From Pseudomonadota bacterium (lineage in GTDB: Bacteria; Pseudomonadota; Gammaproteobacteria; Xanthomonadales; Xanthomonadaceae), in assembly GCA_023392975.1 (NCBI GenBank), contig JAEWNA010000348.1:1-62018 (forward strand): a stretch of 62,018 bases of DNA. The letters run 5' to 3'. This document shows, piece by piece, positions 1-62,018 of this stretch. Under the pieces are notes generated by a model, which had not been told where the DNA came from, did no database searches, and worked only from the letters and a program-made list of their open reading frames with translations. Positions within the stretch are counted from its first letter, which is position 1. Every line of letters starts with the position of its first letter. A program made the translations under genes and the position numbers.

Positions 1-12
1 CCCCGCCTGTTT

Positions 13-55
13 CCTTCTCCCCCGGGAGAAGGTGGCGCGAAGCGCCGGATGAGGG
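13..55. repeat. REP-like palindromic element (CCTTCTCCC-cc-GGGAGAAGG followed by GGCGC-gaa-GCGCC-GGATGAGGG)
   Basis: Two adjacent hairpins read directly upstream of tsf. Layout resembles extragenic palindromic repeats of GC-rich proteobacteria. Only one copy in this window. Confidence 0.5.
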
Positions 56-151
56 TCGTCGGATGCGACGCCGTCGTCTCCGCAACGCGACCCGCCCCTC
101 CTCCCGACGGAGGCGGGGTTCGAGATCACATTCAACTTCGAGGTTTTTCCC

Positions 152-1030
<879 letters not shown>

Positions 1031-1064
1031 TCCGACCCCGCATCGACGGCATTCCGGCGTCACG

Positions 1065-1093
1065 AAAAACCCGCGGGAAACCGCGGGTTTTTT
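1065..1093. terminator. Bidirectional intrinsic terminator between tsf and the GH13 gene
   Basis: AAAAA-CCCGCGG-gaaa-CCGCGGG-TTTTTT between convergent genes. Confidence 0.9.
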
Positions 1094-1111
1094 GTCGTCG
1101 GGCGTGGGCGA

Positions 1112-3040
1112 TCAGCCGCCGCAGCCCGCGGGCCGGGGCGACACGCCCGCGACCGGGCACAGCTCGTACACCTGCGCCGCGTGCGCGGGCACGACGAGCG
1201 TCGTGCCGAGTGGGGACATCGGCGTCCCGGCGAACACGTCGCGCGCGCTCGTCGCACCGCGCAGGCCCTCGGCGAAGCGTTCGAGCGCCAGCGTCACCGG
1301 CGCGTCGTTGCGACCGAGCACGATCATCAGCCGCTGCGCGTCGTCGTCGCGGAAATACACGTAGACGCCCTGCGCCGGCAGGTAGTGCAGGAAGCGGCCG
1401 TGCTGGACGGCGGTCGCGGTCTTGCGCCAGTTCAGCAGCGCGCGCATCCAGGCCTGCAGGGCGGCCTGCCGTGGCGACAGCCCTACGCCGGTGAAGGCGC
1501 TGACTGCGTCGCCCGGCCATCCGCCGGGGAAATCGCGCCGGGTAGCGGCATCGTCGCGTTCGACCGGGCTGGTCATCAGGATCTCGCTGCCGTAGTAGAA
1601 CTGCGGCACGCGCGGGATCGTCGCCAGATACAGCAGCGCGAGACGATACGCCGCATCGTCCTCGCCCAGCACGCTCCACAGCCGCGGCATGTCGTGGTTG
1701 CCTTCGATGGCGACCAGCGCCGACGGCATCACATACAGCCGATCGTTGGCCATGGCTTCGTAGAGCCGGCGCAGGCCGGTACCGGCGTATTCGCCTTCCG
1801 GTTCGACCAGCGCCTTGCGCAGCGCTTCCTCCAGCGGGAAATCCATCATGCTCGGCATGCCGGGCTTGCCGTCGACCCAGCCGTTCGTCCAGCGCGCGAC
1901 GATCGCCGGATTGCCGCTCCACTCCTCGCCGACCATCGAGAAATGCGGGTATTCCCGCAGGATGCGCCGCGTCCACTCGGCGAGGAAGGCGTTGTCGGAA
2001 TAGCCGTAGGTGTCGACGCGCAGCCCGGACAACCCGGCGTATTCGATCCACCAGATCGCGTTCTGGATCAGGTAGGTCGCCAGCAGCGGCTGGCGCTGGT
2101 TCAGATCGGGCATCGACTCGACGAACCAGCCCTGGGTGAAGTCGTCGCGATCGACCTGCGCCGAGTACGGGTCGGCGAGCGCGGTGCGGCCATGGCGCGT
2201 CGGCACGAACCGGCCGGCGTGGGTGATCCAGTCGCGCGTCGGCGGATCGCGCAGCCAAGGATGGCCGCTGCCGATGTGGTTGGGCACCACGTCCTGGAGC
2301 ACGCCAAGTCCGTGCGTGCGCGCCTCTGCGACGAAATCCCGGTAGTCGGCGTTGCTGCCGAAGCGCGGATCGATGCGGTAGAGATCGGTCGCGGCATAGC
2401 CGTGGTAGGAGTACGCCGGCTGCGCGTTCTCGATCAGCGGCGTGGGCCAGACCTGGGTGAAGCCCATGCCGGCGATGTAGTCGAGGTGGTCGCGCATCCC
2501 GCGCAGGTCGCCGCCGTGGCGCGCGACGGGATTGCCGCGATCGGTGACGTCGGCGTAGCCGGCGACGCGGTCGTTGCGCGGATCGCCGTTCGCGAACCGG
2601 TCCGGCATGAGGTTGAGGATGGCGTCGCGGCCGTCGAATCCCCGTCGCTCGGCCGAGTCCGGCACGCGCACATCGAGCGCGTAGCGCAGCGTGCGCACGC
2701 GCCCGTCGCGCGCGAAGCGCAGGACGATCTCGCCGGGCGTGGCGTCGGCGGCGATGTCGAGGTTCACGAACAGGTAGTTCGGGCTGTCGCCGCGGGTCGT
2801 GCCGACCAGCCGCGCGCGCGGGTTCGGCGGCAGCGTCGCCTCGGCATCGGCGATGCCCGGCGCCTGCAGCATCAGCTGGAGCCGGGGTTCGTGCATGCCC
2901 ACCCACCAGTTCGGCGGCCAAGCGACGATCTCCCCGGCCCGGGCCTGTGCCGGGGCGAGCACCACCAGCAGCCACAGGACCATCGCCGCGAGCGCGGCTC
3001 CGGCCCGACCGGAACGCCCCGGTGGATGTCTGGATGGCAT
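1112..3040 (-). CDS. GH13 cyclomaltodextrinase/neopullulanase-like alpha-amylase family protein, exported
   Basis: Signal peptide; WPPNWWVGM N-domain; PDRFANGD; YHGY; catalytic regions DVVPNH, GLRVDT, GEEW, NHD. Start taken at ATG 3040. Confidence 0.88.
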   Translation of the reverse strand: MPSRHPPGRSGRAGAALAAMVLWLLVVLAPAQARAGEIVAWPPNWWVGMHEPRLQLMLQAPGIADAEATLPPNPRARLVGTTRGDSPNYLFVNLDIAADATPGEIVLRFARDGRVRTLRYALDVRVPDSAERRGFDGRDAILNLMPDRFANGDPRNDRVAGYADVTDRGNPVARHGGDLRGMRDHLDYIAGMGFTQVWPTPLIENAQPAYSYHGYAATDLYRIDPRFGSNADYRDFVAEARTHGLGVLQDVVPNHIGSGHPWLRDPPTRDWITHAGRFVPTRHGRTALADPYSAQVDRDDFTQGWFVESMPDLNQRQPLLATYLIQNAIWWIEYAGLSGLRVDTYGYSDNAFLAEWTRRILREYPHFSMVGEEWSGNPAIVARWTNGWVDGKPGMPSMMDFPLEEALRKALVEPEGEYAGTGLRRLYEAMANDRLYVMPSALVAIEGNHDMPRLWSVLGEDDAAYRLALLYLATIPRVPQFYYGSEILMTSPVERDDAATRRDFPGGWPGDAVSAFTGVGLSPRQAALQAWMRALLNWRKTATAVQHGRFLHYLPAQGVYVYFRDDDAQRLMIVLGRNDAPVTLALERFAEGLRGATSARDVFAGTPMSPLGTTLVVPAHAAQVYELCPVAGVSPRPAGCGG

Positions 3041-3162
3041 CGCACTTCCCCAGCGTGATCGACACCGGATGGTGACACGCCTCACGAAAGCACGCGCACG
3101 CCCTTGCAGGCCAGGCTGCCCCACGAACCGGGATGAAGCGCAGAACATCATGAATTCGCACG

Positions 3163-3182
3163 GAACTGTGACGCAGTTCATC
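3163..3182. promoter_or_regulatory. Palindrome GAACTG-N5-CAGTTC overlapping a CRP/Clp-like site (TGTGA-N6-TCAtc)
   Basis: Read directly in the divergent GH13/TBDR intergenic region. Assignment to CRP/Clp is by consensus similarity only. Confidence 0.4.
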
Positions 3183-3186
3183 AGCG

Positions 3187-3233
3187 ACCTAACAGTTTCG
3201 TGAGTGTCGGGCGGAAGGACGCTTGGCTACGCT
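3187..3233 (+). promoter_or_regulatory. lux-box-like site ACCTAACAGTTTCGTGAGTG (CT-N12-AG) plus candidate -10 TACGCT
   Basis: CT at 3189-3190, AG at 3203-3204, -10 at 3228-3233. The box would centre near -43.5 of the implied start, typical of LuxR-activated promoters. Confidence 0.55.
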
Positions 3234-3266
3234 GCCCCGCATCCCCCGACGATTGGAATCCCCCAG

Positions 3267-5504
3267 ATGCGCATCCGGCTCCACGCCCTTCCCCTCGCGA
3301 TCGGCGCGGTCCTCGCCCTCCCCGCGCAGGCACAGGACACGCCCCACCCGGCCACGGAGGCCGCCACCGACGATCGGGCGACCGAGCTGGACACGGTCGT
3401 GGTCACCTCGACCAAGCGCGAGGAGCGCATGCAGGACGTGCCGGCCGCGATCGGCGTGATCGGCGCGAAGGACATCGAGACCGCCGGCCTGACCAGCGCC
3501 GCCGACATCGCGCCGCTGGTGCCGGGCTTCGTGATGGTGCCGCTGTTCGGCTCCTCCGGCTACAACCCGGTGATCCGCGGCCTGTCGACCACGATCGGCG
3601 AGCCGAACGTCGGCTTCTTCGTCGACGGCGTGTACATGCCCTCGCGCGCCGGCCTGGATTTCATGCTCGACGACAACATCCAGCGCATCGAGGTCGCGCG
3701 CGGCCCGCAGTACGCGCTCTACGGCCGCAACACCTTCGCCGGTGCGATCAACGTGGTCACCAAGGCGCCCGCGGGCGAGTTGGGCGGCAACGTGCGCGCG
3801 GGCGTCGGCAGCGACGGCCTGCGCGAAGGCGGCGCTACGCTCGCCGGCCCGCTGGTCGGCGACCGGCTGTTCTTCCGCACCGGCGTCCAGGCCCGCAACG
3901 AAGACGGCTTCTACGAGAACGGCAAGACCGGCGGCGCGCTCGACTGGAGCCGCCGGCGCAGCGCCTACCTCACGCTCGACGCCTATCCCGGCGAGCGTTT
4001 CGACGCGCGCCTGAACGTGCTGTACGAACGCCTGCGCGACGGCGATGTGGCCCAGCGCTACGTGTCCAACAACGGCGGCTTCGTCGCGCGCTACAACGAC
4101 CTGCAGCAGTTCTTCGGCGACGTGCCCACGCTGGATGGCGGCTACGCAGTCACGCCCGGCCACTTCGATCGCGACAACCTGATCGGCGCGCTGTCGCTGC
4201 ACTACGACGCGGATGCAGTGAAATTCACGTCGATCACCGCCTACAACCGGCTCAAGCTCGACCAGTTGTACGACTCGGACTACACCCCGGTCGACATCGC
4301 CGAGGCCGGCACGCGCGGCACCCAGAAGCAGTGGAGCCAGGAGTTCACGCTGACCTCGCAGGGCGAGCACCGCGTGGATTGGCTGGCCGGGGTCTACGTC
4401 TACGATTTCGAGGACGACCGCACCGACCTCAACCGTTTCGTCGGCAGCGCCGCGCCGCTGGGCGGCGTGCTCGCCGACGTGGTCGAGCAGACCCGCAGCC
4501 GCGCGCTTTTCGGCCAGGCGACCTGGCACATGACCGACCGCTGGTCGCTCGGGCTGGCGATGCGCTACACGGTCGAGACCAAGTCGGTGGACGTGGTGCA
4601 GACCAACCTGCCGAGTGCGACCAACCCGACCGGCTCGATGCTGACCACGCATCTGTCGCAGCGGTTCGAGCCGTTCACGCCGGGGCTGTACCTGACCTGG
4701 AAGCCGACCGACCGCGCGACCTGGTACGCCAGCGCGGTGAAGGCGATCAAGGCCGGCGGCTTCAACACGCTGATCACCAACGGCGCGATCGCCCCGTCCG
4801 AACGCAGCTACGACGCCGAGCGCAGCATGAACTACGAGATCGGCGGGAAGTTCAGCCTGCTCGACGGCCGCCTGCTGTTCGAGGCCGACGTCTACGCGAT
4901 CCGCTGGGACGACCAGATCGTGCGCAGCATCGGCCAGCTCGGCGCGGTGCTCAACGTCAACGCCGGCCGCACGTCCTCGCGTGGCGTCGAGACCAGCTTC
5001 GAATACCGCCCGAGCGCGGCGTGGACGCTGCGCGGCGGCGCCAGCCACAACCGTTCGGTCTACGACGACTACGTCTTCCCGCTGATCGGCGCGATCGGCG
5101 GCGATCCCGACCTGTCCGGCAAGCGCCTGCAGTACAGCCCGGCCTGGACCGCGAACCTCGGCGCGATGCGCACCTGGTCGCTGGCCAACGACTGGTCCGG
5201 CTACGTGCGTGGCGATGCGCAGTACCGCTCGGACATGGCCGCGGTGCAGACGGCGACGGCCACCATCCCCGCCGCGACCCGCGTGAACGTGCATGTCGGC
5301 GTGCGCAAGGGCCGTGTCGAACTCACCGCCTGGGTCAACAATCTGTTCGACGAGGATTCGGCGACGTCCGCGGTGTTCCTGACCAACCCGGCGACGCAAT
5401 TCGAGTTCGCCAGCCACCAGCGGGCCGGCCTGCAGTTGTTCCAGCCGCTGGTCTCGGCGCCGGAACCGCGCACGTTCGGCCTCGGCCTGCGCTACGCGTT
5501 CTGA
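3267..5504 (+). CDS. TonB-dependent receptor
   Basis: Signal peptide ending AQA; TonB box ELDTVVVTS; plug motif IEVARGPQYALYGRNTFAGAINVVT; NLFD; C-terminal Phe. Confidence 0.95.
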   Translation: MRIRLHALPLAIGAVLALPAQAQDTPHPATEAATDDRATELDTVVVTSTKREERMQDVPAAIGVIGAKDIETAGLTSAADIAPLVPGFVMVPLFGSSGYNPVIRGLSTTIGEPNVGFFVDGVYMPSRAGLDFMLDDNIQRIEVARGPQYALYGRNTFAGAINVVTKAPAGELGGNVRAGVGSDGLREGGATLAGPLVGDRLFFRTGVQARNEDGFYENGKTGGALDWSRRRSAYLTLDAYPGERFDARLNVLYERLRDGDVAQRYVSNNGGFVARYNDLQQFFGDVPTLDGGYAVTPGHFDRDNLIGALSLHYDADAVKFTSITAYNRLKLDQLYDSDYTPVDIAEAGTRGTQKQWSQEFTLTSQGEHRVDWLAGVYVYDFEDDRTDLNRFVGSAAPLGGVLADVVEQTRSRALFGQATWHMTDRWSLGLAMRYTVETKSVDVVQTNLPSATNPTGSMLTTHLSQRFEPFTPGLYLTWKPTDRATWYASAVKAIKAGGFNTLITNGAIAPSERSYDAERSMNYEIGGKFSLLDGRLLFEADVYAIRWDDQIVRSIGQLGAVLNVNAGRTSSRGVETSFEYRPSAAWTLRGGASHNRSVYDDYVFPLIGAIGGDPDLSGKRLQYSPAWTANLGAMRTWSLANDWSGYVRGDAQYRSDMAAVQTATATIPAATRVNVHVGVRKGRVELTAWVNNLFDEDSATSAVFLTNPATQFEFASHQRAGLQLFQPLVSAPEPRTFGLGLRYAF

Positions 5505-5524
5505 GCACGACCGGGGACTGTGCG

Positions 5525-6463
5525 ATGACCGCCTCCGATGCCATGACGCCCGATGCGTACTACGCGCTCGCCACGAGCCGCAATCTCGGCATCGTCAGCC
5601 GCGAGGAGCAGGCCACCCTGCGCCGTTCGCGGGTGGCGATCGTCGGCATGGGCGGCGCCGGCGGCATCTACCTGACGACGTTGACCCGGATGGGCATCGG
5701 CCGCTTCAGCATCGCCGACTTCGACACCTTCAGCGTCGGCAACATGAACCGCCAGGCCGGCGCCATGTCCAGCACGGTCGGTCGGCCGAAGACCGAGGTC
5801 ATGGCGGAGATCGCCCGCGACATCCATCCCGGCGCCGACATCCGCGAATTCCCCGGCGGCGTCGGTCCGCACAACATCGAGGATTTCCTCGAAGGCGCGG
5901 ACGCGGTGCTCGACGCGATCGACGTGTTCGCGCAACCGGCCCGCCTGCTGATGTACCGCACGGCGCGCCGCATGGGCATCCCGGTGTTGTTCGGTGCGCC
6001 GTTGGGGCTGTCGGGCACGTTGGGCGTGTTCACACCCGACGGCATGACCTACGAGGACTACTTCGACCTGCACGACGACCTGTCGCCGTACGAGACCATG
6101 ATGCGGTTCATCGTCGGGCTGGCGCCGAAGGGCCGCCACTGGACCTACATGGATTCGACGCACGTCGATCCGCATGCGCAGACCGGGCCTTCGTCGGCGG
6201 CCGCGATCAGCCTGATCGCGGGCATGGTGGCCACCGAGACCCTGGTCGCGCTGCTGAAGCGCCGCCCGCTGCGCGCGGCGCCGGCGTTCTGCCAGTTCGA
6301 CCCGTATCTCGGGACGTTCGTGCACGGACGCCTGCGCTGGGGCAATCGCGGGCCGCTGCAGCGCCTGAAGCTACACCTGGTCGACAGGAAGTTCGCAGGC
6401 ATGCGCGCGGAATTCGACAAGGCCGGATTCCAGGCGTTGCCCGACGCGGACCCCGCGCCGTGA
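5525..6463 (+). CDS. ThiF/E1-like adenylyltransferase (PRK08223-like, stand-alone)
   Basis: SRNLG..EEQATLRRSRVAIVGMGGAGG; ADFDTFSVGNMNRQ; GRPK; DAID; C-terminal GNRGPLQRLK. No CxxC zinc motifs. Confidence 0.9.
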   Translation: MTASDAMTPDAYYALATSRNLGIVSREEQATLRRSRVAIVGMGGAGGIYLTTLTRMGIGRFSIADFDTFSVGNMNRQAGAMSSTVGRPKTEVMAEIARDIHPGADIREFPGGVGPHNIEDFLEGADAVLDAIDVFAQPARLLMYRTARRMGIPVLFGAPLGLSGTLGVFTPDGMTYEDYFDLHDDLSPYETMMRFIVGLAPKGRHWTYMDSTHVDPHAQTGPSSAAAISLIAGMVATETLVALLKRRPLRAAPAFCQFDPYLGTFVHGRLRWGNRGPLQRLKLHLVDRKFAGMRAEFDKAGFQALPDADPAP

Positions 6464-8085
6464 GCGCCCTGCATCGCCTGCTGGCGCGCCTGCGCATCGC
6501 GATGCTGGTGCGCAAGGTCGAACGCGCCGACAGCCTGCGCGACATCCAGCGGTTCGCGCTGCGCCGGCATGCGGACGCGCCCGCGCTGGCGACGCCGACG
6601 GTGCGCTGGACCTATCGCGAGATCGAGGACCGCGTGCTGCGGTTGGTCGCCGCCTGGCGCGCCGCGGGCGCGCGCAAGGGCGCACGCGTGTGCGTGATGC
6701 TGCCGGACGAATGGCTGCAACTGGTCGTCCGCTTCGCGGCGACCGAATCCGGCGTCGTCCTCGTCGGGTTCACGCCCGCGCATGCCGCGGTGATCGCATC
6801 GCAGGCGGTGCGCGACCTGGCCCCGGCGCTGATGATGCTCGACCTTTCGCGGATGCCTGCGGGGTTCGCAGAGGCGCATCTGGCCGCCGGTGGCGCACCG
6901 ATCTGGGACTGCGGGCCGGACGGCGACATTGAGGCCCGTCTCGCCGCGGCGACGCCGACCGCCAGCGACGAAGCGATCGGTCCGGACGACGCGCTGGCGC
7001 TGGGTTTCACCTCCGGCACCTCGGGCGCGCCGAAGATGCTGGCGCTGAAGCATGCGCCCTACCTGCACAGCGTCCGCCTGCTGTTGCTCAATCTCAGCGA
7101 CCCGCCGCGCGAGCGCTCGCGGATGCTGGTCGGCATTCCGCTGTCGGGCGCGGGCAGCGGCGTGGTGCTGCCGACCCTGCTCGGCGGCGGCGAGATGATC
7201 CTGGCGAAGGCCTACACCGCGGAGGCGCTGATCGAGGCGCTGCGCGCCGAGCGCCCGTCGCACCTGTTCGTCACCCCGAGCCTGCTGATCGACCTGCTGG
7301 ACCATCCGGCGCTGGCCGACGAGGACATGGCCAGCCTGCGTCAGGTGATCTACGGCTCGGCGACGATGCCGGTGGCGAAGCTGCGCGAGGCGCTGATGCG
7401 CTTCGGCACGATCTTCCAGCAGGGCTACGGCATGTCCGAGGCGCTGCCGCCGATCACGATGCTGCCACCCGGCGCGCACGTCGACGACGGACTGCCGCCG
7501 ATGCAGAGCGTGCTGTCGTCCTGCGGGCGCGTCGCCCGCGGCGTCGGGCTGGAGGTACGGCGCGAAGACGACGCCGTCGCCCCGGCCGGCGCCATCGGCA
7601 GGATCTGGGTGCGCACGCCAACGGTGTTCGAAGGCTATGTCGGCCGCCCCGATCTCAACGGCGACGTGCTGCGCGACGGCTGGTACTTCACCGGCGATCA
7701 TGGCTACTTCGACGCCGCCGGCCACCTGCACGTGCTCGACCGCCAGCAGAACCTGATCGACCTCCCGGAGGGCCGGCTGTATCCGCGCCTCGTCGAGGAC
7801 CGGGTGCACGAATCCCGCCACGTGAAGGAGGCTGCGGTGGTGTTCGCGCGGCGGCAGGTCTGGCTGTGCGTGTCGCTGCGGCGCACCAGCCGCGCGCTCG
7901 ACCGCGCGATGATCGAGGCGGAAATCCGCGCGCACCTGGCCGAGAGCCTCCCCGACTGGCAGCGACCGGAACGCCTCCTGATCGTCGACGAACTGCCACG
8001 CAGCTTCCTCGCCAAGCTGCTGCATCGCGAGGTCCGCGACGGCATCGAGCACGGCACGCTGGGCACGGGCGACGCCGCGCGATGA
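6460..8085 (+). CDS. ANL-superfamily AMP-forming ligase (acyl-CoA synthetase/amide ligase-like)
   Basis: A3 FTSGTSGAPK, A5 GYGMSE, A7 YFTGDHG, A10 LPRSFLAK. GTGA overlap with the ThiF stop. Confidence 0.9.
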   Translation: MSALHRLLARLRIAMLVRKVERADSLRDIQRFALRRHADAPALATPTVRWTYREIEDRVLRLVAAWRAAGARKGARVCVMLPDEWLQLVVRFAATESGVVLVGFTPAHAAVIASQAVRDLAPALMMLDLSRMPAGFAEAHLAAGGAPIWDCGPDGDIEARLAAATPTASDEAIGPDDALALGFTSGTSGAPKMLALKHAPYLHSVRLLLLNLSDPPRERSRMLVGIPLSGAGSGVVLPTLLGGGEMILAKAYTAEALIEALRAERPSHLFVTPSLLIDLLDHPALADEDMASLRQVIYGSATMPVAKLREALMRFGTIFQQGYGMSEALPPITMLPPGAHVDDGLPPMQSVLSSCGRVARGVGLEVRREDDAVAPAGAIGRIWVRTPTVFEGYVGRPDLNGDVLRDGWYFTGDHGYFDAAGHLHVLDRQQNLIDLPEGRLYPRLVEDRVHESRHVKEAAVVFARRQVWLCVSLRRTSRALDRAMIEAEIRAHLAESLPDWQRPERLLIVDELPRSFLAKLLHREVRDGIEHGTLGTGDAAR

Positions 8086-9476
8086 ATGCCGGATCCCGGA
8101 CGAGCGCGTGGCGACTGCTGGGCTACGGCAGCGGCAGCATGCTGCTGGCGTCCTACTACCTGATCAGCGGCGCCTACCTGCTGTTCGCGACCGCGATCCT
8201 CGGCCTGCCGGCCGGCACCGCCGGCCTGATCATGGCGGCCTCGACGCTGTGGGACGCGGTGATCGACCTGCCGCTGGGCTGGTGGTCGGACCGCACGCGC
8301 TCGTCGCGGTTCGGGCGGCGGCACGGGTTCCTGATCGCCGGCGGAATCGGCACCGCCGCGCTGACGGCCACGCTGTGGGCGACGCCGCATGGACTCGGCG
8401 CCACCGCGACCGCGCTGTGGCTGGCGCTGACGATGATCGCCCTGAAGACGGCGATCGCCGCATTCATGATCCCGCACACCGCGCTGGGCGGCGAAATCGT
8501 CGACGGCTACGACGCAAGGACGGTTGCGCAAGGCTACCGCGCCGCGTTCCAGGTCCTCGGCATGGTGTTCGCACTGGTCGGCAGCAACCTGATCTTCTTC
8601 CGCCCGACCGCGGCCTATCCGCAGGGCCAGCTCAACCCGGCCGCCTACGCGCCGATGGGCATCGCCTGCGCGGTGCTGGTGCTGCTGGCGACGGTCTCCA
8701 CGCTCGCCGGCACCTGGTCGTTCATTCCCCGGCTGCGCGCGCCGGCATCGGCAGCGCCGACCGGTTGGAAGGCGATCGGCGATCTGCTGCGCGACCGCAA
8801 CCTGCGCGCACTGGTGCTGACCATCCTCTGCATCGAGCTGACGCTGCAGATCGGCATCTCGCTCGGCAACCACGTCAACACTTACACCTACGGCCTGTCC
8901 GGGCCGCAGATGGGCGTGCTCGGCCTCGCCCTGCTGGGCGCCGCGGCGCTGTCGCAACCGCTGTGGATCCGGCTCGGTCGCCGCTACGACAAGAAGCCGA
9001 CGCTGATCGTGGCCGCGCTGGTGGCGGTCGCCGGGTTCACCCTCGGCCCGCTGACGCACGTCGCCTGGGGCTGGTTCCCGCTGGCGCCGGCGGATCACGT
9101 GGTGAAGACGCTGCTGCCGTTCCAGGTGCTGGCCGGCGCCGGCACCGGCGCGTTCTGGTCGCTGCCCTACGCGATGGTGGTGGACTGCGCGGTCGACCGC
9201 GAACGCCGCACCGGCGAATCCACCGCCGGCAGCAGCACCGGCCTGTACATCTTCGCCTACAAGGTCGGCAGCAGCGTCAGCATCGCCGCCAGCGGCTGGC
9301 TGCTGCGCGGCATCGGCTACGACCCCACCCTCGCCGCGCAGGCGGAGGCGACGCGCTACTGGCTGGCGGTCGGCCCTGCGCTGCTGATCCTCGCCGGTGC
9401 GCCGTTCGTGCTGTGGGCGCTGACCGGATATCGTCTGTCGCGCGCCGCATTCGCGCCGACGCCGCCGACGGGATGA
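8082..9476 (+). CDS. MFS transporter, glycoside-pentoside-hexuronide (MelB/GPH)-like
   Basis: WDAVIDLPLGWWSDRTRSSRFGRRH motif, about 12 hydrophobic segments, GYDP near the C-terminus. ATGA overlap with the ligase stop. Confidence 0.88.
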   Translation: MNAGSRTSAWRLLGYGSGSMLLASYYLISGAYLLFATAILGLPAGTAGLIMAASTLWDAVIDLPLGWWSDRTRSSRFGRRHGFLIAGGIGTAALTATLWATPHGLGATATALWLALTMIALKTAIAAFMIPHTALGGEIVDGYDARTVAQGYRAAFQVLGMVFALVGSNLIFFRPTAAYPQGQLNPAAYAPMGIACAVLVLLATVSTLAGTWSFIPRLRAPASAAPTGWKAIGDLLRDRNLRALVLTILCIELTLQIGISLGNHVNTYTYGLSGPQMGVLGLALLGAAALSQPLWIRLGRRYDKKPTLIVAALVAVAGFTLGPLTHVAWGWFPLAPADHVVKTLLPFQVLAGAGTGAFWSLPYAMVVDCAVDRERRTGESTAGSSTGLYIFAYKVGSSVSIAASGWLLRGIGYDPTLAAQAEATRYWLAVGPALLILAGAPFVLWALTGYRLSRAAFAPTPPTG

Positions 9477-9513
9477 GACCCGACCGCAGTCACGGTCGTC
9501 CACGGACGCAGGC

Positions 9514-9522
9514 TGCTAGGAT
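9514..9522 (+). promoter_or_regulatory. Candidate extended -10 (TGcTAGGAT) for luxR
   Basis: TGnTAnnnT match about 75 bp upstream of the luxR ATG, after a small hairpin (CGACCG-N6-CGGTCG, 9481-9498). Confidence 0.35.
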
Positions 9523-9595
9523 GGGCCACGGTCGGCGCGATGCCGATCGCGGATCCACGGCGCAGGGGGGCCTACACCGGGGGAGCATCCGATCC

Positions 9596-10387
9596 ATGCA
9601 GGCACTGGCGGCGCCCGACCTCGCACCCGACGCGCTGGGCAAACGCGAACGCTCCGCCGTCGCGGACATGACGGCACGGCTGCGCACGGCGAAGGGCCAC
9701 GACGATGTCGTGTCCTGCCTGACCGACATCCGCGAATGGCTCGATCTGCAGGAACTGCTGCTGTTCTCCTCGACGCTGTCGTATTCCGACCACCGCATCT
9801 ATGGCGTCGGCCATGATCCGGCGTGGATGGCACTGTATCTGCGCGAGGGGTTCGCCTATGCCGATCCGATCGTCAACGAGATCTTCGAGGGCGGCCGGTT
9901 CTTCCCGCGGCCGCCGCTGATCCGGCTCGGTGCCGCCGAGCGCAGGGCGTTCCCGCACGGGACCCTGTTTCGCCGGTTGAGCGACGCGGCCCGCGACTTC
10001 CGTCGGCCGCTGGACGGCTTTTCCGGCGGTCTGGTCGAAGGCGGCCGGTTCATGCTGATGTCGGCACCGATGCGCGACCGGGCCGACGCCGCCGACGGTG
10101 TCGGCCCGGTGCTCGCCGCGCTCTATCCCGCGATGATGCAGACCCTGATCCGCCTCGGCACCGCCGCGCCGTCGGATATCCGGCTCAGCCTGCGCGAATT
10201 GCACCTGCTCGAACTGCTGGCCGAGGGCCACAGCGACACCGAGATCGCGTCGACGCTCGGCATCGCGCAGGCGACGGTGCGCTTCCACCTGCAGAACCTG
10301 TTCCGGAAGCTGAAAGCGCGCAATCGCTGCCACGTGATCACGATGGCACACCGCCACGGGCTGCTGCCGATCCAGCGCCCCGGCTGA
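9596..10387 (+). CDS. LuxR-family regulator with autoinducer-binding domain (LuxR solo)
   Basis: W-x3-Y-x8-DP (WMALYLREGFAYADP); C-terminal HTH LSLRELHLLELLAEGHSDTEIASTLGIAQATVRFHLQNLFRKL; GGAG upstream of the ATG. Confidence 0.9.
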   Translation: MQALAAPDLAPDALGKRERSAVADMTARLRTAKGHDDVVSCLTDIREWLDLQELLLFSSTLSYSDHRIYGVGHDPAWMALYLREGFAYADPIVNEIFEGGRFFPRPPLIRLGAAERRAFPHGTLFRRLSDAARDFRRPLDGFSGGLVEGGRFMLMSAPMRDRADAADGVGPVLAALYPAMMQTLIRLGTAAPSDIRLSLRELHLLELLAEGHSDTEIASTLGIAQATVRFHLQNLFRKLKARNRCHVITMAHRHGLLPIQRPG

Positions 10388-10390
10388 ACT

Positions 10391-11110
10391 TCAGCCGGAC
10401 CAGCCCCCGCCCCCGCGCGGACGATGCTGGAAGGCCACTTCCTCGTACGGCTGCACCACCACCCAGCCCTCGCCCTGGAATTTCAGCTGCAGGCTTTCTC
10501 CCGAGCCGCGGCCGACGAAGGTCTTCAGGCTCACGTCCAGCACCAGCTCCGGCAGCAGCCCGCCGGACCAGGCCACGGTGGCGTTGGGATCGGTGAACAC
10601 CGGGCCGGTCGCGGCGCTCACCGGCAGGGTCAACGGATCGTAGTGCGAGGTGATGGCGACCAGCCCGTGGCCGTCGAGACGGACGTTGAACAGGCCGCCG
10701 CTGAGCATGCCGGCGGCCCGGCGCAGCATCCGGATCTCGCTGCCGATGCTCGACTCGAACGCGAGCACGTCGTTGCCGTTGATGAAGATCGGCTCGCCCT
10801 GCAGGCGCAGCAGCGTGATCTTCTTGCCGGCATCGGCCAGGTACACCCGCCCGCGGCCCTCGATCCGCATCAGGTGCATGCCCTCGCCGCTGATCGCCTT
10901 CTTGAACAGCGTGCCCAGGCCCTGTTCGAGCAGGCCCTGCCGGGTGAAGCGGATCTGGCCCTTGCGGGCGATCATCGCCCCGGCCTTGGCCCAGACCATG
11001 CCGTCGACGCGCGCTTCCAGCATGCGCTCGCTCTCCAGCTCGAACGGCGCGTCGACGAGGTCGCGCTCGCTGGTGTGGGCCAGGAATTCATCGAGGGTCT
11101 TGATCGACAT
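10391..11110 (-). CDS. AIM24 (DUF124) family protein
   Basis: [48 protein letters not shown] and VVVQP motifs. Confidence 0.85.
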
Positions 11111-11249
11111 GACGCGTCCCGCATCGGATGACGGGCCATTGTGGCCGCGGAGGCCGGCAGGCACCACCGCAGCCCGGCGAACGCATTCGAGCACCGGCTC
11201 GTCCCCGCGCGGGTTAGAATTTCGCGGTTTGCCAGCCCCGGAGTTCCCC

Positions 11250-11966
11250 ATGTCGACCCTCGCCTACCGTCGCGTCCTGCTCAAACTCTCCGGCGAGGCC
11301 CTGATGGGCGACGAGGACTACGGCATCGACCCCAAGGTCATCGGCCGGCTCGCCCGGGAGGTCATCGAGGCCCGCGAGGCCGGCGCCGAGATCGCGCTGG
11401 TGATCGGCGGCGGCAACATCTTCCGCGGCGCGGGCCTGGCCGCCGGCGGCATGGACCGGGTGACCGGCGACCAGATGGGCATGCTCGCCACGGTCATCAA
11501 CGCGCTGGCGATGCAGGACGCGCTGGAGAAGCTCGGCGCCAAGTGCCGGGTGATGAGCGCGATCAAGATCAACGACGTGTGCGAGGACTACATCCGTCGC
11601 CGCGCGGTGCGCCACCTCGAGAAGGGCCGCATCACCATCTTCGCCGCCGGTACCGGCAACCCGTTCTTCACCACCGACTCGGGCGCCGCGCTGCGCGCGA
11701 TCGAGATCGGCGCCGACCTGCTGCTGAAGGCGACCAAGGTCGACGGCGTCTACGACAAGGACCCGAAGAAGCACGCCGACGCGACCCGCTACGACACCCT
11801 CACCTACGACGAGGTCATCGCCCGCGACCTGCAGGTGATGGACACCGCCGCGTTCGCGCTGTGCCGCGACAGCGCGCTGCCGCTGCGGATCTTCGACATG
11901 AGCCAGCCGGGGATGCTGCTGAAGATCCTGCGCGGCGACAAGATCGGGACGCTGGTCACCGCCTGA
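11250..11966 (+). CDS. pyrH: UMP kinase
   Basis: [27 protein letters not shown]. Confidence 0.99.
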
Positions 11967-12021
11967 TCGCCGCCCGGGGCGCGGGTCGGCTCAGCGATCC
12001 GACGCGATCTCCCGAAGGCCA

Positions 12022-12064
12022 CGCAACGCGAAACGGCGCCCCGAGGGCGCCGTTTCGCGTTGCG
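12022..12064. terminator. Long hairpin between convergent pyrH and the S9 peptidase gene
   Basis: Perfect 20-bp stem CGCAACGCGAAACGGCGCCC-cga-GGGCGCCGTTTCGCGTTGCG. Confidence 0.75.
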
Positions 12065-12080
12065 CGACGGGAAGGCGCCG

Positions 12081-14069
12081 TCAGTCCTTCTTCGCGGGCG
12101 CCACCGGTGTGCGGCCGCCCAGGGACTTGTGGAAGAAGTTCAGCAGGTTCGTGTAGTAATCGCGTTCGTTTTCCAGCTTGTAGAAGCCGTGGCCTTCGGT
12201 CGGGTAATAGTGGGCCTCGACCGGCACGCCGGCGGCGCGCAGCGCCTTCTCCATCATCTGGGTGTGCTGGATCGGCGCCCGTTCGTCCTCGCCGCCGGCG
12301 GCGAGCAGCACCGGCACCTTGATGCGGTCGGCCATCCGCGTCGGGGACGCTTTCGCGACTTCGTCGCGGGGCCCGATCCACTCGGTGACGAAGTTCCTGC
12401 CCGAACCGGATTCACGGATATCGCCGTCCGTATGCATCGTCGGCAGGTCGTAGACGCCCACGTAGCCCACGGCGCAGCGGTACAGCGACGGCTCCTTCGC
12501 GGCGCCCATCAGCGCCGCGTACGCGCCGTAGCTCGCGCCGTAGATGCAGATGCGGTCCGGGTCGGCCAGGCCCTGCGCGATCGCCCAGCGCGTCGCGTCG
12601 GTGACGTCGTCCTGCATGGTCCCGCCCCACTGGCGACGGCCGGCTTCCTTGAAGGCCCGCCCGTAGCCGCCGGACCCGCGGAAGTTCACCTGCAGCACGG
12701 CGTAACCGTGCGCGGCCAGCATCTGCACGTCGCGATCGTAGCCCCAGACATCGCGGATGCCGAACGGTCCGCCGTGCACGTACACGATCATCGGCAGCTT
12801 GCCCAACGTCGCGCCCGCGGGCGATGCGAGGTAGCCGTGGATGCGCTTGCCGTCGCGCGAGGCGAAATCGACGGGCGCCACCTTCACCGTGCGCTCCGGA
12901 TCCACCCAGTCCTGACGGCTGAGCACGTAGGTGGCCTTGTTCGATGTCGCGTCGAACACGTAGAAATCACCCGGACTGCGGTCCGACTCGACGAAGACCA
13001 GCGCCAGGTCGCCACCGGTGGTGGTGGAGGTGATGGTCACGTTCTTCTGCGGGAACGCGCGCTCCAGCTTGCGGTAGAGGGTCGCGTATTTCGACTGCGG
13101 ATCGAAGAATTCCTTGCGCGGCAGGCCATCCATCACCTCGACGCCAACCAGTGCGTCGCCCACGTAGAGCGCCTCCGGATCCGTGTCGTCGTCACGGTAG
13201 ACCTCGTGGCTCTTGCCGGTCTCGGGGTCCCACGCGTCGATCGAATCCGGGCCCTGGTCGTGCTCGACGAGGAAATAGGCGAGCTTGTCGTCCGCGGAGA
13301 AGCCGATCGGCGTCTTCGACATGCCCGAAACCACGGTGTCGTTGACGAGCGTCCACTCGCCGCCTTCGGGCTTGCGGTAGTAGGTCCGGGTGCTGAGATC
13401 GATGTCCTCGCCCATCGCGAGGCGGACGTTGCCGGCATGGTCGGTGACGAAGCTCGCATTGCGGACGGGCGCGACGGTGATGCCGATGCGCTGGCCGGTA
13501 TAGACGTTCATGCGCTCGGCGCGCGTGAAGGGGTCGCGGGTGAAGGGGCTGACCGCGATGACGACGTATTTGTCGTCCCCGGGCAGGTCGTCGACGAGAT
13601 ACGCCGCCACCGCCTCGACCTTCTTCCGCTGGACACGCGTCCCCAGGCCGCTGCGCACCCGCTGTCCCACGAGAAGGTCACCACGGCTGCCGTCGAAATT
13701 GATCGCATACAGTTCGCCGGTGGGCTGCGGGGCTTCGAGTTCGCCGATTTTTTCCGCACCGCTGAACAGGACGCGCTCGTCGTTCACCCACCAGAAGTTG
13801 CTGATCTCGGTCCGGTCCCCGGGGATCGCCGTGGTGGTCATCACCTTGTTGTCGGCCCGGCGCAGGATGACCAGCATGGTCTTGCGCTCGACCGGGACCG
13901 TCGCCGCAAGATACTCGCCCGTCGGCGAAATCTTCAGGCGCCGGAACTTGTCCTTGCGGATGAAATCCTCGAGGTCGTGCGGTGCGGACGACTGCGCCGG
14001 TGCGGGCGCGGGCACGAACAGGGCGGCGACCGACAGCAATGCGGCGATCAAGGCGGCAGGTGACTTCAT
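12081..14069 (-). CDS. S9 family (prolyl oligopeptidase-like) exported peptidase
   Basis: Signal peptide; VHGGP; NFRGSGGYG; nucleophile GASYG; EDER; EGHGF. Confidence 0.92.
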   Translation of the reverse strand: MKSPAALIAALLSVAALFVPAPAPAQSSAPHDLEDFIRKDKFRRLKISPTGEYLAATVPVERKTMLVILRRADNKVMTTTAIPGDRTEISNFWWVNDERVLFSGAEKIGELEAPQPTGELYAINFDGSRGDLLVGQRVRSGLGTRVQRKKVEAVAAYLVDDLPGDDKYVVIAVSPFTRDPFTRAERMNVYTGQRIGITVAPVRNASFVTDHAGNVRLAMGEDIDLSTRTYYRKPEGGEWTLVNDTVVSGMSKTPIGFSADDKLAYFLVEHDQGPDSIDAWDPETGKSHEVYRDDDTDPEALYVGDALVGVEVMDGLPRKEFFDPQSKYATLYRKLERAFPQKNVTITSTTTGGDLALVFVESDRSPGDFYVFDATSNKATYVLSRQDWVDPERTVKVAPVDFASRDGKRIHGYLASPAGATLGKLPMIVYVHGGPFGIRDVWGYDRDVQMLAAHGYAVLQVNFRGSGGYGRAFKEAGRRQWGGTMQDDVTDATRWAIAQGLADPDRICIYGASYGAYAALMGAAKEPSLYRCAVGYVGVYDLPTMHTDGDIRESGSGRNFVTEWIGPRDEVAKASPTRMADRIKVPVLLAAGGEDERAPIQHTQMMEKALRAAGVPVEAHYYPTEGHGFYKLENERDYYTNLLNFFHKSLGGRTPVAPAKKD

Positions 14070-14087
14070 GATTCCCCCAAACGGATG

Positions 14088-15017
14088 TCAGGCTCGGTGT
14101 GCGCCGGAACGGGTCCCGTGCATGGCAGGTGTCAGCGCATCGAGCGTGGCGGACAGTGTATCGCCCCATGCGGCGAAGGTCGTGTGCAGGTCGGACTGCA
14201 ATCGCGCGGTGTCCAGCACCGAATACGCCGGCCGGGCCGCGGGCGTCGGATAGTCCGCGGTCGCGATCGGTTCGACCGGCACGGCGCGCGGAAGCAGGCC
14301 GCGCGCATGCGCGCCGGCGACGATGGCCGTCGCGAATCCGTGCCAGGTCGTCTGGCCCGATGCGGTGAGGTGGCGGATGCCGGACACGCCGGGCTTCGCG
14401 AGCGCCAGCGCAGTGACGTCGGCGATCAGCGCGGCGGAGGTCGGCGTGCCGGTCTGGTCGGCGACGACGCGCAGCACGTCGCGTTCGGCGGCGAGGCGCA
14501 GCATCGTGCGCAGGAAGTTCTTGCCGTGCGCGGCGTACACCCAGGCCGTGCGCAGGATCAGGTGATCGGCGCCGGCCCCGGCGATCGCCACTTCGCCGGC
14601 GAGCTTGCTCGCGCCGTACACGCCCGCAGGCCCCGTGGGATCGTCCTCGCGATACGGCCGCGAGCCGCGACCGTCGAAGACGTAGTCGGTGGAATAGTGG
14701 ACCAGCCGCGCGCCGCGCGCCGCGCAGGCTTCGGCGATACGCGCGGGCGCTTCCGCATTCGCGCGGAACGCGGCGTCGCGATCGCTCTCGGCGCGATCGA
14801 CGGCGGTGTACGCGGCGGCATTGACGACGATCTCCGGTGCGACGCGTTCGATCAGCGCCGGCAACGATGCAGGCGCGTCGAAGTCGGCGATCTCGCAGGC
14901 GCTGCCGTCGTCCAGCGTGCCGCTGCGCGTGGTCGCGACCACGTCGCCCAGCGGCGCGAGGCTGCGCCGCAATTCCGTGCCGACCTGTCCATTGGCCCCG
15001 AACAGCAGGATGCGCAT
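14088..15017 (-). CDS. rmlD: dTDP-4-dehydrorhamnose reductase
   Basis: GANGQVG, NAAAYTAVD, STDYVFDG, YGASK. Confidence 0.96.
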   Translation of the reverse strand: MRILLFGANGQVGTELRRSLAPLGDVVATTRSGTLDDGSACEIADFDAPASLPALIERVAPEIVVNAAAYTAVDRAESDRDAAFRANAEAPARIAEACAARGARLVHYSTDYVFDGRGSRPYREDDPTGPAGVYGASKLAGEVAIAGAGADHLILRTAWVYAAHGKNFLRTMLRLAAERDVLRVVADQTGTPTSAALIADVTALALAKPGVSGIRHLTASGQTTWHGFATAIVAGAHARGLLPRAVPVEPIATADYPTPAARPAYSVLDTARLQSDLHTTFAAWGDTLSATLDALTPAMHGTRSGAHRA

Positions 15018-15024
15018 CGCCGGC

Positions 15025-15585
15025 TCAGCCTTCGAACACCGGCAGGCGCTCGGGCGCGACGTCCTCCAGGAACGGCGCCTTCGCGTCCTTGTCCGACAGC
15101 GTCGGCGCAGAGACCGGCCAGTCGATCGCGAAGGCCGCGTCGTTCCAGCGGACCGCGGCGTCGGCCTCGCGGTCGTAGGGTTCAGTGCACAGATACGTGA
15201 ACACCGCGCGCTCGCTGAGGGTGACGAACCCGTGCGCGAAACCGGGCGGAATCCAGAAGTGGCGCTTGTTCTCCGCGCTCAGCACGACCGCGGTCCAGCG
15301 GCCGAAGGTCGGCGAACCGCGGCGGATGTCCACCGCCACGTCCCACACTTCGCCCTCGATCACCGAGACGTACTTGCCCTGCGGCCGCGGCCACTGGTAA
15401 TGCAGGCCGCGCAACACGCCGCGCGCGGAGGACGACACGTTGCCCTGCACGAACGGCGGCAGGGTCAGTCCTTCGGCGGCGAGCCGCGGGGCGTTGAACG
15501 ACTCGAAGAAGAAGCCGCGGCTGTCGCCGAACACCTGCGGTTCGACGATCACGCAGCCGGGAAGATCGGTCTCGACGATGCGCAT
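15025..15585 (-). CDS. rmlC: dTDP-4-dehydrorhamnose 3,5-epimerase
   Basis: FGDSRGFFFE, LRGLHYQ, GFAHGF. Confidence 0.97.
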   Translation of the reverse strand: MRIVETDLPGCVIVEPQVFGDSRGFFFESFNAPRLAAEGLTLPPFVQGNVSSSARGVLRGLHYQWPRPQGKYVSVIEGEVWDVAVDIRRGSPTFGRWTAVVLSAENKRHFWIPPGFAHGFVTLSERAVFTYLCTEPYDREADAAVRWNDAAFAIDWPVSAPTLSDKDAKAPFLEDVAPERLPVFEG

Positions 15586-15598
15586 TCGGACTCCGCGA

Positions 15599-16486
15599 TC
15601 AGGGCACGAAGCCGCGCTCGGCCAGGCCGAGCAGGTATTCGCCGTAGCCGTTCTTCGACAGCGGCTTCGCCAGCGCTTCGAGCTGGACGTCGTCGATCCA
15701 GCGGTTGTTCCAGGCGATCTCTTCCGGACAGCACACGCGCAGGCCCTGTCGCGCTTCGATGGTCTCGATGTAGTTCGAGGCCTCCAGCAGCGACTGGTGG
15801 GTGCCGGTGTCCAGCCACGCGTAACCGCGGCCGAGGCGCTGCAGGTGCAGATCGCCGGTGTCCAGGTACATGCGATTGAGATCGGTGATCTCCAGCTCGC
15901 CGCGCGGCGACGGCTTCAGCGCCGCGGCGAACTCGCTGGCGCGGCCGTCGTAGAAATACAGGCCGGTGACGGCGTAGTTCGAGCGCGGCTTGGCCGGCTT
16001 TTCCTCCAGCCCGACCACGCGGCCGTCGCCGTCGAACTCGGCCACGCCGTAGCGCTCCGGATCGCGCACCCAGTAGCCGAACACGGTGGCGCCCTGCTGG
16101 CGGGCATCGGCTTCGCGCAGCATCGCGGTCAGGCCGGGGCCGTGGAAGATGTTGTCGCCGAGGACCAGACAGCTCGGCTTGCCGTCGACGAACTCGCGAC
16201 CGATGAGATACGCCTGCGCCAGTCCGTCCGGACTCGGCTGCACCGCGTATTCGATGCGCATGCCCCACTGCGAACCGTCGCCGAGCAGTGTCTGGAACAG
16301 CGCCTGCTCGTGCGGGGTGTTGATCACCAGCACCTCGCGGATGCCGGCAAGCATCAGCACGCTCAGCGGGTAGTAGATCATCGGCTTGTCGTACACCGGC
16401 AGCAGCTGCTTGCTGATCGCCTGGGTGATCGGATACAGCCGCGTGCCGGAGCCGCCGGCGAGGATGATGCCGCGCCGCGCCGTCAT
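15599..16486 (-). CDS. rmlA: Glucose-1-phosphate thymidylyltransferase
   Basis: [36 protein letters not shown]. Confidence 0.98.
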
Positions 16487-17538
16487 GCCGCCGCTCCGAT
16501 ACGCTCGAGGCGGTAGCTGCCGTCGAGCACTCGCGCCACCCAGTCCTGGTGGTCGAGGTACCAGTCGACGGTGCGTGCGATGCCCTGCTCGAAGCTCACC
16601 GACGGCGCCCAGCCGAGTTCCGACTTCAGTTTGGTCGCATCGATGGCGTAGCGGCGGTCGTGGCCTGGACGATCCTTGACGAACGCGATCAGCGATTCGC
16701 GCGCGCGACCGTCCGCGAGCGGACGACGCGCGTCGAGCAGCGCGCAGATCGTCTTCACGACGACGATGTTCTCGCGCTCGGCGTCGCCACCGACGTTGTA
16801 GACCTCGCCCACCCGGCCGCGCTCGAGCACGGCGCGGATCGCACTGCAGTGGTCGCCGACGTACAGCCAGTCGCGGATGTTGCGGCCGTCGCCGTAGACC
16901 GGCAGCGTCTCGCCGGCCAGCGCCTTCGCGATGATCAGCGGGATGAGCTTTTCGGGGAACTGGTACGGGCCGTAATTGTTCGAGCAGTTCGTGGTGAGCG
17001 TCGGCAGGCCGTAGGTGTGGTGGAAGGCGCGGACCAGGTGGTCCGAGGCGGCCTTCGACGCGGAGTACGGCGAGTTCGGCGCATACGGCGTGGTCTCGGT
17101 GAACTGCCCGGTGTCGCCGAGCGAGCCGTAGACCTCGTCGGTCGACACGTGCAGGAAGCGGAAGGCCTCTCGCGCATCGCCTTCGAGCGCCTTCCAGTAG
17201 TCGCGGGCGCATTCGAGCAGACTCAGCGTGCCGACGACGTTGGTCTGCACGAACGCCGCGGGGCCGTCGATCGAGCGGTCGACGTGGCTTTCGGCGGCGA
17301 AGTTGACGATGGCGTCGGGGCGGTGGGTCGCCAGCAGCGAGGCGACCAGGTCGCGATCGCCGATGTCGCCGCGCACGAAGACGTGATCCGGATTCCCGTC
17401 CAGCGCGGCGAGGGTGTCGCGGTTGCCGGCGTAGGTCAGCGCGTCGAGATTGATGACGCGGACGCCCTTCGCGACGGCCTCCAGCACGAAATTTCCCCCG
17501 ATGAAACCGGCGCCGCCGGTCACGAACCATGTCGGCAC
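16483..17538 (-). CDS. rmlB: dTDP-glucose 4,6-dehydratase
   Basis: [30 protein letters not shown]. Confidence 0.98.
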
Positions 17539-17632
17539 GCGTGGACTCCTTGGTTGCTGGAAACGACCGGCGGATTGTACCCGCCGGACCGCGGCGGCCA
17601 GCGGTTCGCCGCTGCGAAGCTGAACGCCCGGG

Positions 17633-18349
17633 TCAGGCCGCGTCCCAGACGCAGCGGCCGGACTTCTTGCGGAGCACCTCCAGCCGCGCCGCGTGGGCGG
17701 CCAGTTCCGCCTCGGTGGCCCGGACCCGCGGGCGCAGGCTGGCGTCGGCGATGGCGTGGGCGAACGCCGCCTCCACGCCCGGGCCGCCGCCGTCGGTGAC
17801 GGCCGGCTGGCCGAAGCCGATCTCGCTCTGGCCCGAGGTCAGGGCGAGGTAGACCTCGGCCAGCAACTGGGCGTCGAGCAGCGCGCCGTGGAGCTGGCGG
17901 TGGGCGTTGTCCACGCCCAGCCGCCTGCACAGCGCGTCGAGCGAATTGCGCTGGCCCGGATAGCGCTTGCGCGCCATGTCCAGCGAGTCCTCGATCCCCG
18001 CCACGCGATCGTGGAGGCGGCCGTACTGCGGCCCGAGCAGCGACAGTTCGTGGTCGAGGAAGCCGACGTCGAACGCGGCGTTGTGGATGATCAGCTCGGC
18101 ACCGTCGACGAAGTCGAGGAAGGCATCGGCGATCTCGGCGAACTTTGGCTTGTCGGCGAGGAATTCCAGGGTGAGGCCGGTGACTTCCTGCGCGCCGGGC
18201 TCGAATTCGCGCTCCGGGTGGATGTATTGCTGCCAGGTGCGGCCGGTGGGGCGGCGCTCGACCAGCTCCACGCAGCCGATCTCGACGACGCGGTTGCCCT
18301 TCTTCCACTCCAGGCCGGTGGTTTCGGTATCGAGGACGATCTGCCTCAT
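17633..18349 (-). CDS. dnaQ: DNA polymerase III subunit epsilon
   Basis: [21 protein letters not shown]. Confidence 0.97.
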
Positions 18350-18828
18350 GCGCGACCACTCCCGGCGCGGAACGCGACCGCCTGGTCGCGGGCGAGCGTG
18401 TCGACCCGTTCGTTGTCGGGATCGCCGGAATGGCCTTTCACCCAGCGCCAGTCGACCGTGTGCCGCTGCGCGACCGCATGCAGGCGTTCCCACAGGTCGC
18501 GGTTCTTCACCGGATCGCCGCCGGCGGTCTTCCAGTGCCGGCGCAGCCAGTTCGGCATCCACTCGGTGATGCCCTGGCGGACGTACTGCGAATCGGTGAA
18601 CAGGATCACCGCGCAGGGCCGGCTGAGCGACTCCAGGCCCATGATCGCGGCCATCAGCTCCATCCGGTTGTTGGTGGTCTGCGGCTCGCCCCCGGCGATC
18701 TCGCGTTCGGTGGCGTTGTAGCGCAGCAGCGCGGCCCAGCCGCCGGGACCGGGATTGCCCAGGCAGGCGCCGTCAGTGTGGATCTCGACCTGCTTCAGGC
18801 CCGGGGCGGGCGTGGCGGACGCGTTCAA
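18346..18828 (-). CDS. rnhA: Ribonuclease HI
   Basis: [26 protein letters not shown]. Probable TTG start overlapping the upstream stop. Confidence 0.96.
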
Positions 18829-19487
18829 GCGGTGGGGACTCCTTCGGCGATCGCCAGCGGCAGCCGCGGGCGGATCGGGGTGATGGGCAGGGCGCGCTTC
18901 TCGGCGCGCTGCAGGAAGGCGGCGCGCAGGCCGACGCCGGATTGCAGGGTCGGCGACGCGGTCGGCGACCACTGCGGACCGATGCCCTGGGCCGCCGGCT
19001 CCGGCGCCAGCCCGGCATCGGCGATGCGTCGACGCCAGGCGACCGGTTCCCGCGCGACCAGGCGCCGACCGCGCCAGCGCAGGCGGTAGGGCGAGTGCGG
19101 ATTCAGCGCCAGCAGCGCCAGCCGCCCCCCGGGCACCAGGACCCGGGCGCACTCTTCCAGCAGGGCCGCGGCCTCGCCGGGCCCTTCACCAGGGACATGC
19201 TGGAGGACGATCGCCCCCAGCGACTCACTGGGAAGCGGCAGCGGGAACCCGCAGCGGATCGGGCCCACCCAACCGGTGCCGCTGGCCGCCAGGCGCAGGC
19301 CGCGGCCTTCGGGCGCCTCGCCCTCCAGCGACGGCGACAGCCACAGCCAGGGCAGGCCGATCACCGGGTGCGCGGCCAGCGCATCCGCGACCACCGTGGT
19401 CTCACTGTCGAGCACCGCGCGCCCGGCCGGCAGCGCGAACCACTGCATCGCGGCGTCGGACGAAGGTTGGTGGGACAATGCGGGCAT
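18825..19487 (-). CDS. YafS-like class I SAM-dependent methyltransferase-like protein
   Basis: [15 protein letters not shown] and [10 protein letters not shown]; conserved position between gloB and rnhA. Confidence 0.75.
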
Positions 19488-19566
19488 TGCGACATTGTAT
19501 GCCGTCGCTTCGCGCCGCCGCCCCCAGCCCCACCTCACGCCGCCACTTCCGGCTACTGTCCCGACC

Positions 19567-20352
19567 ATGCGCCTGATTGCCCTGCCCGCCTTCGACGACA
19601 ACTACCTCTGGGCCCTCGTCGCCGACGACGGCGCCGCGGTGGTGGTCGATCCGGGCGACGCCACGCCGGTGCTCGCCGCCGCGGACGACGGCCTGCGGCC
19701 GGTCGCGGTGCTGGTCACCCACCATCACGGCGACCACATCGGCGGCCTGCCGGCGCTGCTGGCCCGCTGGCCCGGGCTCGCGATCCATGCCCCGCACGAC
19801 GACCGCATCCCACACGCCATGCAGCGGGTCGGCGACGGCGACCGGATCGAGGCGCTGGGGCGGACGTTCGAAACCCTGGCCGTCCCCGGGCACACCCGCA
19901 GCCACGTCGCCTACGTCTGCGCGGCGCCGGGCGGCACGGACGCCGGCATCGCGTTCTGCGGCGACACCCTGTTCAGCCTCGGCTGCGGGCGGCTGTTCGA
20001 AGGCACGCCGGCGCAGATGCTGGCCTCGCTGGACCGCCTCGCCGCGCTGCCCGGCGACACCCGGGTCTGCTGCGCCCACGAGTACACCGCCTCGAACGCC
20101 TCCTTTGCGCAGGTCGTCGATCCCGGCAACGCCGCCCTGCGCGCCCGCACGGACGAGGTGCGCGCGCTGCGCGCCGCGGGCGCGTCTACGCTGCCGTCGA
20201 CGATCGCGCTGGAGCGGGCGACCAACCCGTTCCTGCGCTGCGGCGAGGCCGCCGTGCGCGAGGCCGCCGCGACGCGGCTCGGGCATGCGCCGGCCGATCG
20301 CATCGACACCTTCGCCGCGCTGCGTGCCTGGAAGGACGGCTTCCGCGCCTGA
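19567..20352 (+). CDS. gloB: Hydroxyacylglutathione hydrolase (glyoxalase II)
   Basis: [35 protein letters not shown]. Confidence 0.96.
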
Positions 20353-20442
20353 TCGCGGGCCGCGGCAGCGCCCGACCATACGGGCGCCCACGGTGGGACC
20401 CGCGTGGCACACTAGCCGCCCCGACGAAAGACGAGACCGCCC

Positions 20443-21234
20443 ATGGGTTTCCTGCAAGGCAAGCGCGCGCTCATCACCGGCATCGCCAGCGAGCGCTCGA
20501 TCGCCACCGGCATCGCCGAGGCCATGCGCCGCGAAGGCGCCGAACTGGCCTTCACCTACCAGAACGAGAAGCTGAAATCGCGCGTCGAGAGCGCCGCGGC
20601 CGAGCACGGTTCGAACATCGTGATCCCGCTGGACGTCGCCGACGACGCCCAGATCGCCGCCTGCTTCGACGCGCTCGGCCAGCACTGGGACGGCTTCGAC
20701 ATCCTGATCCACGCCATCGCCTTCGCCCCGCGCGAGGCCATCGCCGGGCAGTTCCTCGACGGCCTCACCCGCGAGAACTTCGCGATCGCCCACGACGTGT
20801 CGTCGTACTCGCTGGCGGCGATGGCCAAGGCCGCGCGACCGCTGATGGCCGGCCGCAACGGCTCGATCCTCACCCTCACCTACCTCGGCGCCGAACGCGC
20901 GCTGGCCGGCTACAACGTCATGGGGCTCGCCAAGGCCAGCCTGGAAGCCAACGTCCGCTACCTGGCCTACAACCTCGGCCCGGAAGGCACCCGCGTCAAC
21001 GCGATCTCGGCCGGGCCGATCAAGACCCTCGCCGCAGCAGGTATCGCCGGGTTCCGCAAGATCCTCGGCCACGTCGAGCAGAACGCGCCGCTGCGCCGCA
21101 CCGTCACCATCGAGGATGTTGGCAACGTCGCCGCGTTCCTGTGCTCGGACCTCGCCGCCGGCGTGACCGGCGAAGTCACCTATGTCGACGCCGGCTACAA
21201 CATCCTCGGCATGACCGGCATCGACAAGGACTGA
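20443..21234 (+). CDS. fabI: Enoyl-ACP reductase FabI
   Basis: [37 protein letters not shown]. Confidence 0.96.
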
Positions 21235-21265
21235 CCGCGGTCCGCGCGACGCGGCGGCGCCCACG

Positions 21266-21298
21266 AAAAAGCCCGGCCTGCGCCGGGCTTCTTCTTTC
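21266..21298. terminator. Bidirectional terminator between fabI and ppiD
   Basis: AAAAA-GCCCGGC-ctgc-GCCGGGC-TTCTTCTTT. Confidence 0.8.
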
Positions 21299-21312
21299 GC
21301 ACGGAAAGCCGG

Positions 21313-23289
21313 TCAGAGCCGGTCTTCGGCGATGTCGACCCGCATCCGCTTGCGCTCCTGCCGACCGGTCGCGAGCGCATCCTCGTCACCCAGGCGCTCG
21401 GCCTGCCCGCGCAGGAACTGCGTGCGCTGCTCCGGCTTGATCTCGCTCTCGTCGGCATGGCCGACCTTCGTCACTTCGAACACGATCCAGCGGCCATCGG
21501 CGGTACGCGCCTTGCCCGGCGTGGACTTGCCCTCGGCCGGCGGCGCCACCTGGAAATAGGCCTCGTTCGCCTGTGCATCCGGCACCGGCGCGCCGCGCGG
21601 GATGCCCGGTACCGGATTGAGCTGCCAGTGCTTCTCGGTCGCGACCGCGGCCAAGGTCTCGCCCTTCTTCAGACGGGCCAGCGCGGCTTCGGCTTCGGCT
21701 TCGGCGGCCTTCGCGGCGCGGTCGGCGCGGATGGCCGCCACGACCTGGGCGCCGACCTTGTCCAGCGGCTGGACCTGTTCGGCGCTGTGTTCGACCACGC
21801 GCACCAGCACGCTGTGGTTCGGCGCGATCTCGATCGGATCGCTGCTCTGGCGGCGCTCCTTGGCCTCGTCGGAGAACACGAAGCGCTGCACCGCCGGGTC
21901 GGCCGCGATGCCCGTGCCCTGCCCGCGCGCGAACGGCCCGAGGCGCTGCAGCGGCAGGTTGGCGGTCTTCGCCACCGACGCCAGCGAGTTCGGGTTCTTG
22001 AGCACTTCATCGGCCAGTCGACCGGCGAGGTCGTTGTAGGCACGCTCGCGCTCGCTCTCGGCGACCAGGCGCTCCAGTTCCGGACGCGCTTCCTCGAAGC
22101 TCTTGCCGTGGCTGGGCTTGATCTCGCGCACCTGCACCAGATGCCACCCGAAGTCGGTCTTCACCGGCTCGGAGATGCTGCCGGCCGGGGTCGCGAACAC
22201 CGCGTCCTCGAACGGCTTGACCATCTGCCCGTTCTTCTGGACCCAGCCGAGGTCGCCGCCGGCGTCCTTCGTGGAATCCTCCGACACCTGGCGGGCCAGC
22301 GTCGCGAAGTCGGCGCCGGCGCGCAACTGCTTGAGCACGTCGCGGATCTTCGCCTCGGCGGCCTTCTGTGCCGCGGCATCGGCCTTGGGGTCGACCTTGA
22401 CGAGGATGTGCGAGGTCAGACGCTGCTCGGGTTCGACGAAGCGCGCCTTTTCCTGCTCGTACTGGCGCTTCAGCGCGGCTTCGTCGGCCGGCGGCTGCGG
22501 CGGCAGCGCGGCGCCGTCGACGTCCACGTATTCGATCGTGACCATCTCCGGCGTGCGGAAATCGGACGGATGCGCCTTGTACCAGGCCGCGATGTCGGCC
22601 GCGGTCGGCGGCGTCTCGTCGGCCGGCGCAGGCGGGAGGATCGCGAACGTCACGTCGCGCTTTTCGCTGAGCAGCTTGATCAGGCGCTGGCCTTCGGACG
22701 CCGTCAGGAACGCCGATTCCGACAGGCGCTGGGCGAGCAGGCGGTCGCGCAGGGAGTCGCGGATCGTCTGCTGGAACTGCAGCGGCGTCTGCGGCGTGGG
22801 CATCGTGGCGAGCAGCGTGCGATAGCGCTGCGCGTCGAACTTGCCGTCGACCTGGAAGTCGGGAATCGCCTCGATCTCGGCGCGGAGCTGCGCATCGCCG
22901 ACCACCAGGCCGTCGCGCTCGGCGGCCAAGCGCATCACGCGCTGGTCGATCAGGGCATCGAGGACGCGGCGCTTGGTGTCCATGCTCTCGAAAGCGCGCG
23001 GGTCGAAGGCATCGCCGGCCTGCGCGCGCTGCTGCTGGCGCACCTGCTCGAAGCGATTGCGGAACTCGTCCGTGCCGATGTCCTCGGTCTGCCACGCGAG
23101 CTTGCGCACGATCGCCCAGTCCGGCGCGTTCGGCCACCACTTCGGCGGCATCTGGATCCGCGCGACGTAGGTGTCGCTGCGCTGGACGAGGTACTGCTCG
23201 ACGCCGAAGAACGCGAACGGGACGATCAGCAGTCCGAGGATGACGGTGGCGATCCAGCCAGAGGATTTGTCGCGGAGGGCCTGCAGCAT
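21313..23289 (-). CDS. ppiD: Peptidyl-prolyl isomerase/chaperone PpiD
   Basis: MLQALRDK start, single TM anchor, rotamase motifs SHILVK, GGDLGW, FGWHLV; downstream of hupB. Confidence 0.92.
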   Translation of the reverse strand: MLQALRDKSSGWIATVILGLLIVPFAFFGVEQYLVQRSDTYVARIQMPPKWWPNAPDWAIVRKLAWQTEDIGTDEFRNRFEQVRQQQRAQAGDAFDPRAFESMDTKRRVLDALIDQRVMRLAAERDGLVVGDAQLRAEIEAIPDFQVDGKFDAQRYRTLLATMPTPQTPLQFQQTIRDSLRDRLLAQRLSESAFLTASEGQRLIKLLSEKRDVTFAILPPAPADETPPTAADIAAWYKAHPSDFRTPEMVTIEYVDVDGAALPPQPPADEAALKRQYEQEKARFVEPEQRLTSHILVKVDPKADAAAQKAAEAKIRDVLKQLRAGADFATLARQVSEDSTKDAGGDLGWVQKNGQMVKPFEDAVFATPAGSISEPVKTDFGWHLVQVREIKPSHGKSFEEARPELERLVAESERERAYNDLAGRLADEVLKNPNSLASVAKTANLPLQRLGPFARGQGTGIAADPAVQRFVFSDEAKERRQSSDPIEIAPNHSVLVRVVEHSAEQVQPLDKVGAQVVAAIRADRAAKAAEAEAEAALARLKKGETLAAVATEKHWQLNPVPGIPRGAPVPDAQANEAYFQVAPPAEGKSTPGKARTADGRWIVFEVTKVGHADESEIKPEQRTQFLRGQAERLGDEDALATGRQERKRMRVDIAEDRL

Positions 23290-23452
23290 TGGCGAACGTC
23301 GACGGAAGAGGAGCCGCCTAGTGTACCGGCTGCGGCCGGACTCGGCATGCCCCGGCGCGGGCCATCCCGGCACGGCGGCGATGCCGGCTTCCGGAAACGC
23401 GAAAGGCACCGTTTCCGGTGCCTTCGTCGTGTGCAGCATGATTGGGAAGGAT

Positions 23453-23529
23453 TGGCGGAGTGGACGGGACTCGAACCCGCGACCTCCGGCGTGACAGGCC
23501 AGCATTCTAACCGACTGAACTACCACTCC
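23453..23529 (-). tRNA. tRNA-Asp(GTC)
   Basis: Cloverleaf, anticodon loop CT-GTC-AC, GTTCGAGTC T-arm, CCA end. Confidence 0.97.
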
Positions 23530-23629
23530 GCGTTTTGGACCTTCTCACCCGACCGCCAGTGCAGCGGCCCGGGTCGACTATTCTAGCGCAGGACTTCGGC
23601 GAAACGGAAGCCCTCCGATCCGCCTGCCC

Positions 23630-23704
23630 TGGTGGGTGCTGAGGGTTTCGAACCCCCGACCCTCTCCGTGTAAAGGAGACGCTCTACCGCTGAGCTAAGC
23701 ACCC
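23630..23704 (-). tRNA. tRNA-Val(TAC)
   Basis: Anticodon loop TT-TAC-AC, T-arm, ACCA end. Confidence 0.97.
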
Positions 23705-23720
23705 AAACGGGAACAGCTGT

Positions 23721-23993
23721 TCAGTTTACGGCATCCTTCAGCGCCTTGCCAGCCTTGAACACCGGGTTCTTGGAGGCCGGGATCTGGATCTCTTCCTTGG
23801 TCTTGGGGTTGCGCCCCGTGCGCGCGGCACGCGCGCGCACGACGAACGAACCGAAGCCGAGGATCGCGACGTTGTCGCCCTGCTTCAGCGCCTGGGTGAT
23901 GGCGGCGACGGTGGCGTCGAGCGCACGTCCGGCATCGGCCTTGGACAGTTCGGCGGAAGCGGCGATCGCGTCGATGAGGTCGGCTTTGTTCAT
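23721..23993 (-). CDS. hupB: DNA-binding protein HU
   Basis: [22 protein letters not shown]; downstream of lon. Confidence 0.96.
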
Positions 23994-24243
23994 GAATGGA
24001 CTCCGGGTCGAATGAGGGACGGCAGCGGCGGCATTCGCCGTCGCGGTGCAGCCTGCGCGGACAGGGAAACGCCTCGGCGCAGCGCAAACGGACGGGGCGT
24101 CCGCGGGCGTTCGTTATACAGGCCGGGGGTCGGCCACGCAACAGAAATCGCTGGAATTTGCGGGAAAAACGCGCATTCGACCGATCGTCGGAAAACCGCG
24201 ATCGTCCGCAGGACCGCGGACGATCGCGAAAGGATTCGCGCCG

Positions 24244-26712
<2,469 letters not shown>

Positions 26713-26763
26713 GGGGGCTCCGATCGGGATGCCGGCACCCCGCGGGCACCGACCTTCGCCCCG

Positions 26764-26792
26764 TTATGGGGCCGTACGGCGCAGGATGCAAG
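26764..26792 (-). promoter_or_regulatory. sigma32-type heat-shock promoter of lon
   Basis: Minus strand CTTGCA-N15-CCCCATAA versus consensus CTTGAA-N13/17-CCCCAT. Confidence 0.7.
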
Positions 26793-26884
26793 CGCGGCGC
26801 GAGGCGAAGTGCGGAGCGGTTCCGGAAACGAAACGGGCACCCGGTGCGACCCGGATGCCCGCTGTCATGGCGCCCCGCCCGCCG

Positions 26885-28165
26885 TCACTCGGCGGAGGCG
26901 ACCTTGTTCGGCTGCGCCTGGTAGATCAGGTAGGGCTCGGACTTGTGCTCGATCACCGATTCATCGACCACCACCTTGCTGACGTTCTCCAGCGACGGCA
27001 GGTCGTACATGGTGTCGAGCAGCACCGATTCGACGATGGTGCGCAGGCCGCGGGCGCCGGTCTTGCGCTTGAGCGCCTTGCGCGCGATCGCCGAGAGCGC
27101 GTCCGGACGGAACTCCAGTTCCACGCCTTCCATCTCGAACAGCTTGCGGAACTGCTTGCTGATCGCGTTCTTCGGCTCGGTGAGGATCTTGACCAGCGCG
27201 GTCTCGTCCAGCTCTTCCAGCGTCGCGACCACCGGCAGGCGGCCGACGAACTCGGGAATCAGGCCGAACTTGATCAGGTCCTCCGGCTCGACGTCGAACA
27301 GCACCTTGCTCACGTCCTGCTTGCGCTCGGCGCTCTTGAGCTTGGCGCCGAAGCCAATCCCGCCGGCCTCGGTGCTGCGCTGCTGGATGATCTTGTCGAG
27401 GCCGGCGAACGCGCCGCCGACGATGAACAGGATGTTGCGGGTGTCGACCTGCAGGAATTCCTGCTGCGGATGCTTGCGGCCGCCCTGCGGCGGGACGCTG
27501 GCGACGGTACCTTCGATCAGCTTGAGCAGCGCCTGCTGCACGCCTTCGCCGGACACGTCGCGGGTGATCGACGGGTTCTCGCTCTTGCGCGAGATCTTGT
27601 CGATCTCGTCGATGTAGACGATGCCCTGCTGCGCCTTCTCGACGTCGTAGTCGCACTTCTGCAGGAGCTTCTGGATGATGTTCTCGACGTCCTCGCCCAC
27701 GTAACCGGCTTCGGTCAGCGTGGTGGCGTCGGCGATCGTGAACGGCACGTTGAGCAGGCGGGCCAGCGTTTCGGCCAGCAGGGTCTTGCCCGAGCCGGTC
27801 GGCCCGATCAGCAGGATGTTCGACTTCGCCAGCTCGATGTCGTCGTTCTTCTGGCGGCTCTCGATGCGCTTGTAGTGGTTGTAGACCGCGACGGCGAGGG
27901 TCTTCTTCGCCCGCTGCTGGCCGATCACGTACTGGTCGAGGACGTCGAGGATCTCGCGCGGCTTGGGCAGGTGGCTGCGGGTGGACTGCGCCTTCTCCTC
28001 CAGCTCCTCGCGGATGATGTCGTTGCACAGCTCGACGCATTCGTCGCAGATGAACACGCTCGGGCCCGCGATCAGCTTGCGGACCTCGTGCTGGCTTTTC
28101 CCGCAGAACGAGCAATACAGGATCTTGTTGCCGTCGCCGCTGCGGCCTTGCCGGTCTTCGCTCAT
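26885..28165 (-). CDS. clpX: ATP-dependent Clp protease ATPase ClpX
   Basis: CSFCGK zinc finger, [19 protein letters not shown] loop. Confidence 0.99.
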
Positions 28166-28289
28166 GCTGCTGGGGTTCTCTGACGCTGGAAGGGGGAGGA
28201 TAGCATCCGCACTCCCGGCCGCAAGCCGGCCGGGGCGGAATTGACGATTTCTATTGGAATCAGCGACTTGCGCCTGCCGAAGCCGACGA

Positions 28290-28919
28290 TCAGGCGGGCT
28301 GGATCGACTCTTCCGGACGCCGCTCGAGCACGTGGTCGACCAGACCGTAGTCGCGGGACGCCTCGGCGCTCTTGAAATTGTCGCGCTCGGTGTCGCGGGC
28401 GATGGTCTCCAGCGCCTGGCCGGTGTGGTGCGACAGGATCTCGTTCAGGCGCTGGCGCAGGGTCAGGATCTCGCGGGCGTGGATGTCGATGTCCGTCGCC
28501 TGGCCCTGGAAGCCGCCCAGCGGCTGGTGGATCATCACCCGCGAGTTCGGCAGCGCGTAACGCTTGCCCTTGGCGCCCGAGGCCAGCAGCAGGGCGCCCA
28601 TGCTCGCGGCCTGGCCGACGCAGATCGTGCTCACGTCCGGCTTGATGAACTGCATGGTGTCGTAGATCGCCATGCCGGCGGTGACCACGCCGCCCGGGGA
28701 GTTGATGTACAGGCTGATGTCCTTCTCCGGGTTCTCTGCTTCGAGGAACAGGAGCTGGGCGACGACCACGTTGGCCATGTAGTCGTCGATGCCACCGACC
28801 AGGAAGATCACCCGCTCCTTCAGCAGCCGGGAGTAGATGTCGTAGGCGCGCTCGCCGCGGCTGGTCTGCTCGACCACCATCGGCACGAGGTTGAGGGCTT
28901 GGGTCTGGAGGCTGTTCAT
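28290..28919 (-). CDS. clpP: Clp protease proteolytic subunit
   Basis: [28 protein letters not shown]. Confidence 0.99.
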
Positions 28920-28982
28920 GCGTGGTCGCACCGGTCGTGGGGGCGGGTCGCGTCGCTGCGACCCGAAGGCTGGGCCCGCAGG

Positions 28983-30287
28983 TTACTGCGGGGCGATCGC
29001 TTCCTGGAAGCTGAGGGCGCGGTCGGTGTGGACGGCGCGCTCGGCAATCCAGTCGATGACCTGCTCTTCCATCACGCGGTTCTGCAGGCCGGCCATGAGC
29101 TGGCGGTCGCTGCGGTACAAATCAATGACCTGCTGCGGTTCCTCGTAGGTCGAGGCGATGAGACGCAGCGTTTCGTTCAGGCGTTTGGGGTCCAGGCTGA
29201 GCTGGTTGCGCTGCGCGATCTCGCCGACCAGCAGCGCGACCGTGATGCGCTTGCGCGCCGGCTCCAGGAAATCGCGCCAGGCGTCTTCCGGAGCCTCGAT
29301 CTGGCGGCCCTGACGCTGGGCCTGGTCGAGGGTCTGGGCCAGCATGGCGCGGGCCTCGTTCTCGACCAGCCGCGGCGGCATTTCGACGTGGGCGTAGGTC
29401 AGGATCAGCTGCTCGCCGACTTCGCGGCGCAGGCGGTTCATCAGCGCGCCCTTGAGCTCGCGCTCGAGGTTGCTGCGGATCTCGGTGCGGAACTGGGCCA
29501 TCTCGCCCGACTTCACGCCGAAGCTGCGGATGAAGGCGGCATCGACCTCCGGCAGCACCGGCTCGGACACGGCCTCGAGCTTCACGTGCACGACGACCTG
29601 CTTGCCCGCCAGCTGCGGCACGCGCCAGTCGGCCGGGAAATCCACGGTCAGGGTCTTGTCCTCGCCGGCCGACAGGCCGACCAGGGCGGTCTCGATCTCC
29701 GGGTACATGCCGCCGGAGCCGATCATGGTCACGCCGCGCTCGGCGCCTTCGGCCGGCAGGCGCTCGCCGTCGACCAGCGACCAGGTCTCGACGTCCACCG
29801 CGTCGCCGGCCTGGGCCGGGCGATTGACGATGGTCCAGCTGCGGCGCTGCATGCGCAGGTTCTCGATCATCCGGTCGATGTCGTCCTCGGTGACCTCGGC
29901 GGTGGCGCGCTCGACCTCGAGCTTGGTCACGTCGATCTCGCCGAAGTCCGGCACCACCTCGAAGGTCGCGACATAGGCCAGTTCGCCCTCGCCCGCGTCC
30001 TCCGACGGCTCGATCCGCGGGCTGCCGGCCAGGCGCAGCGCGTTCTCGCGGACGCCCTGGTCGAAGCCCCGCTGCAGCAGGTCGTCGAGGATCTCGCCGC
30101 GGACCTGCGCGCCGTAGCGCTGCTCGATGACCTTGGCCGGCACCTTGCCCGGACGGAAGCCCTTGATCTGGGCGCTGCGCGCGATCTCGCGCAGACGACC
30201 GCCGATCTGGCTGTCGATGCTCTCGGTCGGCACGCGCAGGGTCATGCGGCGTTCGAGGTTGCCCACGGATTCGACTGAAACTTGCAT
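28983..30287 (-). CDS. tig: Trigger factor
   Basis: MQVSVES start, GFRPGKVP ribosome-binding motif. Confidence 0.97.
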
Positions 30288-30616
30288 TGCTGGCGACTCC
30301 TGCGGCCGCGCCCTCGCGACCGGCGATGAAGGGGGTATTGGTTCGTGACCGCCCGGCCGGACGGCCTTCGGGGGCACGCCCCCGGCGGAACGGACTAGTT
30401 TCGCCGATTACGGCGCGTCCCGCCAGTTTGCGGCGATGCGCGGGGCTGGCGGAGGTCGGGGGCGGGATCGAAGCACTCGCGATCGCGTGTCCAAGTGCGG
30501 GAAAAGCCCGCACCGCCGCTCCGGACGGCCGGATCGATCAAGGCAGGACGTGCGCGCCAGGGCTTCCCCTCGCGATCGCTCGTTCATCGTCGTCGCGAGT
30601 TGCCGCCTGCCCGGCG

Positions 30617-30703
30617 TGGTGCGAGAGGGGGGACTCGAACCCCCACAGAGTTGCCTCCGACAGAACCTAAATCTGTTGCGTCTACCAATTTCGCCACTCT
30701 CGC
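30617..30703 (-). tRNA. tRNA-Leu(TAG)
   Basis: Anticodon loop TT-TAG-GT, long variable arm, ACCA end. Confidence 0.95.
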
Positions 30704-30726
30704 GCGGCCGTTTCCCGGCTGCCGGG

Positions 30727-30763
30727 AAACGAAAAGCAAAACGCCCGGCCGGAGCCGGGCGTT
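30727..30763 (-). terminator. Terminator after the Pro-Arg-His-Lys tRNA operon
   Basis: Minus strand AACGCCCGGC-tccg-GCCGGGCGTT followed by TTGCTTTTCGTTT. Confidence 0.7.
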
Positions 30764-30771
30764 GCTGGAAC

Positions 30772-30847
30772 TGGTGGGCCGTCAAGGATTCGAACCTTGG
30801 ACCTATTGATTAAGAGTCAACTGCTCTACCAACTGAGCTAACGGCCC
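30772..30847 (-). tRNA. tRNA-Lys(CTT)
   Basis: Anticodon loop CT-CTT-AA, ACCA end. Confidence 0.97.
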
Positions 30848-30953
30848 GATGCGGAGAAGAATACCGCACTTGCTGCGCCTGCGACAAGCTCCCGGCGAAT
30901 CATGGGAGATACTGCCCGTTCGGCGAACAAAAACGCGACATTCCAGAGGAAAT

Positions 30954-31030
30954 TGGGGTGGCTGAGGGGACTCGAACCCCCGACAACTGGAATCACAATC
31001 CAGGACTCTAACCAACTGAGCTACAGCCAC
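30954..31030 (-). tRNA. tRNA-His(GTG)
   Basis: Anticodon loop TT-GTG-AT, CCCA end, G-1 at 31031. Confidence 0.96.
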
Positions 31031-31118
31031 CATTGGAACGCTTGAAGCCTTGCGCGGTTTCCATCCCTGGGCCCCGCCGGGCGAACTTCCGAACGCATTT
31101 CCCGCCACGGCGTGCGGA

Positions 31119-31195
31119 TGGCGCGCCCGGCAGGACTCGAACCTGCAACCGCCGGCTTAGAAGGCCGGTGCTCTATCCGGTTGAGCTACGGGCGC
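31119..31195 (-). tRNA. tRNA-Arg(TCT)
   Basis: Anticodon loop CT-TCT-AA, GCCA end. Confidence 0.96.
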
Positions 31196-31252
31196 ACGGG
31201 CGCATGATAGCCGGCGGACAGAACATGAACGCGGTGGCAGGCGCCGCGGAAG

Positions 31253-31329
31253 TGGTCGGGGTAGAGGGATTCGAACCCCCGACATCCTGCTCCCAAAGCA
31301 GGCGCGCTACCAGACTGCGCTATACCCCG
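31253..31329 (-). tRNA. tRNA-Pro(TGG)
   Basis: Anticodon loop TT-TGG-GA, ACCA end. Confidence 0.97.
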
Positions 31330-31442
31330 CCGGTGCGTTCGGCCGGCTATTGTCGGGAGCACCGCCGCCGCTGTCAACGCACACGGCGACATCGACCGGG
31401 TATCCTGCGGGCTTCCGAACGCACATTTCCCAGGGAGCCTCC

Positions 31443-32201
31443 ATGCGCAGCGGCAATCCGGTCCTTTCGGACTCCACCTTCCTCGACCTGAGCAGCGGTC
31501 GCGTCGTCACCGGCGCCGCGGATGCGATGACCCTCAACGGCACGGTCAACAAGACCGGCTTCCTCCTGCTGCTGTCGGTGCTGACCGCGGCGTACGCGTG
31601 GTCGAAAACCTTCGTCGCGCCGGGCGAGATCGCGCCGGGTGCCAACATTTTCCTCATCGGCGGCGCGCTCGGCGGGTTCGTGCTGGCGCTCGTGACGACC
31701 TTCAAGAAGGAATGGTCGCCGGTCACCGCGCCGCTGTACGCGCTGCTCGAGGGCTTCTTCCTCGGCACGGTGTCGGCGATCTACGACGCCCGCTTCCAGG
31801 GCATCGTGCTGCAGGCGGTGCTGCTGACCTTCGGCACCCTGTTCGCCCTGCTCTTCGCCTACCGCTCCGGCCTGATCCGCGCCACGGAGAACTTCAAGCT
31901 CGGCGTGGTCGCCGCCACCGGCGGCATCATGCTGATCTACCTGGCGACCATCGCGCTGGGCTTCTTCGGCATCCACATCCCGTACATCCACGAATCCGGG
32001 ATCATCGGCATCGGCTTCAGCCTGTTCGTGGTCGTCGTCGCGGCGCTGAACCTGGTGCTGGACTTCGATTTCATCGAAAGCGGCGTCGAGGCCGGCGCAC
32101 CGAAGTACATGGAGTGGTACGGCGCCTTCGGGCTGATGGTCACCCTGGTATGGCTGTACCTCGAGTTCCTGCGCCTGCTGGCGAAACTGCAGCGCCGCTG
32201 A
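31443..32201 (+). CDS. Bax inhibitor-1/YccA family membrane protein
   Basis: MRSGNP start, 7 TM segments, LNLVLDFDFIE, WLYLEFLRLL. Confidence 0.88.
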   Translation: MRSGNPVLSDSTFLDLSSGRVVTGAADAMTLNGTVNKTGFLLLLSVLTAAYAWSKTFVAPGEIAPGANIFLIGGALGGFVLALVTTFKKEWSPVTAPLYALLEGFFLGTVSAIYDARFQGIVLQAVLLTFGTLFALLFAYRSGLIRATENFKLGVVAATGGIMLIYLATIALGFFGIHIPYIHESGIIGIGFSLFVVVVAALNLVLDFDFIESGVEAGAPKYMEWYGAFGLMVTLVWLYLEFLRLLAKLQRR

Positions 32202-32224
32202 ACCCGGTCGTCGATCCGGGCATG

Positions 32225-32258
32225 AAAAACGGGGCGCCGCTGGCGCCCCGTTCCGTTT
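32225..32258. terminator. Terminator between the convergent YccA-like gene and icd
   Basis: AAAAACGGGGCGCC-gct-GGCGCCCCGTT hairpin. Confidence 0.7.
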
Positions 32259-32280
32259 GTGGCCTGCGACCCGCCGAGGC

Positions 32281-33288
32281 TCAGAGCCGGCTGGCGATCG
32301 CCTTCGCGAACGACAGCGTATTGCCGGTGCCGCCGAGATCCGGGGTCAGCGAATCCTTCGCCTCGAGGGTGGCGATGATCGCCGCGCGCAGGCGGTTGGC
32401 ATTCTCCGGCTGGCCGACGTGGTCGAGCATCTGGCCGACCGCGAGCAGCAGCGCGCACGGATTGGCCACGCCCTTGCCGGCGATGTCCGGCGCCGAGCCG
32501 TGCACCGCCTCGAAGATCGCCGCCTCGGTGCCGATGTTGGCGCCGGGGGCCAACCCCAGGCCGCCGACGAGGCCGGCGCAGAGGTCGGAGATGATGTCGC
32601 CGAAGAGGTTGGTGGTGACGATGATGTCGAACTGCTCCGGGCGCATCACCAGCTGCATGCAGGTGTTGTCGACGATCATCTCGTTGCATTCGATCTCGGG
32701 GTATTCCGCCGCGACCATGCGCGCGGTCTTCAGGAACAGGCCCGAGGTCGACTTGAGGATGTTGGCCTTGTGGACCACGGTGACCTTCTTCCGGCCGGTC
32801 TTGCGGGCCAGGTCGAAGGCGTAGCGCACGATGCGCTCGGAGCCGCGCCGGGTGATCTTCTGGGTCAGCATCGCGGTCTCGCCGTCTTCCGACAGCGACT
32901 GGCCTTCGCCGATGTACGCGCCCTCGGTGTTCTCGCGGACGGTGATCAGGTCCACGCCCGACGGGAAGCGCGACTTGGTATTCGGGAACGACTTGGCCGG
33001 GCGCACGTTGGCGTACAGGTCGAAGCGCTTGCGCAGCTCGACGTTGATCGAGCTGAAGCCCTCGCCCACCGGCGTGGTCAGCGGGCTCTTGAGCGCGATG
33101 CGATTGCGGCGGATCGAGTCGAGGGTCGCCTGCGGCAGCAGCTCGCCGTGCTTCTCGAGCGCGACCAGGCCGGCGTCGGCCTCTTCGTAGGTGAGGCCGG
33201 CGTCCATCGCGTCGAGGACGGACAGGGCGGCCTCCATGATTTCGGGGCCGATGCCATCGCCGCGGATGACGGTGATCGTTTGGGTCAT
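32281..33288 (-). CDS. icd: Isocitrate dehydrogenase (short, NAD-type/IMDH family)
   Basis: GDGIGPEI, RENTEG, VHKANI, NLFGDIISD, EAVHGSAPDIAG. Confidence 0.9.
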   Translation of the reverse strand: MTQTITVIRGDGIGPEIMEAALSVLDAMDAGLTYEEADAGLVALEKHGELLPQATLDSIRRNRIALKSPLTTPVGEGFSSINVELRKRFDLYANVRPAKSFPNTKSRFPSGVDLITVRENTEGAYIGEGQSLSEDGETAMLTQKITRRGSERIVRYAFDLARKTGRKKVTVVHKANILKSTSGLFLKTARMVAAEYPEIECNEMIVDNTCMQLVMRPEQFDIIVTTNLFGDIISDLCAGLVGGLGLAPGANIGTEAAIFEAVHGSAPDIAGKGVANPCALLLAVGQMLDHVGQPENANRLRAAIIATLEAKDSLTPDLGGTGNTLSFAKAIASRL

Positions 33289-33530
33289 GGGTCTGTTCCA
33301 GCAAGCTTGCAGCAGGATTCCAGCGGGGCCCCGGCGCGAATGCGCGGGAGCCCGGCGTCGTCGAAGAGCGGGTCGTCGGAAGCGGTAAACACCGCCGCGG
33401 AGCGCGTCGCGGGGACGGAAGGCGGCGGGACAACCGGCGAATTATGCCGGAACCGCGCCGCCCCTGCTCGAACGGCGCGTTCAGACGATGGTCTGAGAGG
33501 GCGGCGGCGCGGGAGGCCCGCGCAGGTCGC

Positions 33531-33944
33531 TCAGGCGTGGTCGTGCGCGGGTGCCTCTGCGGCCTCGCCCTGCTCCAGCCGGTCGAGGAAGTCGACGGCG
33601 CGACGCAGGTGTGGGATCACGATCGAGCCGCCGACCACCAGCCCGACCGAGAACGCTTCGAACATCTCGTCGCGGTCGACCCCGGCCTCGCGGCACTGGG
33701 CGACGTGGTAGCTGATGCAGTCGTCGCAGCGCATCACCAGCGAGGCGACCAGGCCCAGCAGCTCCTTGGTCTTCACGTCGAGCGCGCCGGGCTGGTAGGT
33801 CTGGGTATCCAGCGCGAAGAACCGGCGGACGACCTGGTTGGGCTCGGCCAGGATGCGCTCGTTCATGCGCTTGCGGAACGCGGTGAACTCCGCGACACGA
33901 TCCCTGGCGACGCGGTCCTTCTCGTCCTGATCGGCGCCGCTCAT
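33531..33944 (-). CDS. Carboxymuconolactone decarboxylase/AhpD-like protein
   Basis: GALDVKTKELLGL..RCDDCISYH. Confidence 0.88.
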   Translation of the reverse strand: MSGADQDEKDRVARDRVAEFTAFRKRMNERILAEPNQVVRRFFALDTQTYQPGALDVKTKELLGLVASLVMRCDDCISYHVAQCREAGVDRDEMFEAFSVGLVVGGSIVIPHLRRAVDFLDRLEQGEAAEAPAHDHA

Positions 33945-34219
33945 GCGCCTTCTCCCGCGACCAGCGGCTCGAACTTGCCGGCGCGATGCAGCGCCATCAT
34001 GTCGTCGAAGCCGCCGACGTGGACATCGCCGACGAAGATCTGCGGCACGCTCGTGCGGCCGGCGCGCTCGACCATGCGGTTGCGCTCGACCGGGTCGGTG
34101 TCGATCCGGACCTCGGTCCACGACAGGCCCTTGCTCTTGAGGAAATTCTTGGCGGAGATGCAGTAGGGGCAGATCGCGGTGGTGTACAGCGTGATCGGCG
34201 GCTGGGATGGCTGGCTCAA
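33941..34219 (-). CDS. grxC: Glutaredoxin 3
   Basis: CPYC, SVPQIF, GGFDD; TTG start with AGGAG RBS. Confidence 0.93.
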   Translation of the reverse strand: MSQPSQPPITLYTTAICPYCISAKNFLKSKGLSWTEVRIDTDPVERNRMVERAGRTSVPQIFVGDVHVGGFDDMMALHRAGKFEPLVAGEGA

Positions 34220-34490
34220 GGGGATCTCCTCGCGGCGCCGGGCGGTCGGCGCGGAACGGGGGTCATCATGGGGGGGGCTGCAGGCCATTTCCACCCGCGG
34301 GGCGGCGCGGGTCGGGAAACGCTGCGATCCACCTCCGGCGGACAGGAGGCGCGATGCGAGGCGAACGGTACGCGAACCGGCCGAACGCGCTTCATCCCGG
34401 CGCCATCCCGGTCCGATTAACAGCGCATTCACGCCGCAAACGGCCGCAAGCGTCATCCTGTCGCCCGATATTCCGCTGCGGACCCCGACC

Positions 34491-36071
34491 ATGCGCCTGC
34501 CGGCCACCCTCGCCGCCCTCACCTTCGCGCTCGCTTCGGCCGTGGCGCCGGCGCAGGAGACGAAGCTGCCGGACATCGGCTCGTCCGCCAACGAACTGCT
34601 GAACCCGGCCAAGCAGGCCGAATACGGCAGCATGATGCTGGCCCAGCTGCGCCACTACGACTACGTGCTCGACGACCCGCTGGTCGACGGCTGGCTGCAG
34701 TCGGTCGGCCACCGGCTGGCGGCCGCCAGCGACAAGCCGCAGCAGCCGTTCACCTTCTTCATGCTCCGGGACCGGCAGTTCAACGCCTTCGCCACCCTTG
34801 GCGGTTACGTCGGCGCCAACGCCGGCATGATCCTGGCGGCGGAAGACGAGGACGAAGTCGCCGGCGTGCTGGCGCACGAGGTCGCCCACGTCACCCAGAC
34901 CCACGTCCTGCGCGCCGCCGAGCGGGCGCAGAAGGACAGCGTGCCGATCCTGCTGGCGATGCTCGGCGCGATCGCCGTGGCCCAGTCGGCCGGCGGCTCG
35001 TCCTCGGGCGACGCCTCGATGGCCGCGCTGGCGACGGCGCAGGGCCTGATGGTGCGGCGCCAGATCGACTACACACGCTCGAACGAGGCGGAAGCCGACC
35101 GGATCGGCATCCAGACCCTGGTCCGCGCCGGCTACGACCCGCAGGCGATGGTCCGCATGTTCGAGGAGATGCAGTCGATCTCGCGGGTGAACCAGGGAGG
35201 CGAACGCGAACGCACGCCGAGCTACCTGCAGACCCACCCGGTCACGACCACCCGCATCAGCGAGGCCCGCGCCCGCGCCGAAACGCTCGCGGCGAAGCCG
35301 CCGGCGATCGACGCCGGCGACGTGCCCGGCGGCAATCCGCTGTTGCCGCCGGGGCTCCGCATGTCCGGCGATGCGGCCGGCAGCGACAGCGTGCAGTTCG
35401 GCTGGGCGCAGGAGCGCATCCGCGTGCTCAGCGCCGACACCGCCGCGCAGGCCGTGCGCGAGTACGAGCGCATGCGCAAGGCGAAGCCGCTCACCGACGC
35501 CCAGCGCTACGGCCTGGCCCTCGCCCACGAACGCAACGGCGACCACGCCGCCGCCAGGAAGGAGCTCGCCCCGCTGCTCGCCAGCTACCCGGCCGACCCC
35601 TGGATCGTCATCGCGATGGCCGAATCCGAGGCGCACGCCGGCGATCTCGCCGCCGCCGACCGGCGCATGGAGGCGCTGCTCGCGCGCATGCCGCGGCACC
35701 GCGCGGCCAGCCTGAGCTACGCCCGCCTGCTGGTGGAGCGCAACGATGCCGACGCCGGCCGCCGGGCGCAGGCCGTGCTGCGGCCGCTGCTGTCGACGAC
35801 GAAGGACGACCCGATCTTCCAGCAGACCTTCGCCCGCGCCAGCGAGGCCGCGGGCGACCCGGTCCGCGCCGGCGAGGCCTACGCCGAGGCCGAGGTGCTG
35901 AACGGCCGGCCGGAACGGGCGCTGGTCCAGCTCAACACCCTGCTCAAGCGGCCGGAAGTGGACTACTACGCCCGCGCCCGGATCGAGGCGCGCATCGCCG
36001 AGATCACGCCCTCGGTGCTGGAACTGCGCCGTCAGGGCGTGCGCGACGACGCGCTGGAACGCCGGATCTGA
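34491..36071 (+). CDS. bepA: M48 metalloprotease with TPR repeats (BepA-like)
   Basis: Signal peptide, LPDIG, NAFA, HEVAH, EAEAD, THP. Confidence 0.85.
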   Translation: MRLPATLAALTFALASAVAPAQETKLPDIGSSANELLNPAKQAEYGSMMLAQLRHYDYVLDDPLVDGWLQSVGHRLAAASDKPQQPFTFFMLRDRQFNAFATLGGYVGANAGMILAAEDEDEVAGVLAHEVAHVTQTHVLRAAERAQKDSVPILLAMLGAIAVAQSAGGSSSGDASMAALATAQGLMVRRQIDYTRSNEAEADRIGIQTLVRAGYDPQAMVRMFEEMQSISRVNQGGERERTPSYLQTHPVTTTRISEARARAETLAAKPPAIDAGDVPGGNPLLPPGLRMSGDAAGSDSVQFGWAQERIRVLSADTAAQAVREYERMRKAKPLTDAQRYGLALAHERNGDHAAARKELAPLLASYPADPWIVIAMAESEAHAGDLAAADRRMEALLARMPRHRAASLSYARLLVERNDADAGRRAQAVLRPLLSTTKDDPIFQQTFARASEAAGDPVRAGEAYAEAEVLNGRPERALVQLNTLLKRPEVDYYARARIEARIAEITPSVLELRRQGVRDDALERRI

Positions 36072-36127
36072 CGGCACGCGCGGGCTTCGGCCGGCCCGGC
36101 GGCAACCGCGGCGGTGACGCATGTCCG

Positions 36128-36156
36128 CCGTCACCGTCCGGTCACAAAAGTGTCGT
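36128..36156 (+). promoter_or_regulatory. Pho box upstream of phoB
   Basis: GTCAC (36130), GTCAC (36141), GTCGT (36152) at exact 11-bp spacing. Confidence 0.75.
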
Positions 36157-36224
36157 CTACTGTGGCCTGCGCCCGGTCGGCATCGCCCGACCGGACCTCC
36201 CCCGCAGCCGATCCGCCAGAGCCC

Positions 36225-36914
36225 ATGCAGAAGCGCATCCTCATCGTCGACGACGAACCCGCGATCCGCGACATGGTCGCCTTCGCCCTGCGCAAGGGCG
36301 AGTACGAGCCGGTCCACGCCGGCGACGCCCGCGAAGCCCAGGCCGCCATCGCCGAACGCGTACCCGACCTGATCCTGCTCGACTGGATGCTGCCCGGCAC
36401 CAGCGGCCTCGAACTGGCCAGGCGCTGGCGCCGCGACACCCTCACCCGCGAGATCCCGATCATCATGCTCACCGCCCGCGGCGAGGAGAACGATCGGGTC
36501 GGCGGGCTGGAAGCCGGCGTCGACGACTACGTGGTCAAGCCCTTCTCGGCGCGCGAACTGCTGGCCCGCATCCGCGCGGTGCTGCGCCGCGCCCGCGACG
36601 ACGACGAGGACGGCAGCGTCCAGGTCGGCGGGCTGCGCATCGATGGCGCCTCGCATCGCGTCTACGCCGGCGAGGCGCAGGTGCAGATGGGCCCGACCGA
36701 ATATCGCCTGCTGCACTTCTTCATGACCCACGCCGAGCGGGTCTACACCCGCAACCAGCTGCTCGATCACGTCTGGGGCGGCAACACCTACGTTGAGGAA
36801 CGCACGGTCGACGTGCACATCCGCCGGCTGCGGCGCGCGCTGGAGCCGGTGCAGCTCGAGGGGATGGTGCAGACCGTGCGCGGCGCCGGCTATCGCTTCT
36901 CGGCGACGCTCTGA
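36225..36914 (+). CDS. phoB: Phosphate regulon response regulator
   Basis: LLDWMLPGTSG, RTVDVHIRRLR, QTVRGAGYRFS. Confidence 0.97.
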   Translation: MQKRILIVDDEPAIRDMVAFALRKGEYEPVHAGDAREAQAAIAERVPDLILLDWMLPGTSGLELARRWRRDTLTREIPIIMLTARGEENDRVGGLEAGVDDYVVKPFSARELLARIRAVLRRARDDDEDGSVQVGGLRIDGASHRVYAGEAQVQMGPTEYRLLHFFMTHAERVYTRNQLLDHVWGGNTYVEERTVDVHIRRLRRALEPVQLEGMVQTVRGAGYRFSATL

Positions 36915-36955
36915 TCGCCCGGGTCGCCCCGGACGAACGCCGGTAGACTGCAAGG

Positions 36956-38296
36956 ATGCCGATCGACGCCCGCAACGCGTGGTTCCGGACGCTGGGGCTG
37001 CTGGCCTTGGCGCTGGCGGCCGCGCTCGCGCTGGGCCTGATCGTCGGCCAGCCGTGGCCGGTGCTCACCTTCGCCGCGCTGGGCGTCGTGGCCTGGCATT
37101 ACTGGAAGCTGCGCAAGCTCCTGCTGCGCCTGACCGCGCGCAAGCGCGAAGCGCCGCCGGCCGGCGACGGCGTCTGGAACCAGCTCGACCGGCTGCTCCA
37201 TCGCAGCCAGGCCGAGGTCCGCGGCCGCAAGCGCCGGCTGGTGGCGATGCTGCGCGCCTACCGCGCCGCCGCGGCCGCCCTGCCCGCCGCCATCGTCGTG
37301 GTCGAGCGCAACAGCCAGCGCATCCTGTGGTTCAACGAGGCCGCGACCCGGCTGCTCGGCCTGCGCTATCCGCGCGACACCGGCACCTCGCTCGGCGACC
37401 GGCTGCAGCCATTGCCGGTCGCGCACTGGCTCGCCACCGGGCGCAACGCCGAACCGCTGCACGACGTGGCCTCACCCGTCGGCGCCGACCTGCGCCTGAG
37501 CCTGCGCCTGATCCCCTATTCCGACGAACTGTGGCTGCTGGTCGCGCGCGATGTCAGCAAGGTGATGCGGCTGGAGCAGATGCGCCGCGACTTCGTCGCC
37601 AACGTGTCGCACGAGTTGCGCACGCCGCTGACCGTGGTCCACGGCTACCTCGATATGCTCGATCCCGAGGAAAAGCCGGACTGGGCGCCGATGCTGACCG
37701 AGATGCAGCGGCAGTCGCAGCGGATGACCCAGCTGGTCGAGGACCTGCTGACCCTGTCGCGGCTGGAAGCGCAGGACGCCCTGCCCGAGGAAACCGTGTC
37801 GATGGCGTCGATGCTGGCGACCCTGCGCCGCGAGGCCGAGGCGCTGAGCCAGCGCCGGCACACGATCTCGGTGCAGGACGAGGCCGGCGTCGACCTCTGG
37901 GGCTCGGCCAAGGAGCTGCACAGCGCGTTCTCGAACCTGGTCAGCAACGCGATCCGCTACACGCCGGCCGGCGGCAACATCCGCGTGCGCTTCGCGCCCG
38001 AAGCCGACGGCGGCGTGTCGCTGGCGGTCGAGGACACCGGTTACGGCATCCCGGCGTCGCACCTGCCGCGCATCACCGAACGCTTCTACCGCGTCTCCAC
38101 CAGCCGCTCGCGCGAGAGCGGCGGCACCGGCCTCGGCCTGTCGATCGTCAAGCACGTGCTGAACCTGCACCAGGCGCGGCTGGAGATCGAGAGCGAGGTC
38201 GGCCGCGGCAGCCGTTTCGCCTGCCGCTTCGGACGCGAGCGCGTCCGTGCGCGAGAATCCCATCCCGGCAACTCCCTTTCCGCGGACCCCGCATGA
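36956..38296 (+). CDS. phoR: Phosphate regulon sensor kinase
   Basis: RRDFVANVSHELRTPLTV, NLVSNA, GGTGLGL. Confidence 0.96.
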   Translation: MPIDARNAWFRTLGLLALALAAALALGLIVGQPWPVLTFAALGVVAWHYWKLRKLLLRLTARKREAPPAGDGVWNQLDRLLHRSQAEVRGRKRRLVAMLRAYRAAAAALPAAIVVVERNSQRILWFNEAATRLLGLRYPRDTGTSLGDRLQPLPVAHWLATGRNAEPLHDVASPVGADLRLSLRLIPYSDELWLLVARDVSKVMRLEQMRRDFVANVSHELRTPLTVVHGYLDMLDPEEKPDWAPMLTEMQRQSQRMTQLVEDLLTLSRLEAQDALPEETVSMASMLATLRREAEALSQRRHTISVQDEAGVDLWGSAKELHSAFSNLVSNAIRYTPAGGNIRVRFAPEADGGVSLAVEDTGYGIPASHLPRITERFYRVSTSRSRESGGTGLGLSIVKHVLNLHQARLEIESEVGRGSRFACRFGRERVRARESHPGNSLSADPA

Positions 38297-40419
38297 GCCC
38301 CCGTCGAACGCAACGCTCCGCCCCCCGTCCGCAGACCGTCGTGGACGCCGCGCAGGACGCCGATCCGCTGCGCGACAGCGCGCTCTACCTCAACCGCGAA
38401 CTGTCGCAGCTGGACTTCAACTTCCGGGTGCTGGCCCAGGCGCAGGATCCGTCGGTGCCACTGCTGGAACGGCTGCGCTACCTGTGCATCTCCTGCACCA
38501 ACCTCGACGAGTTTTTCGAGATTCGCGCCGCGACCGTGCGCCATGCGCTCGACTTCGGCATGCCGCTGGCCGCCGACGGCATCCCGCACGCCAGCCTGCT
38601 CAAGCGCATCCACGACCGCGCCGCCGAACTCGTCCGCGAACAGTACCGCTGCTTCTACGAGGAAGTGCGCCCGGCGCTCTTCGACGCCGGCATCCGCCTG
38701 CTCCAGCGCGAACAGTGGAGCGACGCGCAGACCGCCTGGCTGCGCCAGTACTTCCTCGAGGAGATCATGCCCGTGCTGTCGCCGCTGGGCCTGGATCCGT
38801 CGCACCCGTTCCCGAAGATCCTCAACAAGTCGCTGAACGTGGTGGTGGTGCTGGAGGGTCGCGACGCCTTCGGCCGCGAGGCGCACCTGGCGATCGTGCG
38901 CGCGCCGCGCTCGCTGCCGCGCATCATCCGCGTGCCTGACGAGGACAACGGCGAGGACGAGAGCCACGACTACGTGTTCCTGTCGTCGATCCTGTCCGAA
39001 TTCGTCGGCGAGCTGTTCCCCGGCATGAAGGTCAAGGGCGCCTACCAGTTCCGCGTCACCCGCAACTCCGAGCTGATCGTCGACGAGGAGGAGGTCGAGA
39101 ACCTCGCGCTGGCGCTGCGCGACGAACTGCTCGGCCGCGGCTACCTGCGCGCGGTGCGGCTGGAGATCGCCGAACAGTGCCCGCAGGACATCGTGCATTT
39201 CCTGCTGCAGAACTTCGACCTGCCCGAGAATGCGGTGTATCGCATCAACGGCCCGGTCAACCTCAATCGCGTGGTCCAGGTCTACGACCTGGAGAACCGT
39301 CCCGACCTGAAGTTCCCGGCGTTCCAGCCGCGCAATCCGCTGGAGGGCGAACCGGTGTTCGCGCGGGTGGCCGCCGGCGACCTGCTGCTGCACCACCCGT
39401 TCGACGCGTTCTCGCCGGTGCTGGACCTGATCCGCCAGGCGGCCGAGGACCCGAACGTCCTCGCGATCAAGCAGACGCTGTACCGCGCCGGTCGCGATTC
39501 GCCGATCGTCGAGCACCTGGTCCAGGCCGCGCGCAACGGCAAGGACGTGACCGTGGTGGTCGAGTTGCGCGCGCGCTTCGACGAGGAGGCCAACCTGCGC
39601 CTCGCCGATCGGCTGCAGGACGCCGGCGTGCAGGTGGTCTACGGTGTGGTCGGCTACAAGACCCACGCCAAGATGCTGCTGATCGTGCGCCGCGAAGGCC
39701 GCACGCTGCGCCGCTACACGCACCTCAGCACCGGCAACTACCACGCCGGCACCTCGCGCGCCTACACCGACTTCGGCCTGATCACCGCCAACCCCGACAT
39801 CGGCAGCGACGTGCAGCAGATCTTCCAGCAGATCTCCGGCCTCGCCCCGGCGATCAAGCTGCGACGGCTGCTGCAATCGCCGTTCACGCTGCATGCCGGC
39901 GTGCTCAAGCGCATCGAACGCGAGACGAAGCACGCGCTCGCGGGACGGCCGGCGCGGATCATCGCCAAGATGAACGCGCTCAACGAGCCGCAGGTCATCC
40001 GCGCACTGTACGAGGCGTCGCAGGCGGGCGTGGAGATCGACCTGATCGTGCGCAGCGCCTGCACCCTGCGCCCGGGCATGCCCGGCGTGTCGGACCGCAT
40101 CCGGGTGCGCTCGATCGTCGGCCGCTTCCTGGAGCACAGCCGCGTGTGGTGGTTCGCCAACGACGACGCGCCGGAGCTGTTCTGCTCCAGCGCCGACTGG
40201 CTGGAGCGCAACCTGCTGCGCCGGGTGGAGACCGGGTTCCCGATCCTCGACCCGGCGCTCGCCGCGCGGGTCAAGGCGGAGTCGCTGGACAACTACCTGC
40301 AGGACACGCTCAACGCCTGGGAACTGCGCGCGGACGGCAGCTATCGCCGGATCGAACCGGACGAAGACCATCCGCCGCTTTCGGCGCAGGCGATGCTGCT
40401 CGCGGCGATCGGCGGGTGA
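38293..40419 (+). CDS. ppk1: Polyphosphate kinase 1
   Basis: NRELSQLDFN, HPFP, LHHPF, KTHAK, RFLEHSR. Confidence 0.97.
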   Translation: MSPRRTQRSAPRPQTVVDAAQDADPLRDSALYLNRELSQLDFNFRVLAQAQDPSVPLLERLRYLCISCTNLDEFFEIRAATVRHALDFGMPLAADGIPHASLLKRIHDRAAELVREQYRCFYEEVRPALFDAGIRLLQREQWSDAQTAWLRQYFLEEIMPVLSPLGLDPSHPFPKILNKSLNVVVVLEGRDAFGREAHLAIVRAPRSLPRIIRVPDEDNGEDESHDYVFLSSILSEFVGELFPGMKVKGAYQFRVTRNSELIVDEEEVENLALALRDELLGRGYLRAVRLEIAEQCPQDIVHFLLQNFDLPENAVYRINGPVNLNRVVQVYDLENRPDLKFPAFQPRNPLEGEPVFARVAAGDLLLHHPFDAFSPVLDLIRQAAEDPNVLAIKQTLYRAGRDSPIVEHLVQAARNGKDVTVVVELRARFDEEANLRLADRLQDAGVQVVYGVVGYKTHAKMLLIVRREGRTLRRYTHLSTGNYHAGTSRAYTDFGLITANPDIGSDVQQIFQQISGLAPAIKLRRLLQSPFTLHAGVLKRIERETKHALAGRPARIIAKMNALNEPQVIRALYEASQAGVEIDLIVRSACTLRPGMPGVSDRIRVRSIVGRFLEHSRVWWFANDDAPELFCSSADWLERNLLRRVETGFPILDPALAARVKAESLDNYLQDTLNAWELRADGSYRRIEPDEDHPPLSAQAMLLAAIGG

Positions 40420-40563
40420 CGGACGGCTGATCGCGAGGCGGCCGCGCGGACCTCGCTCTCCGCCGAACGTCTGGTTCCGTTCGGCACGGGCTGTCGGTAA
40501 GCTGCGCGACATTCGGCGCCGCATGCGCCTGCCCGCTGCCCTGCATCGCAGAAGGTCCGCCGC

Positions 40564-42093
40564 TTGAATCGATCCGCTCCCGGTCGCGCCACCACCCCGC
40601 CGCAGGACGGCGAACCGCTCGCTGCCATCGACCTCGGGTCGAACAGTTTCCACATGGTCGTGGCGCGCACCGTGCTCGGCCAGTTGCGGATCATCGACCG
40701 CCTGCGCGAGACCGTGCGCCTGGCCGACGGCCTCGACGACCGCGGCGGCCTGGCGCCCGAAGCCCGCCAGCGTGCGCTGGACTGCCTGTCCCGCTTCGGC
40801 GAACGCATCCGCGATTTCCCGCCGCACAACGTCCGCGCGATCGCGACCAACACGGTGCGCGCGCTGCGCCAGCCGCAGGTGTTCCTCGGCGAGGGCGAAG
40901 TCGCGCTCGGCCATGCCATCGAAGTGGTGTCGGGCCGCGAGGAGGCGCGCCTGATCTACCTCGGCGTGGCCCATGCGCAACCGCCGAAGCCTGCGCAGCG
41001 GCGGCTGGTGATCGACATCGGCGGCGGTTCGACCGAGTGCATCATCGGCTCGGGCTTCGACACGATCGAACGCGAGAGCCTGCAGATCGGCTGCGTCGCC
41101 AGCACCCGCCGCTTCTTCCCCAACGGCAAACTCTCGAAGAAGCGCTGGAAGGAGGCGCTGACCGAGATCGAGGCCGAATTCCAGCAGTTCGCGGGCCTGT
41201 ATCGCGCGCTGGGCTGGCAGGAGGCGATCGGTTCGTCCGGCACCAACAAGGCGATCGGCGACATCTGCGCGGCGATGAAGCTGACCAAGGGCGCGGTGAC
41301 CGCCGAGGCGCTGCCGGTCGTGCGCGACCGGCTGCTGGCCGCCGACCGCATCGACGCCATCGACCTGCCCGGCCTGTCCGAGGACCGTCGGCCGATCATC
41401 GCCGGCGGCGTGCTGGTGCTAGAGGCGGCGTTCGAGACGCTCGGCCTCAAGCGCGTGCTGGTGAGCAAGGCGGCGATGCGCGAGGGCGTGCTGTACGACA
41501 TGCTCGGCCGCGGCGGCGCGGACGACCCGCGCGACGGTTCGATCGACGCGCTGATGCAGCGTTACGGAATCGATCGCGTGCAGGCCGCGCGGGTCGAGGA
41601 CACCGCGATGCAGCTGTTCGACCAGGTCGCGGACCGCTGGAACCTCGGCGAGGACGAGCGGCGCATGCTGGTGTGGGCCGCGCGCGTGCACGAGCTCGGG
41701 CTGGCGATCGCGCACAGCCAATATCACGTGCACGGCGCCTATGTGCTGGAGCACTCCGACATTTCCGGCTTCACCCGGCAGGAGCAGCTATTCCTCGCCG
41801 CGCTGGTGCGCAACCACCGCCGCAACATCTCCAACAAGCTGCTGGACGCCCTGCCCGACCGCCTGCTGCAACCGGCCAAGCGCTGCACCGCGCTGCTGCG
41901 GCTGGCAGTGTTGCTGCACCGTTCGCACGAGGCCGAATCGATCCCGCGGCTCGAACTGCGCGCCGCCAACGGCACGCTCGCGGTCGCGCTGTCGCCGGCG
42001 TGGCTGGACGAACGCCCGCTGCTGCATTCCGACCTGGCGCACGAGCCCGAAGGCATGGCCGGACTCGGCATCGCGCTGCAGGTACCGGTCTAG
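40564..42093 (+). CDS. ppx: Exopolyphosphatase
   Basis: IDLGSNSFH, DIGGGSTE, REG, C-terminal HD-like region. Start uncertain. Confidence 0.94.
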   Translation: MNRSAPGRATTPPQDGEPLAAIDLGSNSFHMVVARTVLGQLRIIDRLRETVRLADGLDDRGGLAPEARQRALDCLSRFGERIRDFPPHNVRAIATNTVRALRQPQVFLGEGEVALGHAIEVVSGREEARLIYLGVAHAQPPKPAQRRLVIDIGGGSTECIIGSGFDTIERESLQIGCVASTRRFFPNGKLSKKRWKEALTEIEAEFQQFAGLYRALGWQEAIGSSGTNKAIGDICAAMKLTKGAVTAEALPVVRDRLLAADRIDAIDLPGLSEDRRPIIAGGVLVLEAAFETLGLKRVLVSKAAMREGVLYDMLGRGGADDPRDGSIDALMQRYGIDRVQAARVEDTAMQLFDQVADRWNLGEDERRMLVWAARVHELGLAIAHSQYHVHGAYVLEHSDISGFTRQEQLFLAALVRNHRRNISNKLLDALPDRLLQPAKRCTALLRLAVLLHRSHEAESIPRLELRAANGTLAVALSPAWLDERPLLHSDLAHEPEGMAGLGIALQVPV

Positions 42094-42124
42094 CGGACCC
42101 GTTCTACAGGATCCGCGGCCTGCG

Positions 42125-42186
42125 GCGTCATCGCGCGGTCATGACCGCGCCATCGACACGCCATCGCACCGCCACCGGCGCTTCAT
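42125..42186 (+). promoter_or_regulatory. Six-unit Pho-box-like array
   Basis: GTCAT 42127, GTCAT 42138, GCCAT 42149, GCCAT 42160, GCCAC 42171, TTCAT 42182, all 11 bp apart. Confidence 0.7.
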
Positions 42187-42223
42187 CGCCGCCGCGCAGA
42201 CTCTGCGAAACCGGAGTCCGCGC

Positions 42224-43399
42224 ATGCATTACGCGATCGTCACCGAAACTTGGCCGCCGGAGATCAACGGCGTCGCACTGACCGTGCATGGCCTCGAGCA
42301 GGGACTGCGCGCGCGTGGGCACAGGGTGAGCCTGATCCGTCCGCGGCAGACACGCGCACAGGCACCGGCGCCCGACGAGCGCCTGGTCCCGGGCCTGCCC
42401 CTGCCGCGCTATCCGGGCCTGCGCTTCGGTCTGCCGGTCACGCGCCGGCTGACCACCACCTGGCGTCTCCAGCGCCCGGACGCGATCTACGTGGCCACGG
42501 AAGGCCCGTTGGGGTGGTCGGCGCTGCGCGCTGCGCGCGCGCTGCACATCCCCGTCGCGACCGGGTTCCACACCCGCTTCGATCGCTACATGCGCGACTA
42601 CGGCGCACCGTTCCTCGAATCCGTGGCGCTGCGCTGGATGCGCCGCTTCCACAACGGCGCGCAGGCCACGCTGGTACCCACCGAAGAACTGCGCGCGGAG
42701 CTGCACGGCCTCGGCTTCACCCATCCGGTGCGGCTGCCGCGGGCGGTCGACACCACGCTGTTCCGGCCGCAGCGCCGCGACGATGTCCTGCGCGCCGCCT
42801 GGGGGCTGCGCGCGGAAGACCTCGCCGTGGTGCACGTCGGCCGGATCGCACCCGAAAAGAATCTCGCGCTCGCGGTCCGCGCGTTCCGCACGCTGCAGCG
42901 AGCCGCACCGTCCGCACGCTTCGTCTGGGTCGGGGACGGCCCGGCGCGGGCGCAGCTCGAACGCGAGAACCCGGACTTCGTGTTCTGCGGCATCCAGCGC
43001 GACGAGACGCTGGCGCGGCATTTCGCCAGCGCCGACCTGTTCCTGTTCCCGAGCCGCAGCGAGACCTACGGCAACGTCACCCTCGAAGCAATGGCCTGCG
43101 GCGTGCCGACCGTCGCCTTCGACTACGGCGCGGCGCGCGAATGCCTGCGCGACGGCGTGCACGGCGCGGCCGTCCGCGACGATGGCGAAGGCGCGGACGA
43201 TGCCTTCGTCGATGCGGCCGTGCGCATCGCCACCGACCATGCCCTGCGCGCGCAGATGCGTCTGGCCGCGCGCGACGCGGTCTCGGCGCTGCGTCCCGAG
43301 CGGGTCGCCGCCGATTTCGACGCCATCCTGCAACGTCTCGCCCAAGCGGAGATGCGCCATGAACCCCGTCTCGCTGCGCCGTCGCCTGCGGGCGAATGA
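42224..43399 (+). CDS. GT4 glycosyltransferase (Agt-like glycolipid synthase candidate)
   Basis: VTETWPPEINGV, ATEGPLG, FHTRF, GRIAPEKN, ETYGNVTLEAMACG. Confidence 0.88.
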   Translation: MHYAIVTETWPPEINGVALTVHGLEQGLRARGHRVSLIRPRQTRAQAPAPDERLVPGLPLPRYPGLRFGLPVTRRLTTTWRLQRPDAIYVATEGPLGWSALRAARALHIPVATGFHTRFDRYMRDYGAPFLESVALRWMRRFHNGAQATLVPTEELRAELHGLGFTHPVRLPRAVDTTLFRPQRRDDVLRAAWGLRAEDLAVVHVGRIAPEKNLALAVRAFRTLQRAAPSARFVWVGDGPARAQLERENPDFVFCGIQRDETLARHFASADLFLFPSRSETYGNVTLEAMACGVPTVAFDYGAARECLRDGVHGAAVRDDGEGADDAFVDAAVRIATDHALRAQMRLAARDAVSALRPERVAADFDAILQRLAQAEMRHEPRLAAPSPAGE

Positions 43400-43913
43400 A
43401 TCGGCCTGGTGCCTGCGCGCCAACGCGCTGTGCGACCGGCGCCTCCCGCTGCGATTCTTCGCGATCGTCAGCCGCCTCGGCGACGGCATCTTCTGGTATG
43501 CGCTGATGGCCGCGCTCGCGCTCTTCGGCGGCAGTGCCGGGCGCGCCGCGGCCCTGCACCTGGCGACGGTCGGGGCCGTGTCGCTTGTGCTCTACAAGGC
43601 GCTGAAGCGCTGGACGCGTCGCCCGCGCCCCTGCGCGGCGGACCTGCGCATCCGCGCGGGGATCGCGCCGCTGGACGAATTCAGTTTCCCGTCGGGGCAC
43701 ACGCTGCATGCGGTCGCCTTCACCATCGTCGCGCTGTGGTACGTGCCGGCGCTGGCCTGGCTGCTGATCCCGTTCGCGGCCAGCGTCGCCGCATCGCGGG
43801 TGGTGCTCGGCCTGCACTACCCGAGCGACGTGCTCGCAGCGACGGGGATCGGGAGCGTGCTCGCGGCGGGGTCGCTGTGGGTGCGGGAGGACGTGATGGG
43901 GTTGCTGGCCTGA
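43359..43913 (+). CDS. PAP2-family membrane phosphatase
   Basis: K-x6-RP, SFPSGH, SRVVLGLHYPSD. Confidence 0.92.
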   Translation: MNPVSLRRRLRANESAWCLRANALCDRRLPLRFFAIVSRLGDGIFWYALMAALALFGGSAGRAAALHLATVGAVSLVLYKALKRWTRRPRPCAADLRIRAGIAPLDEFSFPSGHTLHAVAFTIVALWYVPALAWLLIPFAASVAASRVVLGLHYPSDVLAATGIGSVLAAGSLWVREDVMGLLA

Positions 43914-44029
43914 GACCGCATTGCGGGTGCGTCAGCGCGATAGCCGGCTTGGCGGAAAGCGACGATCCAGGATTCAACCATCGAATCCTCGGAAGCACGC
44001 GACAAGCCTGAAATCCTTGTCCAAGGCAT

Positions 44030-44914
44030 TCAATCGAACGTTTCCACCGTCGCCAGCCGCAGTCCGGGCACCAGTTGCCCCGGCCAGTCGCGATCGTTCG
44101 CGACCTGCGCCTGCGCACGGCTGTCGGCGAGCGCCTGCGGGTCGCAATCGGCGCAGGCCCAGCCGCTGGCCCGATCGGTGATCGACAGCACGCCGTCGGC
44201 GGGCAGGCCGACGTCCATCGGTGCGTACAGCGTCGCTTCGCCGGTGTTGACGTCGAGCGCCGGACTCCACGGCGCCTCGCCCGCGGTCACCGCCTGCGCG
44301 ACGAACGCGCGGTTCTCGAGCGCGCGTGCGAGCGCCCCCGTGCGCACGCGAGTCGCGCCGGCGGCGGTGTCCGTGCAGCTCGGCACCAGCAGCAACCGTG
44401 CACCGGCCTCGCACTGGGCGCGCACCGGCAGCGGGAATTCGATGTCGTAGCAGATCGCGATGCCGATGCGCACGCCATCGAGCTCGAACACCTTCAGCGC
44501 ATCGCCGCCGTCGATCACGCCGGTCTGCTTCTCGAAGCCGGTGAGCTGCAGCTTGTCCTGCCACGCATGCCCGCCGTCCGCGGTGAACAGGTCGGCACGA
44601 TTGCGGAAACGGCCGTCGCCCGTGTCGAGCAGGAACGTGCCGGCGACGACATGCAGGTCGAGATCGCGAGCCAGACCGGAAAACAGGTCGCACCAGGCCG
44701 CGCGATGCGCCTGCAGCGCGGCGAGCGAGGCGTGGAGATCCCCGCGCACGTCCGGCGCGAAGGTCGCGCCGAGTTCCAGCGACAGGTACTCCGGCAACAC
44801 CGCGATGCGTGCGCCCAGCGCCGCGGCATCGCGCAGCCAGCGCGCCTGCTTGTCGGCGAAGTCGTCGAATCGCGCCGGCGCGTCGATCGGGTATTTGGCG
44901 GCGGCGACCTTCAC
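44030..44914 (-). CDS. Carbon-nitrogen hydrolase (nitrilase superfamily)
   Basis: E-K-C triad: LPEY, QDKLQLT, ICYDIEFP. GTGA overlap with the GNAT stop. Confidence 0.9.
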   Translation of the reverse strand: MKVAAAKYPIDAPARFDDFADKQARWLRDAAALGARIAVLPEYLSLELGATFAPDVRGDLHASLAALQAHRAAWCDLFSGLARDLDLHVVAGTFLLDTGDGRFRNRADLFTADGGHAWQDKLQLTGFEKQTGVIDGGDALKVFELDGVRIGIAICYDIEFPLPVRAQCEAGARLLLVPSCTDTAAGATRVRTGALARALENRAFVAQAVTAGEAPWSPALDVNTGEATLYAPMDVGLPADGVLSITDRASGWACADCDPQALADSRAQAQVANDRDWPGQLVPGLRLATVETFD

Positions 44915-45525
44915 GACGCGCGCCCCGGATCCAGCGGCCGCGTCCAGAAGGTCAGCGCATGCTCGACTTCGTGCTGGCCGGGCTCGTTCCAGTGCAGCCG
45001 GAGGGTCATGCCCGGCTGGCGCACGTAGCCGCGTTTCGTCCAGAACGCCTCGTTGCCGCGATGGCCGGGCGGGCGACGCGGGTCGTCGTCGGCGCGATCG
45101 ACCGCGCAGAAGGCGGTCGTCGCGAAGCGCCCGAGTGCGGCGGCGTGCGCTTCGCGATGGTCGAAGAACGCATGGCCGATGCCGCGGCCGCGATAGGCCG
45201 GCAGCAGCACCGATTCGCCGAAATAGAACACGCGATCGGCGTCGAGGCCGGCGGCATCGAACGGGGCGCGGAATTCCGCGGTGTCGTCGACCAGCGGCAG
45301 GCCGGTGGACGCGCCGACCACCGCATCGCCGTCGAAGGCGAGCACGCACACGCTGTCGGGCGAGGACACGTAAGCGTCGAGGTATTCGCGCTCGTAGGCC
45401 GGATCGCCCGCGTAGAGGTACGGCCAGTCGCGGAACACCGCGATGCGCAGCGCGGCGACCGCATCGAGGTGACGACGCATCCCGGCACCGGAACAGCGAA
45501 GGATCGTGAGGTCGGTCAGGGCCAT
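44911..45525 (-). CDS. GNAT-family N-acyltransferase
   Basis: VFRDWPYLY, FGESVLLPAYRGRGIG, FWTKRGY. Confidence 0.88.
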   Translation of the reverse strand: MALTDLTILRCSGAGMRRHLDAVAALRIAVFRDWPYLYAGDPAYEREYLDAYVSSPDSVCVLAFDGDAVVGASTGLPLVDDTAEFRAPFDAAGLDADRVFYFGESVLLPAYRGRGIGHAFFDHREAHAAALGRFATTAFCAVDRADDDPRRPPGHRGNEAFWTKRGYVRQPGMTLRLHWNEPGQHEVEHALTFWTRPLDPGRAS

Positions 45526-45610
45526 CCGCGGATTCTAGAGGCTGGCCCCGGACATGGCGACGCCGCGGGCGGACCCGCGGCGTCGTGTCACCTGATCCGG
45601 CGCCTGCCGG

Positions 45611-45919
45611 TCAGCGCCGGCCGTCGCTGCGCGCCATGCGCACCTCGCCGCGCCAATCGCCCAGCACCGCATAGTCGACGGTCGCCTCGCCCTCGACGTA
45701 GCGGTAGTCCAGGCGACAGCGGCCGCTGCCGGCGGGTTCCAGACGACCGCGGGTCATGCCGCGCGCCAGCAGGTCCTCGGTGACGATGGACCGGGCCTGC
45801 GTGTCCTGCAGGCCGCAGTCGCCGCGGAGCAGTTCGCCGTACAGCCGCCAGCTGGTCAGCGTCGCGGTGACGAGGAACAGCGTGAACAGCAAGGAGGCCG
45901 ACCGGAAGGTGGACATCAT
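45611..45919 (-). CDS. Small hypothetical membrane-anchored protein downstream of creD
   Basis: 102 aa, N-terminal hydrophobic helix, two Cys, GGAG RBS, 14 bp after the creD stop. Confidence 0.6.
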   Translation of the reverse strand: MMSTFRSASLLFTLFLVTATLTSWRLYGELLRGDCGLQDTQARSIVTEDLLARGMTRGRLEPAGSGRCRLDYRYVEGEATVDYAVLGDWRGEVRMARSDGRR

Positions 45920-45933
45920 CGCGGCGTCTCCGC

Positions 45934-47337
45934 TCAGGCCGCCGGGGTCGGCGGGGTGGGCGGCGACGGCGGCACGGTGCGCATCGGCATGGCGCTGCCC
46001 AGCGCGTACCAGTCGACCTTGCGGGTGACGACCATGATCGCGGCCAGGATGAGGAACAGCAGGCCCGCGCCGAGCACCATCGCGTTGTCCTCCGAGATCA
46101 GCAGCCCGTAGAGCACGCCGTAGAGCAGCGTCAGCATCGTCGCGAAACCGAAACCGCGCGTCCACGAGCGCAGCACGTGGCTGACGTAGTAGCCGAGCAG
46201 GCCGATGCAGGCGGCGCTGGCGGCCAGATAGGCCTGGCCGAACGGGACGTGTTCCGACAGCGCGACCAGCAGCAGGAAGAAGATCGCCAGCGCCAATCCG
46301 ACCAGCCCGTACTGCACCGGGTGGATGCGCAACTGCTTGATCAGCTCGAACATGAAGAAGCCGACGAAGGTCAGCAGCACGAACAGGATGCCGTACTTGG
46401 TGGCGCGGTCGGCCTGCGAGTAGATGTTGACCGGATCGACCAGCGACACCGAGACCACGTCCAGGCCGGTATCGCCCTCGCCGTCGCGGAAGCCGATCGC
46501 GCCCACGTTCGGCTGGGTCTTGCCGCCGAGGTACTGCGCCTGCGCGTTGGTCGCCAGCGCGGACACTTCCCACTCGCCGTGGAAGCCGCCGTCGGTGATC
46601 GACTGCTTGCGCGCGGTGAACGAGCCGTTGAACTGCGGGTGCGGCCACTTCGAATCCAGCACGATGCGATTGCGTTCGCCCAGCGGCGCGATCGCCAGCG
46701 TCTCGGTGCCTTCCAGCGAGAATTCCAGGTGCGTATCGAAGGTCATCGTGTCGCCGGCCTTCGGCGCCGCGAGGCGGGCATGCAGGCCGCTGCCCTCGCG
46801 TCCTCCGAGCCCGCGCGCCAGCGGGGTGTCGACCTCGTCGATGCGCAGTTTCTGCAGTCCCGCCAGCCCGCGCACGTCGCCGATGCCGTACATCAGCCAG
46901 GCACGACCGATCTTCCGCGGCAGTTCGGGAGTGTCGTCGGCGGGGATCTTCGCCGCGAACGCCGCGGTGGTGACGTCCTGCAGCTCGTAGCCGCGGACCT
47001 CGTGCAGGCCGATGAACTTGCTGCGCGGCAGGATCGTGCCCTTCACATCCATCGTGGTCGGGAAGAACACCCACTGGCCGGACTCGCCATCCTTCTTGAC
47101 CTTGCGGACGACCACGCCGTCCTTGTTCTTTTCCTCCACCTCGATCGTCTCGACGTAAGGCACGACGAGCACGGGGCCGACCAGCGACTGCGCGCCGGCG
47201 CTGGTGCGCGCGATCGAACGCACGGCTTCGTCGCGGTAGTACTGCCGCTCCTGGATGGTGCCGCGGATCATCATCAGCGGGACGAGGAGCAGGATGGTCA
47301 TGCCGACCACCATCAGGGTCTTGAAGATCAGGCGCAT
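45934..47337 (-). CDS. creD: Inner membrane protein CreD
   Basis: WPHPQFNG, RATKYGILF, IHPVQYGLVGLAL, TRKVDWY. Confidence 0.95.
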   Translation of the reverse strand: MRLIFKTLMVVGMTILLLVPLMMIRGTIQERQYYRDEAVRSIARTSAGAQSLVGPVLVVPYVETIEVEEKNKDGVVVRKVKKDGESGQWVFFPTTMDVKGTILPRSKFIGLHEVRGYELQDVTTAAFAAKIPADDTPELPRKIGRAWLMYGIGDVRGLAGLQKLRIDEVDTPLARGLGGREGSGLHARLAAPKAGDTMTFDTHLEFSLEGTETLAIAPLGERNRIVLDSKWPHPQFNGSFTARKQSITDGGFHGEWEVSALATNAQAQYLGGKTQPNVGAIGFRDGEGDTGLDVVSVSLVDPVNIYSQADRATKYGILFVLLTFVGFFMFELIKQLRIHPVQYGLVGLALAIFFLLLVALSEHVPFGQAYLAASAACIGLLGYYVSHVLRSWTRGFGFATMLTLLYGVLYGLLISEDNAMVLGAGLLFLILAAIMVVTRKVDWYALGSAMPMRTVPPSPPTPPTPAA

Positions 47338-47403
47338 CGCGGCCTCCGGGGTTGGGAACGCACCCAGTCTCGGAAGTCCACGGGGGGTGGCGATGGCGCT
47401 CGC

Positions 47404-47419
47404 GTGAAGCGAAGGTGAA
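47404..47419 (-). promoter_or_regulatory. cre-tag (CreB binding site)
   Basis: Exact TTCAC-N6-TTCAC (TTCACcttcgcTTCAC) on the minus strand, 66 bp upstream of creD. Confidence 0.85.
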
Positions 47420-47448
47420 GCCGTCCGCTTCGGGCGGACAGAACGCGC

Positions 47449-48900
47449 TCAGGCGATCGGCAGCAACAGCGAGGCGACGGCGCCGCCGTCCTCGCGATTG
47501 CCCAGCCGCGCCTCGCCGCCGTGCAGCTCTGCGGCCTCGACGACGAAACACAGCCCCAGGCCGCTGCTGCGGCTGCCGCCGGCGGGCCGGGCCAGCGAGT
47601 AGAACCGTTCGAACGCGCGATCCAGCGCGTAGTCCGGCACACCGGGGCCGCGATCCAGCACGTCGACGCGGACGCGATCGCCGTCGCGATGCAGCCGCAC
47701 CTCGACCACGCTGCCCGGCGGCGCGAAATCCGCCGCATTGTCCAGCAGGTTCAGCAGCGACTGCCGCAGCAGGAAGGCGTCGCCCGACACCCGCGCGGCG
47801 TCGTCCTCGGCGATCTCCAGCCGCAGCGATTTCTGCGCACATTTCGGCGCGATCCGCTCCGCCGCCTCGTCGACGATCGCGCGCAGGTCCAGCCGCTGCG
47901 GCTGCTCGATCCGCTGGCGGTGCTCGACCGCCGCCAGCGCCAGCAGCTTGTCGATCATCTCGGCCATGCGCTCGCTCTGCGCGTGGATGGTGGCGACGAA
48001 GCGCGCGCGGTCCGCCGCCGGCATGGTCTCGCCGGCGGAGTCCAGCAGCTCGGCGCTGCCACGGATCGCGGCCAGCGGGCTCTTCAGTTCGTGGGTCAGC
48101 GCGTGGACGTACTGCTCGACGTACTGCTTGCCTTCCAGCTTGGCGCGCATGGTCTCCAGCGCGCGGCCGAGATCGCCGAATTCGCCGGCGCTGTCGGGGG
48201 GGCTGGCGCGCTCGCCCGCGGTCACCGCATCGGCGTAGCGACGCAGCGCGCCGAGCTGGCGCGACAGCCACCACGCGGCGAGCAGGCCGATCGCCAGCGC
48301 CACGCCCAGCAGCACCCCGCCCCAGCGCAGGATCACGCCCTGGCTGCGGGCGATGAACGGCGCGATGGTCTGGTTGGGCTTGGCGACGGTGAGCACGCCG
48401 ACGATGCGGTCGCGGTCGCCGTCGCCGCTGCGCTGCTTGATCGGCGCGGCGACGTGCATCACCGACGAGGTCTCGTCGTCCGGATCGACCTGGGTCGAAC
48501 GCGCGCCGTACTTGCCGCGCAGGGTGAGATACACGTCGTTCCAGCGCGAATAGTCCTTGCCGACATCGCGGCCGTCGGAGTCGAACACCACGATGCCGCG
48601 GGCGTCGGTGACGTAGATGCGGGTGCTGACGCGCCGTTTTCGGAAACCCCAGATGTCGGCGCCGAGGTCGCGGTCGGTCAGCGCGCGCACGTGGGCGGCG
48701 AAGCGGCCGTCGTCGATGTGGCCGGCGAGCATGTCGTCCGCGGCCTGCTCCGCGAGCAGGTTGGCGGTGTCGACCAGCGTGTCCTCCATCGCCTGGCGCA
48801 CACCGGGCTTCACTTCCTGCAGGAACACGCGGCCCAGCAGCAGCGCCGCGATCGCGACGATCAGGAAGTAGCCGAGCAGGATGCGGAGGCCGATGCGCAT
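47449..48900 (-). CDS. creC: Sensor histidine kinase CreC
   Basis: EVKPGVRQAME, YSRWNDVYLTLRGKYGARST, LTHELKSPL. Confidence 0.95.
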   Translation of the reverse strand: MRIGLRILLGYFLIVAIAALLLGRVFLQEVKPGVRQAMEDTLVDTANLLAEQAADDMLAGHIDDGRFAAHVRALTDRDLGADIWGFRKRRVSTRIYVTDARGIVVFDSDGRDVGKDYSRWNDVYLTLRGKYGARSTQVDPDDETSSVMHVAAPIKQRSGDGDRDRIVGVLTVAKPNQTIAPFIARSQGVILRWGGVLLGVALAIGLLAAWWLSRQLGALRRYADAVTAGERASPPDSAGEFGDLGRALETMRAKLEGKQYVEQYVHALTHELKSPLAAIRGSAELLDSAGETMPAADRARFVATIHAQSERMAEMIDKLLALAAVEHRQRIEQPQRLDLRAIVDEAAERIAPKCAQKSLRLEIAEDDAARVSGDAFLLRQSLLNLLDNAADFAPPGSVVEVRLHRDGDRVRVDVLDRGPGVPDYALDRAFERFYSLARPAGGSRSSGLGLCFVVEAAELHGGEARLGNREDGGAVASLLLPIA

Positions 48901-48908
48901 GCGCCGGC

Positions 48909-49616
48909 TCAGCCTTCCCCGGTCTCGAGCGAATAACCGAGGCCGCGGTGGGTGCGGATCGGGTCGGCATCGGGCTGTCCTGCCGCCTCGTCCACGATGC
49001 GCAGCTTGCCGCGCACCGTCTTGACGTGGGTATCGACGGTGCGGTCGCCGCTGTCCAGCGCGTCGGCCCAGACCCTGTCCATCAGCTGCGCCCGCGACAG
49101 CACCGCGCCGGGACGCTGCAGCAGCGCTTCGAGCAGGCCGTATTCGTAGCGGGTGAGGTCCAGCGGGCGTTCGCGGTAGCGGATGCGGCGGCCTTCGCGG
49201 TCGATCGAGAACGTGCCGTGCGCGCGCCACGCGGTGGCGTCCGCCTGCGCGCGACGGCGCAGGCGCGCACGCACGCGGGCGACCAGTTCGCGCGGCGAGA
49301 AGGGCTTGACCACGTAGTCGTCGGCGCCGAGTTCCAGGCCGACGACGCGGTCGATCTCGCCGTCGCGGGCGGTGAGGAAGATCACCGGCACCTCGCTGAC
49401 GGCGCGGATCGCGCGGCAGACCTCGAAGCCGGTGGTGTCGGGCAGGCCCACGTCGAGCACGACCAGGTCGATGCCGCCCTGGCGCAGCCGCGGCAGCGTC
49501 GCGCCACCGACGGCGACATGCTCGGCCGCGAAGCCCTCGGCGCGCAGCGCGTAGAGCACGGTGTCGGCGATCGCGGTCTCGTCTTCGACGACGAGGATGG
49601 TGGAGGTCGCGCTCAT
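48909..49616 (-). CDS. creB: Response regulator CreB
   Basis: EDETAIADT, LDVGLPD, RTVDTHVKT, THRGLGY. Confidence 0.94.
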   Translation of the reverse strand: MSATSTILVVEDETAIADTVLYALRAEGFAAEHVAVGGATLPRLRQGGIDLVVLDVGLPDTTGFEVCRAIRAVSEVPVIFLTARDGEIDRVVGLELGADDYVVKPFSPRELVARVRARLRRRAQADATAWRAHGTFSIDREGRRIRYRERPLDLTRYEYGLLEALLQRPGAVLSRAQLMDRVWADALDSGDRTVDTHVKTVRGKLRIVDEAAGQPDADPIRTHRGLGYSLETGEG

Positions 49617-49717
49617 GGACGGACAGGCCGGAGGATGCCGGCATTGTAGGGCGTCCGCAGGGCCGGTTCGGCATCCCGTTTGGCATACCATGGCGGCCTC
49701 GCCCGTCCTGCCCGCGC

Positions 49718-50575
49718 ATGAACTACCGCCACGCCTTCCATGCCGGCAACCACGCCGACGCGCTCAAGCACGCCCTGCTGCTGGCGCTGTGCGATGCGCT
49801 GGTCGCCAAGCCGGCGCCGCTGTTCGCCCTCGACACCCACGCCGGCGCCGGCGTCTATGCGCTGGCCGGCGAAGCGGCGACGCGCACCGGCGAGGCGGTG
49901 GACGGCATCGGCCGGTTGCTGGCGGCACCACCCGCGGAGCCGGGCGTCGCGCGCTACCTCGACGCCGTGCGCGCCTGCCGCGCGGCCTGCGGTGAGGACG
50001 CCTATCCCGGCTCGCCGTGGCTGCTGGCGCACGCGCTGCGCGCGCAGGACAGGATCGCCTGCTGCGAACTGCGCGAGGACGATGCGGCGCTGCTGAAGCA
50101 GGCGCTCGGTGCGGACCCGCGCGTCGGCGTGCACCTGCGCGACGGCTACGCGGCGATGCGCGCGCTGCTGCCGCCGAAGGTCGACGGGCAGAAGATCGGT
50201 CGCGGCCTGGTGCTGATCGACCCGCCCTACGAGGCCCAGCTCGCCGAATTCGACACCGCCCTCGCCGCGATCCGCGACGGTCTCGCCCGCTGGCCGCAGG
50301 CGGTGGTCGCGCTGTGGTATCCGATCAAGCGGCGCAGCGCGCTGATGCCGTTCCTGCGCGCCGCCGCCGCGCTGGACGCGAAGTCGGCGCTGGTCTGCGA
50401 GTTGCTGGTGCGACCCGACGATTCGCCGCTGCGCATGAACGGCAGCGGCCTGCTGGTGCTCAATGCGCCGTGGCGGTTCGATGCGGCCGCCGGCGCCATC
50501 GCCGAGACCCTGCGCGATGTGCTGGGCGAGGCCGGCGCCTCGACGCGCACGGAATGGCTGCGCGCGCCCGCCTGA
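49718..50575 (+). CDS. rlmJ: 23S rRNA m6A2030 methyltransferase
   Basis: MNYRHAFHAGNHAD, YPGSP, IDPPYE. Confidence 0.96.
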   Translation: MNYRHAFHAGNHADALKHALLLALCDALVAKPAPLFALDTHAGAGVYALAGEAATRTGEAVDGIGRLLAAPPAEPGVARYLDAVRACRAACGEDAYPGSPWLLAHALRAQDRIACCELREDDAALLKQALGADPRVGVHLRDGYAAMRALLPPKVDGQKIGRGLVLIDPPYEAQLAEFDTALAAIRDGLARWPQAVVALWYPIKRRSALMPFLRAAAALDAKSALVCELLVRPDDSPLRMNGSGLLVLNAPWRFDAAAGAIAETLRDVLGEAGASTRTEWLRAPA

Positions 50576-50587
50576 GGCCGTTCCGGG

Positions 50588-51502
50588 TCAGTCGCCGGAA
50601 CGGCTGTCCGGCTCGAAGAAGCTCCAGCGCACTTCCGGGAAGCGCTGCTTCACCGCACGCTCGACCCGGTTGATCGCCTCGATCAGCGCGTCGGCGCTGT
50701 CCGCCGGGGCCATCTCCGCCTGCACCGACAGCATCACCTCGTTGCCGAGCTGCAGCGTGATCAGGCTGATCACCCCGGCGACTTCAGGACGGGCGGCGAT
50801 GAAGGCACGGACTTCCTGCTCGCGGTCCGGGTCCATGCTCTGGCCGATCAGCAACGCCTTGACCTCGACCGCGACGAAGATCGCGACCACCACCAGCAGC
50901 AGGCCGATGGCGAGGGTACCGATGGCGTCCCAGATCGGATCGCCGGTGACCACGCTGAGCACTACCGCCACAAGGGCCAGCGCGAGGCCGATCAGCGCGG
51001 CGAGGTCCTCGCCGAAGATCACGACCAGTTCGGCCTGCCGGCTCTCGCGGAACCACTGCCACAGCGAGCGGTCGCCGCGCGCCTTCTTCACTTCCTGCAG
51101 GCAGGCCCGCATCGACATGCCTTCGGCGAGGAGGCCGAACACCAGCACGCCGACCGCCCACCACCACTGCTGCAGCGGCTCGGGGTGCTGCAGCTTGTGC
51201 AGGCCCTCGTAGACCGAGTACATGCCGCCGACGCTGAACAGCATCAGCGCCACCAGGAACGACCAGAAATAGATCGCCTTGCCGTAGCCCAGCGGGTAAT
51301 CGGCGGTCGGCCCGCGCCGCGACTGCTTCACGCCCAGCATCAGCAGCAGCTGGTTGCCGCAGTCGGCGAAGGAGTGGACGGTCTCGGCCAGCATCGCCCC
51401 GGAGCCGGTGAAGAAGGCCGCGACGCCCTTGGCGCAGGCGATGGCGAAGTTGGCGCCTAACGCAAAGAGGATCGCGCGGGTGGAGTCGCCGCCGGCGGAC
51501 AT
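50588..51502 (-). CDS. Cation diffusion facilitator family transporter
   Basis: AETVHSFADCGNQ, YPLGYG, EDLAA, WDA. Confidence 0.9.
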   Translation of the reverse strand: MSAGGDSTRAILFALGANFAIACAKGVAAFFTGSGAMLAETVHSFADCGNQLLLMLGVKQSRRGPTADYPLGYGKAIYFWSFLVALMLFSVGGMYSVYEGLHKLQHPEPLQQWWWAVGVLVFGLLAEGMSMRACLQEVKKARGDRSLWQWFRESRQAELVVIFGEDLAALIGLALALVAVVLSVVTGDPIWDAIGTLAIGLLLVVVAIFVAVEVKALLIGQSMDPDREQEVRAFIAARPEVAGVISLITLQLGNEVMLSVQAEMAPADSADALIEAINRVERAVKQRFPEVRWSFFEPDSRSGD

Positions 51503-51638
51503 CGGTATTTCCCTGGTGGACACGAATCGGCAAGTTTAACAGGCACTTGCCGGTCTCCGGAGGGCGCGCGTGGCCGCAACTGGCCCGGCGGCCGACGGCC
51601 GGGGCGTTCCTTCATCCGGGCTGTGCGAAGATGCGACC

Positions 51639-52202
51639 GTGAAGCGCGATCGCCTCCCGCCCTGGCACGAGTACAAGCGGCTGCTCGACGGTCGGGAGTT
51701 GCTCATCCGGCCGATCCGTCCCGAGGACGCCGAGCCGCTGCGGGCCGGGTTCTCGCTGCTGCGCCCGGACGAGGTCCGCCAGCGGTTCCTGTACGCGATC
51801 AAGGAACTGACCCCCGACACCGCCGCCCGCCTGACCCGGCCCGACCCCGAGCGCGAGTTCGCGCTGGTTGCGGCCGAGCCGCTGCCGCCCGGCGAGGCGC
51901 TGATCGGCGCGGTGGCCCGGGTCGCGATCGCGCCCGGCACCCGCGACGCCGAATTCGCGATCCTGGTCAGCCACTTCATCAGCGGCATGGGGCTAGGCCG
52001 GCTGCTGATGCTGCGCCTCGTGCGCTGGGCACGGCGCAAGCAGCTCAAGCGCCTCTACGGCGAGGTGCTGGAGCACAACACCGCGATGCTGAGCCTGGCC
52101 CACTCGCTGGGCTTCCGCCGCGAAACCGCCGACACGCCCGGGCTGGTGCACGTGGTGCTGGAGCTGAAAGCCGCCGGACCGGCATCCGCCACCCGGCGCT
52201 GA
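51639..52202 (+). CDS. GNAT-family acetyltransferase (Pat C-terminal-like)
   Basis: IRPIRPED, AEFAILV, GMGLG, NTAML..LGF. GTG start inferred. Confidence 0.85.
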   Translation: MKRDRLPPWHEYKRLLDGRELLIRPIRPEDAEPLRAGFSLLRPDEVRQRFLYAIKELTPDTAARLTRPDPEREFALVAAEPLPPGEALIGAVARVAIAPGTRDAEFAILVSHFISGMGLGRLLMLRLVRWARRKQLKRLYGEVLEHNTAMLSLAHSLGFRRETADTPGLVHVVLELKAAGPASATRR

Positions 52203-52251
52203 GCGCCATGCGTCGCGTGTCACACCCGATCGGCATTGCGCCGCGCACGGG

Positions 52252-55200
52252 ATGACGCGCCCTCCCCGCGGGGCTACCCTAGCCGGCCCGCTGTACCCGC
52301 TTCCGATCGTGTCCTCCGACGCTTTTCCCACCTCCCTGCTGCCCCGTTCCGGCCAGTCCCGCGCCTGGTGGCGCGCACCCGCCAGCGCCAGCGCGCTCGC
52401 GTGGACGATCGCGCGCGTCGCGCGCACGCACGCCGGGCCGCTGCTGGCGGTGATGCGCGACAACCAGTCCGCGCACCAGCTCGAACAGGACCTGCGCACG
52501 TTCGTCGGCGGCGACGACGCGCTGCCGGTGCTGCTGTTCCCGGACTGGGAAACCCTGCCCTACGACCGCTTCAGCCCGCATCCGGACATCGTCTCCCAGC
52601 GACTGGCCGCGCTGCACCGCATGCCGACGCTGCACCGCGGCGTGATCGTGGTGCCGGTCCAGACCCTGATGCAGCGGCTGGCGCCGCTGTCGCACCTGGT
52701 CGGCGGCAGTTTCGACGTCAAGGTCGGCCAGCGGCTGGACATGGATGCGGAGAAACGACGCCTCGAAGGCGCGGGCTACCGCAACGTGCCGCAGGTGTTC
52801 GACCCCGGCGATTTCGCGGTGCGCGGCGGCCTGCTCGACGTGTATCCGATGGGTGCGGACGAGCCCTACCGGATCGAGCTGCTCGACGACGAGATCGAAT
52901 CGATCCGCGCCTTCGACCCGGAATCGCAGCGTTCGCTTGAAAAATACGACTCGGTGCAGATGCTGCCGGGACGCGAACTGCCGCTGGAAGGCGATGCGCT
53001 GCAGCGTGCGCTGGACGCACTGCGCGACCGCTTCGACATCGACACCCGGCGCAGCGCGCTGTTCCAGGACCTGAAGGCGGGACTGGCGCCGGCCGGCATC
53101 GAGTACTACCTGCCCCTGTTCTTCGAGAAGACCGCGACCCTCTTCGACTACCTCGGCGACACCGCGCTGCCGGTGCTCGGCGAAGGCGTGGCCGAGGCGG
53201 CCGATCACTTCTGGCGCACGACCGGCGAGCGCTACGAGCAGCGCCGGCACGACATCGAACATCCGCTGCTGCCACCGGACGCGCTGTACCTGCCGCCGGA
53301 GACGCTGCGCGAACGCCTGAACCAGGGACACCGCGTCGAAGTCTGCGGCGACACGCATCCGCGCCGCGACGAGGCGCTGCCGCTGGGCGTGCAGCCGGCG
53401 CCCGAGCTGCCGCTGATGGTCAAGGACGCGGCGCCGGCGGCGGCGCTGCAGTCGCTGCTGGGCAGTTACCCCGGCCGCGTGCTGATCGCCTCGGACTCGG
53501 CCGGCCGTCGCGAGGCGCTGCTGGAGACGCTGCACAGCGCCGGCCTGCAGCCGCGGACGATCGCCGGCTTCCCCGACTTCCTCGCCGCGACGAACGCGGA
53601 TGCGCAGCTGTGCATCGGGGTGGCGCCGCTGGACGATGGTTTCGGCGTGGATACCGACGCCGACCCGGGCGCGCCGTGGCTGATCGTCACCGAGCGCCAG
53701 TTCTTCCCCGAGCGCGCCTCGCAGCCGCGCCGCCGTCGCCGTACCGGACGCGAGCCCGAGGCGATCATCCGCGACCTCGGCGAGCTGAGCGAAGGCGCGC
53801 CGGTCGTGCACGAGGATCACGGCGTCGGTCGCTATCGCGGCCTGGTGACGCTGGAGGCCGGCGGCCAGCGCGGCGAATACCTCGAGATCGAATACGCCAA
53901 GGGCGACCGGCTGTACGTGCCGGTGACGCAGCTGCACCTGGTGAGCCGCTACAGCGGTGCCTCGCCGGACACCGCGCCGCTGCATTCGCTGGGCGGCGAG
54001 GCCTGGAGCAGGGCCAAGCGCAAGGCCGCGGAGAAGGTCCGCGACGTCGCCGCGGAACTGCTGGAGATCCAGGCCAAGCGCCACGCGCGCGCCGGGTTGG
54101 CGCTCGACGTCGACCGCGGCGTCTACGAGCCGTTCGCGGCCACTTTCCCGTTCGAGGAAACGCCGGACCAGCTCGCCGCGATCGAAGCCGTGCTGCGCGA
54201 CCTGTCGTCGTCGCGGCCGATGGACCGCGTGGTCTGCGGCGACGTCGGCTTCGGCAAGACCGAGGTCGCCGTGCGCGCCGCGTTCGCCGCGGCCGTGGCG
54301 GGCAAGCAGGTCGCGGTGCTGGTGCCGACGACGCTGCTGGCCGAGCAGCACTACCGCAATTTCCGCGACCGCTTCGCCGACTGGCCGCTGAAGGTCGAGG
54401 TGCTGTCGCGCTTCAAGTCGACCAAGGAAATCAAGGCCGAGCTGGAGAAGGTCGCGGACGGCCGTATCGACGTGATCGTCGGCACCCATCGCCTGCTGCA
54501 GCCGGACGTGAAGTTCAAGGACCTCGGTCTGGTCATCGTCGACGAGGAACAGCGCTTCGGCGTGCGCCAGAAGGAAGCGCTGAAGGCGCTGCGCGCCGAC
54601 GTGCACCTGCTCACGCTCACCGCCACGCCCATTCCGCGCACGCTCAACATGGCGATGACCGGCCTGCGCGACCTGTCGATCATCGCCACGCCGCCGCCGA
54701 ACCGGCTGGCGGTGCAGACCTTCGTCGTGCCATGGGACGACGCGCAGCTGCGCGAGGCCTTCCAGCGCGAGCTCTCCCGCGGCGGACAGGCCTATTTCCT
54801 GCACAACGACGTCGAGAGCATCGGCCGCATGCAGCGCGAGCTGGAGGCGCTGGTACCGGAGGCGCGGATCGGCATCGCCCACGGCCAGATGCCGGAACGC
54901 GAGCTGGAGAAGGTGATGCTCGATTTCCACAAGCAGCGCTTCAACGTGCTGCTGTGCTCGACGATCATCGAGTCCGGCATCGACATCCCCAACGCCAACA
55001 CCATCATCATCAACCGCGCCGACAAGTTCGGCCTGGCGCAGCTGCACCAGCTGCGCGGGCGCGTCGGCCGTTCGCACCACCGCGCTTACGCCTACCTGGT
55101 GATCCCGGACGCACGCAGCATCACCGCCGACGCGAAGAAGCGGCTGGAAGCGATCGCATCGATGGACGAACTCGGTGCCGGCTTCACGCTCTCGACCCAC

Positions 55201-55812
55201 GACCTCGAGATCCGCGGCGCGGGCGAACTGCTGGGCGAAGACCAGAGCGGCCAGATGGCCGAGATCGGCTTCTCGCTCTACACCGAGCTGCTGGAACGCG
55301 CCGTGCGCAGCATCCGCCAGGGCAAGCTGCCGGGCGTCGATGCGCTGGGGCTGGACCTGGACGAGCAGCGCGGTGCCGAAGTCGAACTCAACGCACCGGC
55401 GCTGATCCCCGAGGACTACCTGCCCGACGTGCACACGCGCCTCACGCTCTACAAGCGCGTGAGCAGCGCACGCGACGCCGACGACCTGCGCGAACTGCAG
55501 GTGGAGATGATCGACCGCTTCGGGCTGCTGCCGGAGCCGGCGAAGCAGCTGTTCGCCATCGCCGAACTCAAGCTCGAAGCGACGCCGCTGGGCATCCGCA
55601 AGCTCGACCTCGGTCCCGCGGGCGGCCGCATCCAGTTCGTCGAGAAACCGTCGGTCGACCCGATGTCGGTGATCCGCCTGATCCAGGGCCAGCCGAAGCA
55701 CTACCGCATGGACGGCCCGGACAAGCTGCGGATCACGCTCGACCTGCCCGAACCGGCCGATCGCGTGCGCACCGCGCGCGGACTGCTCGCGACGCTGGCG
55801 CCGTCCGCGTGA
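52252..55812 (+). CDS. mfd: Transcription-repair coupling factor
   Basis: PDWETLPYD, CGDVGFGKTE, DEEQRFGV, QLRGRVGR. The true start may be slightly downstream. Confidence 0.98.
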   Translation: MTRPPRGATLAGPLYPLPIVSSDAFPTSLLPRSGQSRAWWRAPASASALAWTIARVARTHAGPLLAVMRDNQSAHQLEQDLRTFVGGDDALPVLLFPDWETLPYDRFSPHPDIVSQRLAALHRMPTLHRGVIVVPVQTLMQRLAPLSHLVGGSFDVKVGQRLDMDAEKRRLEGAGYRNVPQVFDPGDFAVRGGLLDVYPMGADEPYRIELLDDEIESIRAFDPESQRSLEKYDSVQMLPGRELPLEGDALQRALDALRDRFDIDTRRSALFQDLKAGLAPAGIEYYLPLFFEKTATLFDYLGDTALPVLGEGVAEAADHFWRTTGERYEQRRHDIEHPLLPPDALYLPPETLRERLNQGHRVEVCGDTHPRRDEALPLGVQPAPELPLMVKDAAPAAALQSLLGSYPGRVLIASDSAGRREALLETLHSAGLQPRTIAGFPDFLAATNADAQLCIGVAPLDDGFGVDTDADPGAPWLIVTERQFFPERASQPRRRRRTGREPEAIIRDLGELSEGAPVVHEDHGVGRYRGLVTLEAGGQRGEYLEIEYAKGDRLYVPVTQLHLVSRYSGASPDTAPLHSLGGEAWSRAKRKAAEKVRDVAAELLEIQAKRHARAGLALDVDRGVYEPFAATFPFEETPDQLAAIEAVLRDLSSSRPMDRVVCGDVGFGKTEVAVRAAFAAAVAGKQVAVLVPTTLLAEQHYRNFRDRFADWPLKVEVLSRFKSTKEIKAELEKVADGRIDVIVGTHRLLQPDVKFKDLGLVIVDEEQRFGVRQKEALKALRADVHLLTLTATPIPRTLNMAMTGLRDLSIIATPPPNRLAVQTFVVPWDDAQLREAFQRELSRGGQAYFLHNDVESIGRMQRELEALVPEARIGIAHGQMPERELEKVMLDFHKQRFNVLLCSTIIESGIDIPNANTIIINRADKFGLAQLHQLRGRVGRSHHRAYAYLVIPDARSITADAKKRLEAIASMDELGAGFTLSTHDLEIRGAGELLGEDQSGQMAEIGFSLYTELLERAVRSIRQGKLPGVDALGLDLDEQRGAEVELNAPALIPEDYLPDVHTRLTLYKRVSSARDADDLRELQVEMIDRFGLLPEPAKQLFAIAELKLEATPLGIRKLDLGPAGGRIQFVEKPSVDPMSVIRLIQGQPKHYRMDGPDKLRITLDLPEPADRVRTARGLLATLAPSA

Positions 55813-56333
55813 AGCGCCTGCCCGCCCTCGCCTGCCTGTGCGCGGCGCTCGTCGCGGGTTGTACGCAGCCCGTGCGCGAGGCGCCCGCACCTGCCGGATC
55901 GCCGCTGGTCTTCGTGCTGGTCCGCCACGCGGAAAAGGCCGCGGACGATCCGAAGGATCCGTCGCTGAGCGAGGACGGACGGGCGCGTGCGCAGCGGCTC
56001 GCGCTGTCGTTGAAGGACGCACCGGTCGCCGCGGTCTACGCCACTGCCTATCGGCGCACGCGGCAGACGGCCCTCCCCACGGCCGCGGCGCACAGGCTCG
56101 ATGTCGTCACCTACGATGCGCGGCAGCCGGCCGACGCCTTCGCGGCCGAAGTACGCGCCGCCCAGCGCCACGGCACGATCCTGATCGTCGGCCACAGCAA
56201 CACGGTGCCCGCGATCGCGGCCGCGCTGTGCGGCTGCGCCGTGGCGCCGATGCGCGAAGAGGAGTACGACCGCAGGATCGAGATCGGGAGCGACGCGGAC
56301 GGTCGCGCCATGCTGCGCGAAATCCGCGACTGA
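55809..56333 (+). CDS. Histidine phosphatase family lipoprotein (SixA-like)
   Basis: Lipobox LVAGC, RHAEK, RTRQTA, VGHSNT. GTGA overlap with mfd. Confidence 0.85.
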   Translation: MKRLPALACLCAALVAGCTQPVREAPAPAGSPLVFVLVRHAEKAADDPKDPSLSEDGRARAQRLALSLKDAPVAAVYATAYRRTRQTALPTAAAHRLDVVTYDARQPADAFAAEVRAAQRHGTILIVGHSNTVPAIAAALCGCAVAPMREEEYDRRIEIGSDADGRAMLREIRD

Positions 56334-56364
56334 ATCTCGACCCGTTGGGTCGGGATGCCGTGGA

Positions 56365-57414
56365 TCAACCGGCGCCGGCGAGGCCCAGCGAACGGCTGGG
56401 ATCGAAGTCGATGCCGGTGATGTAGCGCTTGCCGGCATGCGCCTTGATGTGCACGACGATGTCGATCGTCAGCATCAGCAGGCGCTTGATCACCGAGAAC
56501 TCCAGGCCCGAGCCCTCGTTCGACGCCTTCACCATCAGCGCCAGCTGGTCCCAGGTCTGCGCGGTGCTGCCGGCGTGGCAACTGGTGATCGAACCGGGGT
56601 GGCCCGACGCGCAGTTTCGGATGAAGTAGAACGCTTCGTCGCCGCGCAACTCGGCCAGGATGATGCGGTCCGGTTTCATGCGAAGGCAGGCCTCCATGCA
56701 GCTCTTCGCGGTGACGTTGCTCGCGCTCTGGCCGCCCTTGGAGTACAGCAGGTGGACGATGTTCGGCTGGTCGATGAACAGCTCGCGGGCGTCCTCGATG
56801 GTGACCAGACGCTCTTCATGCGGAATGTGGCCCACGAGCGACTTCATGAACGTCGTCTTGCCGCTGCCGGTCGCGCCGGCGACGACGATGTTCTTCTTGT
56901 ACAGCACGGCCTTCTTGAAGAAGTCGGCGTAGTTGCGCTCCGAGCGCAGTTCCAGCAACTCCTTGTCGAGGTCGCTGACTTCCGCCGCGCCTTCGAGGAT
57001 CTGCTTGAAGAAGCCGCTCTCCTCGTAGTTCTGCAGGGTGAAGGTGCGCTTGGCGGGCAGACGGATCGTGATCGAGACCTTGCCCGAGTCGCAGGCGGGC
57101 GGGATCACGAACTGCGCGCGCTGACCGGTCGGGAAGGTCAGCGACACCACGGGGTCCACGTCGGTGATGCGCTGGCCGGTGTTGCTCTCGTTGACGACCG
57201 CGGTACAGAACTGGCGCGCGCGCTCGAAAGTCAGCGACGGCACTTCGATGTGCTGCCAGCCCCTCACCGTTTCCAGGTACAGCTCACCGGGCTTGTTGAT
57301 GCAGATTTCGGTGACTTCCGGGGACGACATGTACTCGAGGATGCCGAGCACGCTGTACTGGTACTCCAGGAAGTCGTTCGAAACGTTGGCGATCGGTGAA
57401 TTATCGATATCCAT
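56365..57414 (-). CDS. virB11: T4SS ATPase VirB11
   Basis: GATGSGKTT, TIED, LRMKPDRIILAELRG, HPGSITSCHA. Confidence 0.96.
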   Translation of the reverse strand: MDIDNSPIANVSNDFLEYQYSVLGILEYMSSPEVTEICINKPGELYLETVRGWQHIEVPSLTFERARQFCTAVVNESNTGQRITDVDPVVSLTFPTGQRAQFVIPPACDSGKVSITIRLPAKRTFTLQNYEESGFFKQILEGAAEVSDLDKELLELRSERNYADFFKKAVLYKKNIVVAGATGSGKTTFMKSLVGHIPHEERLVTIEDARELFIDQPNIVHLLYSKGGQSASNVTAKSCMEACLRMKPDRIILAELRGDEAFYFIRNCASGHPGSITSCHAGSTAQTWDQLALMVKASNEGSGLEFSVIKRLLMLTIDIVVHIKAHAGKRYITGIDFDPSRSLGLAGAG

Positions 57415-57540
57415 GGAAGCGCAGCTCGACTGTCGGAACGGTGTGGCGCCGGGACGACCGGCGTGCGAGACGGGACTAGCATAGACGCGCACGGCCGGCA
57501 TGGGTACCGCGGACGCGGAGCGAAGCCCGGACGAGGCCGG

Positions 57541-57590
57541 AAACGAAAACGCGGCGCCTGGACGTGCCCGAAGGCACGCCCGGCGCCGCG
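57541..57590 (-). terminator. Intrinsic terminator-like hairpin between virB10 and virB11
   Basis: Minus strand CGCGGCGCC..GTGCC-ttc-GGGCAC..GGCGCCGCG followed by TTTTCGTTT. Confidence 0.65.
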
Positions 57591-57601
57591 TCAGGCCGGC
57601 A

Positions 57602-58906
57602 TCAGCGGCGGATGACGCCCGAGAAATCGACGTCCTGGGCGACGTAGATGTTCAGCACGGTGCCCTGGTTGATGGTCACGGTGGCCGGACGCGCGAGCGA
57701 CTTGCTGAGCGCCTGGTTCGCGAGGCGCTCCATCGTCTTCGCCGTGTTGCTCTCGAACGGCTGGCTGACGATGTTGCCGCCCGTGGTCACCGAGTCGGTC
57801 TGCGGGCCGTTCTCGGCCGCGTAGTACTTGAAGGTGTCGCTGATGAGGCTGATCATCAGCGCCGAGCTCATCTTGCTGAACCAGTGCGCGTTGTAGTCGC
57901 CCGGATGGCCCGCGCCGCCCAGGTTGTCGACACCGGGGCCTTCCAGCGTGATGTCGAGGCCGTTCGGCGTGGTGATGCGATCCCACAGCACCGCGACGCG
58001 CGGGCCCTTCGGCTCGCCCTGGTAGCGACCGAGCGCCTTCGAACCCTTCGGCAGCAACAGCTTGTGGCCGTTGATCGAGTAGACCGGCTCGGTGACGATG
58101 CAGGAAGTGAAACCGTCGACGTCGGTGACGATGCGCGTTTCGAGGACGCAGCGGATGTAGGTGCCGCGCACCAGCAGCGTGTCGGGATTGCGCTGGTACT
58201 GGGCGATGCTGATCTTGTTGCCGCCATCGCGCGCCTGCCCCGCGTTGCCCGCGGCGGCAGCGGCCTGCTGCTGCGGGGTCATCCGCTCCATGTTGCTGAG
58301 ATACGACTGGAGCATGTTGTCGGTGCTCGACCCGGGCGCACCGGGGCGACCGGAGGCGTCGGTGATGCCCATGCGGCGTTCCGCCAGCGTCGGACCCTGC
58401 GGGCCGATCGGGCCGACGGGCATGTCGCGGGCGCCATCACGCTCGCGCGTGGCGCGATCGGCCGCGGCCCGGACCGGGTCTTCCGGCGGCAGCGGCGGCA
58501 GTTCCTGGACCGGCACCGGCTGCGGCTGCTGGACGTCGGCGAAGTCGGGACCGGTCGCGGTGCCCGCGCCCTTCGGCAGATCGGGAATGACGACCTTTTC
58601 CTCGCGCGGCTTCTTGACGTCGTCCTCTTTCTTCGAGGTCGCGTTCTTGAGCACGACGAGCGTCATCAGGATCAGCAGCGCGACGATGCCGCCCAGCATC
58701 ATCAACATCTTGCGATTGATGCGCTGCGATTCGACCGACTTCAGCTGGGGCGCCGAAGCGTCGAGGTCGGGCTGCTGCTGCGGCTGCTGGGCCGAGTAGT
58801 AGGGGTTGCTTCCCTGGGCATTGGGGTCGTAGCCCTGGCCCTGCGGGTCGCCAGAGGGGTAGTCGCCGGACTGTCCCGGCGGATTCGGCGGGAAATTCTG
58901 GTTCAC
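57602..58906 (-). CDS. virB10: T4SS core protein VirB10 (X-T4SS type)
   Basis: Pro/Gln-rich N-terminus with NPYY and PDLDA, one TM, RGTYIRCVLET, INQG. Confidence 0.94.
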   Translation of the reverse strand: MNQNFPPNPPGQSGDYPSGDPQGQGYDPNAQGSNPYYSAQQPQQQPDLDASAPQLKSVESQRINRKMLMMLGGIVALLILMTLVVLKNATSKKEDDVKKPREEKVVIPDLPKGAGTATGPDFADVQQPQPVPVQELPPLPPEDPVRAAADRATRERDGARDMPVGPIGPQGPTLAERRMGITDASGRPGAPGSSTDNMLQSYLSNMERMTPQQQAAAAAGNAGQARDGGNKISIAQYQRNPDTLLVRGTYIRCVLETRIVTDVDGFTSCIVTEPVYSINGHKLLLPKGSKALGRYQGEPKGPRVAVLWDRITTPNGLDITLEGPGVDNLGGAGHPGDYNAHWFSKMSSALMISLISDTFKYYAAENGPQTDSVTTGGNIVSQPFESNTAKTMERLANQALSKSLARPATVTINQGTVLNIYVAQDVDFSGVIRR

Positions 58907-59688
58907 TTTTGCTTGTTCCTACGCAGACCGACGACGTTCTTCCCGTGACGGATGACCAGGAAGGGATAAGTGCCATGGACCACGAGCGTGTTGTCCTCGA
59001 CCGTGGTGTTGACCAGGAAGTCCTCGCTGCCCTCGCGCTCGCGGCCGTAGACCGCCGGGAAGTCGCCCGTGGGGAAGCGATTGATGTTGTTGAACTTGAT
59101 GTAGGTGAACTGACCGTCGTCGTAGACGTTCACCGGAATCAGCCACTTGTTCTTCGTGCGGGTCGAGAACGAGTAGTCGAAATAGTAGCTGCGCGTCTTG
59201 TCCAGTTCGGTATCGATCTCGCTCTGGCGCGGCTTCGGTGCGCCCTTGGCCTCCGCGGCGGCGGCGGCCGAGAACACGGTGCTGTTGCCGTACAGGAACG
59301 TGATCTTGTAGTTGACGCCGGCCCGTTTCGCCTGCTCCAGCGCGGTCCAGTCGGTCGCCACCACCTTCAGCTCGAAGAGATAGGAGTGGGTGGCGGTGCG
59401 CACCATCATGTTGGTGTCGACGTCGACGTTCTTCGGCTTCAGGTAGAAGACGTTGTCGCGGCGGTTGAGCTCCCAGCCGGAATTGAAGCCGGTGCTGTAG
59501 TCGAGGATCTCCTCGCTCGGACTCAGCTCGATCTGGGTAGTGATGCCCAGACCCGTGCGGACTTCGTAGATGCGGTCCGGCTCGTATTCGTACTGGACGA
59601 TGGCTTGCGCGAACGCCGAGCGCGCCGGCGCGAACGACGCCAGCATGCACAGCAGGACCGCGTAGCAAGAGCGATGCAAGCGACTCAT
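58903..59688 (-). CDS. virB9: T4SS core protein VirB9
   Basis: Signal peptide, YLKPK, VYDDGQFTY, LVIRHG. Confidence 0.93.
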   Translation of the reverse strand: MSRLHRSCYAVLLCMLASFAPARSAFAQAIVQYEYEPDRIYEVRTGLGITTQIELSPSEEILDYSTGFNSGWELNRRDNVFYLKPKNVDVDTNMMVRTATHSYLFELKVVATDWTALEQAKRAGVNYKITFLYGNSTVFSAAAAAEAKGAPKPRQSEIDTELDKTRSYYFDYSFSTRTKNKWLIPVNVYDDGQFTYIKFNNINRFPTGDFPAVYGREREGSEDFLVNTTVEDNTLVVHGTYPFLVIRHGKNVVGLRRNKQK

Positions 59689-60758
59689 CTGTTGCCTACT
59701 CCATTGACTTGATTGGGGGCCTGCGCGGCCGGAACCTGTTGCGGGGCGGCCGGAGCGGCGCCTGCGGGGTACTGCGGCTGCGTCGCGGGCGCGGCGGCCG
59801 GATTGCCGAAGTCGGGAGCGGAGGGATAGACCTGCCCGCCCGCCGGCTGGCCCGGGACCTGCCCCTGCACCGGCTGGCCCGGCAGCGGCTGGCCCTGGAC
59901 CGGCTGGCCGGGGATGGGCTGGCCCTGCATCGGCTGACCCTGGTACGGCTGGCCCGGATAGCCCTGCTGGGCCGGATAGCCGGTGGGGATCTGCGGCTGC
60001 GCGGACACCGGGTTCTCGACCGGCGGCGACGCGGCGTAGTCGTTGTCGACGGTGTACTCGGTCACCTGGAAGCCGAGCGGATTGTTGTACCGCTGCTTCT
60101 CGTCCATCGACAGGTTCGGCTTGTAGGTGTACTCGAGCCGCGCGATCTTGCTGTCGATCGGCTTGGTGTCGCCGGTCTTCTTGTCGTACTCGACGCGCTG
60201 GAAACGCACGGTGGCGCTGTTGCGGGCGTTGTCGCCGGATCCCTTGCGCTCGAGCTGGATGCTGAGGATCTTCACCCGGACCGCGCGCTCCTTGCCGTAC
60301 TTCTTGAACGGGCTGTCGGGGTTGTTGCCGGCGTGGATGGCGGCGTAGCCGTTGCGCACGTTCGGCGCCGACATGACGTTGACCAGGTCCCAGTCGCGCA
60401 GGTTCATCATCGCGACGTCGAACGATTCGCGCGCGATGATGTACTGGGCGACGTTGCTGCGCGCCAGCGCTTCACTCGCGGTGATGCTGTTGGGACTGTT
60501 GAAGTCGCCGCGCAGGGTGGCCACCGTCGCCTGGCCGGTGAAGGCATCGGCCATGATCAGGTAGGGCACTTCCCGCTTCAGCGGAAGGATGTAGATGAAG
60601 CCGCCCACCATCGCGATGACGATGAACAGGCAGGTCCACGCGATCATCCACGCGCGCTTCTCGCTGCGCCGGGCGAGGTCGGCGATGCTGACCTCGAAAT
60701 TGACGCCTTTCGCGGCAGTGTTGTCGATCTGCGGCGATTCTTTCTTCTTGCCGAGCAT
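59685..60758 (-). CDS. virB8: T4SS VirB8 with A/Q/G/P-rich C-terminal extension
   Basis: PLK..PY, YIIARES, NPLGFQVTEY, followed by a low-complexity tail. Confidence 0.94.
   Translation of the reverse strand: MLGKKKESPQIDNTAAKGVNFEVSIADLARRSEKRAWMIAWTCLFIVIAMVGGFIYILPLKREVPYLIMADAFTGQATVATLRGDFNSPNSITASEALARSNVAQYIIARESFDVAMMNLRDWDLVNVMSAPNVRNGYAAIHAGNNPDSPFKKYGKERAVRVKILSIQLERKGSGDNARNSATVRFQRVEYDKKTGDTKPIDSKIARLEYTYKPNLSMDEKQRYNNPLGFQVTEYTVDNDYAASPPVENPVSAQPQIPTGYPAQQGYPGQPYQGQPMQGQPIPGQPVQGQPLPGQPVQGQVPGQPAGGQVYPSAPDFGNPAAAPATQPQYPAGAAPAAPQQVPAAQAPNQVNGVGNR
59832..59981 (-). repeat. Degenerate 15-bp tandem repeat encoding (Q-P-x-Q/P-G)n in the VirB8 tail
   Basis: GYPG QPYQG QPMQG QPIPG QPVQG QPLPG QPVQG QVPG QPAGG. 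Confidence 0.8.
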
Positions 60759-60831
60759 TCTGGAGCCTGTGATCCGTGAATGGGGTGGAGACCGAATCCG
60801 CTTGCGGCGCCCGCGCGGACGCCGGAGGGGA

Positions 60832-61254
60832 TCAGCGGCCGGCGCCGTCGCCGGAGGCGATGCGGACGACGATCTCGTTGCCGCTGACCGCGATCGAGAC
60901 CTGCTGCGCCGAGTAGGCCGCATTCAGCTGTGAAACGGCTTCCTGCAGGCTCGGGGTGCGGATGTCGGCGACGGCGGAGTACAGGGTGTAGTCCATCGGA
61001 TGCCGGTAGGTCAGGACCATGTGCGAATCGTCGGCCCAGCGCTCGAGCATGTTCTTGAGCGTGCGGTCCATCGGCGACGCGTAGTAGAGATAGGTGTCCT
61101 GGAGCGGGATCGCCTGGGTCTCTTCCGAGAAACGGTTGACGGTCTTCCAGCGGCCGCCGAAATCGGGAGCCGGACGCGTGGCGCAACTGGACAGGACCAC
61201 GGCGAAGGCCATGGCGAGCAGGAACTTGGTCAGGATCGAGATTCGAGATTTCAC
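60832..61254 (-). CDS. virB7: X-T4SS VirB7 lipoprotein with C-terminal N0 domain
   Basis: Lipobox LSSC, PAPDFGGRWKTVNRF, TLKNMLERWA, DYTLY; about 140 aa, the long Xanthomonas-type form. Confidence 0.9.
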   Translation of the reverse strand: MKSRISILTKFLLAMAFAVVLSSCATRPAPDFGGRWKTVNRFSEETQAIPLQDTYLYYASPMDRTLKNMLERWADDSHMVLTYRHPMDYTLYSAVADIRTPSLQEAVSQLNAAYSAQQVSIAVSGNEIVVRIASGDGAGR

Positions 61255-61763
61255 ACGCCACCCGGAGAAAGATCGGAGAAATTGAGTGAAACATACCTTG
61301 TAACGCAAACCGCCCCCGCGCGCCTCGCGCGCGAGGGAAACGCAGACATGGGACGAGACCGCGCACCGGTTCCGATGGACGGCGCCGGGAACGGTACTTC
61401 GACGGGCAAATGGCACCGCACACGGTGCGACCGGGCACGGGCAGGCGTATTCCCTGTTGTCACGACAGATCAGGCCCCCTCCTCGCCACGATCATCGCCG
61501 CCGGTCGTCCTCGAATCGCGAACTGCTTGCGGCGTCCTTCTGCTCATCCCAGTGTGCTCCCCGACACCCCGCGACCTGCGGACCGTTTCGATCCGCGGGG
61601 CGGCAGGCTGGAACGCATCCTTGGCTGCGTAGGGGGCAACATAGCCCGATCCGCCGCGATTGGTCAAGAAACTCCGGCACGACATCGGAAAGCGCAGGCA
61701 CACGGGCCGCACGACCGGGGTGGCGACTGTCATGCACGGGTCCCCGAGGGGCCCGCGCAGGCT

Positions 61764-62018
61764 TCAGTTCGCCGGTCGCAACCGGCCTTCGTGGAGCTCG
61801 AGCACCCGGTCGAGCCGGGCCGCCAGGCGACGATCGTGGGTGACCAGCACCAGGCTGGTGCCCTGCTCGCGGTTGAGCCCGAGCATCAGGTCGAACACGA
61901 TCGCGGCGGTCTTCTCGTCGAGGTTGCCGGTGGGCTCGTCACCGAGCACGCAGGCGGGACGATTGGCGAGGGCGCGGGCCACCGCCGCGCGCTGGCGCTC
62001 GCCGCCGGACAGCTCGCC
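61764..62018 (-). CDS. lolD: Lipoprotein-releasing ABC transporter ATPase (3' part only)
   Basis: [21 protein letters not shown]. Runs off the window edge. Confidence 0.85.

Follow-up and report, generated by a model that had tools for sequence, protein, structure and literature searches.

Five neighbouring genes, coding for a TonB-dependent outer-membrane receptor (TBDR), a ThiF-family enzyme, an adenylate-forming ligase of the ANL superfamily, an MFS_2 transporter and a LuxR-type regulator, form one accessory, horizontally moved module that is inherited as a unit. The block is rare and is present in some Lysobacteraceae. According to our preferred reading, which is held tentatively, the module may serve the biosynthesis and export of an acyl-amide or oxazolone, its uptake by the TBDR and its perception by a dedicated LuxR. 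The product would probably be a small fatty-acyl amino-acid-like molecule, hitherto undescribed.

Layout and inheritance of the five-gene block

All positions refer to the window, i.e. the whole stretch of 62,018 nucleotides that was analyzed. The five genes are co-oriented, and Pfam and NCBIfam agree on the families that the sequence-only reading had assigned to them:

3267..5504, + strand: TBDR, TonB-dependent outer-membrane receptor, 745 aa (Pfam Plug and barrel)
5525..6463, + strand: ThiF-family enzyme (Pfam, NCBIfam NF006077)
6460..8085, + strand: ANL-superfamily adenylate-forming ligase, 541 aa (Pfam AMP-binding and AMP-binding_C)
8082..9476, + strand: MFS_2 (GPH-type) inner-membrane transporter, 464 aa (PF13347)
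9596..10387, + strand: LuxR-family regulator, 263 aa (GerE helix-turn-helix and divergent AHL-receptor-type ligand-binding domain)

The junctions read as claimed before. TBDR and ThiF are separated by 20 nt, the GTG start of ANL overlaps the ThiF stop codon (GTGA), the ATG of MFS_2 overlaps the ANL stop codon (ATGA), and LuxR follows MFS_2 after 119 nt (9477-9595). Since the genes abut or overlap, there is no room in the block for a carrier-protein or precursor-peptide gene, in line with the earlier remark that no such ORF is visible.

Orthologues of ThiF, ANL and LuxR occur in the same six of 41 related genomes, whereas none was detected in the remaining 35. Empty sites, in which genes flanking the block are adjacent without the five genes, were detected in G016 (pyrH-AIM24-amy-tsf) and G013 (pyrH-AIM24-amy), and G019 shows pyrH-AIM24-tsf. 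Co-occurrence and empty sites indicate that the association of the genes exceeds chance. The full set in the gene order of the window is present at seven of the 56 genome loci (L027, L028, L031-L035), while two further loci of this collection end inside the ANL gene. Aquimonas (L039) possesses the order ThiF-TBDR-ANL-MFS_2-LuxR at a different chromosomal place and with 35-61% identity, and the metagenome loci L093 and L098 show the same two gene orders again. Hence, co-occurrence elsewhere, on which the sequence-only reading had staked its proposal, was found, with two different gene orders and two chromosomal locations.

The constant element is the pair of ANL and MFS_2, ANL being directly followed by MFS_2 at 27 of 38 informative metagenome loci. 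ThiF often accompanies this pair as a third gene (at 17 of 54 metagenome loci, and at 7 of the 20 loci whose flanks are ample), but its link to the pair is not obligatory. TBDR and LuxR are found together in the same five of 54 metagenome loci and are gained or lost jointly. At L095, TBDR-ANL-MFS_2-LuxR is present with no ThiF in the ~5.7 kb available upstream of the receptor gene; at L037 and L038, ThiF is present with no ANL or synthase within 7 kb. At the metagenome locus L094, TBDR-ANL-LuxR is accompanied by ThiF, a nitroreductase and a FeeM-type N-acyl amino acid synthase.

The ThiF and ANL enzymes

Judging from its sequence, the ThiF protein belongs to a family whose studied members cyclize N-acyl amino acids. 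It reached 355.6 bits with NF006077 (cut-off 266) and also matched PRK14851 and PRK14852, the families of ThiF-nitroreductase and acyltransferase-ThiF fusions. With the ThiF portion of a fused ThiF-nitroreductase in L057 it shares 48% identity, and 42 alignment columns, including the Gly-rich loop and Asp residues, are invariant over 25 family members. The translation contains a single Cys and no CxxC pair; TcdA, a tRNA t6A dehydratase, and MoeB come closest among solved structures. An acyltransferase of ~300 aa matching the acyltransferase part of PRK14852 lies near ThiF at 22 of the 56 loci, and a second acyltransferase group matching TIGR03694 was found at nine. PEP-CTERM genes and ThiF-nitroreductase fusions also occur among these loci. 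The score and these neighbours bear out the earlier assignment to an oxazolone-type family. In trees, the ANL-linked ThiFs are spread over at least three clades, among which synthase-linked and nitroreductase-linked ThiFs are interspersed. The usual neighbour of the family, an N-acyl amino acid synthase, is missing at the window locus, and a search of the window's own genome for a TIGR03694 synthase detected none, the only match being luxI itself (18.8 bits). As far as the accessible parts of the publications go, TyzB, OxzB and TrzS convert N-acyl amino acids to oxazolones in an ATP-dependent ring closure (PMC10404671; PMC12856293; bioRxiv 10.1101/2020.06.11.147165).

The ANL protein matched AMP-binding (1.1e-52) and AMP-binding_C of Pfam, while every NCBIfam acyl-CoA ligase model scored under its cut-off. 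Among solved structures it matched best with 6sq8/6h1b, whose deposited title is 'fatty acid CoA ligase' (E 3e-49), and with FadD8, and the scores against amide synthetase-like and acyl-CoA ligase structures are approximately equal. The orthologues align from residue 1. ANL may be an amide-forming enzyme, but it need not be, since L094 has a FeeM-type synthase besides ANL.

In the pathway we favour, the cytoplasmic ANL would activate a carboxylic acid (a fatty or an aryl acid being the likeliest) and supply an N-acyl-amino-acid-type amide, either by forming the bond itself or by feeding the acyl donor. ThiF would adenylate the free carboxylate of the amide and close it into a 5(4H)-oxazolone or a comparably activated compound, whose ring would stay saturated and reactive because the module has no nitroreductase. 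MFS_2, whose nearest solved relatives carry lysolipids, would move the amphiphile across the inner membrane, and the TBDR would return it, a derivative or a complex across the outer membrane. LuxR would sense the acyl-amide ligand and control the operon from a conserved site upstream of the receptor gene. The saturated oxazolone to be expected from the module is hydrolytically labile, which counts against this pathway; in the available part of de Rond et al., half-lives of hours are given even for unsaturated forms.

The LuxR regulator and the promoter region

The regulator possesses a GerE domain (5e-17), whereas its score with PF03472 (Autoind_bind) was only 14.8 bits (E 0.02) at a threshold of 23. 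Its homology to AHL receptors is thus deduced from matches to solved structures, the alignment and the predicted fold. It aligned with CviR over residues 66-252 (E 2.6e-14), and the best fold matches of the model (pLDDT 80.5) were RhlR, CviR, SdiA, QscR, TraR and LasR. Five of six AHL-receptor hallmark residues (W77, Y81, D90, P91 and G141) are invariant in the alignment; W77, Y81 and D90 correspond to residues that contact the lactone carbonyl and amide in the TraR and LasR structures. TraR W85 has no conserved counterpart, and an insertion of ~16 residues follows its position. The subfamily was found in 20 protein clusters at E <= 1e-8, in six of 41 relatives and, in a survey of 401 genomes across the class with at most six candidates scored per genome, in G000 alone. 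By sequence and model, the protein is a dedicated, cluster-bound homologue of AHL receptors, as had been proposed.

No match to the LuxI family (PF00765) was obtained in the window. The only match in the assembly is a luxI on contig C196 (108.5 bits), which adjoins a canonical luxR (PF03472, 112.8 bits). The former description as a LuxR solo without luxI thus applies to the locus and not to the organism. Since luxI is nearly universal in the genus (24 of 25 genomes, including all six with the module), the module LuxR might answer the AHL of the cell's own LuxI, as an ordinary quorum-sensing output with neither a new signal nor a closed loop. The retained AHL-receptor residues argue for this explanation. 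By contrast, the rarity and strict module-binding of the subfamily, the divergent W85 region and the sub-threshold Pfam score argue against it, and the joint travel of TBDR and LuxR is a hint that the ligand has to be taken up actively, as is not the case for AHLs. We consider it possible, though rather unlikely. It concerns the ligand only and is compatible with a biosynthetic as well as with a salvage function of the module.

Two sequence features precede the receptor gene:

3163..3179, no strand assigned: palindrome GAACTG-N5-CAGTTC, 88 nt upstream of the TBDR start
3188..3234, + strand: further invariant promoter/leader blocks (alignment of orthologous promoters)

Nine orthologous promoters were aligned; all share the left half of the palindrome, AACTGTGAC (3164-3172), without change, while the right half is kept only in those of the window, L027 and L028. 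The exact 9-mer occurs three times in the 3.6-Mb assembly, compared to four times for the reversed control, and is thus not a repeated genomic motif. Lux boxes are 20-mers with the consensus CTG-N10-CAG. The palindrome does not have this form, and with only one half conserved the lux box suggested earlier is doubtful. The invariant blocks are CCTA (3188-3191), TT (3196-3197), G.GAGTG (3200-3206) and GGCTA..CTG (3225-3234). They may belong to the promoter or leader, and TAACAG, 17 nt past TGTGAC, might serve as -10 element. A simple sigma-70 scan revealed no promoter, and no Rfam family matched at 3188-3234. Taken together, the autoinducer domain call, the 'no luxI' (valid for the locus only) and the lux box of the sequence-only reading have to be corrected, while its gene set and junctions, the co-occurrence as a unit, the ThiF chemistry family and the dedicated LuxR stand.

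Transport, alternative functions and related systems

MFS_2 matched PF13347 with 192.7 bits, and among solved structures it comes closest to the MFSD2A lysophosphatidylcholine symporters (E 9e-10), followed by MelB. Export by MFS_2 is suggested by RND and membrane-fusion genes, or MacB-type ABC genes, that lie downstream of ANL/ThiF/MFS_2 in related loci of other organisms, whereas MFS_2 proteins of known function (MelB, MFSD2A) are mostly importers. As characterized MFS_2 proteins are cation-coupled importers and TBDRs import by nature, it is conceivable, albeit unlikely, that both take up a foreign or spent amphiphile, such as an N-acyl amino acid or the hydrolysis product of an oxazolone or lactone, which ANL and ThiF re-activate or degrade in the cytoplasm, LuxR acting as a catabolic-type substrate sensor. 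The tight ANL-MFS_2 pairing (27/38 loci) recalls transport-coupled activation as in LplT-Aas and FadL-FadD, and at L094, which has its own synthase, ANL may act on something else. Moreover, hydrolysis of oxazolones within hours, as stated in the accessible literature, would create a salvageable pool. On the other hand, the RND/MFP and MacB-type exporters directly downstream in several lineages fit release better, the five-gene unit contains no hydrolase, amidase or beta-oxidation gene, and the studied members of the ThiF family are biosynthetic.

The TBDR has a signal peptide ending in AQAQ, no N-terminal signalling extension, a Plug domain at residues 55-160 and a barrel at 266-693. Its best matches are of the siderophore type, i.e. 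the TonB-siderophore model TIGR01783 (172 bits) and, among solved structures, the pesticin/yersiniabactin receptor (E 3.8e-24). Together with the classic siderophore layout of biosynthesis genes, MFS and TBDR, this would agree with a small chelator built by ANL and ThiF, exported by MFS_2 and retrieved as metal complex by the TBDR. The copper chelator methanobactin, according to the available literature, contains oxazolone rings, but tyrazolones lack its metal-binding thiolates, as the accessible text of de Rond et al. notes. The TIGR01783 score remains below the siderophore-receptor cut-off of 223.5, inspection of the promoter alignment by eye revealed no conserved Fur- or Zur-like box, and the regulator is a LuxR-type ligand receptor rather than a metal sensor. 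In Methylobacillus (L038), ThiF is strung together with three CobW/COG0523 genes, DUF1826, a MacB-type ABC transporter and DUF3299, families that are linked to zinc limitation in other bacteria, but this context comes from one locus only. A metallophore is therefore quite improbable. A carbohydrate-utilisation (CUT-type) locus, in which TBDR, MFS_2 and the neighbouring cyclomaltodextrinase take up glucans and the two enzymes are bystanders, is scarcely credible. In its favour, CUT loci of Xanthomonas typically contain TBDR and MFS_2 pairs, and a secreted cyclomaltodextrinase/alpha-amylase gene lies divergently beside the TBDR gene. The empty-site comparison contradicts it, as the amylase remains in genomes without the five genes (L089, L090), and it is not beside the module in G021 and Aquimonas. 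Moreover, ANL-MFS_2 pairs are widespread without any TBDR, and translational overlaps bind MFS_2 to ANL and ANL to ThiF.

The biosynthetic module that we prefer resembles several known systems in part. As in LplT-Aas, genetic linkage connects an ANL-type adenylating enzyme with an MFS transporter for substrates resembling lysolipids, but Aas has an acyltransferase domain and LplT belongs to the MFS_1 type, while the ANL of the module consists of adenylation domains only and its transporter is MFS_2. Siderophore and metallophore loci likewise combine adenylating enzymes, MFS and TBDR in one operon-like block; the module, however, lacks an NRPS, an NIS synthetase and a carrier protein, neither a metal regulator nor a metal box was detected, and its regulator is an AHL-receptor homologue. 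The Photorhabdus LuxR solos PluR and PauR sense non-AHL products of adjoining biosynthetic genes, photopyrones and dialkylresorcinols, respectively. Here, too, a LuxR-family receptor lies beside enzymes of a presumed small lipophilic metabolite without luxI at the locus. Contrary to PluR and PauR, the module LuxR keeps the polar hallmarks W57, Y61 and D70 (TraR numbering), luxI is present in the genome, and TBDR and MFS transporter are part of the unit. In PEP-CTERM/N-acyl amino acid synthase loci, stand-alone ThiFs of the same family are located 12-250 nt from the synthases. Such neighbours were found in Vibrio, Neptunomonas, Alteromonas, Lamprobacter and planctomycetes, with PrsT, PrsK and PrsR nearby. 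By contrast, the genome of the window has no such synthase and the module no PEP-CTERM gene, the partner of ThiF being the ANL-MFS_2 pair. Finally, the ThiF of the module, which matches the family models of the fused forms, is of the same broad family as the ThiFs of OxzAB (Pseudoalteromonas rubra), TyzACB and TrzAS (Mycobacterium tuberculosis). Unlike these systems, the module comprises neither an N-acyl amino acid synthase nor a nitroreductase/flavin oxidase but instead possesses ANL, MFS_2, a TBDR and a LuxR-type receptor.

Layout of the module and its promoter region

Long spurious reading frames are abundant in the window, which has a G+C content of approximately 70%, and the real genes were set by family matches and orthologues. 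The module, its flanks and the genes bordering them are as follows.

3267-5504, + strand: TonB-dependent receptor (TBDR), Plug and barrel (Pfam)
5525-6463, + strand: ThiF-family protein (PF00899, 157.8 bits)
6460-8085, + strand: ANL adenylate-forming ligase (PF00501, 179.6 bits; PF13193, 28.7 bits)
8082-9476, + strand: MFS_2 transporter (PF13347, 192.7 bits)
9596-10387, + strand: GerE/LuxR-type regulator (PF00196, 61.7 bits, E 5e-17)
1112-3040, minus strand: secreted cyclomaltodextrinase (amylase), divergent flank, by family match
10391-11110, minus strand: AIM24-family gene, other flank, by family match
152-1030: tsf, outside the amylase gene
about 11250-11966: pyrH, outside the AIM24 gene

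The sequence-only reading had described five co-oriented and closely joined genes. This was borne out by the family matches, by a gap of 20 nt between TBDR and ThiF, and by the overlaps of ThiF with ANL (GTGA) and of ANL with MFS_2 (ATGA); the regulator gene follows after 119 nt. Its observation as a whole holds with three corrections, and its interpretation is partly supported. The genes tsf and pyrH are usually adjacent. Within 152-11966 they are split by the amylase gene, the module and the AIM24 gene, and relatives show every intermediate state.

A lux-box-like site had also been proposed upstream of the TBDR gene. Nine orthologous upstream regions share the invariant blocks AACTGTGAC (3164-3172), CCTA, G.GAGTG and GGCTA..CTG. 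The palindrome GAACTG-N5-CAGTTC (3163-3179) is kept just in the window and in two loci of a species-genome scan (L027, L028), and two other loci (L032, L035) contain a different dyad built on the same left half. The proposed site is thus not a canonical lux box, but a half-conserved dyad whose left half is invariant in the nine promoters. Inspection by eye led to the rejection of both a canonical lux box and a CRP/Clp-type site at 3163-3179, as the spacing is unfit and the right half is not conserved. The left block AACTGTGAC may combine a -35 element and a half-site for an activator. Another inverted repeat, longer than the first, was noticed at 3163-3202 (CACGGAACTGT / ACAGTTTCGTG, 11 nt, 91% complementary, 22 nt apart). 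It flanks the putative core promoter, and its halves co-vary in some orthologues (AAAAC...GTTTT in locus L031), albeit inconsistently.

A sigma-70 promoter scan gave no match, and a terminator scan yielded three terminator-like sites, not above the number in shuffled sequences (mean 2.5). A search of 2800-10600 against Rfam, up to an E value of 1, revealed no riboswitch or known leader RNA, the sole match being an sRNA of 18.6 bits inside the TBDR gene. Four runs, each available as assembled contigs, were compared with the locus. One of them, an RNA-Seq library (X17), contained at least eight pieces of low depth (2-4x, 221-428 nt) touching all five genes, among them one covering the TBDR-ThiF junction (5415-5635) and another covering the gap between MFS_2 and the regulator (9472-9715). 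Since these pieces may be DNA carry-over and contigs give neither level nor strand, no inference on transcription was drawn. In this comparison, joints with sides of just 20-21 letters resemble other organisms or repeats.

Inheritance of the five genes

The five genes are gained and lost as one unit. Of 41 related genomes, one and the same set of six (the window's own, G000, and G002, G017, G018, G020 and G021) yielded orthologues of ThiF (74-98% identity), ANL (74-98%) and the LuxR-type regulator (49-99%), and the remaining 35 yielded none. These genomes are kin, so that this is a pattern rather than a statistic. Three genomes devoid of the module were inspected at the same chromosomal place and revealed empty sites. 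In G016, the order is pyrH-AIM24-amylase-tsf with approximately 215 nt in place of the five genes, G013 has pyrH-AIM24-amylase and G019 has pyrH-AIM24-tsf. Due to these empty sites, the amylase and AIM24 genes lie outside the unit, and the possibility that the module belongs to a CUT-type carbohydrate-uptake locus is ruled out.

With the ThiF alignment as query, 56 loci were obtained from genomes sampled at one per species. Seven of them, all from Lysobacteraceae, contain the full set in the window's gene order; in two further loci the contig breaks off inside ANL. The order ThiF-TBDR-ANL-MFS_2-LuxR is found at an Aquimonas locus (L039), with identities of 35-61%, Pfam-confirmed families and quite different neighbours. 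Both gene orders recur in metagenome contigs scanned with the ANL alignment (L093, L098). The sequence-only reading had counted on the set being present in other genomes, which is evident from the six related genomes and the two gene orders. TBDR and LuxR share the same five metagenome loci and coincide in none of the other 49; they are likewise co-present in every locus of the ThiF scan that is of sufficient length.

The module carriers found are mostly metagenome-assembled genomes. DNA nearly identical to 3000-10500 (67-73% of sampled words) is present in 15 public runs from 11 studies, the best-matching of which may be the source sample. The runs are labelled biofilm, sludge, bioreactor, sediment, rhizosphere or plain metagenome, one bears a coded organism and one is unlabelled. 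Wastewater, bioreactor and biofilm communities commonly contain carriers of the module.

The predicted ThiF cyclase and its ANL partner

Oxazolones arise when TyzB, or the ThiF domain of OxzB or TrzS, cyclises N-acyl amino acids in an ATP-dependent manner (PMC10404671; PMC12856293; bioRxiv 10.1101/2020.06.11.147165). These labile products have been quenched with acetonitrile (PMC12856293). By fold model, motifs and tree placement, the ThiF protein of the module is a predicted member of this kind of cyclase family; the link to the three enzymes runs via family models and the neighbours of relatives, the trees containing no characterised sequence. The protein reached 355.6 bits with the NCBIfam model NF006077 (cut-off 266) and also matched the models for ThiF-nitroreductase and acyltransferase-ThiF fusions. 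Its nucleotide-binding loop (G41xG43G44xG46G47) and D130/D133 are invariant in the family alignment. According to the translation, it possesses a single cysteine and no CxxC pair and is for this reason not like an activator of sulfur-carrier proteins.

The commonest neighbour of ThiF in the 56 loci, seen in 22 of them, is an acyltransferase of approximately 300 amino acids that corresponds to the acyltransferase portion of PRK14852. Acyltransferases of a second kind are found in 9 loci and match TIGR03694, which is linked to PEP-CTERM systems. PrsT, PrsK and PrsR were also found near these ThiF genes, several of which are fused to a nitroreductase-type domain. The earlier statement that ThiF proteins of this type lie beside N-acyl amino acid synthases in PEP-CTERM loci agrees with these neighbours. 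The module itself has neither a synthase nor a nitroreductase-type flavin oxidase adjoining or fused to ThiF, although relatives do have them, and a search of its own genome for a TIGR03694-type synthase returned none, the sole match being luxI (18.8 bits).

In a careful tree, the sister group of the window-type ThiF clade (13 rows, support 100/99) is formed by synthase-adjacent ThiF proteins of Vibrio, Neptunomonas and Lamprobacter. The clade includes the betaproteobacterial members L036, L037, L038 and L045. In L036, genes for a membrane-fusion protein and an RND pump come after ANL-ANL-ThiF, L045 carries ThiF-ANL, and ThiF of L037 and L038 stands without either partner. In a quick second tree, ANL-linked ThiF proteins fell into at least three clades and were interleaved with synthase-linked and nitroreductase-linked ones. 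This swapping of ThiF partners between ANL and synthase is the best available argument for the inference that the ANL side and a synthase provide one kind of substrate.

It was also observed that the betaproteobacterial proteins of L036-L038 nest between that of Aquimonas L039 and those of other Lysobacteraceae, which suggests a transfer between the two classes. In L038 (uncultured Methylobacillus, 785-15639), ThiF is co-oriented with three CobW/COG0523 genes, DUF1826, a MacB-type ABC pair, DUF3299, a membrane-fusion protein and an RND pump; the string contains no ANL and no synthase gene and resembles a zinc-limitation cluster. A Pirellulales ThiF gene (L082, 10001-10842) was matched in three pieces in different frames and looks frameshifted. 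The role of such ThiF proteins in planctomycetes has been termed still enigmatic in the cited part of PMC12479983.

The ANL columns invariant in eight orthologues include T184-K192 (TSGTSGAPK), Y323G324, G412D413 and K519. The best NCBIfam model (NF004837) gave 248.9 bits against a cut-off of 476, and all 25 acyl-CoA ligase models listed remained below their cut-offs. Among solved structures, 6sq8/6h1b (E 3e-49) and FadD8 (1e-48) are the best-scoring relatives; the first two were deposited under the name 'fatty acid CoA ligase' and are presumably the amide-bond synthetase McbA. A CoA ligase and an amide synthetase are thus not told apart by the ANL sequence alone.

The metagenome scan with ANL yielded 69 loci, 54 of them with an ANL of at least 33% identity. 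Of the 38 loci having at least 1.2 kb of sequence downstream of ANL, 27 carry an MFS homologue directly after it in the same orientation, and all five of these genes that were checked matched PF13347. ThiF is located within 3 kb of ANL in 17 of the 54 loci; for those with ample flanks, the count is 7 of 20. ABC genes of the MacB type are present in 11 loci and RND pumps in three. Throughout L093-L143, the ANL-MFS_2 pair is widespread, often with a second ANL, one or two ThiF genes and an exporter of the RND or MacB type. The literature searched contained no description of the pair or of an ANL-partnered ThiF cyclase; supplementary neighbourhood tables (PMC12856293, PMC10404671) may list such contexts.

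Two of these loci contain parts of the module. L095 has TBDR-ANL-MFS_2-LuxR with no ThiF within approximately 5.7 kb upstream of the receptor gene. L094 (1-6878) carries TBDR-ANL-LuxR followed by ThiF, nitroreductase and a FeeM-type synthase on one contig, and its ANL therefore does something other than replacing the synthase. This locus counts against ANL as a substitute for the synthase, yet it physically links TBDR, ANL and LuxR to a complete oxazolone-type gene set. The L094 synthase lies in two overlapping frames (5951-6640, 6396-6878), which a frameshift or an assembly error may explain.

Regulator, transporters and possible role of the module

The regulator had been called an autoinducer-binding LuxR. 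Its match to PF03472, the autoinducer-binding family, is below threshold (14.8 bits, cut-off 23, E 0.02), but several orthologues (38-57% identity) carry a precomputed match and that of L094 reached 21.5 bits. With phmmer, residues 66-252 aligned with CviR (2.6e-14), and LasR and TraR were reached across both domains. An AlphaFold2 model built from 15 sequences (pLDDT 80.5, pTM 0.67) gave a Foldseek probability of 1.00 to RhlR, CviR, SdiA, QscR, TraR and LasR (TM 0.45-0.65, lowest E 3e-10); for the ligand-binding domains of LasR and CviR, the target-normalised TM was 0.68-0.78. AHL receptors have six hallmark residues, W57, Y61, D70, P71, W85 and G113 in TraR numbering. Five of them have counterparts in W77, Y81, D90, P91 and G141, all invariant in the 15 sequences and matched in the alignment by W, Y, D, P and G of the canonical LuxR in this genome. 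The position of TraR W85 is P or R in the subfamily, with an insertion after it. Homology search, modelled fold and residues support a relationship to AHL receptors despite the sub-threshold PF03472 score. The subfamily is small, comprising 20 protein clusters at E <= 1e-8, and no relatives were found at E <= 1e-15 in 400 further genomes across the class, with up to six candidates scored per genome.

The absence of luxI, also stated in the sequence-only reading, applies to the locus, as PF00765 had no match in the window, but not to the genome. Another contig of the assembly, C196 (L001), contains:

1-528, minus strand: luxI
about 776-1531, minus strand: adjoining canonical luxR

Across the genus, luxI was found in all but one of 25 genomes (24); the match has one TGA in G013 and falls into two pieces in G003. 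The locally unpaired regulator could therefore listen to the cell's own AHL. As regards the ligand alone, this is conceivable though rather doubtful. For LesR, a LuxR solo of Lysobacter enzymogenes, the cited part of PMC4886534 gives no locus context, and the ThiF scan of species genomes returned no record of L. enzymogenes.

The nearest solved relatives of the MFS_2 transporter are MFSD2A lysophosphatidylcholine symporters, followed by MelB. Since it is far below the cut-off of the glycoside symporter model TIGR00792 (just 91.3 bits, cut-off 231), a glycoside substrate is not implied. An amphiphilic substrate fits the kinship to MFSD2A; the direction of transport is not indicated with certainty. 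It is unlikely that the module serves uptake and salvage, and export by MFS_2 is preferred because efflux genes follow the trio in other lineages. The TBDR belongs to the generic receptor family, has no signalling extension and resembles siderophore receptors only below the cut-off (TIGR01783, 172 bits, cut-off 223.5); a metallophore module is very improbable.

On the best reading, which is tentative, the module may make and release an amide or oxazolone that belongs to the N-acyl amino acid type, with an outer-membrane uptake and an AHL-receptor-like regulator of its own. The sequence-only reading had gone further and proposed a new signalling circuit. The unit, the cyclase-family ThiF and the AHL-receptor homologue speak for it; a luxI elsewhere in the genome and the lack of a canonical lux box speak against it. 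In a self-contained circuit for cell-to-cell signalling without LuxI, ANL and ThiF, both ATP-dependent adenylating enzymes, would build an AHL-like N-acyl amino acid heterocycle, either an acyl-oxazolone or, with homoserine as the amino acid, a lactone whose ring ThiF closes. MFS_2 would release this product, the dedicated TBDR would actively re-import it, and the AHL-receptor homologue, whose amide- and carbonyl-binding residues are kept, would sense it. Taken jointly, these steps are improbable. If they were true, enzymes would make a LuxR ligand by a new route, and no earlier LuxR circuit would have had energised uptake of its signal.

Recognition of ThiF-type N-acyl amino acid cyclases is recent, and what their products do biologically has yet to be settled. 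Oxazolones were proposed as possible signals in the cited part of the work of De Rond et al.; supplements excluded, nothing on a LuxR protein tied to oxazolones was found in the literature searched. Should the regulator sense the product, LuxR signalling would be extended to a new chemistry and an outer-membrane uptake step would be added. Should ANL make an amide, it would provide a second route to this lipid class. ANL with MFS_2, often accompanied by this ThiF, occurs in many environmental bacteria without any synthase and represents a wider undescribed theme. The architecture of the module is, supplements aside, not described in the literature searched, and combines known kinds of parts in a new variant. 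It offers a handle on the role of oxazolones, as a cyclase-family ThiF is here tied to two transporters and to a receptor from the quorum-sensing family.
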